Assembly (NCBI RefSeq): GCF_001735745.1
Contig: NZ_CP017260.1
Coordinates: 270,001-302,000 of the forward strand
Direction of reading: 5' to 3'
Source: Formosa sp. Hel1_33_131
GTDB taxonomy: Bacteria; Bacteroidota; Bacteroidia; Flavobacteriales; Flavobacteriaceae
Length of the DNA stretch: 32,000 bases
Shown: in pieces, positions 1 to 32,000 of the stretch
Position numbering within the stretch: position 1 is the stretch's first letter
How the letters are laid out: each line of letters starts with the position of its first letter
The notes under the pieces: generated by a model
The model's input: only the letters and a program-made list of their open reading frames with translations
Database searches by the model: none
Told to the model about the DNA's origin: nothing
Made by a program: the position numbers and the translations under genes

Positions 1-1695
1 GGACGCTTGGATTATACAGCAATCGGGAATACCCTTAATACTTCCGAAAACAACAGTGCTGTGGACTGTGTCATTAATACAGCTTCTTCGGCAAACTTAA
101 ATTTATCTACCACACAAACCATCGAAGCTGCTTATCTGTACTGGGCGGGATCAGGATCGGGCGATTTTAATGTGACTCTTAACACCACAGAAATCACCCC
201 CTCACGAACCTTCGCTTATAGCTTGGACTCGTCACGAGAATTTTTTGCAGCCTTTGCAGATGTCACCACTTTAATTCAAACCGAAGGAAACGGTTTATAT
301 ACCCTTAGTAATTTAGAACAAATAAACATTTCATCTGACTATTGCTCTACAGGGACAAATTTTGCGGGCTGGGCCATTACTATCATTTACTCAGACCCTA
401 ACCTTCCACTCAATCAATTAAACGTTTATGATGGCTTAGAAAGTGTCCCAAGTAATATCACCATTCAATTGGACAATCTTAATGTCATGGATACTAATGG
501 TGCTAGAATCGGTTTTATAGCTTGGGAAGGCGATGCTGGTTTGGCAGTCAATGAAGTCTTACAAATGAATGGCATCACACTTAGTAACCCACCTCTTAAT
601 CCCGCGAATAACGCCTTTAATGGCACCAATAGCTTTACGAACGACTCCAATTTATACAATATGGATATCGACGTTTATCCCATAGAAAACACCATTAATG
701 TGGGGGATTCATCTGCAATCATACAATTATCTTCTGGACAAGATTTAGTAATGGTCAATAATATCATTACCGTATTAAACAGTCAATTACCAGATGCGAG
801 TGTCGTTATAGACACTATTGAACAAAGTTGCAATTCTCGTGAATTAACTGTTGAATATTCTGTAGAAAATCTGAATTCCACACACTTTCTGCCCGCAAAT
901 ACGCCCATCTCATTTTATGCCAACGCTGTCCTCGTTGCTCAAGCACAAACCCTAAACGACATCCCTATTAATGAAACGGAGTCAAATACAATTAGTGTTA
1001 CGGTTGATCCATCACTTTTAGATCCTGTTAACCTTACAATTGTAGTGGATGATGACGGTACTGGGGCTGGAATTATCACTGAAATTAGTGAAACAAACAA
1101 TACGGCTAACACCTCTATTGAATTTTTAGAATCTCCTGATCCGACTCCTTTAACTCCTTTAATAGGTTGTAATTTCGGAAACAATGAAGCCGTTTTTAAT
1201 TTACGAAATGCTTTAAATGAAATAGATTCTTCATTCGATTTAGAAACCGCTATCTTTTATCAATCCTTAGAAGATTTGATTGATGACCTAGGTGCGTTGA
1301 TAGATCCCTCACAATACATCAATTCGAACGGAGTTGACACCATCTATTTCAGAGTAGATGCAAACCCCTGTTATGAAATTTTTTCAGTGAATTTAGAGGT
1401 CAACGAATGTGACCCTAACATCCCTCAGGGTTTTTCACCCAACGGAGATGGCTTTAATGACTGGTTTAACATAGATGGGCTCTACGATGTGTTTTTACAA
1501 CACGAACTCTTAATATTCAATCGTTTAGGAGCTATTATTTTTAAAGGGAATAACGATCTTAAATGGGATGGAAAAGCCAATTACGGCCCGCTCAAAGGCG
1601 ACAACCTCTTACCTGTTGGAACCTATTTTTATGTATTGTATTTGAATGTTCAAAATGCAAAACCCAGATCTGGTTGGGTTTATATGAATTATTAA
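1..1695 (+). CDS. Large secreted adhesin-like protein, C-terminal part only (5' end lies outside the window), ending in a T9SS type B / gliding-motility-associated C-terminal sorting domain
   Basis: Frame 1 is open from base 1, so the TTG at 7 in the ORF track is only the first possible start. The last ~91 aa (nt 1420-1692) read IPQGFSPNGDGFNDWF..LLIFNRLG..WDG..G..LPVGTYFYVL, the signature of the Bacteroidota CHU_C/type B sorting domain. Stop TAA at 1693-1695. Confidence 0.8.
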   Translation, partial: GRLDYTAIGNTLNTSENNSAVDCVINTASSANLNLSTTQTIEAAYLYWAGSGSGDFNVTLNTTEITPSRTFAYSLDSSREFFAAFADVTTLIQTEGNGLYTLSNLEQINISSDYCSTGTNFAGWAITIIYSDPNLPLNQLNVYDGLESVPSNITIQLDNLNVMDTNGARIGFIAWEGDAGLAVNEVLQMNGITLSNPPLNPANNAFNGTNSFTNDSNLYNMDIDVYPIENTINVGDSSAIIQLSSGQDLVMVNNIITVLNSQLPDASVVIDTIEQSCNSRELTVEYSVENLNSTHFLPANTPISFYANAVLVAQAQTLNDIPINETESNTISVTVDPSLLDPVNLTIVVDDDGTGAGIITEISETNNTANTSIEFLESPDPTPLTPLIGCNFGNNEAVFNLRNALNEIDSSFDLETAIFYQSLEDLIDDLGALIDPSQYINSNGVDTIYFRVDANPCYEIFSVNLEVNECDPNIPQGFSPNGDGFNDWFNIDGLYDVFLQHELLIFNRLGAIIFKGNNDLKWDGKANYGPLKGDNLLPVGTYFYVLYLNVQNAKPRSGWVYMNY

Positions 1696-1725
1696 TCTGT
1701 TTTTAAAAAATATTTTTAGACTCTC

Positions 1726-1757
1726 TTTGCTCTAGCGCTTTCTTTGCATTAGCTTTG
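1726..1757 (+). promoter_or_regulatory. Candidate Bacteroidota sigma-A promoter of uvrB (TTTG, 20-nt spacer, TAGCTTTG)
   Basis: TTTG at 1726-1729 and TAGCTTTG (TAnnTTTG) at 1750-1757. The -7 box ends 5 nt before the uvrB ATG (1763), implying a leaderless or near-leaderless transcript. Motif match only. Confidence 0.35.
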
Positions 1758-1762
1758 CAGCT

Positions 1763-3766
1763 ATGCAATTTAAGCTTACTTCTGATTTCAAACCCACTGG
1801 TGACCAACCGACTGCTATAAAACAATTAGTAGCTGGAATTGAGTCCGATGAAAAATACCAAACACTTTTGGGAGTTACTGGGTCTGGAAAAACATTCACG
1901 GTCGCCAATATCATTCAAGAAGTACAGCGACCTACACTTGTGTTGGCGCATAACAAAACCCTTGCCGCACAACTGTATTCAGAATTCAAACAGTTTTTCC
2001 CTGAAAATGCTGTTGAATATTTTGTATCCTATTACGATTATTACCAGCCAGAAGCCTACATTCCTGTTTCAGGAACCTATATAGAAAAAGATTTATCCAT
2101 TAATGAAGAAATTGAAAAGCTGCGCTTAAGCACCACTTCTTCCCTATTATCGGGGCGAAGAGATGTCATTGTCATTGCTTCGGTTTCGTGTTTGTATGGA
2201 ATTGGGAATCCTGCTGAATTTCAGAAAAATGTCATCAGCCTAAAAGCAAATGAAGTCATTTCAAGAACTGCTTTGTTACACAAACTCGTTCAAAGTTTAT
2301 ACTCAAGAACCGAAGGCGAATTTAATCATGGTAACTTTAGAATTAAAGGGGATACAGTAGATGTATTCCCTAGTTATGCCGATCATGGGTTTAGAATTCA
2401 CTTTTTTGGCGATGAAATTGAAGCCATTGAAGCTTTTGACGTTAACAACAACAAAGTCATCGAAGTCTATGAAAGTGTAACCATATATCCTGCAAATATG
2501 TTTGTGACCTCGCCTGATATTTTACAAAATGCGATCAAAGACATTCAAGATGATTTGGTTCTACAACACGACTATTTTAAAGACATTGGAAAACACCTTG
2601 AAGCGAAACGTTTGAAAGAACGTACGGAGTTTGATTTGGAAATGATTCGCGAATTGGGCTATTGTTCAGGAATTGAAAACTATTCACGCTACTTGGATGG
2701 GCGAGCACCAGGCACCCGTCCCTTTTGTTTATTAGATTATTTTCCGAGTGATTCATTGATGGTGATTGATGAAAGTCACGTGACCATATCTCAAGTCCAT
2801 GCGATGTATGGTGGCGATCGGAGTCGTAAAGAAAATTTAGTTGAATATGGCTTTCGCTTGCCTGCAGCAATGGACAATCGACCTTTAAAATTTGAAGAAT
2901 TTGAAAGCCTTCAAAACCAAGTATTGTATGTCAGTGCCACCCCAGCCGATTATGAATTGGAAAAATCAGGTGGTGTTGTTGTCGAACAGGTTATTCGACC
3001 AACGGGATTGTTGGACCCTATTATAGAAGTACGGCCGAGTTTGAATCAAATTGACGATTTGATTGAAGAAATTCAACAACGCGTCGAAAAAGACGAACGA
3101 ACATTGGTCACTACTCTAACCAAACGAATGGCAGAAGAGTTGACCAAATATCTGGCACGTATTCAAATTCGCTGTCGTTATATCCATAGTGATGTGGATA
3201 CCTTGGAACGGGTTGAAATTATGCAAGATTTACGTAAAGGGATATTTGATGTGCTTGTAGGTGTCAACTTATTAAGAGAAGGTTTGGACCTTCCAGAAGT
3301 CTCATTAGTAGTGATTTTAGACGCAGATAAGGAAGGTTTTTTGCGTTCGGCACGCTCACTCACGCAAACCGTAGGACGCGCTGCCAGACACCTCAACGGA
3401 CGTGCTATTATGTATGCAGATAAGATTACCAAAAGCATGCAAAAAACCATCGATGAAACGGAGTACCGTCGGGAAAAACAAATTGCCTACAATACCAAAC
3501 ACAAACTCGTACCTAAAGCACTTAATAAAAGTTTAAACAATGCACTGACTAAGAACTCGGTGAGTAGTTATTATTATGAACAGGAGGCGCTCAAAGCGGC
3601 GGAACCGGAAAATGCATACTTGGCAGCTCCTGAATTAGAACAAAAAATCAGAGACACCCGAAAGCTCATGGAGTCTGCAGCAAAAGATTTGGATTTCTTA
3701 CATGCTGCACAGTTTAGAGATCAAATTAAAGACTACCAAAAAAAGTTGGAGGCTTTAAAAGTTTAA
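1763..3766 (+). CDS. uvrB: Excinuclease ABC subunit B (UvrB)
   Basis: 667 aa. N-terminus F.L.SDFKPTGDQP.AI..L, Walker A GVTGSGKTFT, helicase motifs (DESH, LREGLDLPEV, QT.GRAAR) and a C-terminal UVR motif (AAQFRDQIK). Unmistakable UvrB. Confidence 0.97.
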   Translation: MQFKLTSDFKPTGDQPTAIKQLVAGIESDEKYQTLLGVTGSGKTFTVANIIQEVQRPTLVLAHNKTLAAQLYSEFKQFFPENAVEYFVSYYDYYQPEAYIPVSGTYIEKDLSINEEIEKLRLSTTSSLLSGRRDVIVIASVSCLYGIGNPAEFQKNVISLKANEVISRTALLHKLVQSLYSRTEGEFNHGNFRIKGDTVDVFPSYADHGFRIHFFGDEIEAIEAFDVNNNKVIEVYESVTIYPANMFVTSPDILQNAIKDIQDDLVLQHDYFKDIGKHLEAKRLKERTEFDLEMIRELGYCSGIENYSRYLDGRAPGTRPFCLLDYFPSDSLMVIDESHVTISQVHAMYGGDRSRKENLVEYGFRLPAAMDNRPLKFEEFESLQNQVLYVSATPADYELEKSGGVVVEQVIRPTGLLDPIIEVRPSLNQIDDLIEEIQQRVEKDERTLVTTLTKRMAEELTKYLARIQIRCRYIHSDVDTLERVEIMQDLRKGIFDVLVGVNLLREGLDLPEVSLVVILDADKEGFLRSARSLTQTVGRAARHLNGRAIMYADKITKSMQKTIDETEYRREKQIAYNTKHKLVPKALNKSLNNALTKNSVSSYYYEQEALKAAEPENAYLAAPELEQKIRDTRKLMESAAKDLDFLHAAQFRDQIKDYQKKLEALKV

Positions 3767-3841
3767 CAATCTAACATGGTAAGCAGATATTATTTCTTGC
3801 TAAAAAACAATTTAATAATTCTTAAAAAATAATTCCTTTTC

Positions 3842-5410
3842 TTATTTAAGAATTAGTTTTTTTGTGGCTAAACCATATTTATTTTTCATGCTTATAAAAT
3901 AGATACCGCTTGTTAAATCACTGAGGTCAAAATCGTGATTCATTAACTCTTCTTTAGTGTTAAAATGAAACGATTTCACTTGTTTACCTTCAATGGTTAA
4001 AACTCTAACTTTTGTTTCCGCATCTTGAATAGATGATTGAATAGAAAACTTCCCATTGGTTGGATTTGGATAGATTGATAAATCATAAGTTCCACTATTC
4101 TCAATACTATTAATTCCAAGAGGCACACTAAAAATTAATGGTTCATCACTCTTGCTAATAACGTGAACATCTACCTTATAGTAAGGGTTAAATTGATTAT
4201 CACAATCATTACAACCAGAAATTGTTTCTTCATCACAATCAGAATTATTTGGATGACACAAATCTACATAGTCTGGGTGAAATCGATAATCCAAATCAAA
4301 AGAAGATCCTATATAAGCAGAAAGGTCGTATATATCGGGACTCGCTATTGAACCCGGACACCAGCCGGCTCTATTATTCTCCCAAGTTCCAAGTTGAGCT
4401 GTACAACTGTCTGGATTTGGATCACAAGTATTCCATAAATTTTGTATGAACACTTGTTCATTATTAATATCTAAATAATGGGTCGCCTCAAAAAACTCAG
4501 CAGCACTTGAAATGTTCTCACCCCAATTATGACCCGTAGTTGAAACAGATAAATAAGATTGTTGAATTCCATTGTTAAGGTTAAGATTGTAAGATTCAAC
4601 TGGTTGTAAGTTTGAGGGATCTCCAAAATCATAATCATTATCCCAAATTTCTGTAACAGAAGAATAGTCATAACTTGGAGTCCCTTGAATATACTCTAAA
4701 TCCAGAGACAATTGCCAACCACCAGTTCCCCAAGTATCAATAAATACTCTAAATTCAACTTCTCCCTGTAACAGCGAATTATAATTAGTGAGGTCTGTAA
4801 CATGATTGCAACCAATTCCATAAGGGGTAACATACCTTATAATCTGAATCCAATTTCCGTTTGGTGCTTTAATTTCAATCTGTGATAATCGTTCCCAATC
4901 ATCACATCCTCCATTAATTTGTGGACATTCCACTGTAAGTGTTGCATTTATTGAGTCGTAAACCCCCACAGACTGTGGTAACGTATAAGTTCCGTAATGC
5001 CATTTACTATCAGCATCCCCTGTATATTCAATAATGTCATCGTTCAAGGTCTCTACATTCTGAGATGTAGATTCTTGTACAACATTAATAGTTTTTGTTA
5101 GGGTCGTTTGAGTGCCAGAAGTGGAAGTTGCCGTGATTTCTATAATATGATTCCCATAACCTGAAGGTGTCCACAAAAAATAATAAAACCCCGTTTCTTC
5201 AACTGCTGTAAACACATCTGAATCGATACCCAAAGTAACAGAAGCAATCGTGTCTGGTTCCTCTACAAATGCATTCATATAAATTATATACGGTTTTAAG
5301 GATGGCATTTCCAAATTGTAATCTTCCGTTAATTGCGTTGTTAAGTCCGGAGCTGTTTGACTGAAGCAAAAAGAAGTTACTAGCAGTAAAGCGAATTGTA
5401 ATTTATGCAT
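3842..5410 (-). CDS. Secreted PNGase F-like (peptide-N-glycosidase F family) protein with N-terminal Ig-like region and T9SS type A C-terminal sorting domain
   Basis: 522 aa with signal peptide MHKLQFALLLVTSFCFSQ. The core aligns by eye with Elizabethkingia PNGase F: CDDWERLSQIEI / VTPYGIG / TDLTNYNSLLQGEVEFRVFIDTW / EYIQGTPSYDYSSV / AAEFFEATHYLDINN / NRAGWCPG. The C-terminus LSIYPNPTNGKF..GIYFISMKN..KKLILK is a Por secretion tail. Confidence 0.8.
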   Translation of the reverse strand: MHKLQFALLLVTSFCFSQTAPDLTTQLTEDYNLEMPSLKPYIIYMNAFVEEPDTIASVTLGIDSDVFTAVEETGFYYFLWTPSGYGNHIIEITATSTSGTQTTLTKTINVVQESTSQNVETLNDDIIEYTGDADSKWHYGTYTLPQSVGVYDSINATLTVECPQINGGCDDWERLSQIEIKAPNGNWIQIIRYVTPYGIGCNHVTDLTNYNSLLQGEVEFRVFIDTWGTGGWQLSLDLEYIQGTPSYDYSSVTEIWDNDYDFGDPSNLQPVESYNLNLNNGIQQSYLSVSTTGHNWGENISSAAEFFEATHYLDINNEQVFIQNLWNTCDPNPDSCTAQLGTWENNRAGWCPGSIASPDIYDLSAYIGSSFDLDYRFHPDYVDLCHPNNSDCDEETISGCNDCDNQFNPYYKVDVHVISKSDEPLIFSVPLGINSIENSGTYDLSIYPNPTNGKFSIQSSIQDAETKVRVLTIEGKQVKSFHFNTKEELMNHDFDLSDLTSGIYFISMKNKYGLATKKLILK

Positions 5411-5728
5411 TAAATAAAAATTAAATTAACCCAAATTTATTTTATTAATAATTCTTATACATTGATCTGAATCAAGAAATTCAAATTATTTTTCATTGGT
5501 TAATTATTGATTGTAATTTAAAACAAATATACGAGTTTCATTAGCATTAAAACCTATCAATTCAAAGAAGCTAACTTTAAATTAAAAAAAAGTAAAGCGG
5601 AAATAACCTCGGCTTTTCATTTCTTTTTTAATATTTTTATAGAACTGAAGTAAAGAACTTAATTATAGGTTATGAAACATCCATAACTAAATCTTGGTAC
5701 TCAAGGGAAATGATTAAATGGATGTACC

Positions 5729-5776
5729 ATACTTGCACTGAGCCTGCCTATCGACAGACAGGCGCCGTCGAAGTAT
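5729..5776 (+). other. GC-rich imperfect 48-nt hairpin in the patatin gene leader / divergent intergenic region
   Basis: ATACTTGCACTGAGCCTGCC-TATCGACA-GACAGGCGCCGTCGAAGTAT. The two 20-nt arms pair at 15/20 positions around an 8-nt loop. It ends 28 nt before the ATG at 5804 and is far more GC-rich than its surroundings. Confidence 0.3.
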
Positions 5777-5803
5777 GACCGTTAAAAATCAATAAATACA
5801 CAC

Positions 5804-6748
5804 ATGAAAAGAGCATTGGTAATTTCTGGAGGTGGAAGCAAAGGAGCATTTGCAGGCGGAGTTGCGCAATATTTAATGAAAAATGAAGGCAAAGAATACG
5901 ATTTATTTTTAGGTACTTCTACAGGGAGTTTGATGGTTTCGCATCTCGCTTTAGGCATGTTAGATGAACTCAAAGAACTCTACACAAATGTAAACCAGAA
6001 AAGCATTTTCAGTAACAATCCTTTTAAAATTAAAAAAGTTGATGGAGAAAAAGTGATCAGTATTCGGCATTTAAACACCCTTTGGAATTTTTTAAACGGA
6101 AGAAAAACGTTTGGTGAAAGCAAAAACTTAAGACGTTTAATTAAGAAGAATATTACCAAAGAAATGTACGCTAAAATTAGAGCAGAAAACAAAGAAGTAA
6201 TCGTAACTGTTTCAAATTTAACAGCAAATAGAGTTGAATATAAATCAATTCAAGAGTGTACCTATGACGATTTTTGCGATTGGATTTGGGGTTCCTGCAA
6301 CTATATTCCATTTATGAGTTTGTTAGAAAAAAATCATTATCAGTATGCTGATGGTGGTTTTGGTTCTTTAGTACCTATTAGAGAAGCCATTTTAAGAGGC
6401 GCCACAGAAATTGATGCCATTATTTTAGAAACAGAGGTGACTCAATTTAATAAATTACCTGCTAAAAATCCGTTTTCTTTACTATTTGATATTTTTGATT
6501 TTATGCTCACACACGTAGAAAGACATAATATTACGATTGGAAAACTCGCTGCAAACAATAAAAATGTAAAGCTTAATTTATATTATACCCCTACCGTTTT
6601 AACCACAAACTCTTTAGTTTTTGATAAAGGATTGATGCGAAAATGGTGGAAATCTGGTTTCAAATATGCGAAGTCTAAGCAAGAAGAAATTATGAGTGAA
6701 TTCAGACCCGATGTGTTAACGGATACAGAAATAAAAGAAAATTTATAA
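5804..6748 (+). CDS. Patatin-like phospholipase family protein
   Basis: 314 aa with oxyanion GGGSKGAF, nucleophile elbow GTSTG (GxSxG) and catalytic DGG (YADGGFG). Confidence 0.85.
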   Translation: MKRALVISGGGSKGAFAGGVAQYLMKNEGKEYDLFLGTSTGSLMVSHLALGMLDELKELYTNVNQKSIFSNNPFKIKKVDGEKVISIRHLNTLWNFLNGRKTFGESKNLRRLIKKNITKEMYAKIRAENKEVIVTVSNLTANRVEYKSIQECTYDDFCDWIWGSCNYIPFMSLLEKNHYQYADGGFGSLVPIREAILRGATEIDAIILETEVTQFNKLPAKNPFSLLFDIFDFMLTHVERHNITIGKLAANNKNVKLNLYYTPTVLTTNSLVFDKGLMRKWWKSGFKYAKSKQEEIMSEFRPDVLTDTEIKENL

Positions 6749-6765
6749 ATTGAACTTTAGATCGT

Positions 6766-7998
6766 TTATTTGTTTTCAAAAACCGAATCTTTATACCATT
6801 GTTCTTCTTTATAATCGTCTATTCTTGATTTATATTCTCGGTTTTTTATAATCAAATGGGTGCGATCTTTCTGTTTGCTTCGGTAGCCAAAAAGATGAAA
6901 CAACTGTTTGGTAATCAGACGTGCAATACGCAAGTTCACTACCATTGTATCTTTCAGTTCTGAAGCCCATTTAACGCCTGGAAGCATCACAAAGATTCGA
7001 TCCGTTTTGTAGGTTCTTAGAACTTCTGAAAGGAGTAAGAAAAAAGGGGATATTTTTCGTATCAGAAAATAACCATCACTCCCTTGAGATTGATAGAGTG
7101 GCATAAAAATAATGGCCTTTTTTAAAGCGTAAATGGGTTGTTCATTGAGTGTTGCCAAAACCTCTTTTCGTTTGATGGTTTGAAAATTTAAAAACCCTGG
7201 TTTCATAACGAATCGTTCCTTTTTTTTAACTTCTAATCGATAATACACCTCGTAAAAATGTTGATGTTCTGGAAAGTGGGTGTTCCAATGGTCGATATAG
7301 TGGTCAAAACCAACAGCATTTTTAGCGAGTGCCCCCGTAAATACAAGTGACAAATAGATGAAAATTTTATGATTCTCAACAGAACTTAGAGCGTCATGCT
7401 GACCCGCTTCAAACCCAAAAGAAACATATCCGAGTTCATTAATATAACTTAGAAGTGGTCCCTCAAGATACTCTTCAATACCTAAAATTAAAGGCACCGG
7501 ATATTGCTGCGTAAATTTTCTATTCAACAAGCTGTCATTGACCGTAATAAATGGAGGAGATGCACTTGAAGTTGTATGAAGGTCAAAAAAGTAGAAAGGG
7601 CCTTCCTCCTCTTTTAAAATGGTATTTAGTAATTGAAAAATTTCCAACTGTTGTTTTTCATCCTCATTCTCAGGGATGAGATCTCCATTTTCTAAGGCTT
7701 CTATTTTATCTTGTGACCAGAGACGATTCAAGTCTGTTTTGTGGTAACGCACCGCTCTTTCCAAGGCCCATAAATTACCGCTTATGGCAATCATCGTTCC
7801 AGAAAATTCGTTTTGCTTTGGTTGCAATTCCTTAAGAACTTGATGCAAGGCAAACAGCCCCGAAGGTTCATTTCCGTGAATACCTCCCAAAAAAACCAAA
7901 CAAGGCCCTGGATACTCCCCGTCTATTCGTCCCACAATTCGGTTCACGCTAATGGTTTGATTGAGTGCTTTGCTATGAACTTCAGGCATTATAAACAT
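6766..7998 (-). CDS. Succinylglutamate desuccinylase/aspartoacylase (AstE/AspA, M14-like zinc hydrolase) family protein with ~150-aa C-terminal extension
   Basis: 410 aa with zinc-site motifs GGIHGNEPSG and FFDLHTTS. The start overlaps the stop of the upstream gene: by 17 nt with ATG 7998, or as ATGCCTGA with the second ATG at 7989. Confidence 0.75.
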   Translation of the reverse strand: MFIMPEVHSKALNQTISVNRIVGRIDGEYPGPCLVFLGGIHGNEPSGLFALHQVLKELQPKQNEFSGTMIAISGNLWALERAVRYHKTDLNRLWSQDKIEALENGDLIPENEDEKQQLEIFQLLNTILKEEEGPFYFFDLHTTSSASPPFITVNDSLLNRKFTQQYPVPLILGIEEYLEGPLLSYINELGYVSFGFEAGQHDALSSVENHKIFIYLSLVFTGALAKNAVGFDHYIDHWNTHFPEHQHFYEVYYRLEVKKKERFVMKPGFLNFQTIKRKEVLATLNEQPIYALKKAIIFMPLYQSQGSDGYFLIRKISPFFLLLSEVLRTYKTDRIFVMLPGVKWASELKDTMVVNLRIARLITKQLFHLFGYRSKQKDRTHLIIKNREYKSRIDDYKEEQWYKDSVFENK

Positions 7999-9853
7999 GG
8001 ATAAGGTCTTTGAGTGTTAAAATTCCAACCAGTTGAGTTTCTTGTAATACGGGCAAACACCCTATTTTATGTTTTTTCATGAGGGCAATGGCTTTGTTTA
8101 AAGGAGTAGATGTTTGTGCAGTAAATACATCGGTAATCATAATTTCTCGTGCACTGATTGAATTGTTAGCATCCTGTACCTGATCCCAAAATTGTTTTAG
8201 ATGCTGCCATGTAATTAAGCCGACCAATGTTCCGTCATTGTTTACAACTGGTAAATGATGAATCGTATTCCACTTCATATAATTGAGTGTCAACAATCCT
8301 AAATCTGAGGTTTTAGCCGTTATAAGTGTTGAGGTCATAAGATGACCAACTTTTGTTGCTGTAGAGTTGAAAAATTTGATACTTTGTAAATTTGGCCATT
8401 CACTCACTTTGTCATAAGATTCCTGATTGGTATGTAAGGTCGAAGTAAGTGCTATTAAGGCATCATCTGGTTTTAATTGCTTTTTCAGATAACGATAATT
8501 TGTTACCATCCACTGCGACCCTGTCGATTTTAAAAGCCGATCTCTAATCACGTCTAGATATTTATCGATATCATCGTTATCAATTTTCATGCGTTCCAAT
8601 CCTATTTTGGAAATGGGCAGCAATACTTCTAATACCAGTTGATCGAGTGGAATTAATTTCCCTCTCCAGTTCATAATAGATTCAGTGCCTGTCCTTGCAG
8701 CACGAATAAAATTGGATTTCACATCTTCAAAATCCAATGTTCTAGGGATATCATCAAATTCAGTCGGTCGGCCTTTCATAAGTCCCACCCAAAACGCAAA
8801 ATTAGCCATTTCGTCTGTGGCGGTTGGACCTGATGGAATGTACCTGTTCTCGATACGAACATGAGGTTTCCCATTTCCTACTCCATAGCAAGGACGGTTC
8901 CATCTATAAATGGTTCCATTGTGCAAGTTAAGTGCTGTTAGCTTTGGGATTTTCCCAGCTTTCAATTCGTCAAAAGAACTGCTCTTAATTTCCTTTGTTA
9001 GCAAGGTTCTAAATTTAGATATTTCGTGTTTATAGAAATCTACGATGGTTCCTGTAAACCAACTGTTCCCAAAAGTGACTCTAGATTGTTGTTCCGTCTG
9101 AGCCAAGGAGACTCTTCGGGTGTCAATACTTTGTTGGAACAATGCAATGCGGGTTTCACTCCAAAGTTCTTTTCCAAGAAGTAAGGGCGAATTCACACAA
9201 GCTCCTAATACAGGCCCAGCGATTGTTTGTGCCCAATTATAGCTCGAGGCAAAATCATCAGGAGCTATTTGTAGATGCATTTGAAAACTGGTGTTGCAAG
9301 CTTCAAACATTACCGAATTGTGCATAATTGGGAGGTCGTCAACGCCCGCAAAATTCATTCGAAAATTTTCACCTTTAGCTTTTTTGAGTACCTCATTCAA
9401 AGCATAATAGCGATCGAAGGGTGTCATAAATTCAAGATCCAACTCATGTTTTGAAATGCTTGGCAAAATCCCTGTCAGTAGGATTTTAGTGTTGTTGTTA
9501 TTAGCAGCGGTTTTTGCTTTTTCCAAAAGGGACTTTAACTGATTTTCTACTTTTTTGAAAGCATCTGTTTTAAGTTCTATAGGGTCCAAATTTATTTCTA
9601 AATTAAAACGTGCTAATTCCGTAGTGAAATGCGAATCATTAATTGCTTCAAGCACTTCCAACGCATTTTTGGCAGGACGCCAATATTCATTGACCAAACA
9701 GAATTCTTGTTCGGCTCCAATACGGACAATATCGTCTTCGATCATCTTCTTCTCAAACATATATTCAAGACTTTTAAGGTCTTCCATAAGGTGGCGAAGG
9801 AACTCTATCCTCGCTTGATGATCTGATTTTGTATTTACTTTCTGCTCTCCCAT
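7982..9853 (-). CDS. Glutamate-cysteine ligase family 2 (carboxylate-amine ligase)-like protein fused to a C-terminal CBS-domain pair
   Basis: 623 aa. The N-terminal ~450 aa carry a GCS2-type GAEQEFCLVN motif and overall pattern. The last ~130 aa hold two CBS motifs (HHLPVVNNDGTLVGLIT ; KIGCLPVLQETQLVGILTLKDLI). Confidence 0.7.
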   Translation of the reverse strand: MGEQKVNTKSDHQARIEFLRHLMEDLKSLEYMFEKKMIEDDIVRIGAEQEFCLVNEYWRPAKNALEVLEAINDSHFTTELARFNLEINLDPIELKTDAFKKVENQLKSLLEKAKTAANNNNTKILLTGILPSISKHELDLEFMTPFDRYYALNEVLKKAKGENFRMNFAGVDDLPIMHNSVMFEACNTSFQMHLQIAPDDFASSYNWAQTIAGPVLGACVNSPLLLGKELWSETRIALFQQSIDTRRVSLAQTEQQSRVTFGNSWFTGTIVDFYKHEISKFRTLLTKEIKSSSFDELKAGKIPKLTALNLHNGTIYRWNRPCYGVGNGKPHVRIENRYIPSGPTATDEMANFAFWVGLMKGRPTEFDDIPRTLDFEDVKSNFIRAARTGTESIMNWRGKLIPLDQLVLEVLLPISKIGLERMKIDNDDIDKYLDVIRDRLLKSTGSQWMVTNYRYLKKQLKPDDALIALTSTLHTNQESYDKVSEWPNLQSIKFFNSTATKVGHLMTSTLITAKTSDLGLLTLNYMKWNTIHHLPVVNNDGTLVGLITWQHLKQFWDQVQDANNSISAREIMITDVFTAQTSTPLNKAIALMKKHKIGCLPVLQETQLVGILTLKDLIHVYNA

Positions 9854-9938
9854 ACAAAGAAGTTTTAAATGGTTTTATTTAGGTTCGATAGATTTTTTAA
9901 TTGCACAATCTGTATCCGTATCATAAATCAAAAGTTCT

Positions 9939-10625
9939 TCATCTGTAGGATTCATTTGTCCTTTCAATTCCCCTTTTTGATTCCCCTTTTTGATTCCATA
10001 TTGAAGATCTACCTGCCGATTCAGAACCTCCAGAGATTCCTACAAAATTGGACATTAAAACTATTATTTTATGTTTTTTAGCCAAGCTTGATAAAATATT
10101 TAGTTTTTTATTGATCCCAGACACATTAGTCATCACTGCGGCAACATAAATAGTCGCTGATTGAGAAATCGCAGCATCACAATGTTCAGAAACTGAAGAT
10201 TCATAACATATCGCTGGTGCTATTTTATGGTTATCAATTTGGATAAAACACGGTTTTTTTCCATTCTCAAAATACTGCTCTTCACCTTGATATAAATATT
10301 GCTTAGAGTAAGTCATTCGTTCTTTATTGGGTTGAAATAGGATCATACTGACTAAAGGTTTTGAAATTCCTGCAGTTGGAACTCCAAATCCAATGGTAAT
10401 ATTATTTAAGTCGCTCACCTTTTGAAAGACATCAAACCGTTTGTCTTTTTGAGTTGTCGCCAATGATTTCGCTAATTCAGGTTCATAACCTGTAATTGAA
10501 AGCTCCGGAAAAAACACCGCAGAAACTTTCTCTGTAGTGGCCAATTCTATGAGTTCTAAATGAGCCGTTATATTTTTCTCAACACCTCCTTTGAATGGTT
10601 TGATTTGTGCAACACTAATTTTCAT
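9939..10625 (-). CDS. Carbon-nitrogen hydrolase (nitrilase superfamily) protein, 3' end frameshifted by a 13-bp tandem duplication
   Basis: 228 aa with the Glu-Lys-Cys triad context (FFPELSITGY ; APAICYES). The tail ESKRGIERTNESYR is out of frame. Removing one 13-bp unit restores ..IWNQKGELKGQMNPTDEELLIYDTDTDCAIKKSIEPK with a stop at 9875-9877. Confidence 0.8.
   Translation of the reverse strand: MKISVAQIKPFKGGVEKNITAHLELIELATTEKVSAVFFPELSITGYEPELAKSLATTQKDKRFDVFQKVSDLNNITIGFGVPTAGISKPLVSMILFQPNKERMTYSKQYLYQGEEQYFENGKKPCFIQIDNHKIAPAICYESSVSEHCDAAISQSATIYVAAVMTNVSGINKKLNILSSLAKKHKIIVLMSNFVGISGGSESAGRSSIWNQKGESKRGIERTNESYR
9967..9992. repeat. Perfect tandem duplication of a 13-bp unit (ATTCCCCTTTTTG x2, followed by partial ATTCC)
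   Basis: 9967-9979 and 9980-9992 are identical. The unit length is not a multiple of 3. Confidence 0.95.
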
Positions 10626-10680
10626 GGGTGTAGAGCGTTTGGGACGTTAATACACCTGCAATTTATAAAAAATAATTCAC

Positions 10681-10717
10681 AAAAAAAATCCAGAGCGAAT
10701 GCTCTGGATTTTTTTAT
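10681..10717 (-). terminator. Rho-independent terminator downstream of sucC
   Basis: TCCAGAGC-GAAT-GCTCTGGA (10689-10708) is flanked by an A8 run and a T-run. On the minus strand the stem is followed by T8. Confidence 0.75.
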
Positions 10718-10752
10718 ATCTATAAACTCTGTTTAGAGTCTGTAATGTCTAT

Positions 10753-11943
10753 TTAAGCTAAAACAGCTTGTACTTTGTCAGCAGCTTCTTGAAATTCAAC
10801 AGCACTTTGAACATCCAGTCCGGAGTTGTCAATTAATTTTTTGGCGATATCCGCATTGGTTCCTTGTAAGCGTACAATGATTGGCACATTGATAGTTCCC
10901 ATGTTTTTATAAGCGTCAATCACTCCTTGAGCCACACGGTCACAACGCACAATTCCTCCAAAAATATTAATCAAAATGGCTTTTACTTCTGGATCTTTTA
11001 AGATAATCTGAAAAGCGGCTTCTACACGTGCAGCATCTGCCGTACCACCAACATCTAAAAAGTTAGCTGGCTCACCTCCTGCTTGTTTGATTAAATCCAT
11101 CGTCGCCATTGCCAAACCTGCACCGTTTACCATACAGCCAACGTTGCCTTCTAAATCTACATAATTAAGACCTAAAGCACCTGCTTCAACTTCAATAGGA
11201 TTTTCTTCGCGAATGTCTCTTAATTCTAAATAATCTTTATGTCTGAATAAAGCATTGTCGTCAATGGTTACTTTGGCATCGACTGCTAATATTTTATTAT
11301 CACTTGTTTTTAATACTGGGTTGATTTCAAATAACGATGCATCCGATTTGTCATAAGCCGTATATAAAGCTGTTACAAATTTAGTCATGTCCTTAAATGC
11401 AGCCCCTGATAAACCAAGGTTGAAAGCTACACGACGCGCTTGGAATGGTAACATTCCAGTTGCAGGATCAATTTCTTCTGTAAAAATTAAATGTGGTGTT
11501 TCTTCAGCAACGGTTTCGATATCCATTCCACCTTCCGTAGAATACATAATCATATTTCTTCCTGTCGTTCGGTTCAAAAGAACTGAGACATAAAATTCAC
11601 TCGTTTCCGTCTCACCAGGATAATATACATCTTCAGCTACCAATACTTGGTGTACTTTTTTGCCTTCGGCAGAGGTTTGAGGCGTCACTAATTGCATGCC
11701 GATAATTTGATCTGCAATCGATTCTACTTCACCTAGATTTTTAGCAAGTTTAACCCCACCACCTTTACCACGACCACCTGCGTGTACTTGGGCTTTTAGG
11801 ACGTGCCAGCCTGTACCAGTTTCTTCGGTCAGTTTTTTGGCAGCAGCAACCGCTTCTTGAGGCGTATTTACGACGATTCCCTTTTGGATTTTTACGCCAA
11901 AAGTGCTTAATATTTCTTTTCCTTGGTATTCGTGTAAGTTCAT
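10753..11943 (-). CDS. sucC: Succinate-CoA ligase (ADP-forming) beta subunit
   Basis: 396 aa with MNLHEYQGKEIL.. N-terminus, ATP-grasp region and C-terminal CoA-ligase domain (GGIVRCD, RLQGTN). Confidence 0.95.
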   Translation of the reverse strand: MNLHEYQGKEILSTFGVKIQKGIVVNTPQEAVAAAKKLTEETGTGWHVLKAQVHAGGRGKGGGVKLAKNLGEVESIADQIIGMQLVTPQTSAEGKKVHQVLVAEDVYYPGETETSEFYVSVLLNRTTGRNMIMYSTEGGMDIETVAEETPHLIFTEEIDPATGMLPFQARRVAFNLGLSGAAFKDMTKFVTALYTAYDKSDASLFEINPVLKTSDNKILAVDAKVTIDDNALFRHKDYLELRDIREENPIEVEAGALGLNYVDLEGNVGCMVNGAGLAMATMDLIKQAGGEPANFLDVGGTADAARVEAAFQIILKDPEVKAILINIFGGIVRCDRVAQGVIDAYKNMGTINVPIIVRLQGTNADIAKKLIDNSGLDVQSAVEFQEAADKVQAVLA

Positions 11944-12079
11944 CTTTAAATAGATTTATTTTTTATTTCCTCATAGGAAGAAATATTTAAAAACTTTAGA
12001 GCCCAAAAGTAATTAACCTTATGCGTTTTACCAATAATTTTTAGAATTGATTTTGAGTTAATTCGTTTTTTATATCCAT

Positions 12080-12736
12080 CTAATATTTCAACCCTTTTAT
12101 GACTGAGAATGCTTTATCAACTAAATGGTCTTCAACGAGGATGGTGAACTCATTTGTGGTTGAAATGACTTCGTATAAAGTGACATTTTCCCAAGCCAGC
12201 CGCTTAAATATTTGATAGTACAATCCAACAATTTTAGAATTACCTTGTGGTAAGTTAATGCTTATGGCCGATAAATTATCTTGCAAGCCAATGAGTGTTT
12301 CATTTTTAAAGACCTCAAAAATGCTCTCTTTTTCTGAGGTGGAACTCATAATATTACTTTCAAAAATTCCACGGGTGAACGCATAAAATATTTGATGTTT
12401 CGTATTGATTTTTTCTAATACTTTTGAATGGCTGTTGATTAATGTCTTGGAATTCTGAAATGTAAAATCACTTAAATTGGAGCGCACAGTGATATCGCCT
12501 AAGTTTTTAAATACATTTTTTAAGCGTACTGTATCTTCAGTATTAATAGGTTGATCATAGCGTCTTAATGCCATCATAATGGCACCATCTTTTACAGGTC
12601 TGCGTAACATCTCAGAAATAGTGGTATTTAAATCTTTTGCTAAGGCTGAAAAATTTATAATCTCACGGGTGAGTGCTTCTTCCAAAAAAGGTCTGGACAC
12701 TAAAATCTCTTGAACACAGGAAGCGATTGTTTTCAA
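12080..12736 (-). CDS. ACT-domain-containing protein (aspartokinase-like regulatory domain), function unknown
   Basis: 218 aa. The C-terminal part (LSAISINL..IVGLYYQIFKRLAWENVTLYEVISTTNEFTILVEDHLVDKAFSVIKGL) resembles the ACT domains of aspartate kinases. It lies divergent from lysA. Confidence 0.45.
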   Translation of the reverse strand: MKTIASCVQEILVSRPFLEEALTREIINFSALAKDLNTTISEMLRRPVKDGAIMMALRRYDQPINTEDTVRLKNVFKNLGDITVRSNLSDFTFQNSKTLINSHSKVLEKINTKHQIFYAFTRGIFESNIMSSTSEKESIFEVFKNETLIGLQDNLSAISINLPQGNSKIVGLYYQIFKRLAWENVTLYEVISTTNEFTILVEDHLVDKAFSVIKGLKY

Positions 12737-12856
12737 TTTGTTTATTATTTAACATTTTGTGTAAAAATAGTATTATTTTTTTATTTTTATGGTACATCTA
12801 AGGATTAGATTTAGTTTTGACGTTTCAACTAGAATAAATATTAAAATTTAGAAACA

Positions 12857-14062
12857 ATGAATCAAGACACTTTATTACAGATTGCAAAAGACTATGGAAG
12901 CCCCGTTTACGTGTATGACGCACATAAAATGGAAACCCAATACAAACGGTTAACAGCAGCTTTTAGTAAAGTCAAACATTTGAAAGTTAATTATGCCGCC
13001 AAAGCATTGACCAATATTTCAGTTCTTAAATTTATCAACCACTTGGGTGCTGGATTGGACACGGTGTCAATTCAAGAAGTACAGTTAGGATTGCTGGCGG
13101 GTTTTCAAGCTGAAAATATTATATATACGCCCAACGGTGTTTCTTTGGAAGAGATTGAAAACGTAGCTAAATTGGGGGTTCAAATTAATATTGATAATCT
13201 TTCGATTTTAGAGCAATTTGGAACTAAACATCCAAAAGTCCCCGTATGTATTCGAATCAATCCACACATTATGGCGGGTGGTAATACCAATATTTCAGTC
13301 GGACATATTGATTCTAAATTTGGAATTTCCATTCACCAAACGCCTTTATTGTTGCGTATTGTTGAAAACACAAACATGACGATTAATGGGATTCACATGC
13401 ACACCGGAAGTGACATTTTGGATATTGATGTGTTTATACAAGCGAGTGAGATTTTATTTGACGTTGCGAGACAGTTTGACAATCTTGAATTTATTGATTT
13501 TGGATCTGGGTTTAAAGTGCCTTATAAAGAGAACGACATCGAAACTAATATTGAGGAATTAGGCGAAAAATTAACGGAGCGCTTTCAGACTTTTTGTAAG
13601 AACTATGGTAAGGATCTGACTTTAGCATTTGAACCTGGGAAATTTTTGGTGAGTGAATCTGGATACTTTTTAGCGAAAGTAAATGCCATCAAACAAACAA
13701 CCTCAACCGTTTTTGCACAAATAGATTCTGGATTTAACCATCTCATTCGTCCGATGCTTTATGGTGCTCAGCAGGATATTGTAAACATTTCAAACCCAGA
13801 GGGCAAACAACGCTTCTATTCTGTTGTAGGTTATATTTGTGAAACGGATACGTTTGCCAACAATCGACGTATCAATGAAATTACAGAAGGGGATGTTCTT
13901 GCCTTTAAGAATGCAGGAGCCTATTGTTTTATGATGGCGAGTAATTATAATTCACGTTACCGTCCTGCCGAGGTTTTATGGTATAATGAGACAGCTCATC
14001 TCATTCGAAAACGTGAGGTTTTTGAAGATTTAACTAGGAATCAGGTGCTGATAGAATTCTAG
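12857..14062 (+). CDS. lysA: Diaminopimelate decarboxylase
   Basis: 401 aa with YGSPVYVYD, the PLP-lysine context NYAAKALTN, HTGS and GAYCFMMASNYNSRYRPAEV. Confidence 0.93.
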   Translation: MNQDTLLQIAKDYGSPVYVYDAHKMETQYKRLTAAFSKVKHLKVNYAAKALTNISVLKFINHLGAGLDTVSIQEVQLGLLAGFQAENIIYTPNGVSLEEIENVAKLGVQINIDNLSILEQFGTKHPKVPVCIRINPHIMAGGNTNISVGHIDSKFGISIHQTPLLLRIVENTNMTINGIHMHTGSDILDIDVFIQASEILFDVARQFDNLEFIDFGSGFKVPYKENDIETNIEELGEKLTERFQTFCKNYGKDLTLAFEPGKFLVSESGYFLAKVNAIKQTTSTVFAQIDSGFNHLIRPMLYGAQQDIVNISNPEGKQRFYSVVGYICETDTFANNRRINEITEGDVLAFKNAGAYCFMMASNYNSRYRPAEVLWYNETAHLIRKREVFEDLTRNQVLIEF

Positions 14063-14171
14063 ATATGAGCGTTTTATGAAATATATTATAATAATAAAAA
14101 TCTTAATAAATTATTAAAAACTGTGCATAAGTGAAATATAATAGTACATTTGTAGTCTAAAAATTATACAA

Positions 14172-14363
14172 GTGAAAAACGGTACAGTAAAGTTCTTCAA
14201 TGCATCCAAAGGATTTGGGTTCATTACAGAAGATGATTCAAACACAGAGTACTTCGTACACGTAACTGGAATAATCGATGAGATTAATGAAGGTGACAAA
14301 GTTGAGTTTGAATTAAAAGAAGGTAGAAAAGGTATGAATGCAGTAAACGTTAGAATTCTCTAA
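14172..14363 (+). CDS. Cold-shock protein (CspA family), GTG start
   Basis: 63 aa with GTVKFFNASKGFGFI (RNP1) and FVHV (RNP2). Confidence 0.92.
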   Translation: MKNGTVKFFNASKGFGFITEDDSNTEYFVHVTGIIDEINEGDKVEFELKEGRKGMNAVNVRIL

Positions 14364-14389
14364 TTTTTACTTTTACATTATTTTTTTAC

Positions 14390-14420
14390 AAAAAGCCTGT
14401 CCATTCGGACAGGCTTTTTT
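14390..14420. terminator. Bidirectional rho-independent terminator between the convergent csp and dehydrogenase genes
   Basis: AAAAAGCCTGTCC-ATTC-GGACAGGCTTTTT is a perfect 13-bp stem including the A/T runs. Confidence 0.8.
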
Positions 14421-14424
14421 ATTT

Positions 14425-15630
14425 CTATTCGCTGCCGTCAACATACGCCTGGAGGTATGAAAATGCCGGCGTAAGTTGTCTGTTTTTAGTCATTCGAGAC
14501 CGTTCTAAAACCCCATAGGCATCCTTATTAAAAAAGCATGGGATGATGTCTTTTACAAAAATTTCTCCAAATCCTTCACTGGCATCTTTTGGCAATTCAC
14601 AGGGTAAATTATCTACTGCCATGACGGCAATCGCATTGGTATTTCTAAAATCGACTTCCGTTTCTGTTTGCGGATCATAGCCATAAATGGGACTTTCAAT
14701 GGTAGAGGGTCGGATGGTACAGGCCACAGGCCCATCGATATCACAACTGATGTCTGCCACAACTTTTAATTTAAAGGATTCTGCTTTGGCTTGATCCCGT
14801 GTGAAAAATGCAGGAGCTCCTTTTCCGTAAAAATGACCAGCTACAAATAGATCGGCTACGGATGTAAAGCGATCAAAGGTAGAGCGGTATGCTTCTGGGT
14901 GTTTAAATAAATCGGACTTCCCTAGATGCTGCCCATCTATACGTTCGCAATAGTCCAATACATCTAAAAGTACATAGACCGCTTCTGTAAAATCTTTATT
15001 TAAGAAATCGTCAACCGACACTTTTTTAATATTTAGATGGTCTAAAATTTCTTTAGCCCCCTGCCCTACACGTCCCGTTCCAGTCAAAATAATTTTAATA
15101 TTAGGAAGTGTGATTTGATCTAATTCTGTATTTAATGCCTGACGACCACTGAGTGTTGTCGCTTTTGGTAATTCAAATATAGTTTGTTTTAATCCTAAAG
15201 TTCGCATGCCATTATAAGCGCCTACAACCCCTGCATAATAGCCAAATCCAATCAGTCGGTGCTTGTTTTTATTAATCAGAGTTTCATGGTCATAAAGGGT
15301 GATGTTTTTATCTAAAATCGCGCGCAGCAACTCTCGATTGTAAGGTTGTTTTTTGATGGTATGACTGAAAAAAAAATAGCTTTTGTTTGGGATTAAGGCA
15401 TCGATCGGGACTTCTTTAACGCCTATCAATACATCTGCCTCACTGACATCTTTAACGACCTCTAAACCTACTTTGGTGTACTCTGCATCTGAAAAAATAC
15501 GAATGGGTGAAGTTTCAACCACTAACTTTGCAGATGGAAAGTCTGAAAGTAGTTTTTGACAGGATGTTGGGTCTAAAACTACACGTCTGTCTGGGGGCGA
15601 TTTTCGTTCTTGAATGATGGCAAATTTCAT
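14425..15630 (-). CDS. Lysine-ketoglutarate reductase / saccharopine dehydrogenase-like (alanine dehydrogenase/PNT family) NAD(P) oxidoreductase
   Basis: I place the start at MKFAIIQERK (ATG at 15630), giving 401 aa. Motifs: VKEVP...YFFFSHTIKKQPYNRELL (LKR-type) and the Rossmann GTGRVGQGA. The 65-codon extension in the ORF track overlaps the ssrA promoter and gene and is rejected. Confidence 0.7.
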   Translation of the reverse strand: MKFAIIQERKSPPDRRVVLDPTSCQKLLSDFPSAKLVVETSPIRIFSDAEYTKVGLEVVKDVSEADVLIGVKEVPIDALIPNKSYFFFSHTIKKQPYNRELLRAILDKNITLYDHETLINKNKHRLIGFGYYAGVVGAYNGMRTLGLKQTIFELPKATTLSGRQALNTELDQITLPNIKIILTGTGRVGQGAKEILDHLNIKKVSVDDFLNKDFTEAVYVLLDVLDYCERIDGQHLGKSDLFKHPEAYRSTFDRFTSVADLFVAGHFYGKGAPAFFTRDQAKAESFKLKVVADISCDIDGPVACTIRPSTIESPIYGYDPQTETEVDFRNTNAIAVMAVDNLPCELPKDASEGFGEIFVKDIIPCFFNKDAYGVLERSRMTKNRQLTPAFSYLQAYVDGSE

Positions 15631-15675
15631 AGGCAGATAAAAAATATTAAAAGATTTTTCACGAAAGTAAAAGGA

Positions 15676-15709
15676 TTTGAGCGGTTGCACAAGTTTTTTT
15701 GTAACTTTG
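15676..15709 (+). promoter_or_regulatory. Candidate ssrA promoter (TTTG, 22-nt spacer, TAACTTTG)
   Basis: TTTG at 15676-15679 and TAACTTTG at 15702-15709, about 28 nt upstream of the mature tmRNA 5' end (a leader that RNase P would remove). The spacer is slightly long and this is a motif match only. Confidence 0.3.
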
Positions 15710-15737
15710 CCTCCCCTCTTTGGGGGATTATAGTAAT

Positions 15738-16129
15738 GGGGTCGACTGGTATTGACAGCGAGATCTACTAAACTGTAAGCACGTCGTGTGATGATATTGA
15801 TACACGTAAAAGGCCATATCACCATTTAAACGGCGAGAATAACTACGCTTTAGCTGCTTAATCCGAATTATAGTAGGATGAGCCTAGTCCCGCAAGGCGG
15901 GAAAGCTAAATGTCTCCTGAAAGCCTTGGTTCACGGCGTTCAATTTTGAGACATCGTAAATGTCAACCTAGATTCTCTAAGGCTTTGGTAGGGATTCGAA
16001 ATTAAAAAAGCTAAGGAATAAGTGGGCCGTTTTTAGTCAGTTTATTTCCGACAATTAAATAAAAACTAAACGTGTAGAAAGCTTTTTATTAGCTTGTTTG
16101 GACCCGAGTTCGATTCTCGGCGACTCCAC
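15738..16129 (+). ncRNA. ssrA: tmRNA (transfer-messenger RNA, SsrA)
   Basis: The 5' end GGGGTCGACTGGTATTGACAGCGAG is typical of Bacteroidota tmRNA. The tag reading frame is at 15832-15861: GGC GAG AAT AAC TAC GCT TTA GCT GCT TAA = GENNYALAA*. The 3' end is GTAGAAAGC...GGACCCGAGTTCGATTCTCGGCGACTCCAC, with T-arm CCGAG/TTCGATT/CTCGG. The acceptor strand CGACTCC pairs with the 5' GGGGTCG. CCA is not fully encoded (ACT). Confidence 0.93.
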
Positions 16130-16290
16130 TTTGAAGCACAGCAAAGCTGTGAATAAACCCTTAAAAAAGCCCTGCAAATTTATTTGTAAGGGCTTTTGTA
16201 GGTTTAGACACCTGGGCTGAAAGCACAGTTTGCTGTATTTCCTAAAAGGGAGCTAAGAGAGAAACCGAAGGTTAATCTAGGCGACTCCAC
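16124..16290. repeat. 167-bp direct repeat, copy A (starts in the last 6 nt of ssrA, ends in a second copy of the tmRNA 3' end)
   Basis: Identical to 20703-20869 at 165/167 positions with no indels (differences at 16261 g/a and 16279 a/c). Confidence 0.95.
16164..16198 (+). terminator. Likely ssrA terminator hairpin (inside repeat copy A)
   Basis: AAAAAAGCCCT-(15-nt loop)-AGGGCTTTT. The AGCCCT/AGGGCT stem (16168-16173 / 16189-16194) is extended by the A/T runs. The U-tail is short. Confidence 0.45.
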
Positions 16291-16364
16291 TTTTTATTCC
16301 CAAGAATAATTTTTTATACTTGGGAGTAATTTTTTCTAAAAACAGCTAAATCAGACCTAAAAAA

Positions 16365-16391
16365 GTTCGACTTCACTCCCCTCTGCTCCAC
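16365..16391 (+). repeat. tmRNA-3'-end-like 27-mer, variant copy 1 (GTTCGA-N15-CTCCAC)
   Basis: GTTCGACTTCACTCCCCTCTGCTCCAC. It shares GTTCGA and CTCCAC with the genuine end (16108-16129) but has a 15-nt rather than 10-nt middle. Confidence 0.7.
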
Positions 16392-16573
16392 TTTTTATTC
16401 TCAAGAATAATTTTTTATTTTTGGTAATAATTATTTGATTATTTCAAGAAAATTAGTTCTTATTAAACTTTAAATTAAATCAACAATATCAAATTGTTAT
16501 AAAAATAGCACATAATTACAAAAAAATACCACCCTTGTAGAGTGGTATTTTAATAATTTAACTAGAGTTTCTT

Positions 16574-19500
16574 TTAAAACGCCCGTACAGCACGTACAGC
16601 TTTTGAATTATTAGTTGAGTGGTTTGCTCCAGGGCTATTAGAAGAAGTTCCAAAACCATTTGCCATATTAACAAAATATGCGTTACCGTAACCAGGTTGA
16701 GTGGAACTCCAATAATCATTACCGCCCCACATTGGAGAAATATTTGCTTTAGCTAAATAAATTAATTCTAACTCTCTAATAGTGGGTAAGCGCCAATCCA
16801 TAAATTTAGCGCCGTTAGTATCGTGTCTTGTGATATCATTTAAAAGATTATCAATTGGATACCATGTAGAGACACCTTGGTCTTGCATTGCGACCACCAA
16901 ACCGTGTTTTCCACCATCACGGACTTCAATTACAAACCCACCTAACTCTGCATAGAAAGTGTTGACACTATATACAGAATCTGAACCACTTGATGGAGTC
17001 GTCCATGTAGGAACTCCTGTTCCCGAGGATGTTAATACCTGCCCCGATGAACCTGCATTATTATTTGGCATAAGTGCACCATTGAATTTAATATTGCCTG
17101 CAACATCTAACTTTTCGGTTGGTGAATTAGTTCCTATTCCAACTTTACCATCATTCTTTATTATCATTTTAGTGTCTGATAATCCATAATCATTGGCGTT
17201 AGTATAGCTATTTAGTATAAAACGTAAATCCGTTCTACCCCAATTACTAATTCCTGATGCAACAATAGCCGTTTTATTAATACCACCTGCTCTCAACATA
17301 AGGTGAGCCTCATCACCCTCACCATACGCATTAATTAATGCTTTAGCATCACCTAAAGCAGCCTTTACATGTAAAAGTTGTGCAGGACTAACTGTCCCAA
17401 TACCAACATTTGTACCATCATCATAAATTGAGCTATTTCCTAGTACTGTTGAAGACCCATCGAATTTGGCTATCATATTACCAGTTCCTGAACCGCTAAC
17501 CCCTGCCGAAGAAGTTGTCCACGATAGTGCTCCAGAACCATCCGTTGTTAAAACCTGTCCGCTTGTACCGTCAGTGTTTGGAATTGTAATCTCTCCTGCA
17601 GTTATTGATCCACTTGTTTTTACATTCGTAACACTTGTATTACCCAATTGAACTGTATTATCGCCAGAGCCAATAGCACCTTTACCTATTACAGTTTCAT
17701 TATTTGCATTAGGTGAACTCACATTTGCATCAAGTCCAATCAAAGTGTTGTTTGTACCTGTTGTTATCGATTCTCCTGCTCTTTGTCCTAAACCAGTATT
17801 ATTGCTTCCTGTAGAAACGTTAAGCATTGTTTGATTTCCTATTGATGTATTAGCAATTCCTGTAGTTAATGAAAACATATTTTCGGCACCCAAAGCTGTA
17901 TTTCCACTACCTGTTGATAATGCTCTCATATTGTAGTATCCAATTGCAGTATTGTTATCAAACCCAGTTCCTGAGTAAGATTCGAGAGCTCTCGATCCTA
18001 TTGCAGTATTTCGCTTTCCTGTTCCCGAACCCATCGAAGATCCGATGGCTAAATTGTTATCGCCATCACCAGATCCTGTGCCAAAATATAAGCCATCAAC
18101 AGTAAGACTAGTCGTTATTGTTGTGTTGTCAGGCAATCCAACGGTGGTTGTAGAATCAGATGTAGAAACTTCAATTTCATTTACTGTTCCATTAATTGTT
18201 TCTGCCGAAGAAGTTGTCCACGAAAGTGTTCCAGAACCATCTGTTGTTAAAACTTGATTGGCATTACCAGTCGTATTCGGATAGGTGTTTCCACTAGCAA
18301 TTAATGTTGGAGTGGTTACCGTTCCTGTAAAGGTTGGTGAAGCAATATTAGCTTTTAAATCTATTGCCGTATTTTGGGTGGTTTGCTCGGCGGTAATCGC
18401 AGACAAAGAACTTGTTGTAGTACCACTCACAGCACGAATAGCACGAACAGCACTTGAAGAGTGCTTAGCGTTATCATTGACCTGACCTCCATTATTGAAA
18501 TTCTGTTTCCATGCGCGATTATTAGCAACTTCCGAAGAAGTCCAGTATACGGTAGCTGAAAATGGTGTAAATCCAGAGATTGCATCTAACGTTGGTTTTT
18601 TTATATACATCTCATTTAATTCGTCTTTTGAAGGAAAAAACCAGTCGGTATAACCTCCACCATTATATGCCCTTGCTAAACCTGCAGCATAACTCGTTTC
18701 CGTTTCACCTTGGGCGTTTATAATAGCCGTTGTATTGACTGCTCCAGTTCCTATCGCGGTACCTGTTGCTCCAGTTGTGATGTGAGTGCCATTGTACCAT
18801 CGAATCCCTGTACTCTGGTCTTCTATAGCACTAACTAAACCCTTAGTGTTATCTGTTGGGTCTATCCAAAATACAAATCCGCCCCCTACAAAATCACCAA
18901 TAGATAATGGCTGAGCTACTTGACCATTATTAATAATATCTGATAGAGCAGCAATTTCACTTGTATCTGCATCTGCACCTGCTGGACCGATTTGACCTTG
19001 AGCCCCTGTTGGACCTACCTGACCTACTGGACCTGAAACTGTTGAGTCCGCACCAGCTGGACCTTGAGCACCTTGATTTCCTGTTGGGCCGATTGGACCC
19101 GCTAGGCCTTGGGCTCCTTGATTTCCTTGAGCTCCTGCTGGACCGATTGGACCTGCCTGACCTACTGGACCTTGAACACCTTGAGCTCCTGCTGGACCGA
19201 TTGGACCTTGAGCGCCATCAGCACCATCTGCACCTGCTGGGCCTGGAGCACCTTGATTTCCTTGAGCTCCTGTTGGACCTATTGGACCTGCCTGACCTAC
19301 TGGACCTACTGGACCTACTGGACCTAGAACTGTTGAATCCGCGCCAACTGGACCTTGAACACCTTGATTTCCTTGAGCTCCTGTTGGACCTATTGGACCC
19401 TGAGCACCAGGAGCTCCTGCAGCACCTATACTTCCTGTTGGACCTATTGGACCCTGAGTACCAGTCTCGCCTTGTATTCCTTGGTCGCCTTGTACACCTT

Positions 19501-19843
19501 GAGCACCATCAACTCCGTCTTGACCATCAACACCTGCTGGTCCTGGAGCACCTTGATTTCCTTGAGGACCTGCTGGACCGGCTACACCATCAATTTTTGC
19601 CCAAGCCGTTCCGTCATAAAAATAAAACCCTGATACTTCATCCGTTTGATAAATCATCAACCCTGAAGCTGGTGATACAATTGCATCTCGCTGCGTCTGT
19701 GTGAGTCTTGGAATTAAAATTCCACCTGTAGTGGATTCAATCTCTAATGCCGAAGAGGCATCAGGGTTATTTGTGTTGATACCTACTTGTGCGTAACCCA
19801 ATGCTGTGAACAGCATAAGTGCTATTAATGTGATTTTTTTCAT
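16574..19843 (-). CDS. 1089-aa secreted mosaic fibre/adhesin: N-terminal VGINT..PR.T module, collagen-like triple-helix repeats, DUF1566 (Lcl C-terminal-like) domain, tail-fibre-like and YadA-head-like repeats, second DUF1566 domain
   Basis: Signal peptide MKKITLIALMLFTALGYAQ. 66 G-X-Y triplets span aa 86-291. DUF1566-like blocks are GGFVFWID...YTDWFFPSKDELNEMY...YWTSSE...AVRAIRAV and GGFVIEV..GLVVA...FMDWRLPTIRELELIY..YWSST...AVRAVRAF. The motif SGQVLTtdGSG.lSWTT occurs 4 times, NTAIG/NTALG/NTSIG/NTGLG/NTLIG repeats are present, and VGIGT.sP...L.V motifs match tail-fibre-like proteins. Confidence 0.88.
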   Translation of the reverse strand: MKKITLIALMLFTALGYAQVGINTNNPDASSALEIESTTGGILIPRLTQTQRDAIVSPASGLMIYQTDEVSGFYFYDGTAWAKIDGVAGPAGPQGNQGAPGPAGVDGQDGVDGAQGVQGDQGIQGETGTQGPIGPTGSIGAAGAPGAQGPIGPTGAQGNQGVQGPVGADSTVLGPVGPVGPVGQAGPIGPTGAQGNQGAPGPAGADGADGAQGPIGPAGAQGVQGPVGQAGPIGPAGAQGNQGAQGLAGPIGPTGNQGAQGPAGADSTVSGPVGQVGPTGAQGQIGPAGADADTSEIAALSDIINNGQVAQPLSIGDFVGGGFVFWIDPTDNTKGLVSAIEDQSTGIRWYNGTHITTGATGTAIGTGAVNTTAIINAQGETETSYAAGLARAYNGGGYTDWFFPSKDELNEMYIKKPTLDAISGFTPFSATVYWTSSEVANNRAWKQNFNNGGQVNDNAKHSSSAVRAIRAVSGTTTSSLSAITAEQTTQNTAIDLKANIASPTFTGTVTTPTLIASGNTYPNTTGNANQVLTTDGSGTLSWTTSSAETINGTVNEIEVSTSDSTTTVGLPDNTTITTSLTVDGLYFGTGSGDGDNNLAIGSSMGSGTGKRNTAIGSRALESYSGTGFDNNTAIGYYNMRALSTGSGNTALGAENMFSLTTGIANTSIGNQTMLNVSTGSNNTGLGQRAGESITTGTNNTLIGLDANVSSPNANNETVIGKGAIGSGDNTVQLGNTSVTNVKTSGSITAGEITIPNTDGTSGQVLTTDGSGALSWTTSSAGVSGSGTGNMIAKFDGSSTVLGNSSIYDDGTNVGIGTVSPAQLLHVKAALGDAKALINAYGEGDEAHLMLRAGGINKTAIVASGISNWGRTDLRFILNSYTNANDYGLSDTKMIIKNDGKVGIGTNSPTEKLDVAGNIKFNGALMPNNNAGSSGQVLTSSGTGVPTWTTPSSGSDSVYSVNTFYAELGGFVIEVRDGGKHGLVVAMQDQGVSTWYPIDNLLNDITRHDTNGAKFMDWRLPTIRELELIYLAKANISPMWGGNDYWSSTQPGYGNAYFVNMANGFGTSSNSPGANHSTNNSKAVRAVRAF
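18971..19588 (-). repeat. Collagen-like G-X-Y coding tract (28 + 31 + 7 triplets separated by GAD-STV[L/S] breaks) with internal DNA repeats
   Basis: Strict 9-nt/3-aa periodicity. Plus-strand segments such as GCACCTTGATTTCCTTGAGCTCCTG.TGGACC.ATTGGACCTGCCTGACCTACTGGACC recur. The tract is clearly GC-richer than the flanks. Confidence 0.9.
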
Positions 19844-19844
19844 C

Positions 19845-20543
19845 TTATTGTTTTATGATTTTAAATGTTGAAATTTGGTTTTGTGTGTTTTGTAAATTCA
19901 GTAAATAAACACCTGTTGGTAAGTCTGTAACATCCAGTTCTAAGGCATTTGATTCTAATATTTTTTGACCTGCTGTATTGAACAATGTTGAGTGTTGCGC
20001 AAAATTAGAAACTATAATTATTTTATCGGTTGTTGGATTTGGGTAAACACGTACGATATCATTTAGTGTTTCTGTTTTTATGGTGAGTGTTGCTGATGAA
20101 GCACTTGCAGTAATTTTTTTAAATCCAACAAGTTCTGTGAAATCATAACTCAATATGTTGTTTGTATCATCAATGTTTGGAGCAACATTGTTCCAAACAT
20201 CGTTGGCATCCAATACTTCTAGAACTAATTCTGCTTCGTCAATACCATTGAGTTCAGAATCTAAATAACGAAAAGAAAGTATTCCTGAATAATCAGTTAG
20301 TTCATTTGATAATTCATAAACTCTTTCAATACTAGAGTTATCTCCAACAACTATTGGGGTAGTCGATCGCGCAATAGAATTAGGCCCTGTTATGGTATGA
20401 GATACACTAGGGGATAATTCTAATCCGTCTACTGAAACAGAACTATTGGAGTTAACACTAACAAAACTTCCTGATTCAATGCTGAGAGTTTGGCTAAAAC
20501 AAAAGGAAGTTGCTAGCAATAAAGCTATTAGTAATTTGTGCAT
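19845..20543 (-). CDS. Small secreted protein with T9SS type A C-terminal sorting domain, first gene of the fibre operon
   Basis: 232 aa with signal peptide MHKLLIALLLATSFCFSQ and C-terminus VRVYPNPTTDKIII...LPTGVYLLNLQN...FKIIKQ. Its stop (19845-19847) lies 1 nt from the ATG of the 1089-aa gene (19843). Confidence 0.8.
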   Translation of the reverse strand: MHKLLIALLLATSFCFSQTLSIESGSFVSVNSNSSVSVDGLELSPSVSHTITGPNSIARSTTPIVVGDNSSIERVYELSNELTDYSGILSFRYLDSELNGIDEAELVLEVLDANDVWNNVAPNIDDTNNILSYDFTELVGFKKITASASSATLTIKTETLNDIVRVYPNPTTDKIIIVSNFAQHSTLFNTAGQKILESNALELDVTDLPTGVYLLNLQNTQNQISTFKIIKQ

Positions 20544-20681
20544 GGTTAAACGTTAAATTGGTAATGCAATTTAGTTTAAAAATTATAAACATTTAATACA
20601 TATTTGATATATTATAATAAAAGTAATGATAATTATATTTTATTTGAAAGAATTGAACCTCTTTAAATCCTCAACAAAATA

Positions 20682-20708
20682 GTTCGATTTTACTCCCTTT
20701 AGCTCCAC
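20682..20708 (+). repeat. tmRNA-3'-end-like 27-mer, variant copy 2
   Basis: GTTCGATTTTACTCCCTTTAGCTCCAC, directly abutting repeat copy B. Confidence 0.7.
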
Positions 20709-20869
20709 TTTGAAGCACAGCAAAGCTGTGAATAAACCCTTAAAAAAGCCCTGCAAATTTATTTGTAAGGGCTTTTGTAGGTTTAGACACCTGGGCTGAA
20801 AGCACAGTTTGCTGTATTTCCTAAAAGGGAGCTAAGAGAAAAACCGAAGGTTAATCTCGGCGACTCCAC
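20703..20869. repeat. 167-bp direct repeat, copy B (ends in an exact 15-nt copy of the tmRNA 3' end, TCTCGGCGACTCCAC)
   Basis: 165/167 identical to 16124-16290. 20855-20869 equals 16115-16129 exactly. Confidence 0.95.
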
Positions 20870-20946
20870 AAATTATTGACTATCTTGAACTTTCAAAAAG
20901 ATATGTAATAACCCATTTATTAATTTAAAATTAAGACTTTTAAGTA

Positions 20947-21225
20947 ATGAAATATCCAAATTTATTTAAAGCATTTAATACGCATATAGATTTAGACATT
21001 GATGCATATCTAGATTTAGAAGACCGTTTAGTCCACAAAAAAATAGGTAAAAAAGATTTTTTATTTAAACAAGGGGAAGTGGTTAATTACTTACCATTTA
21101 TTAACGATGGACTAATGATAAATAATATAATAGATAAGGATGGAGAAGAACATGTAATCCAAATTCGGGGGACTGGATTATGGCTTGGTGATTTGTACAG
21201 CTTTTTTTCAGGTGCAACAACATGA
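20947..21225 (+). pseudogene. Crp/Fnr-family regulator fragment: N-terminal cNMP-binding half only
   Basis: 92 codons. KKDFLFKQGEVVNYLPFINDGLMINNIIDKDGEEHVIQIRGTGLWLGDLYSFFSG matches the cNMP-binding beta-roll. The HTH half is missing. The frame ends where an opposing gene fragment begins (~21215-21225). Confidence 0.6.
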
Positions 21226-21380
21226 GAAATGTCAAAAACTGTTAAATCATTATTGATGGCTTCTTCCGTAAAGTTTTTAACAAAAGGAGTTCCTGGAATA
21301 TTAGAAAATTGGGCATGGAGGGGGTTGCTAACAATGAAAATTGCTAGAAAAACGAGACTTCTGATTGTATTTTTAATCAT
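21222..21380 (-). pseudogene. 5' fragment (~53 codons) of a secreted protein gene, truncated against the Crp-like fragment
   Basis: MIKNTIRSLVFLAIFIVSNPLHAQ (signal peptide) is followed by FSNIPGTPFVKNFTEEAINNDLTVFDISH. The rest of the 97-codon ORF (21087-21221) is only the antisense of the Crp-like fragment. Confidence 0.45.
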
Positions 21381-21558
21381 TAATGATAAATAAGTAACTT
21401 TTAAAACGAAACCAAATATACAATTTATGACGAAACCGTATTATTCAACATGATAATTTATTCATAGTTAAGAGGTAAACCTGAGCGCACATAATATAAA
21501 ATTACATTTGACAAGAAATTAAAATAAATTGATTAATTTTGCAACTTACTTTTGTAAA

Positions 21559-21888
21559 ATGTATTTAAACAATCAACTTGCAAAAAATATTGCTGCGTTA
21601 TTGCTTTTATTAGCTTTAATACTTCCGACTGCAATTCAGTTTAGCCATATGATTGAAGGGCATGAAGGTGATACTTGTAATAACCTGAGTACTCACATAC
21701 ATAAATCTGAAAAGAATTGCGAAATATGTGCTTTCCATATTACATCTTTCAACTATGATATTGCTAAATATCCTGATTTACTTTTAGCACAAATTTCTGT
21801 TAAGGTCAGTACAACCTATACCCCATTACAATTATACTTCTCTACCTTAACAAATAATCAGTTACGCGGCCCCCCAGTATTTTCTTAA
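21559..21888 (+). CDS. Small membrane-anchored His/Cys-rich protein, first gene of the TonB-receptor operon
   Basis: I prefer ATG 21559 (109 aa) over the TTG at 21529. It has one N-terminal TM helix (IAALLLLLALILPTAI), then HMIEGHEGDTC..THIH...CEICAFH and a C-terminal RGPP. It lies 39 nt upstream of the receptor gene. Confidence 0.55.
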   Translation: MYLNNQLAKNIAALLLLLALILPTAIQFSHMIEGHEGDTCNNLSTHIHKSEKNCEICAFHITSFNYDIAKYPDLLLAQISVKVSTTYTPLQLYFSTLTNNQLRGPPVFS

Positions 21889-21927
21889 TATACGAACAAA
21901 CACGTTTAATATTAATTAAGAATTTAT

Positions 21928-24327
21928 ATGCGCAACTATGCATTATTGGTACTGCTATTTAGCAGTATTACATCGTTGTCACAAAATTGTGACAATTCAC
22001 TTTCAGGTATAGTAACAGATATTCACGATGGCCAATTGCTCATCGGAGTCACCCTTATTATTGCAGACACTGAACAAACTGTTCAGACGGGTTTAGATGG
22101 AGAGTTTTCTTTTTCAAACCTTTGTAATAACACCTATTTCATACAGGTTTCACACCCCTATTGTTTGACAAAAGGATTTACTGTTAGAATTTCTGGGAAT
22201 ACCAAAAAGTCATTTAAGTTAGAGCATCATATTGAAGAACTCAATCAAATTACGATTGAAGGGAAAGCCTACAGTGACAAATCCAAAACACTTCTCGAGA
22301 ATACTATTAACAAAGAAGAGTTGGAGCGTTTTAATAGTGGCTCTCTTGGTGATGCTCTAAATAGTTTGAGTGGTGTATCGTCACTAAATACAGGGAGCAC
22401 GGTCGTAAAACCAATGATTAATGGACTTCACAGCAGTCGTGTGGTCATCGTTAATAATGGGGTGCGGATGGAAGACCAAGAATGGGGGGCAGAACACGCA
22501 CCTAATATTGACATAAATTCCGTCAGTAACCTTACCGTCATAAAAGGAGCTGGTGCACTTCAATACAGTGGAGATGCTGTAGGGGGCGTAATTATTGCTG
22601 AAGCTTCTAAAGTTCCGGTAAAAGACAGTTTGTATGGCAAAACTTTGATGACTGCAACTAGTAATGGGCGTGGCGCCTCGTTGAGCTCAAAATTGACTAA
22701 AAGTTATCAAAATGGATGGTATGCAACCCTGCAAGGATCCTTAAAACGCTTTGGAGATTTTGAAGCTCCTGGCTATGTATTGAGCAATACAGGGATTTTT
22801 GAGAGAAGTGCTTCTTTACAAGTAGGTTTTAACCGTTTTGACTATGGTATTGAGGGGTATTATTCAATCTTTAAAAATGAGATTGGAATTTTAGCGGCCT
22901 CACATTTGGGCGGTGCTCAAGATCAAATTAGAGCCATCGACAGCGATGTACCACTAATTATAAACGATTTCACATATACGATCAATGCACCTAGGCAAGA
23001 TGTCACCCATCATTTGGCAACTATAAAAGGATTTAAACGGTTTGAAAACTTTGGAAAACTTAGCATCCAATACGATTTTCAAAGAAACAATCGGCTTGAG
23101 TTTGACATCAGGCGTGGGGATGACAAAAAGAAGGCTGCATCAGATTTACAATTAGATACGCATACCGTTTTGCTAGATCTAGATGCACCTTTGTCTGATA
23201 AAATTGTATTAAAAACAGGGCTCATGGCGAAGTATCAAAAAAACGTTGCAAATCCCGAAACGGGTGTGAGACGGTTGATCCCTGATTTTCAGATGTATGA
23301 CTTAGGAATGTACTTTGTAATGGACTACCAATTAAATGACCAATGGCTTCTGGAAGCCGGGGGCCGTTTTGATTACTCCTTTATGGATGTTTTTAAATTT
23401 TACAGAACCTCCTTTTGGGAATTACGTAATTATGACCAGCTATTTCCTGAAATTGTGCTTGAAGAATTGGAGAATCAAATTTTAACCAATCCGCAACTAA
23501 ATTTTAATAACGGTTCAGCTACCTTAGGAGCCAACTATACATTTGGTGAGGATTATAAATTGTTTTTCAACTATTCCATGGCATCTCGAGCGCCAAATTC
23601 CTCAGAACTTTTTAGTGAAGGCTTGCACCATTCTGCTTCTCGAATCGAACTGGGAGATTTAAGCTTCAATTCTGAAATAGCACATAAAGTTGCATTGACA
23701 TTTCAAAAGGAGAACGATCTATTTAGTTTTAATGTAAACCCTTATATTAATACCATTTCTGACTTTATAGTGAATGAACCTACAGAAATTCAGCAGACGT
23801 TGAGAGGCAACTTTCAGGTGTGGGAATACCGCCAAACGGATGCTCAATTGTTAGGTGTAGATGTGGATGCCTCCTATGCTTTTGCTAAAAACGTTCGTTT
23901 AAACAGTCAATTCTCTTTAGTCAAAGGCTATGACCAAACTTTAGACGCGCCACTAATCGGAATGCCGCCTGTAAACATTAGCAACGAAATTGTATATCAA
24001 AATCCTGAATTCAATAACATTCGTCTGTCTTTACAAAGCGCATATCATTTTAAACAAAATGACTATCCCAATACCAATTTTGAAGTGTTCATACCAGAAA
24101 CCGAAACATATAAATTGGTGGATGTAAGCTCTACACCAGACGCGTATCATTTGCTTAATTTTAATTCGAGTATCGATATTAATCTCAACCAAAAATCAAA
24201 ATTAACGGTAGGACTTAGAATTACAAACGTATTGAACACTTCGTATCGAAACTACCTGAACCGTTTGCGCTATTATGCAGATGATTTGGGCAGAAACTTT
24301 TTATTTAATCTTAAAATCAATTATTAA
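21928..24327 (+). CDS. TonB-dependent outer-membrane receptor with N-terminal carboxypeptidase-regulatory-like domain
   Basis: 799 aa with a signal peptide, the CarbopepD_reg-like LSGIVTDIHDGQLLIGVTLII...GEFSFSNL, a plug (VVKPMINGLHSSRVVIVNNGVRMEDQEWGAEHAP) and a long beta-barrel ending in an aromatic residue (..FNLKINY). Confidence 0.9.
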   Translation: MRNYALLVLLFSSITSLSQNCDNSLSGIVTDIHDGQLLIGVTLIIADTEQTVQTGLDGEFSFSNLCNNTYFIQVSHPYCLTKGFTVRISGNTKKSFKLEHHIEELNQITIEGKAYSDKSKTLLENTINKEELERFNSGSLGDALNSLSGVSSLNTGSTVVKPMINGLHSSRVVIVNNGVRMEDQEWGAEHAPNIDINSVSNLTVIKGAGALQYSGDAVGGVIIAEASKVPVKDSLYGKTLMTATSNGRGASLSSKLTKSYQNGWYATLQGSLKRFGDFEAPGYVLSNTGIFERSASLQVGFNRFDYGIEGYYSIFKNEIGILAASHLGGAQDQIRAIDSDVPLIINDFTYTINAPRQDVTHHLATIKGFKRFENFGKLSIQYDFQRNNRLEFDIRRGDDKKKAASDLQLDTHTVLLDLDAPLSDKIVLKTGLMAKYQKNVANPETGVRRLIPDFQMYDLGMYFVMDYQLNDQWLLEAGGRFDYSFMDVFKFYRTSFWELRNYDQLFPEIVLEELENQILTNPQLNFNNGSATLGANYTFGEDYKLFFNYSMASRAPNSSELFSEGLHHSASRIELGDLSFNSEIAHKVALTFQKENDLFSFNVNPYINTISDFIVNEPTEIQQTLRGNFQVWEYRQTDAQLLGVDVDASYAFAKNVRLNSQFSLVKGYDQTLDAPLIGMPPVNISNEIVYQNPEFNNIRLSLQSAYHFKQNDYPNTNFEVFIPETETYKLVDVSSTPDAYHLLNFNSSIDINLNQKSKLTVGLRITNVLNTSYRNYLNRLRYYADDLGRNFLFNLKINY

Positions 24328-24362
24328 TTTAACTATTAAAAAACAACAAAAACAACAAAAAC

Positions 24363-24911
24363 ATGAAAAACATGAAATTTTTAACTACAGCATTATTTAC
24401 AAGCATATTATTTATCGGATGTTCAAAAGACGACGCCCCACAACCTGTAAACGAAGAAGAAGTGATCACCACACTAACCGTAACTCTTGTGCCAAATGAC
24501 GGCAGTACAGCGATCACCTTACAGACTCGTGACTTGGATGGTGATGGACCTAACGAACCCGTTATTACAACTGGTAATTTAGCTACCGGCGTCACCTATA
24601 GTGGTAGCATAGTTCTACTTAACGAAACTGAAAATCCAGCTGAAAACATCACGGATGAAGTTGAAGAAGAAAGTGTAGAACACCAATTTTTCTATACACC
24701 AACAGCTGGTTTGGATGTTACAACTAACGCTGAAAACCTTGATTCAGAAGGCAATAAACTAGGAACCGAGTTTACCTTGGTCGCTGGAGCCGTGAGTTCT
24801 GGAACGTTAACCTTTACGTTGCGTCATGAACCTACTAAGCCAAATACAGGTCTTAACGATGCGGATGGAGAAACAGATATTTCTGCAACGTTTGATGTAT
24901 CAGTACAATAA
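24363..24911 (+). CDS. Lipoprotein of unknown function, partner of the TonB-dependent receptor
   Basis: 182 aa with lipobox LFIGC-SKDD. The mature part is acidic with a repeated beta-rich pattern (EEVITTLTVTL ; GTLTFTLRHEP). It lies 35 nt downstream of the receptor gene. Confidence 0.7.
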   Translation: MKNMKFLTTALFTSILFIGCSKDDAPQPVNEEEVITTLTVTLVPNDGSTAITLQTRDLDGDGPNEPVITTGNLATGVTYSGSIVLLNETENPAENITDEVEEESVEHQFFYTPTAGLDVTTNAENLDSEGNKLGTEFTLVAGAVSSGTLTFTLRHEPTKPNTGLNDADGETDISATFDVSVQ

Positions 24912-25016
24912 ATTTGAATTAGTCACAATTCAATTAATTTGGTTCGAAAAAAAACTTATGGTTATTAAAAAATGAGATTAAATATACCCGTAAGTTAACT
25001 TTACGCAGGCCAAATT

Positions 25017-25055
25017 AAAACCCACAACTCTAAAAGTTGTGGGTTTATTGTTTTT
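25017..25055 (+). terminator. Rho-independent terminator after the receptor operon
   Basis: AAAA-CCCACAAC-TCTAAAA-GTTGTGGG-TTTATTGTTTTT (stem 25021-25028 / 25036-25043). Confidence 0.65.
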
Positions 25056-25074
25056 ATAAATCCTTTCCAAAACA

Positions 25075-25101
25075 GTTCGACTTTAGGCCCTTTGCCTCCA
25101 C
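25075..25101 (+). repeat. tmRNA-3'-end-like 27-mer, variant copy 3
   Basis: GTTCGACTTTAGGCCCTTTGCCTCCAC, preceded by AAAACA as in the other variant copies. Confidence 0.7.
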
Positions 25102-25260
25102 GATTAAGCGCAGTGCGACTGCGAATTAAAATTCAAAAAACTTACCAAGCTTGCTTGTGTAAGTTTTTTTGTTTTAAGGACAAAGCTCTTTTAGACCTTA
25201 TTGGACTCGTTTGTAACGAGTGCAAAATCAACCCTAAAAATTGGTTTCATCTATTGTAAG
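25096..25260. repeat. Diverged third copy of the 167-bp repeat family (hairpin, terminator-like hairpin, hairpin)
   Basis: Same order of elements after CTCCAC as in copies A and B: the small hairpin CGCAGT-GCG-ACTGCG (25109-25123), then A6-CTTAC..GTAAG-T7 (25135-25170), TTTAGAC, the hairpin ACTCGTT-TGT-AACGAGT (25205-25221) and CCTAAAA. Alignment done by eye. Confidence 0.45.
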
Positions 25261-25498
25261 CATTGTATGATGCACTCAGAAAATTAGCACTAAAAAGTAC
25301 TTAGAAATTAAAACAATAAATTTGATAATAATAGAGATTTATGCCAATTTAATTATGACAACGCTACATTCTTAGATAAATTTCATTAATATTCTTTTTA
25401 TTATCTTACCTTTATTGAACCTCTTTATCTTAAACTAATTTAACCTTTATATTAATTATGTTGTAAAAACTGAGTATAAATCTTTTTTTAATCAACAA

Positions 25499-28066
25499 TT
25501 GAAATTGTATAAATCTTCTTTATTTAGTTTTAACATTTACACGTTATTTTTAGTGTTTATTATGTTGCCTCTAACTGTTTTAAGTCAAGAATACGGTCTT
25601 TCTTTTAAAGGTCAAGATTTTCTTCTCGACGAAAGAACAAGCTTAGATATAACTTCAAATAAGCCATTGATTGTAAAGGATGAACTTGAATTAACTTTTG
25701 ATTTAAAGGTAGAATTAATAAAAAGAAAAGGTAATTTCGGATACATTTTTAGAGCTATTAATGAAGATAATAAAAATATAGATTTACTGCTCTCTAATAC
25801 TTCAACAAAAAAACTAATTATAGTTGTTGGTGATACTGAAACAATTATACCCATAAACGACTCTACATTTTCTAATAAAAAATGGAGCACGATTCATATA
25901 AAATTTTCGCTGTCAAAAAATGAATTGGTTTTTTCGATAGCTGGCTCCAAACCCATCAAAAAATCCGCAGTTTTTAAAAGTAAAGAATCATACAAAATCT
26001 TTTTTGGTGCAAATAATTATAAGGAATTTTCAACTTCAGATGTTCCGAGTGGAATAAGTATTAGAGACGTTAAGTTAACTCAAGGCACTAAACTAATCGC
26101 TCACTACCCTTTAAATCAATGTGGAGGAAACGAGGCTATAGATATAATAAATAACAACAATGCTACTGTAAAAAATGCAGACTGGCTGTTATGCTATCAT
26201 AAATCTTGGGAAGAAAATTTAATATCTGAAGTTGATGGCGTTCAATTATTGACTTTTGACAAAAATTTAGGAGAGTTTTATATTTTAAACAAAACAACAC
26301 TAACTAAATACAATCCCAAAGAGAAATCATTCAAGACCTATCCTTTTGATAAAGATACTTTAGAAATTTCTTTAGATCACAGAATTCTTTTTGATCACAA
26401 ACAAAAAAAATTATACTGCTACCTTGCAGATAAGAATCAGATTTCTGAATTTGATTTTGAAACTAAGCGTTGGGATAATTATTCTCTATTTAAAAAACAA
26501 CCTTTGAAGCAAATATACCAGCATCATAATGGTTTGTTTAGTCCAAAAGACAATTCTATATATATCCTAGGGGGTTATGGTCAATTCACATATCAAAACC
26601 AAGTAAAAAAGGTTGATCTTAGTTCTAAAACTTGGGAAAACATCCCTCATGATAATAAAGTATTTAAACCACGATATCTTTCTGGGGCAACCATCTACAA
26701 AGACTCCATTTATGTCTTAGGTGGCTATGGAAGTGAAAGCGGTAAACAATTAGTAAACCCTAAAAGTTATTTTGATTTTTTGAGGTACGACATTGAAAGC
26801 AAAACATTTAAAAAACAATATGAGGTAACTAAAATTTCTGAAGAAATGATCTTTGGAAGCTCCATTGTGATAGACAGTACTAATAAAAACTATTATGGCT
26901 TAATCTCCGATAAGTCTAGATCTAATGGATATCTTAAACTTGCACAAGGAAATCTATCAAGTCCAGAATTTAAAATTGTAGCAGATTCTCTTCCTTATAA
27001 ATTTACAGACACTCAATCTTTTGTGGATCTATTTTTTGATGAAAACGCAAAAAAACTTTACGTCTACACCTCTTTCTTGAACTCAAACAATCAAACAGAT
27101 TTTGGTATTTACAGCCTTAATTACCCTCATATTCCTGTAATTGAAGCCACTCAAAGCAATTCTAAATCAACAACAAGTTTTTGGGCTCTTATTATAATTG
27201 GTCTATTTATATCAGCTATGATTGGTCTTTTAATAATAAAATATTTCAAGAAAAAACAAATTGAAACTAGTGAAGAAAAAATAATTCCTCAGGAACACAA
27301 AAAAGAAGAACCTTTAGTTGAGCTAGATTATCCGATTGTATTTTTTGGTGGTTTTCAAATGTTTGATAAAAAAGGAAACGATCTTACAGGGAAATTTACG
27401 CCCTTAATAAAGGAACTCTTTTTAGTTCTTTGGCTTTATACACATAAAAATAACAAAGGAATTTCTTCTCAAAAGTTAAAAGACTTGTTATGGTATGATA
27501 AATCTGATAAAAGTGCTCAAAATAATAGAGCTGTTAATATCACCAAACTCAAAACCATTCTTAAACAGTTAGGAGATTTTTCAATTAGTAAAAAAACGGG
27601 CTATTGGATTATCGAAAATAATTCTGATGTTTTAGTTAACGATTACTCTCAATTAAATAAAAATCTACTTAAAAGCAAACCAACCAAAGAGGATATTATT
27701 CGTACGATATCCATAACCAAAAATGGCGCTTTTCTGAACAACTTAGATTACACTTGGTTAGATTCTTTTAAACAGAACATTACCGATTTAATAGTCAATA
27801 ACTTTATGAATTTTGCATTAAAGCTAGACATAGAGGAAGATCTTGATTTTGCTATTGATTTAGCGGATTGTATTTTTAATTTTGACACTACAAATGAAAT
27901 CGCTGTGTTCTTAAAATGTAAAGTATATTACATTAAAGGCAATCACAGCTTAGCTAATGATACGTTTAATAAATTTTTAAAAGAGTACAATATCCTATAC
28001 GGACAAGAATTTGAACACAACTTTAATGAATTCATTTCTCTAGATATCAATAATTTACACTTGTAA
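25499..28066 (+). CDS. Membrane-tethered one-component regulator: signal peptide, LamG/ConA-like domain, Kelch-type beta-propeller, TM helix, cytoplasmic SARP-type winged-helix + BTAD domain
   Basis: 855 aa. TTG 25499 is the first canonical start after the in-frame stop at 25436-25438, and the ATG at 25562 would remove the signal peptide. Kelch-like IYILGGYG / IYVLGGYG repeats are present. The TM helix FWALIIIGLFISAMIGLLII covers aa 561-580 (nt 27179-27238). The cytoplasmic part IVFFGGFQMFDKKGNDL..PLIKELFLVLWLY...ISSQKLKDLLWYD....AQNNRAVNITKLKTIL matches the SARP/OmpR-type wHTH pattern. The BTAD-like helical region follows (GAFLNNLDYTWLDSF...EIAVFLKCKVYYIKGNHSLANDTFNKF). Confidence 0.7.
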   Translation: MKLYKSSLFSFNIYTLFLVFIMLPLTVLSQEYGLSFKGQDFLLDERTSLDITSNKPLIVKDELELTFDLKVELIKRKGNFGYIFRAINEDNKNIDLLLSNTSTKKLIIVVGDTETIIPINDSTFSNKKWSTIHIKFSLSKNELVFSIAGSKPIKKSAVFKSKESYKIFFGANNYKEFSTSDVPSGISIRDVKLTQGTKLIAHYPLNQCGGNEAIDIINNNNATVKNADWLLCYHKSWEENLISEVDGVQLLTFDKNLGEFYILNKTTLTKYNPKEKSFKTYPFDKDTLEISLDHRILFDHKQKKLYCYLADKNQISEFDFETKRWDNYSLFKKQPLKQIYQHHNGLFSPKDNSIYILGGYGQFTYQNQVKKVDLSSKTWENIPHDNKVFKPRYLSGATIYKDSIYVLGGYGSESGKQLVNPKSYFDFLRYDIESKTFKKQYEVTKISEEMIFGSSIVIDSTNKNYYGLISDKSRSNGYLKLAQGNLSSPEFKIVADSLPYKFTDTQSFVDLFFDENAKKLYVYTSFLNSNNQTDFGIYSLNYPHIPVIEATQSNSKSTTSFWALIIIGLFISAMIGLLIIKYFKKKQIETSEEKIIPQEHKKEEPLVELDYPIVFFGGFQMFDKKGNDLTGKFTPLIKELFLVLWLYTHKNNKGISSQKLKDLLWYDKSDKSAQNNRAVNITKLKTILKQLGDFSISKKTGYWIIENNSDVLVNDYSQLNKNLLKSKPTKEDIIRTISITKNGAFLNNLDYTWLDSFKQNITDLIVNNFMNFALKLDIEEDLDFAIDLADCIFNFDTTNEIAVFLKCKVYYIKGNHSLANDTFNKFLKEYNILYGQEFEHNFNEFISLDINNLHL

Positions 28067-28165
28067 TTGACATATAAGCACCCATACTACAGACTATTCT
28101 AAGCAAAAATTATAGTTTACATTTATTTATAGTAAAAAGTGAATTTTTCTCATAAAGGCTCATTA

Positions 28166-28195
28166 ATTAATCAATTATTAAGGGAAAATTAAGGG
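28166..28195 (+). promoter_or_regulatory. Three direct repeats with exact 11-bp phasing (ATTAATCA, ATTAAGGG, ATTAAGGG) upstream of the beta-helix gene; candidate operator
   Basis: The units start at 28166, 28177 and 28188. A near-consensus -7 box CATATTTG (28204-28211) starts 8 nt after the last repeat. Confidence 0.3.
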
Positions 28196-28312
28196 TGCAT
28201 CGTCATATTTGTTTGAATCAAAACCTCAACTAATTCAAGATAAGTTGAGTTAAATAATAACCAATTACTTTTAATAACTGATGACCAAAGGCCATCACAA
28301 AACACAATCAAG

Positions 28313-29746
28313 ATGAAAAAAATTACTTTACTAACGCTTTTATTAATTTCTTTTACTGGTTTTACAGCACTAGCACAAAATACCGTTTATGTTTCAGCAA
28401 CAGGTGCTGGTAATATGGATGGCACAAGTGAATCAACTGCATTTGGCAACTTTGGTGTTGCCATGTCAAATATAAACTCTGGAGGAGATAAACTAATAAT
28501 TGTAGGAACCATTACACCCGATGGCGCGAATCTAGCATCTAAGAATTTTGCATTTACTATAGAAGGTTTGAATCCTAGCTCAACTTTAGCCGGAAATGGT
28601 GGTTCAGGTAGACTCTTTACAATAAATGGATCGACTTCAGCAAATGTGACTTTTAAAAATCTTAATTTTCTAAACAACACTACCACACTTGCTGGAGGTG
28701 GTGTCTTTTTTAATAACAACGCAGGAGCTACAGCTACCTTTGAGAACTGTACCTTTACTGGAAATTCTGTAACTAACAACGCAGGTGGTGGAGTTATATT
28801 AGTCTCCAACGGAAATTTAACCATAACAAATTGTGTTTTTGAAAACAATACATCATCAGATAAAGGAGGGGCTATTGTCGCTGGAAATTCTGCAAATGTA
28901 AACATCTCAGGATCTCTTTTTAACGGAAACTCTGCAACTAAAGGTGGTGCAATTGCTGTAACAGGCAATGGTGTAGATTTCGTTTTAAACACTAGTACTT
29001 TTGTGAATAATTCCGTATCAAGTAATGGTGGAGGAGCTTTGTACTTGGGAGGTAATAATGCCAATAGCAGCATTACCAATACTACTATTTTTAATAATAC
29101 TGTAAATTTCACCTCATTAAATCAATCTACAGGCGGTGGAATACGAATTGAAGGCGCTAGACCTTTTACAATACAAAACTCATTAATTTATGGGAATTTG
29201 GTAACAAATGGTACAGATACTGCAGGTTCAGATATTGGAATTGTTCCTAACGTTGTACTTAATCTATCACATTCAATTACCAAAAAAATTGAGCCTGCCT
29301 TAGACGATACTGCTGGGGATGATTTTTCTACATCTATAATTGAAGCAGATTTAACGTCTTCTAACTTAATGTTTATGACCTCTAGTGGTTATGTTGAATA
29401 TGATTCTGTATCTAGTTCAGAAGACAGCCCTATTGATTTTGGATCAGATGGTAATGATGCTGGATCATGGAATTCAGGGTTAGCTTTATCTTTAAATAAG
29501 CAAGATGTTTTAGCTGCTAATTTATTAGTGTTTCATAATAAATCTTCTAACAGCATAGAAATTAGCCATACTATTTCTACCCCATTAACTGTAGAAGTGT
29601 ACAGTATTTTAGGAACTAAATTATTAGGTCTTAAAAATGTAGCTCAAAGACAAAGCATTCAAGCAAATTCTTTAGCTTCAGGAATCTATATTTTAAAAGG
29701 TGAATCTTCTGGGAAGTCGTTCTCGAAAAAATTCATCATAAACTAA
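28313..29746 (+). CDS. Right-handed parallel beta-helix protein with Pmp-like GGA[IVL]/FxxN repeats and T9SS type A C-terminal sorting domain
   Basis: 477 aa with a signal peptide. It repeats F.NN/F.GN + GGGV/GGAI coils (NCTFTGNSVTNNAGGGVI, NCVFENNTSSDKGGAIV, GSLFNGNSATKGGAIAV, TSTFVNNSVSSNGGGALY). The C-terminus is VEVYSILGTKL...LASGIYILKGE..SKKFIIN. Confidence 0.8.
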   Translation: MKKITLLTLLLISFTGFTALAQNTVYVSATGAGNMDGTSESTAFGNFGVAMSNINSGGDKLIIVGTITPDGANLASKNFAFTIEGLNPSSTLAGNGGSGRLFTINGSTSANVTFKNLNFLNNTTTLAGGGVFFNNNAGATATFENCTFTGNSVTNNAGGGVILVSNGNLTITNCVFENNTSSDKGGAIVAGNSANVNISGSLFNGNSATKGGAIAVTGNGVDFVLNTSTFVNNSVSSNGGGALYLGGNNANSSITNTTIFNNTVNFTSLNQSTGGGIRIEGARPFTIQNSLIYGNLVTNGTDTAGSDIGIVPNVVLNLSHSITKKIEPALDDTAGDDFSTSIIEADLTSSNLMFMTSSGYVEYDSVSSSEDSPIDFGSDGNDAGSWNSGLALSLNKQDVLAANLLVFHNKSSNSIEISHTISTPLTVEVYSILGTKLLGLKNVAQRQSIQANSLASGIYILKGESSGKSFSKKFIIN

Positions 29747-29777
29747 AGAAACAGAGTTCCGACTCTTTTAATATTAT

Positions 29778-29809
29778 AAAAATAGGGGTTTTTAAAAACC
29801 CCTATTTTA
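29778..29809. terminator. Rho-independent terminator (perfect palindrome) after the beta-helix gene
   Basis: AAAAATAGGGGTTTTT|AAAAACCCCTATTTT, with core stem TAGGGG/CCCCTA flanked by A/T runs. Confidence 0.75.
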
Positions 29810-29860
29810 ATTAAAATCTGTTTTCAAAAACAGTTCCCCTTAATTTAAAAAAAGAATACA

Positions 29861-32000
29861 TTGAAAAAGTATTTCGTTTATTTATTTTTAGTATTCAATA
29901 CTTCACTTTTATTTGGTCAGCAACCAAATATTGTTTTCATTATGACTGATGATCAAAGCTCAATTCCTTTGAGAGATAGTGATAATCAGAATCAATCCAG
30001 ACCTTTTGGTTTTAATGGAGATTCTAAGGTCCACACCCCTATTATTGATAACTTAGCAAGTAACGGAATTGTTTTTAACAATGCATTTGTTTCTTCCTCT
30101 ATATGCAGCCCAAGTAGGTATAGTATTTTAACAGGAAAATACGCAGGAAGGTCCGAAGGCACTAATTTCTTAAACGGGTATCCCGTAGGGCAATTAAGTC
30201 GCGTTGCAAACAATATAGAACTCGAAGAAAATACAGATAATTTACCAAAACTATTACAAGCTGCAGGCTACAATACTGCTTTTATAGGAAAATCTCACAT
30301 TGTGGATCATGAATTTTTAAACACCTATACACAAGGCAATTTTGGTTTCATGGCATACGATCAAACCGATGATCCCTATGTAGAAGCAATTTCTGATGCC
30401 ATGAAATTTAATCATGATAAATGGGCAGACAGAATTAAAGATTTTGGATTTGATGTTGTGGATGCATTTTATCCCGCAAACTTAAGAGAATTAAAAAATG
30501 ATGACTTAAACGTTCACAATGTTGAGTATAAGAATAAAGCGGTTCTCGATTATATTGAGAATGCTAGTGACGACCCTTTCTTTATTTACTACAGTGAAAC
30601 GGTGCCTCATGGTCCAGCCCCTTTTTGGTCAAATAATAATAATTTTTATGCCGGTTTAGATTCAGACGTTAATATCACAGCTGAAGGTGTTTTAATACAA
30701 GACTATTCGTACTTACCAACACGAGCGCAAATAAAAGATGAAATTTCTAATTTACCTGGAAAGGATATAAAACAAGCTTGGTTGCGTTGGTTTGACCATG
30801 CTGTTGGTGCTGTTGTCAGTAAATTAGAGGAAACAGGAAAGTTAGATAACACCATCATCGTTATTACTTCCGATCATGGAGATTTTAACAAAGGGAAATC
30901 TACAAATTACGATGCAGGCACAAAAGTACCTTTAATGATCTATTGGCCAGATGGAATTTCGACGCCTTCTACTTACGACGAATTGGTTCAGAATATAGAC
31001 TTCGCCCCTACTTTTTTAGATATTGCGGGTGTAGATATTTCTACTTCAGAGATGGATGGTGTAAGTTTAAAAGAAGTTATTACTAATAATGCTACAGAAG
31101 CTGTTCACGATCATTTATTTTTTGAATTAGGGTTTTCTAGAGCGATTAGAACCAAAGACTGGAAATATGTAACGGTGCGTTATGATGATGCTACAAATCA
31201 AAGAATAGCCGACGGAGACACTTTCAATGGGCCAAACGGAACACAGGTACCTCTACCCTTCTACATCCCAAATGTATCTTTGGGAAGTTTAAGTGCAGCT
31301 GCGTACCCACTGTATCATGTAAAAGACCAATTATTTGATTTAAGCAATGACCCTTATGAAGAAGTCAATCTTTTTGACACTCAATTTGAAATAGCTACAG
31401 AACTAAGGAATACATTAAGAACCGAATTACTTACTTTTATTGACAGACCCTATCAAGAATTTACAGATACCAGCGTAGATCTAACAGTCACTACAGAAAG
31501 TACTTCAATTTTAGGGAAGGTTTTAGCAGGTTACCAAGGTTGGTTCAATACGCCTACGGATGGTGAAGATTTAAATTGGAAACATTACCAAACCAGTATA
31601 AATGGAGTTAAAAGATTTGAACCTGGCTTTGCCACTTTAGATTTTTGGCCCGATATGAGTGAGGCAGATGCCGATGAAAAATACATCACTACTTTTACAC
31701 ATAAAGATGAAACTGCAGCGCATGTTTTTTCATCTGTAAATACAAAAACAATCAATCGTCATTTTGAATGGATGAATGATTATGGAATCGATGGGGTTTT
31801 CTTTCAACAATTTGCATCGAATCTCAAATCTAATGCACCTAAATTAAAAGCCAATGATAATCTTGTTTTTGATAATATCATAGCAGCTGCTCAGGAAAAT
31901 AACAACAGACTTGTGAGTATTATGTACGATTTATCGGGGTCTAACGCCACTTCAACAATGGTTGAAGACGTGAAACTGCATTGGGAATCCCTTGTTTCAA
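29861..32000 (+). CDS. Sulfatase (formylglycine-dependent, arylsulfatase A family) fused to an additional C-terminal domain; TTG start; 3' end outside the window
   Basis: Not in the supplied ORF track. I translated frame 2 by hand and it stays open from the stop at 29846-29848 to base 32000. It has signal peptide LKKYFVYLFLVFNTSLLFGQ, PNIVFIMTDDQ, the formylglycine motif CSPSR (30104-30118) and ITSDHGD. From ~31475 a second domain begins (ILGKVLAGYQGWFNTP..LDFWPDMSE..HFEWMNDYGIDGVFFQQF). Confidence 0.85.
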   Translation, partial: MKKYFVYLFLVFNTSLLFGQQPNIVFIMTDDQSSIPLRDSDNQNQSRPFGFNGDSKVHTPIIDNLASNGIVFNNAFVSSSICSPSRYSILTGKYAGRSEGTNFLNGYPVGQLSRVANNIELEENTDNLPKLLQAAGYNTAFIGKSHIVDHEFLNTYTQGNFGFMAYDQTDDPYVEAISDAMKFNHDKWADRIKDFGFDVVDAFYPANLRELKNDDLNVHNVEYKNKAVLDYIENASDDPFFIYYSETVPHGPAPFWSNNNNFYAGLDSDVNITAEGVLIQDYSYLPTRAQIKDEISNLPGKDIKQAWLRWFDHAVGAVVSKLEETGKLDNTIIVITSDHGDFNKGKSTNYDAGTKVPLMIYWPDGISTPSTYDELVQNIDFAPTFLDIAGVDISTSEMDGVSLKEVITNNATEAVHDHLFFELGFSRAIRTKDWKYVTVRYDDATNQRIADGDTFNGPNGTQVPLPFYIPNVSLGSLSAAAYPLYHVKDQLFDLSNDPYEEVNLFDTQFEIATELRNTLRTELLTFIDRPYQEFTDTSVDLTVTTESTSILGKVLAGYQGWFNTPTDGEDLNWKHYQTSINGVKRFEPGFATLDFWPDMSEADADEKYITTFTHKDETAAHVFSSVNTKTINRHFEWMNDYGIDGVFFQQFASNLKSNAPKLKANDNLVFDNIIAAAQENNNRLVSIMYDLSGSNATSTMVEDVKLHWESLVS

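Follow-up and report, generated by a model that had tools for sequence, protein, structure and literature searches.

The window, i.e. the whole 32-kb stretch of DNA that was analysed, carries the tmRNA gene ssrA on the + strand at 15738-16129/16131, where both ARAGORN and Rfam place it. The gene is complete, covering model positions 1-374 of RF00023 with a score of 131 bits (gathering score 47), and its tag peptide is GENNYALAA. Its last six bases, CTCCAC at 16124-16129, are copy 1 of a common core that closes five more sites, at 16290, 16391, 20708, 20869 and 25101, where chance would give none.

These sites mark out a series of units on the + strand. Directly behind ssrA lies a 161-bp unit, U161a (16130-16290), with a trailer hairpin, a terminator-like hairpin, a pseudo T-arm (CCGAAGGTTAATCTAGG) and, at its 3' end, a 14/15 copy of the ssrA end; it is found once in all strains examined. 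X101 (16291-16391), a 101-bp 'empty cassette', consists of a left-end hairpin (TTATTCCCAAGAATAA/TATACTTGGGAGTAA), a spacer and the first version of a 45-nt motif, v1 (16347-16391), which closes with CTCCAC; this unit stands directly behind ssrA or tRNA-Ala at loci L016, L017, L072, L081 and L020. The E1 cassette (16392-20708), defined by Pfam for its cargo and by motif search, begins with the remains of a left-end hairpin and ends with motif v2 (20664-20708) and CTCCAC. Two minus-strand genes form its cargo: one (16574-19843) encodes a collagen-repeat/Lcl_C fibre protein, the other (19845-20543) a protein with a type IX secretion (T9SS) tail. E1 and X101 both have CTCCAC at either end, the 45-nt arm at the far end and no recombinase gene. 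With U161b (20709-20869), a second copy of the 161-bp unit whose last bases match those of ssrA at 15/15 positions, they make up a 4579-bp polymorphic block.

The remaining DNA, 20870-25101, had been predicted to be a single module, and is instead two remnants fused by a deletion at 21222/21223. The left one, E2L (20870-21222), recognised by Pfam and by comparison with L016, has a left end, AAATTATTGAC, that starts immediately 3' of CTCCAC; of a gene for a cNMP-binding (Crp-like) regulator (Pfam) it keeps the N-terminal 92 codons, up to the truncation at the joint. The right one (21223-25101) is the tail of a polysaccharide-utilisation module of ~23 kb that is intact in other strains, as Pfam and strain comparison show; it comprises a 5' piece of a 959-aa gene on the minus strand (21223-21380), a small ORF (21529-21888), a TonB-dependent receptor (21928-24327, by Pfam), the gene of a 182-aa protein (24363-24911), an operon terminator (25018-25046) and motif v3 (25057-25101), again closing with CTCCAC. 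An 80-bp trailer unit, a hairpin with a T-rich terminator, follows at 25102-25175 on the + strand. CTCCAC is thus at six of six unit boundaries, and what precedes it varies among ssrA, U161 and the 45-nt motif; since the units differ 5' of CTCCAC, the hexamer is the sole identity common to left and right junctions.

How many of these ends are copies of ssrA? The 15-mer TCTCGGCGACTCCAC occurs at 16115, 16276 (1 mismatch) and 20855, with 0.01 expected by chance, and GTTCGA-N15-CTCCAC occurs at 16365, 20682 and 25075, with 0.00 expected, so that extra ssrA-like ends behind ssrA are real. The original prediction counted five copies of the ssrA 3' end. The two displaced 15-mers deserve the name, as ends of the duplicated 161-bp unit, which lies in a repeat pair (16124-16298 and 20703-20877, 167-175 bp) of 97% identity. 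The three N15 sites do not: they have GTTCGA and CTCCAC alone in common with ssrA, and a spacer longer by 5 nt, and because nothing else matches they are mimics and no copies. All three belong to the 45-nt motif, AAATC-N6-AAAAT-AGTTCGAYTTYACTCC-N6-CTCCAC, of which a position-weight scan found no additional copies on either strand of the 32 kb.

The N15 sites, taken at first for longer variants of the ssrA end, belong to an element-end motif that is found in many Flavobacteriaceae, also behind tRNA-Ala(GGC). The motif was found at more than 120 loci, ~112 of them in Bacteroidota and mostly in Flavobacteriaceae, and it is conserved beyond the fixed positions of the search pattern, at AAATC (-16 to -12) and AAAA (-5 to -2). 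A tmRNA gene is present in 9 of the ~112 motif-bearing chunks, against 0.3 expected (P ~3e-11), and in 8 of these 9 the motif is downstream of it and co-oriented; one motif copy, in L028, is reversed relative to ssrA. Three chunks contain tRNA-Ala(GGC), co-oriented in every case, and other tRNAs are not enriched among the ~112. Where a tRNA-type gene is visible, the motif sits downstream of ssrA or tRNA-Ala(GGC); that the link is exclusive is not proven, because most of the loci are 8-kb pieces with the tRNA-type gene out of view. A clean lone cassette is seen in L027, where tRNA-Ala-CTCCAC is followed by a hairpin, one gene, motif-CTCCAC and a terminator. A hairpin follows CTCCAC nearly always (mean folding energy -12 to -13 kcal/mol versus -5 to -6 kcal/mol for shuffles), and compensatory changes affect 5 of the 11 pairs of the main hairpin family. 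Modules range from 81 bp to 5.6 kb, often with a single gene. The motif has no internal dyad and, with the dif-like 28-bp XerC/XerD junction sites of Xer-dependent integrative elements (IMEX) in mind, none obvious around a 6-8-bp spacer. Searches of 2.9 million viral contigs, 50,697 phage records and 72,556 plasmids found no copy of it.

Near-identical metagenome contigs, with 98-99.9% flank identity, prove that the stretch behind ssrA is a variable hotspot, as the original prediction held for a stacked integration site, and every unit in it closes with the terminal hexamer of ssrA. The 4579-bp block at 16291-20869 is absent from L002-L008 and L010, where the order is ssrA, U161, 80-bp trailer, and present in L001, L011, L013 and L165; the relatives therefore include a precise empty site. 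L001 and the window additionally hold X101, E1 and U161, and in one strain the block is followed by a different module. In the window E2L begins right after the CTCCAC of U161, at the place of the 80-bp trailer in other strains. Strains with the intact ~23-kb module have a second copy of this trailer, 2 SNPs apart, directly 3' of U161. L160 and L161 depart from L159 precisely at a degenerate core. E2L is 91% identical to L016 9924-10280, and L016 continues beyond the position of the window's joint; the flanking AlaDh gene of L016 is only 65% identical, so that cargo moves between species.

What enzyme might move it? A Pfam scan of 20 window ORFs, 18 large and 2 short, found no integrase, excisionase, transposase, resolvase or serine recombinase domain. 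For two ORFs outside this set, of 667 aa (1763-3766) and 396 aa (10753-11943), the counterparts on relatives' contigs are annotated UvrB and succinyl-CoA-ligase-like. An HMM search of six-frame ORFs of at least 60 aa found no tyrosine recombinase in the window, so the predicted lack of a recombinase there is upheld by both methods. Across 797 kb of motif-bearing DNA from ~112 loci the HMM found one tyrosine recombinase only, and no phage, conjugation or recombinase family recurs among 637 ORFs. The exception is L017, with the order ssrA-CTCCAC, terminator, Xer/IntI-like tyrosine recombinase, DinB gene, motif-CTCCAC, and with ends that match the window modules. The TIGR02249 model gives its enzyme 200 bits, below the cut-off of 265, and NF040815 gives it 212.6, below the cut-off of 220. 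None of its homologues (58-81% identity) adjoins ssrA or the motif, so the assignment of the enzyme rests on one locus and on the general rule that islands targeting tDNA employ tyrosine integrases (PMC4383910). No circular form or excision junction was seen.

We think it probable that the array is made of integrase-less cassettes that recombine at CTCCAC and are moved by a tyrosine recombinase in trans, a previously undescribed form of the known integrase-less islands aimed at tRNA-type genes. The unit boundaries, the polymorphism among strains, the motif's conservation and gene association and the scarcity of integrases are observed; the circular intermediate, the class of enzyme and its action in trans are inferred. 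The array would be built by site-specific recombination at this hexamer, the final bases of a tRNA-Ala-like acceptor end. Most cassettes, in the window X101, E1 and the tail of the polysaccharide-utilisation module, carry at the far end the 45-nt motif, in this reading a recognition arm, which mimics the T-loop-to-3'-end portion of tRNA-Ala or tmRNA with 5 extra bases; the U161 units close instead with a copy of the host gene's 3' end, and a hairpin terminator usually opens a cassette. A circular cassette, we infer, recombines with a CTCCAC in ssrA, in tRNA-Ala(GGC) or in any pseudo-end that an earlier event left behind. Such an insertion would keep the RNA gene intact, supply a fresh terminator and shift older cassettes outward. 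The recombinase would be encoded off the cassette, most likely as a tyrosine recombinase whose gene lies at another place in the genome or belongs to a rare autonomous relative. Later reshuffling would come from homologous recombination between repeated units and from ordinary deletions. The E1 block and the ~23-kb module each sit between direct repeats of 80-175 bp, and for this reason their gains and losses are equally explicable by homologous recombination.

Might the units then be immobile, all variation being due to homologous recombination or gene conversion between repeats (U161, the 80-bp trailer, X101) after uptake of DNA from related strains, plus illegitimate deletions, with the motif a passively inherited relic? 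The 97% identical repeats of 167-175 bp around the E1 block, the two 80-bp copies around the ~23-kb module and the joint at 21222/21223, an ordinary deletion, are what such a history would leave. A relic, however, would not stay near-invariant over 45 nt across genera while its flanks fully diverge, the CTCCAC boundaries are sharp even between unrelated neighbouring sequences, and a site-specific step would still be required to place the units behind a tRNA-type gene initially; we judge this account unlikely. Still less probable is an origin by decay, in which every module derives from a classical self-sufficient island or prophage with an ssrA-specific integrase of its own. Behind its pseudo T-arm U161 does have a host-specific 15/15 ssrA end, which is what one expects of a displaced fragment; in L074 and L096 the U161-like units close instead with a tRNA-Ala(GGC)-type 3' end, that of L074 matching exactly the last 17 nt of the L020/L081 gene; the L017 module, with the same kind of ends, holds an integrase; and similar tandem remnants are known from Dehalococcoides ssrA islands (PMC3146451) and Prochlorococcus islands (10.1101/2020.12.28.424599). 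Against decay, which the original prediction had offered as one of two options and which is unlikely as a general explanation, stand the single tyrosine recombinase in 797 kb, the lack of a recurrent phage, conjugation or recombinase family among the 637 ORFs, the many units of 81-202 bp or one gene only, and the viral, phage and plasmid records that lack the motif.

It would be very surprising if the 45-nt motif were a functional RNA or regulatory element (3' UTR, processing signal, small RNA or mini-ORF) that stands at module ends by chance. Its conservation is very strong, a terminator is nearly always next after it, and its variable positions 7, 10 and -17 are third codon positions of a minus-strand frame, VExxGVKSN[YF]FGEDL. 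Yet these minus-strand ORFs end after 15-22 codons, the immediate upstream gene is co-oriented in just 49 of 76 cases, no Rfam family matches the motif even at E up to 10, and its place is exactly at the boundaries of strain polymorphism.

The reading we prefer, trans-mobilised cassettes, has relatives among known islands. In Dehalococcoides, several ssrA-specific genomic islands (ssrA-GIs) lie in tandem behind a single-copy ssrA, each with ssrA itself or a short direct repeat from the gene's 3' end at its borders, and they drive strain-level diversity; some units without an integration module are considered cis-mobilizable (McMurdie et al. 2011; PMC3146451). Tandem units behind ssrA, strain diversity and module-free units recur here. 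There, however, the repeat is a true 20-bp ssrA copy and 16 islands have a CcrB-type serine recombinase module (PMC3146451), whereas here the common end is a 45-nt pseudo-end matching ssrA only in CTCCAC and GTTCGA, tRNA-Ala(GGC) is targeted too, and the window ORFs scanned with Pfam contain no serine recombinase domain of the sort that a DsiB/CcrB-type integration module next to attL would have. In Islander tDNA islands one end is an intact tRNA or tmRNA gene and the opposite end a 3' fragment in the same orientation; the most enriched target is tmRNA, and tandem arrays occur (Hudson, Lau and Williams 2015, PMC4383910; Williams 2002). The present array likewise has an intact tmRNA gene at one boundary, displaced co-oriented end fragments in U161a and U161b, and a tandem arrangement. 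Each Islander island includes an integrase, and arrays of three or more are rare, 4/3919 (PMC4383910); here there are at least five units, neither Pfam on the scanned ORFs nor the recombinase HMM finds an integrase inside them, and most end fragments are a diverged mimic. In Prochlorococcus, tycheposons and island remnants sit beside a small set of tRNA-type genes to which tRNA-Ala(ggc) and tmRNA belong, each new integration displaces older elements outward, and the islands are strewn with partial tRNAs; tycheposons encode their own tyrosine recombinase, and the fragments are real partial tRNAs (Hackl et al.; 10.1101/2020.12.28.424599). Compared by description, the marine host, the sites and the outward displacement are alike, and the flavobacterial cassettes differ in having one dedicated 45-nt end in common.

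Cis-mobilizable elements (CIMEs) of the ICESt1/ICESt3 family are att-flanked elements without recombination genes; they accrete in tandem at a single site in the chromosome, are mobilised through the integrase of a related element, and derive by deletion from a known ICE located at fda in streptococci. E1 and X101 resemble them, with att-type sites at both ends and no recombination genes, but here the site is the end of a tRNA-type gene and the parent element is not known. L017 is the one candidate for a related autonomous element with the same ends.

Integrons also come to mind, as do CALINs, clusters of attC sites without an integrase. Arrays of small, often single-gene, recombinase-less cassettes, each closed by a conserved recombination site, and empty or very short units, are common to both, and the sole recombinase found in such a cassette is Xer/IntI-like. 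In contrast, attC architecture is absent here, with no RYYYAAC...GTTRRRY inverted cores and no dyad; the boundary is at CTCCAC, 21 nt past GTTCGA, rather than at G|TT; a tRNA-type gene end serves as anchor in place of attI beside intI; and no IntI integrase above the family cut-off lies beside the array in the window. A true attC-like array beside a homologous recombinase, in L150, looks quite unlike the motif arrays. It is a tentative thought, which we do not favour, that Flavobacteriaceae and some other Bacteroidota possess an integron-like gene-capture platform on tRNA-Ala-type ends, served by the 45-nt site and a single chromosomal recombinase in trans. That recombinase would insert, excise and reshuffle cassettes marked by the dedicated site ending in CTCCAC; ssrA and tRNA-Ala(GGC) would be the anchors, the 101-bp 'empty cassette' behind the gene a landing pad, and entire polysaccharide-utilisation loci might travel as cassettes.

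Algal polysaccharides are degraded mainly by marine Flavobacteriaceae, whose strains vary chiefly in their accessory surface proteins and in polysaccharide-utilisation loci (PULs). The array behind ssrA brings together a ~23-kb PUL, a surface fibre of collagen-like type and the operon of a TonB-dependent receptor; co-occurring strains differ in whether they have each of them. Should the motif prove to be the handle of a common recombination system, it would provide a concrete and searchable mechanism for this strain micro-diversity and a simple marker with which to find variable cargo in metagenomes, and it would be a candidate tool for site-specific integration in Bacteroidota.

The region behind ssrA is a real, strain-variable cassette array. 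The gene itself (15738-16129, + strand, by ARAGORN and the Rfam tmRNA model) is the first unit, and its last six bases, CTCCAC, occur six times as the partition points of the region. U161a (16130-16290), a 161-bp unit, carries two hairpins, one small and one terminator-like, and a pseudo T-arm, CCGAAGGTTAATCTCGG, and ends in the last 15 nt of ssrA. It is followed by X101 (16291-16391), a 101-bp "empty cassette" in which a hairpin, TTATTCCCAAGAATAA..., precedes a 45-nt block, TAAATC...AAAAAAGTTCGA...CTCCAC. A 45-nt block of this kind also ends the cassette E1 (16392-20708), whose two cargo genes, on the - strand, encode by Pfam a collagen-repeat/Lcl_C protein and a second product that has a sorting tail for type IX secretion (T9SS). 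Then come a second U161 copy, U161b (20709-20869), again with the ssrA 15-mer at its end, and a last unit (20870-25101) that encodes a TonB-dependent receptor and a 182-aa protein along with some gene fragments, ends in a 45-nt block of the X101 kind, and is followed after the last CTCCAC by an 80-bp trailer (25102-25175).

The repeats that the original prediction placed behind ssrA are present and are not due to chance. The last 15 nt of the gene are found again at 16276 (14/15) and 20855 (15/15), with 0.01 expected from shuffled controls, and GTTCGA-N15-CTCCAC is found at 16365, 20682 and 25075, with 0.00 expected; a direct repeat of 167-175 bp (16124-16298 versus 20703-20877) is 97% identical. 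The collagen protein of E1 (16574-19843, - strand) has 1089 aa, about 20 collagen triplet repeats, two Lcl_C domains and, by precomputed annotation, a PTL_trimer domain; its partner is the T9SS-tailed protein of 232 aa, and the pair is jointly present or absent among co-occurring strains. An AlaDh_PNT ORF of 466 aa (14425-15825, - strand) overlaps ssrA by 88 nt in its listed form; because the product is called at 401-404 aa in some contigs, translation probably starts further downstream than listed.

How does the array vary between strains? The relatives compared are marine metagenome contigs, obtained by exact-protein look-ups and 98-99.9% identical to the window flanks, and among them there are three haplotypes after ssrA. 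In T0 (L002-L008, L010), U161 is followed by the 80-bp trailer, a degenerate motif and a module of about 23 kb, with cargo in the order MFS, GH30, GH16, cellulase, PKD, SusD, SusC, a 959-aa gene and the TonB receptor operon; the module ends in v3, the motif copy of the last unit, with its CTCCAC, then another 80-bp trailer, beyond which lies a Kelch-repeat gene. T1 (L001) has the T0 layout with X101, E1 and U161 (4579 bp) inserted after the first U161, so that the E1 block provides the empty-site comparison that the original prediction called for. In haplotype W (the window and L165) the E1 block is present, and after the CTCCAC of U161b there is a different sequence, AAATTATTGAC..., with a truncated Crp-like gene.

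Is the last unit a single element? The occurrence of the 80-bp trailer after both U161 (in other strains) and v3 (in the window) suggested a clean insertion. That reading was dropped on comparison with L014/L015 and L159-L164, in which two trailers, only 2 SNPs apart, flank the module of about 23 kb, and in view of the deletion joint at 21222/21223 in haplotype W, where truncated Crp-like sequence meets a 5' fragment of the 959-aa gene. Because haplotype W has lost the polysaccharide-utilisation locus (PUL), 20870-25101 is two remnants joined by deletion rather than a single element. The left remnant, E2L (20870-21222, with the Crp-like regulator fragment), has its left junction exactly at CTCCAC; a search for an intact E2L by its full-length Crp-like gene gave fragments only. 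L160 and L161 split from L159 exactly at the degenerate core beside the PUL: at about 21710-21764 they run on into a McrBC restriction gene in place of the degenerate motif and 80-bp trailer of L159. The predicted hotspot stands, with the nature of its repeats and the extent of its last module corrected. The array is also a frequent assembly break: a large share of motif matches (many of L017-L136) are at most a few hundred bases from a chunk or contig end, and L009 stops no more than one base from the 3' end of ssrA. A second strain-variable spot, at 6753-9900, is occupied in the window by an AstE/AspA-like gene of 410 aa and a 623-aa gene with a CBS domain (- strand), and in all the related contigs by a DUF1016/YhcG 337-aa gene, sometimes fragmented.

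The 45-nt blocks had been taken for longer copies of this ssrA's end; they are a separate family, differing from real tRNA-Ala and tmRNA ends (GTTCGA-N10-CTCCAC) by a fixed 5-nt insertion. Scanning a single genome for each species with the pattern AGTTCGAYTTYANNCCNNNNNNCTCCAC gave at least 120 loci, about 112 of them in Bacteroidota, mostly Flavobacteriaceae. The matches listed include Polaribacter, Formosa, Lutibacter, Flavobacterium and many MAGs, with a few loci from Chitinophaga, Marinoscillum and Bacteroidales, and the remaining ones, in other phyla, are chance. The consensus is AAATC-N6-AAAAT-AGTTCGAYTTYACTCC-N6-CTCCAC, and positions beyond the search pattern are also kept. Among the matches listed, tmRNA is found in 9 motif chunks where 0.3 would be expected (P about 3e-11), with the motif downstream and co-oriented in 8 of the 9; tRNA-Ala(GGC), which has the 3' end ...CTCCAC as well, is found in 3, all co-oriented, and other tRNAs show no enrichment. 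L028 is the only opposite-strand case with a nearby ssrA among these matches (motif 296-323, tmRNA 979-1377); its motif copy lies 650 nt past the ssrA 3' end and could have been inverted, or could mark where a convergent array ends. In L027 a single cassette is seen in textbook form: tRNA-Ala-CTCCAC, a hairpin, one 367-aa gene, motif-CTCCAC and a terminator. X101-like empty units lie right behind tRNA-Ala in L081 and L020, and right behind ssrA in L016, L017 and L072. Across the family, successive cores are 81 bp to 5.6 kb apart, and a hairpin almost always comes next after CTCCAC, the dominant hairpin family having compensatory changes in 5 of 11 pairs. Cargo is common to different species in differing contexts, E2L being 91% identical in L016 versus 65% for the neighbouring AlaDh gene, and L053 and L095 matching the right part of E1 at 84-89% identity.

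Several other readings of the motif failed. As minus-strand coding sequence (VExxGVKSNYFGEDL) it lies in ORFs that stop at 15-22 codons, and neighbouring non-third positions vary too; as a known RNA it matches nothing in Rfam, even with E allowed to reach 10. A phage or plasmid attP is not indicated either: the motif is missing from the viral contigs of IMG/VR, and also from the phages of INPHARED and the plasmids of PLSDB, where the matches are AT-rich chance ones. The N6 block is not the host gene's own acceptor strand, as it mismatches the co-resident ssrA or tRNA-Ala in L016, L017, L027 and L081. The upstream gene is co-oriented in only 49 of 76 cases, and therefore the motif is not a 3' UTR element.

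The U161 units have a second kind of end. In U161-like units elsewhere the end block matches that species' own target gene: in L074 it is AATCCCTTCTTCTCCAC, the tRNA-Ala(GGC) 3' end, and in the window and L118 it is the ssrA 15-mer. Both types have GGTTAAT, a T-loop short by 2 nt, before the end block. U161 units behave like classical displaced fragments, and an older family that crossed over closer to the T-loop therefore probably contributed to them.

What moves the cassettes? As originally predicted, the window has no integrase, excisionase or transposase by Pfam on 18 large and 2 short ORFs, nor a hit to a tyrosine-recombinase HMM on all six-frame ORFs. That HMM, built from diverse tyrosine recombinases and run on the window, its relatives and 797 kb of motif-bearing loci, found a single enzyme, in a Lutibacter MAG (L017), whose first module after ssrA codes for a 390-aa protein (PF13495 and PF00589) and a DinB-family protein, then motif-CTCCAC. 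The enzyme is slightly under the cut-offs of the NCBIfam XerA and "integron integrase" models, and has plentiful homologues in Flavobacteriaceae; a dedicated role for this family was rejected, since the homologue contexts (49-81% identity; L138-L141, L149-L158) lack both ssrA and the motif. Clustering of 637 ORFs showed diverse, mostly secreted or surface cargo with no recurrent recombinase or other mobility gene. One homologue, the Xer/IntI-like P0010 at L150 (GCA_014646675.1, BMNS01000001.1, 9182-17182), leads a genuine attC-type array of at least 8 small same-strand ORFs, separated by repeats of about 130 bp with RYYYAAC...GTTRRRY cores (GCCTAAC...GTTAGGC, GCCCAAC...GTTGGGC). The locus, from a Flavobacteriaceae genome, resembles a chromosomal integron whose integrase is co-oriented with the cassettes.

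The left and right junctions have in common only the 6-bp CTCCAC, and a conserved arm, which imitates the T-loop and acceptor end of the target gene, lies on its 5' side only. We therefore propose site-specific recombination between like sites; 6 bp is the size of the tyrosine-recombinase overlap region. Motif-CTCCAC would recombine with ssrA, tRNA-Ala or an earlier pseudo-end, the first bases of the cassette would give the RNA gene a new terminator, and the enzyme, presumably of the tyrosine class, would be supplied in trans. DNA between any two cores could leave as a putative circle, with an expected junction of v2 (the E1-end motif)-CTCCAC-TTTTTATTC or -TTTGAAGC; such departures would explain the trailer-like left ends and the duplicated trailers around blocks. 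Plain deletion clearly also acts on the array, as does homologous recombination between copies of U161 or of the 80-bp unit.

The closest precedents are the Dehalococcoides ssrA-specific islands, which are tandem, bounded by a 20-bp ssrA repeat and served by a serine recombinase, some lacking integration modules (PMC3146451), the Islander-type islands at tRNA and tmRNA genes (PMC4383910), and the tycheposon islands of Prochlorococcus, which lie at genes such as tRNA-Ala(ggc) and tmRNA (10.1101/2020.12.28.424599). The window array would work in a way similar to an integron or CALIN, but tests for attC and IntI are negative. No description of this flavobacterial 45-nt motif was found in the literature searched. 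The importance of the finding lies mainly in a widespread motif with two target genes, and in PUL-scale cargo tied to a recombinase-less cassette format.

Follow-up and report, generated by a model that had tools for sequence, protein, structure and literature searches.

Elements of the CIME type (ICESt1/CIME of Streptococcus thermophilus) are flanked by att sites, carry neither integrase nor transfer genes and reside in tandem with other elements at one att site; an integrase acting in trans can excise them from it, either alone or as composites. Elements of the NBU1/NBU2 type in Bacteroides employ a tyrosine integrase for integration at the 3' end of tRNA genes, with duplication of a core of 13-14 bp. 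Within the Flavobacteriales, the Riemerella 10K island in tRNA-Arg is a tyrosine-integrase element for which a 53 bp core is duplicated (PMC6764341). The ssrA islands of Dehalococcoides, which insert at the T-loop, form tandem arrays that include integrase-less members; these islands typically possess a serine-recombinase (CcrB-like) module and measure 10-30 kb, while units without an integration module have been proposed to be cis-mobilizable (PMC3146451).

The locus described here is located directly downstream of the tmRNA gene (ssrA) of Formosa sp. Hel1_33_131, and was analyzed within a 32,000-nucleotide stretch of its genome, hereafter called the window. A literature search for its motif sequences, and for elements at tmRNA or tRNA-Ala genes of Bacteroidota, returned nothing specific.

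Organization of the tmRNA-downstream array

The locus reads as a tandem, att-bounded array in the order tmRNA / X / S2-T2 / S3-(1089 aa, 232 aa)-T3 / X / M5...T6 / D (Table 1), in which every unit begins immediately 3' of the motif CTCCAC and is closed by the 3' end, or pseudo-3' end, of a tRNA/tmRNA. X lies on the same strand as the tmRNA gene and adjoins its last nucleotide (16130 and 16129, respectively), and the core TCTCGGCGACTCCAC recurs as a direct repeat at 16115 and 20855 and, with one mismatch, at 16276, T2, T3 and T6 being degenerate versions that end in CTCCAC.

Table 1. Features of the array downstream of the tmRNA gene (positions in the window)
Feature	Position	Strand	Remarks
tmRNA gene (ssrA)	15738-16129 (ARAGORN), 15738-16131 (Rfam)	+	Rfam RF00023, 131 bits
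att core TCTCGGCGACTCCAC	16115-16129	+	last 15 nt of tmRNA gene
Repeat copy A	16124-16290	+	CTCCAC + element X
X of copy A	16130-16290	+	hairpin 16137-16151; terminator-like hairpin 16163-16197
Pseudo-3'-end core TCTAGGCGACTCCAC in copy A	16276-16290	+	
Cargo-free unit S2-T2	16291-16391	+	S2, terminator module
T2	16348-16391	+	copy of the 44-nt T motif, final letters CTCCAC
S3 and spacer up to stop of 1089-aa gene	16392-16573	+	left end of cargo unit
Cargo gene 1	16574-19843	-	1089-aa secreted collagen-repeat / Lcl_C (DUF1566) protein; Pfam, PHROGs, PTL_trimer annotation
Cargo gene 2	19845-20543	-	232-aa protein, T9SS C-terminal sorting domain (Por_Secre_tail); Pfam
T3	20665-20708	+	T motif closing cargo unit
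Repeat copy B	20703-20869	+	CTCCAC + X; core 20855-20869 (TCTCGGCGACTCCAC)
M5	20870-25101	+	further strain-variable unit, ends in T6
M5: truncated cNMP-binding gene	20947-21225		
M5: deletion junction	21223		
M5: N-terminal stump of 959-aa gene	21223-21380	-	
M5: 109/119-aa ORF			
M5: TonB-dependent receptor	21928-24327		
M5: 182-aa ORF			
M5: T6	25058-25101		T motif
Module D	25102-25175	+	terminator-like; 72/74 identical to sequence directly 3' of X in L007/L008-type strains

The two near-perfect 167-bp direct repeats reported in the initial annotation are real: recomputation returned 165 of 167 identities without gaps at an offset of 4579 bp, with mismatches at 16261 (G/A) and 16279 (A/C), and a 167-bp match of such identity in 32 kb lies far beyond chance expectation. 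Both copies start with CTCCAC and end with GGCGACTCCAC. The first six nucleotides of copy A are the final six of the tmRNA gene, and copy B opens with the terminal part of a degenerate 3' end of tmRNA/tRNA type (20665-20708). ORF and Pfam results bear out the statement that the intervening 4412 bp hold the 232-aa gene, the 1089-aa gene and att-like debris only, and the att-like reading of that debris holds. Two aspects had been overlooked, namely that the 167-bp unit itself belongs to a widespread family of mini-elements and that the array runs on to 25175.

The S modules and T motifs have counterparts in related loci. S2 corresponds to the sequence found immediately 3' of tmRNA in related species (L031 and L028). 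S3 represents a second S-type terminator module with 88% identity to S2, and the S3 region is ~90% conserved in L124-L126, where it lies beside a T motif and an Lcl_C gene. T3 is composed of a conserved arm and a tRNA-Ala-like pseudo-core (CCCTT-TAGCTCC-AC). This pseudo-core and those of T2 and T6 are all mismatched to the present tmRNA, and therefore the cargo unit was not made by textbook integration into this very gene. Arrays of the form X-cargo-T/X-cargo-T/X occur in another species (L113), and T-bounded arrays of relatives carry genes homologous to those of the 232-aa and collagen-like proteins. The 1089-aa protein has tail-fibre-like matches (PHROGs; PTL_trimer annotation). A role of the cargo as a defence system was considered and rejected, the neighbouring variable genes being without a match in PADLOC and PHROGs scans.

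Element X is a conserved, cargo-free mini-element

Each of the two 167-bp repeats represents a copy of X, a small element without cargo that is located at the integration hotspot of the tmRNA gene. X is a conserved element of ~161 bp, made up of ~146 nt followed by a 15-17-nt copy of the 3' end of the host gene. It is placed directly behind tmRNA and tRNA-Ala genes in several marine Flavobacteriaceae, where every copy lies between exact duplicates of the host gene's own 3' end, 15-17 nt in length and starting inside the T-loop.

Several other identities for X were examined and rejected. X does not conform to a MITE or IS derivative: its 13-bp inverted repeat is internal (X positions 4-16 and 101-113) rather than terminal, and the flanking duplication in every case copies 15-17 nt from the 3' end of the gene itself, with a start in the T-loop. 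It does not appear to have arisen by deletion from a larger element, as no split pair of X-left and X-right enclosing cargo was present among the loci collected, in which truncated X-left copies are represented by only two examples (L100 and L113). An acceptor-stem mimic of tRNA type at the right end of X was also dismissed, since inspection of the alignment indicated that only 3-4 of 7 pairs are able to form. With respect to a viral origin, IMG/VR scans with the T motif and the X hairpin returned a single chance match, which falls within coding sequence of a high-GC phage.

Presence and absence of the cassette among Formosa strains

The initial annotation had proposed a comparison of isolates for exactly the 4579-bp unit (one X plus the 4412 bp), and among independent assemblies of the same species this unit is indeed present in some and precisely absent from others. 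Empty sites, consisting of the tmRNA gene and a single 167-bp copy, were found in L008-L014, L016, L119, L136 and L137, whereas occupied sites were found in the window, in L007 (where the X-4412 bp-X spacing is again 4579) and in several other contigs. The repeat pair as such was observed in the independent assemblies L007, L003/L139, L133-L135, L140 and L141. Short-read metagenome contigs might skip across a collapsed 167-bp repeat, yet contigs of 205-492 kb (L007, L009 and L010) and the closed genome show both states. This variation among strains, with a clean empty site, agrees with what is expected of an ssrA island array.

Both states occur on each of two right-hand backgrounds: on the D-type background L007 is occupied and the L008-type strains are empty, and on the M5-type background the window and L133-L135 are occupied and L136 and L137 are empty. 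Over ~6.2 kb of left flank, 6 substitutions separate occupied L007 from empty L012/L013, as compared to 91 flank differences between the occupied window and occupied L007. Because both states are found on two backgrounds and L007 is only 6 SNPs removed from empty strains, gain or loss of the cassette is recent or recurrent, and the earlier proposal of a recent event is thus sustained, the two repeat copies of L007 moreover being 100% identical. Copy B of the window is identical in sequence to the single or double copies of every other strain examined; the two substitutions of copy A are consequently private to the window genome. Additional haplotype breakpoints are located exactly 3' of CTCCAC, at 20869/20870 (window versus L007) and at 25101/25102 (T6/D versus T1/D).

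Searches for integrases

Pfam searches detected no integrase domain in the ORFs of the window, and Pfam scans of the T-bounded units of the related loci L031, L022, L100, L109 and L113 were equally negative. Integrase islands at the same core were observed only in other species: a 442-aa tyrosine integrase is encoded ~200 bp from an attR carrying a tmRNA core of the same type, of 14-16 nt, in L121/L110/L107, in Polaribacter cellanae (L131) and in L132. A tblastn search with the L121 integrase against all loci collected returned matches only in L107, L110 and L121. Among the 120 best matches of this integrase, no homologue was named for Formosa sp. Hel1_33_131.

Origin of the array and of the polymorphism

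Taken together, the comparisons make it probable that the array arose by accretion at the tmRNA 3' end, and that at present the cassette is deleted, and possibly re-inserted, through recombination of one X copy with the other. Growth of the array would have involved successive integration events of the tyrosine-integrase type, directed at the T-loop/3'-terminal core of the tmRNA gene, and each arriving unit presumably supplied the tmRNA with a terminator module of its own. As no integrase is encoded in any unit of the window, the units would depend on an enzyme provided in trans or on homologous recombination. The most economical cause of the presence and absence of the cassette would be recurrent recombination between identical X copies, whether RecA-type or at the cores, which would release the cassette as a circle; the reverse reaction, i.e., Campbell insertion of the circle into a resident X, may also take place. 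Contigs are unable to tell the circle from the integrated form, because every circle junction also occurs in the integrated form.

The occupied sites might instead reflect recent gains, a reading which was the main idea of the initial annotation and which we regard as possible though doubtful. According to this scenario, a 4579-bp circle (X, S2-T2, cassette and T3) spreads between strains and enters a resident X by Campbell-type homologous recombination or through a trans integrase acting at CTCCAC/core. The same presence/absence and flank data fit this scenario, empty sites are the majority state, the T3/X linkage is kept in another species (L125, with ~80% identity across the entire X), and composite excision of adjacent units has been described for ssrA islands and CIMEs. 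However, the unit is devoid of transfer and integration genes, and no phage, plasmid or viral contig among the records searched carries X or T3 (a BLAST search of T3 plus X against phage and plasmid records was without a match). Furthermore, independent gains would be needed on two right backgrounds, whereas deletion needs only the existing repeats.

It is unlikely that the two states are merely old alleles, shuffled by ordinary homologous replacement via long flanks after DNA uptake, with no current X-X or site-specific events. The flanks are indeed mosaic, their substitutions being clustered in blocks; the cassette contains a 570-bp imported patch, and L136 joins a divergent left flank to a window-type right flank. 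Such shuffling, however, accounts neither for an indel bounded exactly by two identical element copies nor for the other breakpoints exactly 3' of CTCCAC, and it explains the spread of a state rather than its origin.

It is highly improbable that X is a functional transcribed RNA, or a regulatory 3' trailer of Ala-accepting RNA genes, whose duplication was selected for its function. Consistent with such a role, alignment columns average 90% identity over the different species and host genes, the predicted fold is stable, and a hairpin resembling a terminator is placed 34 nt past the gene. Against it, nearly all pairs predicted by RNAalifold are invariant, and the single pair with repeated double changes tracks the subtype of the host gene. 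X furthermore has no Rfam match even at E<=10 (only the tmRNA was matched, all else falling far below gathering scores), is absent 3' of the tmRNA gene in the closest sister species and is bracketed by target duplications. Lastly, an assembly artefact, which the initial annotation had named as a caveat, has a negligible probability and is excluded because the same structure occurs in the closed genome of an isolate and in 8 or more independent assemblies that stem from different samples and studies, and because FORMB_02750 of Formosa sp. Hel1_33_131, on a 2.74-Mb record, matches the 232-aa protein with 100% identity.

Implications for surface variation and genome analysis

As the cargo is a pair of secreted/surface proteins, its presence/absence polymorphism alters the cell surface. 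The locus thereby offers a base-pair-level view of cell-surface variation in an abundant, bloom-associated Formosa population, in which a collagen-like, tail-fibre-like protein and its T9SS-secreted partner are gained or lost together as one unit. The neighbouring polysaccharide-uptake genes likewise vary among strains. The tmRNA 3' end is also the break point of many MAG contigs in this clade, which bears on binning and pangenome work. X and the T motifs represent simple sequence handles for locating such arrays, and permit a direct test of trans mobilization of integrase-less cassettes in Bacteroidota.

Comparison with known systems

The array resembles an integron cassette array in that one-directional, promoter-poor cargo units, each ending in a conserved recombination-site-like motif, are anchored at one platform. 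This is a resemblance only: intI, attI and attC are absent (no integrase in the window and no attC-type match in Rfam), and the anchor is the 3' end of tmRNA or tRNA-Ala. As a speculative extension, marine Flavobacteriaceae may harbor an active, integron-like gene-capture platform based at the 3' ends of RNA genes that accept alanine (tmRNA, tRNA-Ala), where cassettes lacking an integrase and each closed by the 44-nt T motif, together with modules free of cargo (X of ~161 bp, S-T of ~100 bp), would be inserted, shuffled and excised at CTCCAC-terminated cores by a recombinase encoded elsewhere, with X and T serving as recombination sites rather than being fossils.

NBU1/NBU2 and the Riemerella island encode their own integrase, unlike the cassette and X. 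Like CIMEs, the cassette is att-flanked, free of integration and transfer genes and arranged in tandem, and its mobilization might proceed in a comparable manner; it differs from these elements in that no partner ICE or IME was identified in the Formosa genome and in that the X family resides behind two gene types (tmRNA and tRNA-Ala), with a core matching each. Like the ssrA islands of Dehalococcoides, the Formosa array comprises strain-variable tandem islands directly 3' of a single tmRNA gene. In contrast to those islands, no recombinase gene is present in the window or in the related T-bounded units scanned, some units measure just 100-160 bp, the integrase islands of related Flavobacteriaceae use a tyrosine integrase, and the long repeat is situated past the end of the gene, not inside it. 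The array belongs, as a variant, with the known ssrA island arrays and cis-mobilizable elements.

Distribution of the cassette among strains

The two 167-bp repeats, each consisting of CTCCAC followed by an element here called X, were found to be collinear at a constant offset of 4579 bp, as the initial annotation had it, and to be identical at 165/167 positions, the mismatches lying at 16261 (G/A) and 16279 (A/C). The claim that copy A begins with the genuine tmRNA end was borne out, since the ARAGORN-predicted gene ends at 16129 and copy A thus opens with its last six bases, CTCCAC. The 4412-bp cassette between the copies holds only the two genes already described, a T9SS-tagged 232-aa gene and a collagen-like 1089-aa gene, with short non-coding pieces around both; the 232-aa protein matches FORMB_02750 of Formosa sp. 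Hel1_33_131 at 100% identity.

Features of the repeat-bounded array
Feature	Position	Strand	Remarks
tmRNA gene (ssrA)	15738-16129	+	ARAGORN; Rfam RF00023, 131 bits
Copy A	16124-16290		CTCCAC + X
S2 (S-type terminator module)	16291-16347		96% identical to sequence directly 3' of L031 tmRNA; similar sequence 3' of L028 tmRNA
T2 (T motif)	16348-16391	tmRNA strand	
1089-aa gene	between copies	minus	collagen repeats, two Lcl_C domains
232-aa gene	between copies	minus	T9SS sorting domain
T3 (T motif)	20665-20708	tmRNA strand	
Copy B	20703-20869		CTCCAC + X
T6 (T motif)	25058-25101	tmRNA strand	
D (terminator-like module)	25102-25175		after T6; 72/74 identical to sequence after X in L007/L008-type strains

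Same-species contigs were recovered from many independent marine metagenome assemblies by exact-protein look-ups of flanking genes. The 492-kb contig L007 carries tmRNA-X-4412 bp-X at a spacing of exactly 4579 bp, its X copies being 100% identical to each other and to that of the window's copy B. L008-L014 and L016 (L009, 433 kb; L010, 205 kb) possess a single X behind the tmRNA gene, and this X runs directly into the sequence found after copy B of L007. The window differs from that sequence from 20870 onwards, and on its own type of right background the cassette is present in the window, L003/L139, L133-L135, L140 and L141, and absent from L136 (10.3 kb), L137 (9.1 kb) and L106. Over the 6.2 kb of flank to the left, 6 substitutions separate occupied L007 from empty L012/L013, as against 91 between the occupied window and occupied L007. 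Both states thus occur on two backgrounds, the cassette state does not track strain background, and its gain or loss is recent or recurrent. The initial annotation had suggested this comparison of exactly the 4579-bp unit, and the outcome supports its reading. An assembly artefact is excluded. Short-read metagenome contigs could in principle jump a collapsed 167-bp repeat; the conclusion leans on the closed genome, on contigs of great length and on the agreement of more than 15 contigs from several studies.

Within the cassette, the window and L007 differ by 77 substitutions in a 570-bp patch (19694-20261) and by 6 differences elsewhere. Affected are the 232-aa gene, over two thirds of its length from the C-terminal end, and the 1089-aa gene at its N-terminus. 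A number of metagenome contigs are interrupted within the patch, L133-L135 for example beginning at 20180-20330, and the 232-aa family comprises dozens of alleles at 85-95% identity. The pattern has the look of an exchange of alleles among paralogous cassettes.

Element X and the att core

X comprises the 161 bp after CTCCAC and ends in TCTCGGCGACTCCAC, which duplicates the final 15 nt of the tmRNA gene (16115-16129) exactly; the stretch recurs at 20855-20869 and, with one change, at 16276-16290. When JGI metagenome contigs were scanned for CTCCAC joined to the 22 nt at the start of X, 26 loci were returned, mostly from other organisms; as the pattern included CTCCAC, the confinement of X to Ala-accepting genes is partly by construction. 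X-like elements of 159-161 bp lie directly 3' of tmRNA genes just 77-82% identical to that of the window, and also directly 3' of tRNA-Ala genes; each is flanked on both sides by the 3' end of its own host gene, duplicated exactly over 15-17 nt from inside the T-loop (for example AATCTCCCCGGCTCCAC, ACTCCCATCTTCTCCAC and AATCCCTTCTTCTCCAC). The 146-nt body, with a mean conservation of 90%, has two hairpins, one small and one terminator-like, as well as a 13-bp inverted repeat in its interior. RNAalifold detected essentially no covariation and Rfam returned no match even at E<=10. X is absent behind the tmRNA gene of the nearest sister species, where other terminators directly follow the gene. 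On all these grounds X behaves like an inserted element that is free of cargo and built as attL + attR, and unlike native spacer or a known RNA. No description of X or the T motifs was found in the searchable literature.

No integrase was found in the 32-kb window, which is the part of the genome that was covered, or the scanned related T-bounded units; an integrase or further X copies may lie elsewhere in the genome. A 442-aa tyrosine integrase (Phage_int_SAM_5 + Phage_integrase), with homologues forming a large Flavobacteriaceae family, starts ~200 bp from the junction ...TTGCATTGTTTTAG/TCTCCCCGGCTCCAC/X in L121/L110/L107. Homologues likewise adjoin the local tmRNA-type core in Polaribacter cellanae (L131), whose 21-kb locus yielded no tRNA/tmRNA gene, and in L132, where the integrase shares a contig with the L050 tmRNA gene, ~10.6 kb downstream of its 3' end in record coordinates. 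Integrase islands use the same site, and the 14-17 nt at the 3' end therefore truly serve as an att core in Flavobacteriaceae. After the core, L132 has a different mini-element of ~150 bp with a core copy at its end, a pattern shared by L047 and L049, and cargo-free mini-elements flanked by the 3' core are common in Flavobacteriaceae. These unrelated inserts of ~125-150 bp (L047, tmRNA +145; L049, tmRNA +124; L132, reverse complement 11545-11724) lie directly behind the tmRNA gene and each end in a second copy of its local core, and such elements therefore extend beyond the X family.

Modular organisation of the array

The 44-nt T motif reads AAATCCTCnnCAAAAyAGTTCGAyTTyAC, followed by a variable pseudo T-stem/acceptor and CTCCAC; in related loci its strand is invariably that of the tmRNA gene. 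A terminator module, namely an S-type hairpin, X or D, comes after every T motif. The window can accordingly be parsed into CTCCAC-bounded units: tmRNA / X / S2-T2 / S3-1089aa-232aa-T3 / X / M5 (20870-25101) / D. Haplotype differences start exactly at the unit junctions 20869/20870 and 25101/25102. In L124-L126 (~7689-7879, minus strand), a hybrid module after a T motif joins a D-like left half (GATGAAGCG...CCAAGCTTGCTTG terminator) to the right half of X, and terminator modules therefore recombine with one another.

Arrays built in the same way were found elsewhere. L031 carries tmRNA, S2, 8.6 kb with UvrD-like, DarT and ADP-ribosylglycohydrolase genes, then T and S2'; this sister-species unit (locus 849-9509), whose UvrD-like gene encodes a helicase, carries these genes as a DarTG-like defence set and has no integrase. 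L113, from another species, reads X-cargo-T, X-cargo-T, X. In relatives with 232-aa homologues, collagen-like PTL_trimer genes always come next after the homologue, with one to three T motifs per 16.7 kb, and L125 retains the linkage of the 232-aa gene to T and X at ~80% identity.

Neighbouring variable sites

At 20870-21380 a truncated cNMP-binding (Crp-like) gene, of which 92 codons remain, meets the N-terminal stump of a 959-aa gene at junction 21223; L001/L002 have the 959-aa gene intact, and the junction occurs in many independent contigs. Related strains instead carry a 42-aa ORF, an MFS transporter, GH30 and GH16 (laminarin-type PUL) directly after tmRNA/X/D. A second strain-variable spot, 6752-9901, holds a 410-aa AstE/AspA-like gene and a 623-aa CBS-domain gene in the window; L007-L016 have a 337-aa DUF1016/YhcG gene there, frameshifted in L009, L010 and L016. 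PADLOC and PHROG gave no matches at this spot. At its longest, the ORF of the AlaDh/PNT-like gene (14425-15825, minus; 466 aa) overlaps the tmRNA gene by 88 bp and is called so by several pipelines; the conserved protein begins at an internal Met and has 401 aa, which is the call in L008 and L014. Many MAG contigs of the clade (L017, L018, L034 and ~15 further MAG loci) terminate precisely at the tmRNA gene or within it, which points to strain heterogeneity as a systematic cause of assembly breaks here.

Proposed mechanism

What is observed is the structure of the array, the exact polymorphism of the unit on both backgrounds, two identical X copies, units that lack an integrase, and integrase islands at the same core. 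In the proposed model, accretion of the integrase type at the 3' end of the tmRNA gene would have built up the array. The current polymorphism would arise mainly from recombination between the two X copies, with a circle made up of one X and the 4412 bp as its product. The opposite route, insertion of such a circle into a resident X, whether Campbell-type or core-specific, would yield the same sequences, so that the contigs fit both; gain, however, needs independent events on two backgrounds, and loss is ranked first, though not by much, because recurrent loss takes fewer events. Simple classical integration of the cassette into the window tmRNA gene is argued against by the pseudo-cores of T2, T3 and T6, which mismatch that gene, T3 reading like a tRNA-Ala 3' end (CCCTT/TAGCTCC/AC). 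For these reasons another Ala-type gene or genome is the probable place of origin of the cargo unit, and recombination at CTCCAC or within X its probable way in.

Comparison with known systems

Tyrosine-integrase elements in tRNA 3' ends are known from Bacteroides (NBU1/2). Among Flavobacteriales, tyrosine-integrase islands in tRNA 3' ends have been described in Riemerella (PMC6764341). The closest described system is that of the Dehalococcoides ssrA-specific genomic islands, which form tandem arrays downstream of ssrA with 20-bp repeats of the ssrA 3' end, insertion in the T-loop and a conserved motif beside each repeat, and whose integrase-less members have been interpreted as cis-mobilizable elements moving by accretion (PMC3146451). 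The Formosa array differs from known islands in that its cargo units are without any recombinase, in its two conserved cargo-free module families, X and S-T, in the occurrence of X at both tmRNA and tRNA-Ala genes with the matching core in each, and in the long 167-bp repeat downstream of the gene end.

Follow-up and report, generated by a model that had tools for sequence, protein, structure and literature searches.

A mosaic collagen-like protein with two Lcl_C domains and a phage-fibre-like shaft, probably a secreted adhesin, encoded in a strain-variable cassette at ssrA of Formosa sp. Hel1_33_131

FORMB_02740, one of two genes in a cassette at the 3' end of ssrA, encodes a protein that joins a collagen-like region, two Lcl_C/DUF1566 domains and a phage-fibre-like shaft, as proposed by the first-pass annotation that had called it a mosaic fibre. 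We consider it probable that this protein is a Sec-exported, homotrimeric, extracellular fibre acting as a glycan-binding adhesin. It would be one of a widespread kind of bacterial surface protein that combines collagen with knobs of sugar-binding type and pieces of phage tail fibres.

The gene occupies positions 16574..19843 on the - strand of the window, the whole stretch of 32,000 nucleotides that we analysed, and the earlier call of a 1089-aa ORF with these boundaries is exact (ATG start, 1089 codons plus the stop codon). Its product is identical to the database protein FORMB_02740 of Formosa sp. Hel1_33_131, a common marine bacterium, where it is named "conserved hypothetical protein (DUF1566)" or "Lcl domain-containing". 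Considering this identity and the detection of the protein by mass spectrometry, the gene is real. The AF2 monomer model of the whole protein is poor overall (mean pLDDT 48), and local confidence is given below for the segments concerned.

Modules of the fibre protein

We looked at the modules from the N-terminus onwards, all on the - strand. The signal peptide read in the first-pass annotation is borne out by the sequence (residues 1-18, 19790..19843, MKKITLIALMLFTALGYA|Q at the putative cleavage site), by a YAQ|VG junction kept across 27 relatives and by a helix at residues 2-17 of the AF2 model; it would be removed after GYA. The module that follows had been described as conserved in Bacteroidota, and it is indeed a real one, corresponding to PF26696 "PTL_trimer" in the precomputed Pfam annotation of FORMB_02740 and its relatives (residues 19-85, 19589..19789). 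Our own profile of this module scored 2e-36 on the fibre ORF and matches 52,010 representative proteins, and residues 41-88 are modelled with pLDDT 77-93. The collagen-like stalk (residues 86-291, 18971..19588; Pfam Collagen 1.4e-26) contains exactly the 66 G-X-Y triplets claimed, in runs of 28, 31 and 7 triplets with two 4-residue breaks, STVL and STVS, between them. Judging from the sequence, the stalk would be about 57 nm long if triple-helical, and the PTL_trimer module together with the collagen region may zip three chains into a rod with two kinks.

Lcl_C (PF07603) was found twice, in agreement with the two DUF1566 domains proposed earlier. Both matches exceed the Pfam gathering score when the segments are scanned separately: 5.9e-12 at residues 339-470 for the internal domain (residues ~305-475, 18419..18931) and 1.4e-09 at residues ~990-1087 for the C-terminal one (residues 955-1089, 16577..16981), with which the protein ends as ...AVRAVRAF. 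The C-terminal domain is only 33% identical to the first. It matches the C-terminal domain of Legionella pneumophila Lcl, which is trimeric and of solved structure (8q4e), by phmmer (1e-14) and by Foldseek (E 4e-9, 34% identity, target-normalised TM 0.80). It is also similar to the tip of the Bdellovibrio fibre Bd2740, a trimeric C-type lectin (Foldseek probability 0.97), and matches the NCBIfam FimD tip adhesin at 5.6e-9. The top NCBIfam match of the whole fibre is adhesin_Lcl, at 183 bits against an equivalog cut-off of 500 bits, with an alignment spanning residues 86-471. These results support the earlier reading of collagen followed by DUF1566 as the architecture of Lcl, and suggest that the stalk would be followed by a first trimeric C-type-lectin-like knob, while a second, different Lcl_C knob would form the distal binding tip. 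Both domains are slightly acidic (K+R 10-11 vs D+E 12-14), whereas Lcl binds GAG through a basic face; therefore, the ligand is not transferable by homology, and a glycan is only the presumed one.

As DUF1566 is among the target domains of diversity-generating retroelements (PMC4159848, PMC6642488), we asked whether the fibre could be the variable target protein of such an element. The chance of this is negligible: the Pfam scan found no reverse transcriptase among the ORFs of the window, and neither Lcl_C coding region has a copy in the 32 kb that could serve as a template repeat, which rules out this explanation for the window.

The region between the two knobs is of another type. Residues 476-580 (18104..18418) carry the DLKANIASPTFTG motif and the first SGQVLT-type motif (~525-543), and are followed by a beta-strand repeat shaft at residues 581-750 (17594..18103), modelled by AF2 as regular short strands with pLDDT 55-70, in which N[TS]xxG repeats recur ~17 residues apart. 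A second SGQVLT-type motif, revealed by the motif scan and by an internal DNA repeat (18202-18317 vs 17503-17618, 71% match), occupies residues 751-780 (17504..17593); next come a stretch between two VGIGT..P...L.V motifs (residues 781-930, 17054..17503) and a third SGQVLT-type motif from the motif scan (residues 931-954, 16982..17053). Four SGQVLT motifs had been counted in the first reading, but only three clear SGQVLT..G.G..SWTT motifs were found (at ~525, 762 and 934), while the VGIGT..P...L.V motifs are present as described, at 813 and 901; the wider pattern VGI[GN]T also occurs at residue 20. The stretch at residues 781-930, where AF2 confidence is low, resembles the MYRF auto-processing domain weakly (E 0.6).

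Results showed that this shaft is related to phage fibres, a likeness that the first-pass annotation had noted. PHROG 4636 "tail spike" matches it at 6.9e-17, tblastn retrieves tail spike/fibre genes of Flavobacterium, Pelagibacter and Roseobacter phages down to 1e-10 (32-43% identity of residues ~580-775 to annotated genes), Foldseek aligns it with a phage S74-type fibre (5e-8), and further PHROG tail-fibre matches cover residues 886-950. The N[TS]AIG/NTALG repeats had also been compared with YadA heads. The repeats themselves are there, beginning at residue 612 with their ~17-residue spacing, but Pfam YadA_head has no match on FORMB_02740 even at E<=10, and a YadA-head identity was rejected in favour of the phage tail-spike/tail-fibre match. 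True YadA_head repeats fill the same slot in two relatives, P0016 and P0083 (27-30 bits vs a cut-off of 25), and also occur in P0108. The shaft is 76% identical to that of a Polaribacter fibre (L016), the remaining parts of which are just 27-41% identical. A beta-structured shaft of phage-tail-fibre type would separate the two knobs in our model, and the fibre gene is probably remodelled through exchange of modules, which one would expect of a surface structure when selection favours diversity.

A conserved partner gene and the cassette at ssrA

Immediately upstream of the fibre gene lies FORMB_02750 (19845..20543, - strand, 232 aa), the first gene of an apparent bicistron. This conserved type IX secretion system (T9SS) partner had been overlooked in the first reading. 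It consists of a signal peptide, a beta-sandwich N-domain and a T9SS type-A C-terminal sorting domain (Pfam Por_Secre_tail, 1.6e-10), the latter matching the RemA C-terminal domain 8gl6_D in AF2 and Foldseek analyses. We found 616 homologues, the best 120 of which are 64-100% identical. The stop codon of FORMB_02750 is 1 nt ahead of the fibre ATG, a junction that recurs in related loci, and in 20 of 21 contexts examined the partner is followed by a signal-peptide fibre gene after a 1-nt gap or with a 4-nt overlap. No terminator-like site was found at the partner-fibre junction, and a terminator-like hairpin (16523..16551, - strand; 13-bp stem plus T run) lies 22 nt past the fibre stop codon. 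The two genes appear to be co-transcribed and are probably translationally coupled. The fibre gene standing behind the partner is variable among contexts.

We propose that the partner, a small T9SS cargo protein, may help the fibre to dock at, or exit through, the outer membrane. Among 79 genome loci having an N-terminal PTL module, just 9 have the partner upstream, and the partner pairs equally with fibres of different mature N-terminus; this equal pairing leaves a specific partner-to-PTL contact unsupported.

The first-pass annotation had placed the gene in an island beside ssrA, and the repeats confirm this. The tmRNA gene, the integration target (15738..16129, + strand; ARAGORN; Rfam RF00023, 131 bits), is followed by a 175-nt direct repeat (16124..16298, +) that takes in the final 6 nt of ssrA plus the adjoining 3' region, where the ssrA 3' end occurs a second time (16276-16290). 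The right copy (20703..20877, +) is 97% identical and carries a perfect ssrA 3'-end 15-mer at 20855-20869. The repeat spacing gives an insert of 4,579 bp holding the fibre and partner genes. The empty site is seen in a metagenome contig (L098) that lacks exactly this segment, joining 16290 directly to the right flank, with flanks 99.6-100% identical to those of the cassette; the cassette is strain-variable, and only some strains have it. Two copies of a conserved att-like element of ~45 nt, which resembles the T-loop and acceptor end of tmRNA, were also found, one at the fibre-distal cassette end (16348..16391, +) and one just upstream of the partner promoter region (20665..20708, +). In our reading, the gene pair makes up a 4.6-kb cassette that was inserted at the ssrA 3' end.

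Prophages are classically found at ssrA, marked by att-like repeats, and collagen repeats are frequent in phage fibres, which the shaft resembles; the earlier reading had taken the location to fit a phage origin. We asked whether FORMB_02740 could be the remnant tail-fibre gene of a phage, tailocin or injection system from a prophage integrated at ssrA, and find this very improbable. The insert contains two genes alone, neither of them an integrase gene or a structural or lysis gene of a phage, and both proteins have signal peptides, which are incompatible with cytoplasmic virion assembly. Moreover, the partner is T9SS cargo and was missing from 2.9 million viral contigs, the same gene pair occurs in many non-phage contexts, and the fibre gene needs no induction to be expressed in culture. 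Together these points largely rule out a phage remnant, and the island is no prophage.

Expression and location of the fibre

Published proteomes of Formosa B cultures contain both cassette proteins, and the Helgoland 2009 metaproteome includes the fibre as well. The fibre was detected in culture supernatant (0.24 and 0.11 %riBAQ) and in the soluble cell fraction (0.13 %riBAQ), compared with 0.0003-0.02 in the membrane fraction. Because the supernatant also holds cytoplasmic enzymes, its detection there does not prove active secretion. Outer-membrane proteins occur in the same fraction.

Near absence from the membrane-enriched proteome could mean that the fibre is not anchored to the cell but released, with a role in matrix or aggregation, where an adhesive module at either end would let it cross-link cells, particles or polysaccharide. 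Two relatives behind the same partner, L005 (438 aa) and L006 (399 aa), are dumbbells with PTL_trimer at each end of a collagen stalk; the PTL module stands at the C-terminal end of ORFs in viral contigs, suggesting that this module could act as a binding tip in its own right, and the profile search found up to 9-11 PTL modules within one protein. However, the fractionation is ambiguous, considering cytoplasmic contamination of the supernatant and the easy shearing of long fibres, and its expression together with a surface-attached T9SS protein suggests that the fibre is connected to the cell surface. We regard a released fibre as unlikely.

Pfam and NCBIfam scans of FORMB_02740 revealed no Por_Secre_tail, CHU_C, lipobox or barrel domain, and the protein contains no cysteine. 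Lacking a T9SS C-terminal domain, lipobox and beta-barrel, it fits no known Bacteroidota outer-membrane route. This would agree with a periplasmic protein or outer-membrane-vesicle cargo forming no surface appendage, as would its abundance in the soluble cell fraction and the outer-membrane proteins in the supernatant, which suggest vesicles or lysis. On the contrary, a ~57-nm stalk plus shaft far exceeds the width of the periplasm, the homologue Lcl (PMC11162425) and the analogous Bdellovibrio MAT fibres (PMC10769870) are surface displayed, and lectin tips with strain-level hypervariability fit an exposed structure. A periplasmic or vesicle location is, in our opinion, improbable, and we retain the extracellular adhesin as the preferred reading.

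Comparison with known systems

The combination of modules had been put forward as no described family. The exact full-length architecture is rare, with ~5 clusters covering at least 88% of the query, but the PTL_trimer, Collagen and Lcl_C core is frequent in Bacteroidota and carries Pfam and NCBI labels already, and the proposal is only half right.

Phage fibres share with FORMB_02740 the shaft (PHROG 4636, the tail spike of Flavobacterium phage vB_FspM_immuto, S74-type fibres), collagen repeats and SGQVLT-type motifs matching PHROG tail-fibre families, and a modular and mosaic evolution. In contrast with them, the fibre has a signal peptide and a T9SS cargo gene as partner, is made constitutively by the bacterium and lacks an S74 chaperone and a phage neighbourhood; its VGIGT..P...L.V motifs are of the type preceding S74 chaperone domains, but no S74 domain follows them. 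Bacillus BclA and Streptococcus Scl1/Scl2 also hold a globular head off the cell on a collagen triple-helix stalk, and NCBIfam SclA/SclB models match the collagen part of the fibre, with BclA among the PDB matches. This likeness is confined to the collagen region, as their anchors (LPXTG, exosporium basal layer) and heads (C1q-like, V domain) differ. Trimeric autotransporter adhesins of the YadA family are likewise repetitive trimeric fibres, whereas FORMB_02740 has neither a YadA_head match nor a C-terminal membrane anchor barrel, and its repeat period of ~17 residues differs from the 14 residues of the YadA head.

Lcl, a lollipop-shaped trimer that occurs on the surface of the cell as well as in the supernatant (PMC11162425), shares with the fibre a signal peptide, a collagen-like stalk and then an Lcl_C/DUF1566 domain ending ...VRAVRAF. 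Lcl differs in having one C-terminal domain, an N-terminal amphipathic helix anchor, type II secretion and a basic face for sulphated GAG, while FORMB_02740, from a free-living marine flavobacterium, carries PTL_trimer as its N-module, has an internal Lcl_C domain that diverges from the C-terminal one, contains a 480-residue phage-fibre-like insert and comes with a T9SS partner gene.

The concept of chimeric, trimeric fibres made by bacteria and tipped with lectins has been published for the mosaic adhesive trimer (MAT) proteins of Bdellovibrio bacteriovorus (PMC10769870), and the non-S74 subgroup, e.g. Bd2740 (PDB 8oks), can be likened to the fibre. They are chromosomally encoded, phage-tail-fibre-like proteins of ~600-1100 aa with swappable C-terminal tips on a repetitive shaft; the likeness rests on the C-terminal tip structure and this general design. 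In the passages describing them, MAT fibres have no collagen stalk or internal lectin knob, help a predator to recognise its prey, are deposited in a vesicle and come with no described T9SS partner or tmRNA cassette. Overall, we take FORMB_02740 to be most likely a secreted, trimeric fibre that binds glycans, similar in kind to Lcl and the Bdellovibrio MAT fibres.

Modular composition of the fibre

The ORF lies at 16574-19843 on the minus strand and encodes 1089 aa, exactly as the first-pass annotation had placed it. The product is identical to a public-database protein of Formosa sp. Hel1_33_131, FORMB_02740, described as 'conserved hypothetical protein (DUF1566)' or 'Lcl domain-containing protein' and detected by mass spectrometry. 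The domain order could be followed along the whole chain, starting with a signal peptide that ends in the conserved YAQ|VG junction; an N-terminal glutamine after signal-peptidase cleavage is typical of Bacteroidota. A module of roughly 65 residues comes next (PTL_trimer, PF26696, residues 19-85), followed by a collagen stalk recognised by Pfam Collagen (1.4e-26), in which the 66 G-X-Y triplets already reported were counted on the translation as runs of 28, 31 and 7, broken by STVL and STVS. This collagen region would be ~57 nm long if triple-helical. Both predicted DUF1566 domains were recovered as Pfam Lcl_C (PF07603), at residues 339-470 (5.9e-12) and ~990-1087 (1.4e-09), each above the Pfam gathering score when its segment was scanned alone; their identity is only 33%, which argues against a recent duplication. 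Between them, N[TS]xxG repeats run from residue 612 on with a spacing of ~17 residues. The expected VGINT/VGIGT motifs were present at residues 20, 813 and 901. The SGQVLT..G.G..SWTT motif was also found, but in three clear copies (~525, 762 and 934) and not in the four first counted. The fibre contains no cysteine, and its full-length AF2 monomer (mean pLDDT 48) was too poor for reading the shaft or the 781-930 region. Overall, the protein can be divided into an Lcl-like part (residues 1-475) and, fused to it, a phage-fibre-like part (476-1089) with the second lectin knob at its end. The 247-aa ORF on the strand opposite the collagen repeats (18961-19704, plus strand), which has many L, D and H residues, is a translation artefact of the 9-nt periodic collagen repeat and not a gene.

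The C-terminal domain is genuinely homologous to that of Lcl, the collagen-like adhesin of Legionella pneumophila, for which a structure is available (PDB 8q4e), with a phmmer E-value of 1e-14 and, for its AF2 model, a Foldseek E-value of 4e-9, 34% identity and a target-normalised TM of 0.80. The 8q4e chain is labelled 'HbP1' in the PDB sequence file, while the Foldseek description of the entry is the Lcl C-terminal domain. Weaker structural neighbours (Foldseek) were the invasin InvE and the trimeric C-type-lectin tip of Bdellovibrio Bd2740, whose C-terminal domain (8oks) matched with a probability of 0.97, an E-value of 0.08, a target-normalised TM of 0.58 and 15% identity. NCBIfam also gave a match here to its model of FimD, a fimbrial tip adhesin.

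The shaft is of the phage-fibre type, so that the tail-fibre likeness noticed at first sight proved well founded. It matched PHROG 4636 'tail spike' (6.9e-17) and several tail-fibre PHROGs, tblastn against phages of Flavobacterium, Pelagibacter and Roseobacter recovered annotated tail spike or tail fibre genes that are 32-43% identical to it, and its top viral structural neighbour (BFVD) was a phage S74-type fibre (5e-8). The VGIGT..P...L.V motif is weakly like the stretch ahead of S74 auto-processing domains (MYRF, E 0.6); Pfam found no Peptidase_S74 domain in the fibre, and one in the relative P0108. The proposed YadA-head-like repeats did not hold up, as PF05658 gave no match on the 307-aa middle segment even at E ≤ 10. 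Moreover, Pfam and NCBIfam found no family of C-terminal membrane-anchor beta-barrels in the fibre, whose C-terminus is Lcl_C. A YadA-type trimeric autotransporter, which the repeats had brought to mind, was therefore ruled out. YadA_head nevertheless scored above the Pfam threshold in P0108 and, at the equivalent position, in the relatives P0016 and P0083; these shaft modules are thus interchangeable.

Relatives of the fibre differ by shuffling of such modules, and the blocks they have in common range widely in identity. Coverage of the query reached 88% or more in only about five clusters (57-100% identity). In L015, a MAG that bears the label of the same species, the version is 538 aa long and made of PTL, collagen and one Lcl_C only, and P0004 has extra copies of a ~390-aa shaft super-module. 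This super-module (repeat shaft, SGQVLT motif and VGIGT region) was seen in two or three tandem copies in P0004 (1252 aa), P0003, P0007 and P0010, indicating that fibre length varies by whole modules among close relatives. P0004 and P0009, whose first residue is an internal Met, resemble gene calls that were interrupted in or close to the collagen repeats. Tips are also exchanged, with differing Lcl_C tips in P0007 and P0010-P0014 and Fib_succ_major tips in other relatives, and a Polaribacter fibre shares a repeat shaft 76% identical to that of the window, its remaining parts being only 27-41% identical.

Linkage with a T9SS cargo gene and the PTL_trimer module

Directly upstream of the fibre gene lies FORMB_02750 (19845-20543, minus strand, 232 aa; hereafter the partner), whose stop falls 1 nt before the fibre ATG. 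The two genes are apparently co-transcribed: no terminator-like site was found at their junction, and a 13-bp hairpin followed by a T run lies 3' of the fibre gene. In the partner, a signal peptide is followed by an N-domain that is all beta and by a T9SS sorting domain of type A (Pfam Por_Secre_tail, 1.6e-10). Its C-terminal model superposes on RemA-CTD in the T9SS complex 8gl6 and is the informative part, since the N-domain fold matched only generic beta-sandwiches. Among 616 partner homologues, the best 120 are 64-100% identical and nearly all 232-235 aa long; the partner is thus far better conserved than the fibre.

We compared 21 partner contexts, namely the window and the related loci L001-L011, L013, L014, L017-L019, L021, L022 and L024, of which L002 holds two pairs. 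A signal-peptide fibre gene came next after the partner in 20/21 of them, either 1 nt past its stop or with a 4-nt overlap. These fibres varied greatly and were built as PTL, collagen and Lcl_C (1026-1339 aa), as PTL, collagen and PTL (399-438 aa), or around Fib_succ_major (294 aa). Fib_succ_major proteins of 294-312 aa stand behind partner homologues at L007 (9704-10588) and L002 (9565-10503). The 294-aa protein of L007 has a signal peptide (MKKITLIALMLFTALGYAQ) identical to that of the window fibre and a different, phage-fibre-like mature N-terminus (GIELNGTISAE...DP..AQDAVTKAYID), which, at the level of sequence, points to a recombination just past the signal-peptide coding region. In three loci with an identical partner (P0148) and the same flanks (L003, L004 and L005), the gene behind the partner appears as 109+196 aa, as 176+211 aa or as one 438-aa ORF; these differences may be assembly errors in the collagen repeats or real variation in repeat length or frame.

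The N-terminal module of the fibre belongs to a large, uncharacterised family, with tens of thousands of PTL_trimer proteins across Bacteroidota. PF26696 is a precomputed Pfam annotation on the identical protein, a profile that we made of the module scored 2e-36 on the fibre ORF, and a profile search of 1.84 billion representative proteins returned 52,010 matches at E ≤ 0.001, often several per protein and often in very large proteins. AF2 models the module as a small helix (49-53) and three strands with pLDDT 77-93; a profile search of PDB sequences matched no solved structure, and our literature search found no paper on PF26696/PTL_trimer. In a scan of GTDB genomes the module stood directly after the signal peptide at 77/79 loci, spanning Flavobacteriaceae, Chitinophagaceae, Cytophagales, Saprospiraceae and Bacteroidales, and in other proteins it was found just ahead of a C-terminal Lcl_C domain. 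In nine IMG/VR contigs (L089-L097) it lay mostly at the extreme C-terminus of the ORF. Two of these contigs, L094 and L097, have PTL ORFs with phage-fibre-like N-termini and without a signal peptide; others among the PTL ORFs of these contigs start in a signal-peptide-like manner, so that some of these 'viral' contigs may be bacterial.

Three observations weaken the idea that PTL is a dedicated N-terminal cell anchor bound by the partner: giant proteins contain as many as 9-11 copies of the module and other proteins have it at their C-terminus, fibres with another mature N-terminus also follow the partner, and the partner is present at only 9/79 N-terminal-PTL fibre loci. This last count also indicates that the pairing marks a subgroup of marine Flavobacteriaceae and not the whole family. 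In other Flavobacteriales/Bacteroidetes MAGs (L036, L054, L064 and L071), the place of the T9SS partner just ahead of PTL-type fibre genes is taken by a conserved ORF of ~85-94 aa (...IIVALD.K...F..TDFE.I.FET...), whose end lies 0-40 nt from the start of the fibre gene.

Strain-level presence and absence at ssrA

The description of the fibre as island-borne was borne out more cleanly than expected, by direct repeats at the 3' end of the tmRNA gene ssrA (15738-16129, plus strand) and by an empty site. The last 15 nt of ssrA (TCTCGGCGACTCCAC, 16115-16129) recur at 20855-20869, and a 175-nt block (16124-16298) that begins within the terminal 6 nt of ssrA has a 97% identical copy at 20703-20877. 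A single contig (L098) came up when metagenome contigs were searched for the right junction; in it, a stretch matching window positions 15810-16290 (479/481) is joined directly to one matching 20703-21707 (1005/1005). With such flanks and a direct join, this contig represents the same locus minus the 4,579-bp segment carrying fibre and partner. Neither the stretch from 16130 to 21928 nor the window ORFs scanned with Pfam yielded an integrase or recombinase; presence and absence could reflect integration, with the recombinase encoded elsewhere, or else a deletion between the two repeats.

As the shaft resembles virion proteins, a prophage tail fibre was also considered. It was rejected because the insert holds two genes, none of them phage, because both proteins bear signal peptides, and because the partner is absent from viral contigs (IMG/VR). 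A signal peptide is at odds with the assembly of phage fibres in the cytoplasm. A variable protein of a diversity-generating retroelement (DGR) was likewise discarded, as we found no reverse transcriptase among the window ORFs (Pfam) and, in the 32-kb window, no template repeat for the variable region. PADLOC returned no anti-phage defence match for fibre or partner.

Related cassettes adjoin tRNA genes in L007/L009 (Gly, Leu), L017 (Leu, Gly), L014 (Ala) and L024 (Arg), the L002 cassette lies ~4-6 kb from a large serine recombinase and tRNA-Met, and a Polaribacter fibre gene lacking the partner (L016) has a tmRNA gene ~3 kb away. In the DNA examined from these related loci, no copies of tRNA 3' ends were found on the far side of the cassettes. 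A near-copy of the ssrA 3' end occurs 161 nt past the real end both in the window (16115-16290) and in the Polaribacter MAG L016 (10082-10260), indicating that the tmRNA-spacer-repeat unit predates the fibre insertion. To the right of the island, a 92-aa ORF with a partial cyclic-nucleotide-binding domain (20947-21225, plus strand; E 2e-4) looks like a truncated regulator gene and is overlapped by an antisense ORF (21087-21380, minus strand).

A conserved element of ~45 nt (AAATCCTCCCCAAAATAGTTCGAYTTYACTCCCTTTGGCTCCAC), resembling the T-loop and acceptor end of tmRNA/tRNA, with sharp borders and often followed by a hairpin, occurs at both cassette ends (16348-16391 and 20665-20708) and once more in the window at 25058-25101. 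Each of the 27 copies that we counted is oriented against the fibre genes, and many copies lie at cassette borders, including those of L001, L002, L003 and L010. The loci bearing the element (the window, L001 at 1135, 4751, 9834 and 13131, L002, L003-L006, L010, L012-L014, L016, L023 and L029) were all picked for their fibre genes, so the distribution of copies says nothing on cassette specificity. The element, for which no Rfam family matched, could serve as an att site or could instead be an intergenic repeat of a generic kind. The third window copy precedes a low-GC stretch (GC 0.28-0.31; 25058-29746 including the copy), whose products are a Kelch-repeat protein of 855 aa and a beta-helix protein of 477 aa that bears a T9SS sorting domain; this stretch, too, may be a variable cassette. 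Besides the partner, three T9SS cargo genes were noticed in the window, at 7-1695 (CHU_C type-B), 3842-5410 (PNGase-F-like, Por_Secre_tail) and 28313-29746 (beta-helix/PMP-repeat, Por_Secre_tail).

Expression, export and relation to known adhesive fibres

Protein abundances were taken from the supplementary tables of Unfried et al. 2018 (PMC6246565), where carbon-source sheets except glucose were assigned by file position. The fibre reached 0.24 (glucose) and 0.11 %riBAQ in the supernatant, 0.13 and 0.002 in the soluble cell fraction, and 0.0003 and 0.02 in the membrane-enriched fraction; the corresponding values for the partner were 0.10 and 0.04, about 0.01, and 0.09 and 0.06. On glucose, all three replicates had the fibre in the supernatant, and it was likewise detected in the Helgoland metaproteome of April 2009 (PMC6246565). 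These values indicate that the cells produce the fibre, that it is soluble and not bound to membranes, and that it gets into the medium; as cytoplasmic enzymes also occur in the supernatant fraction, its presence there is by itself no proof of secretion. SprA in the same tables indicates that a T9SS is present in the strain. A second DUF1566 protein, FORMB_11430, was abundant in the soluble fraction on glucose (1.04 %riBAQ; PMC6246565, Supplementary Table S2B).

The fibre has no T9SS domain, lipobox or barrel that would account for its passage through the outer membrane. Pfam and NCBIfam found neither Por_Secre_tail (type A) nor CHU_C (type B) on it, and no T9SS sorting domain appears among the precomputed Pfam domains of its 120 best relatives. 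The conservation of the partner and its tight coupling to the fibre gene would make it the obvious candidate helper for fibre export, and it might aid surface docking or export. Three fibre chains would assemble into one fibre, since collagen repeats need a trimer, the Lcl C-terminal domain is trimeric (PMC11162425) and phage-type shafts are trimeric as well. The two lectin knobs would bind glycans, with the distal C-terminal knob as the probable working tip.

We regard it as possible, though rather unlikely, that partner and fibre form an undescribed surface appendage of Bacteroidota, exported in a partner-dependent manner and traded as an integrase-less cassette with the 45-nt element as att site. 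A small T9SS cargo would then carry or dock, in a 'piggy-back' fashion, a phage-tail-fibre-derived fibre lacking a sorting domain, and the tmRNA-like element at cassette borders in several genera would serve exchange between strains. The lack of a recognised Bacteroidota export signal, the recovery from the supernatant and the tight coupling to a T9SS cargo make the locus a practical test case for partner-dependent export. It provides one expressed PTL_trimer protein, rebuilt from Lcl-type lectin knobs, collagen and phage-fibre modules, that differs by simple presence or absence between strains with near-identical flanks. Formosa sp. Hel1_33_131 is a recurrent and abundant responder to North Sea algal blooms (PMC6246565), and cell-surface display in such bloom bacteria affects attachment to algae and particles and probably phage and grazer pressure.

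The fibre most likely works like Lcl, by its collagen stalk and DUF1566 head, and like the mosaic adhesive trimer (MAT) fibres of Bdellovibrio (PMC10769870). It shares with Lcl the G-X-Y stalk and the C-terminal Lcl_C/DUF1566 head. The whole-protein score for NCBIfam NF046116 adhesin_Lcl was 183.4 bits against an equivalog cut-off of 500 bits, so that the fibre holds an Lcl domain but is no Lcl orthologue. Lcl has an N-terminal amphipathic-helix membrane anchor (PMC11162425), whereas the mature N-terminus of the fibre is PTL_trimer. Lcl also binds sulphated GAGs via lysines, whereas the Lcl_C domains of the fibre are slightly acidic and rich in aromatic residues (K+R 10-11 vs D+E 12-14 per domain in bulk composition), and the Lcl ligand cannot be copied to the fibre. 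MAT fibres are described as bacterial, phage-derived, mosaic and trimeric, with exchangeable tips and a non-S74 subgroup without a chaperone domain; the fibre likewise combines a long repetitive phage-fibre-like shaft with an exchangeable C-terminal tip and has no S74 chaperone. The earlier view that this is not a described family stands in part: we found no paper with this set of modules and a tmRNA-linked cassette, but every idea combined here is already known. If all of it holds, the locus extends Lcl, MAT fibres and tRNA/tmRNA islands and founds no new category.
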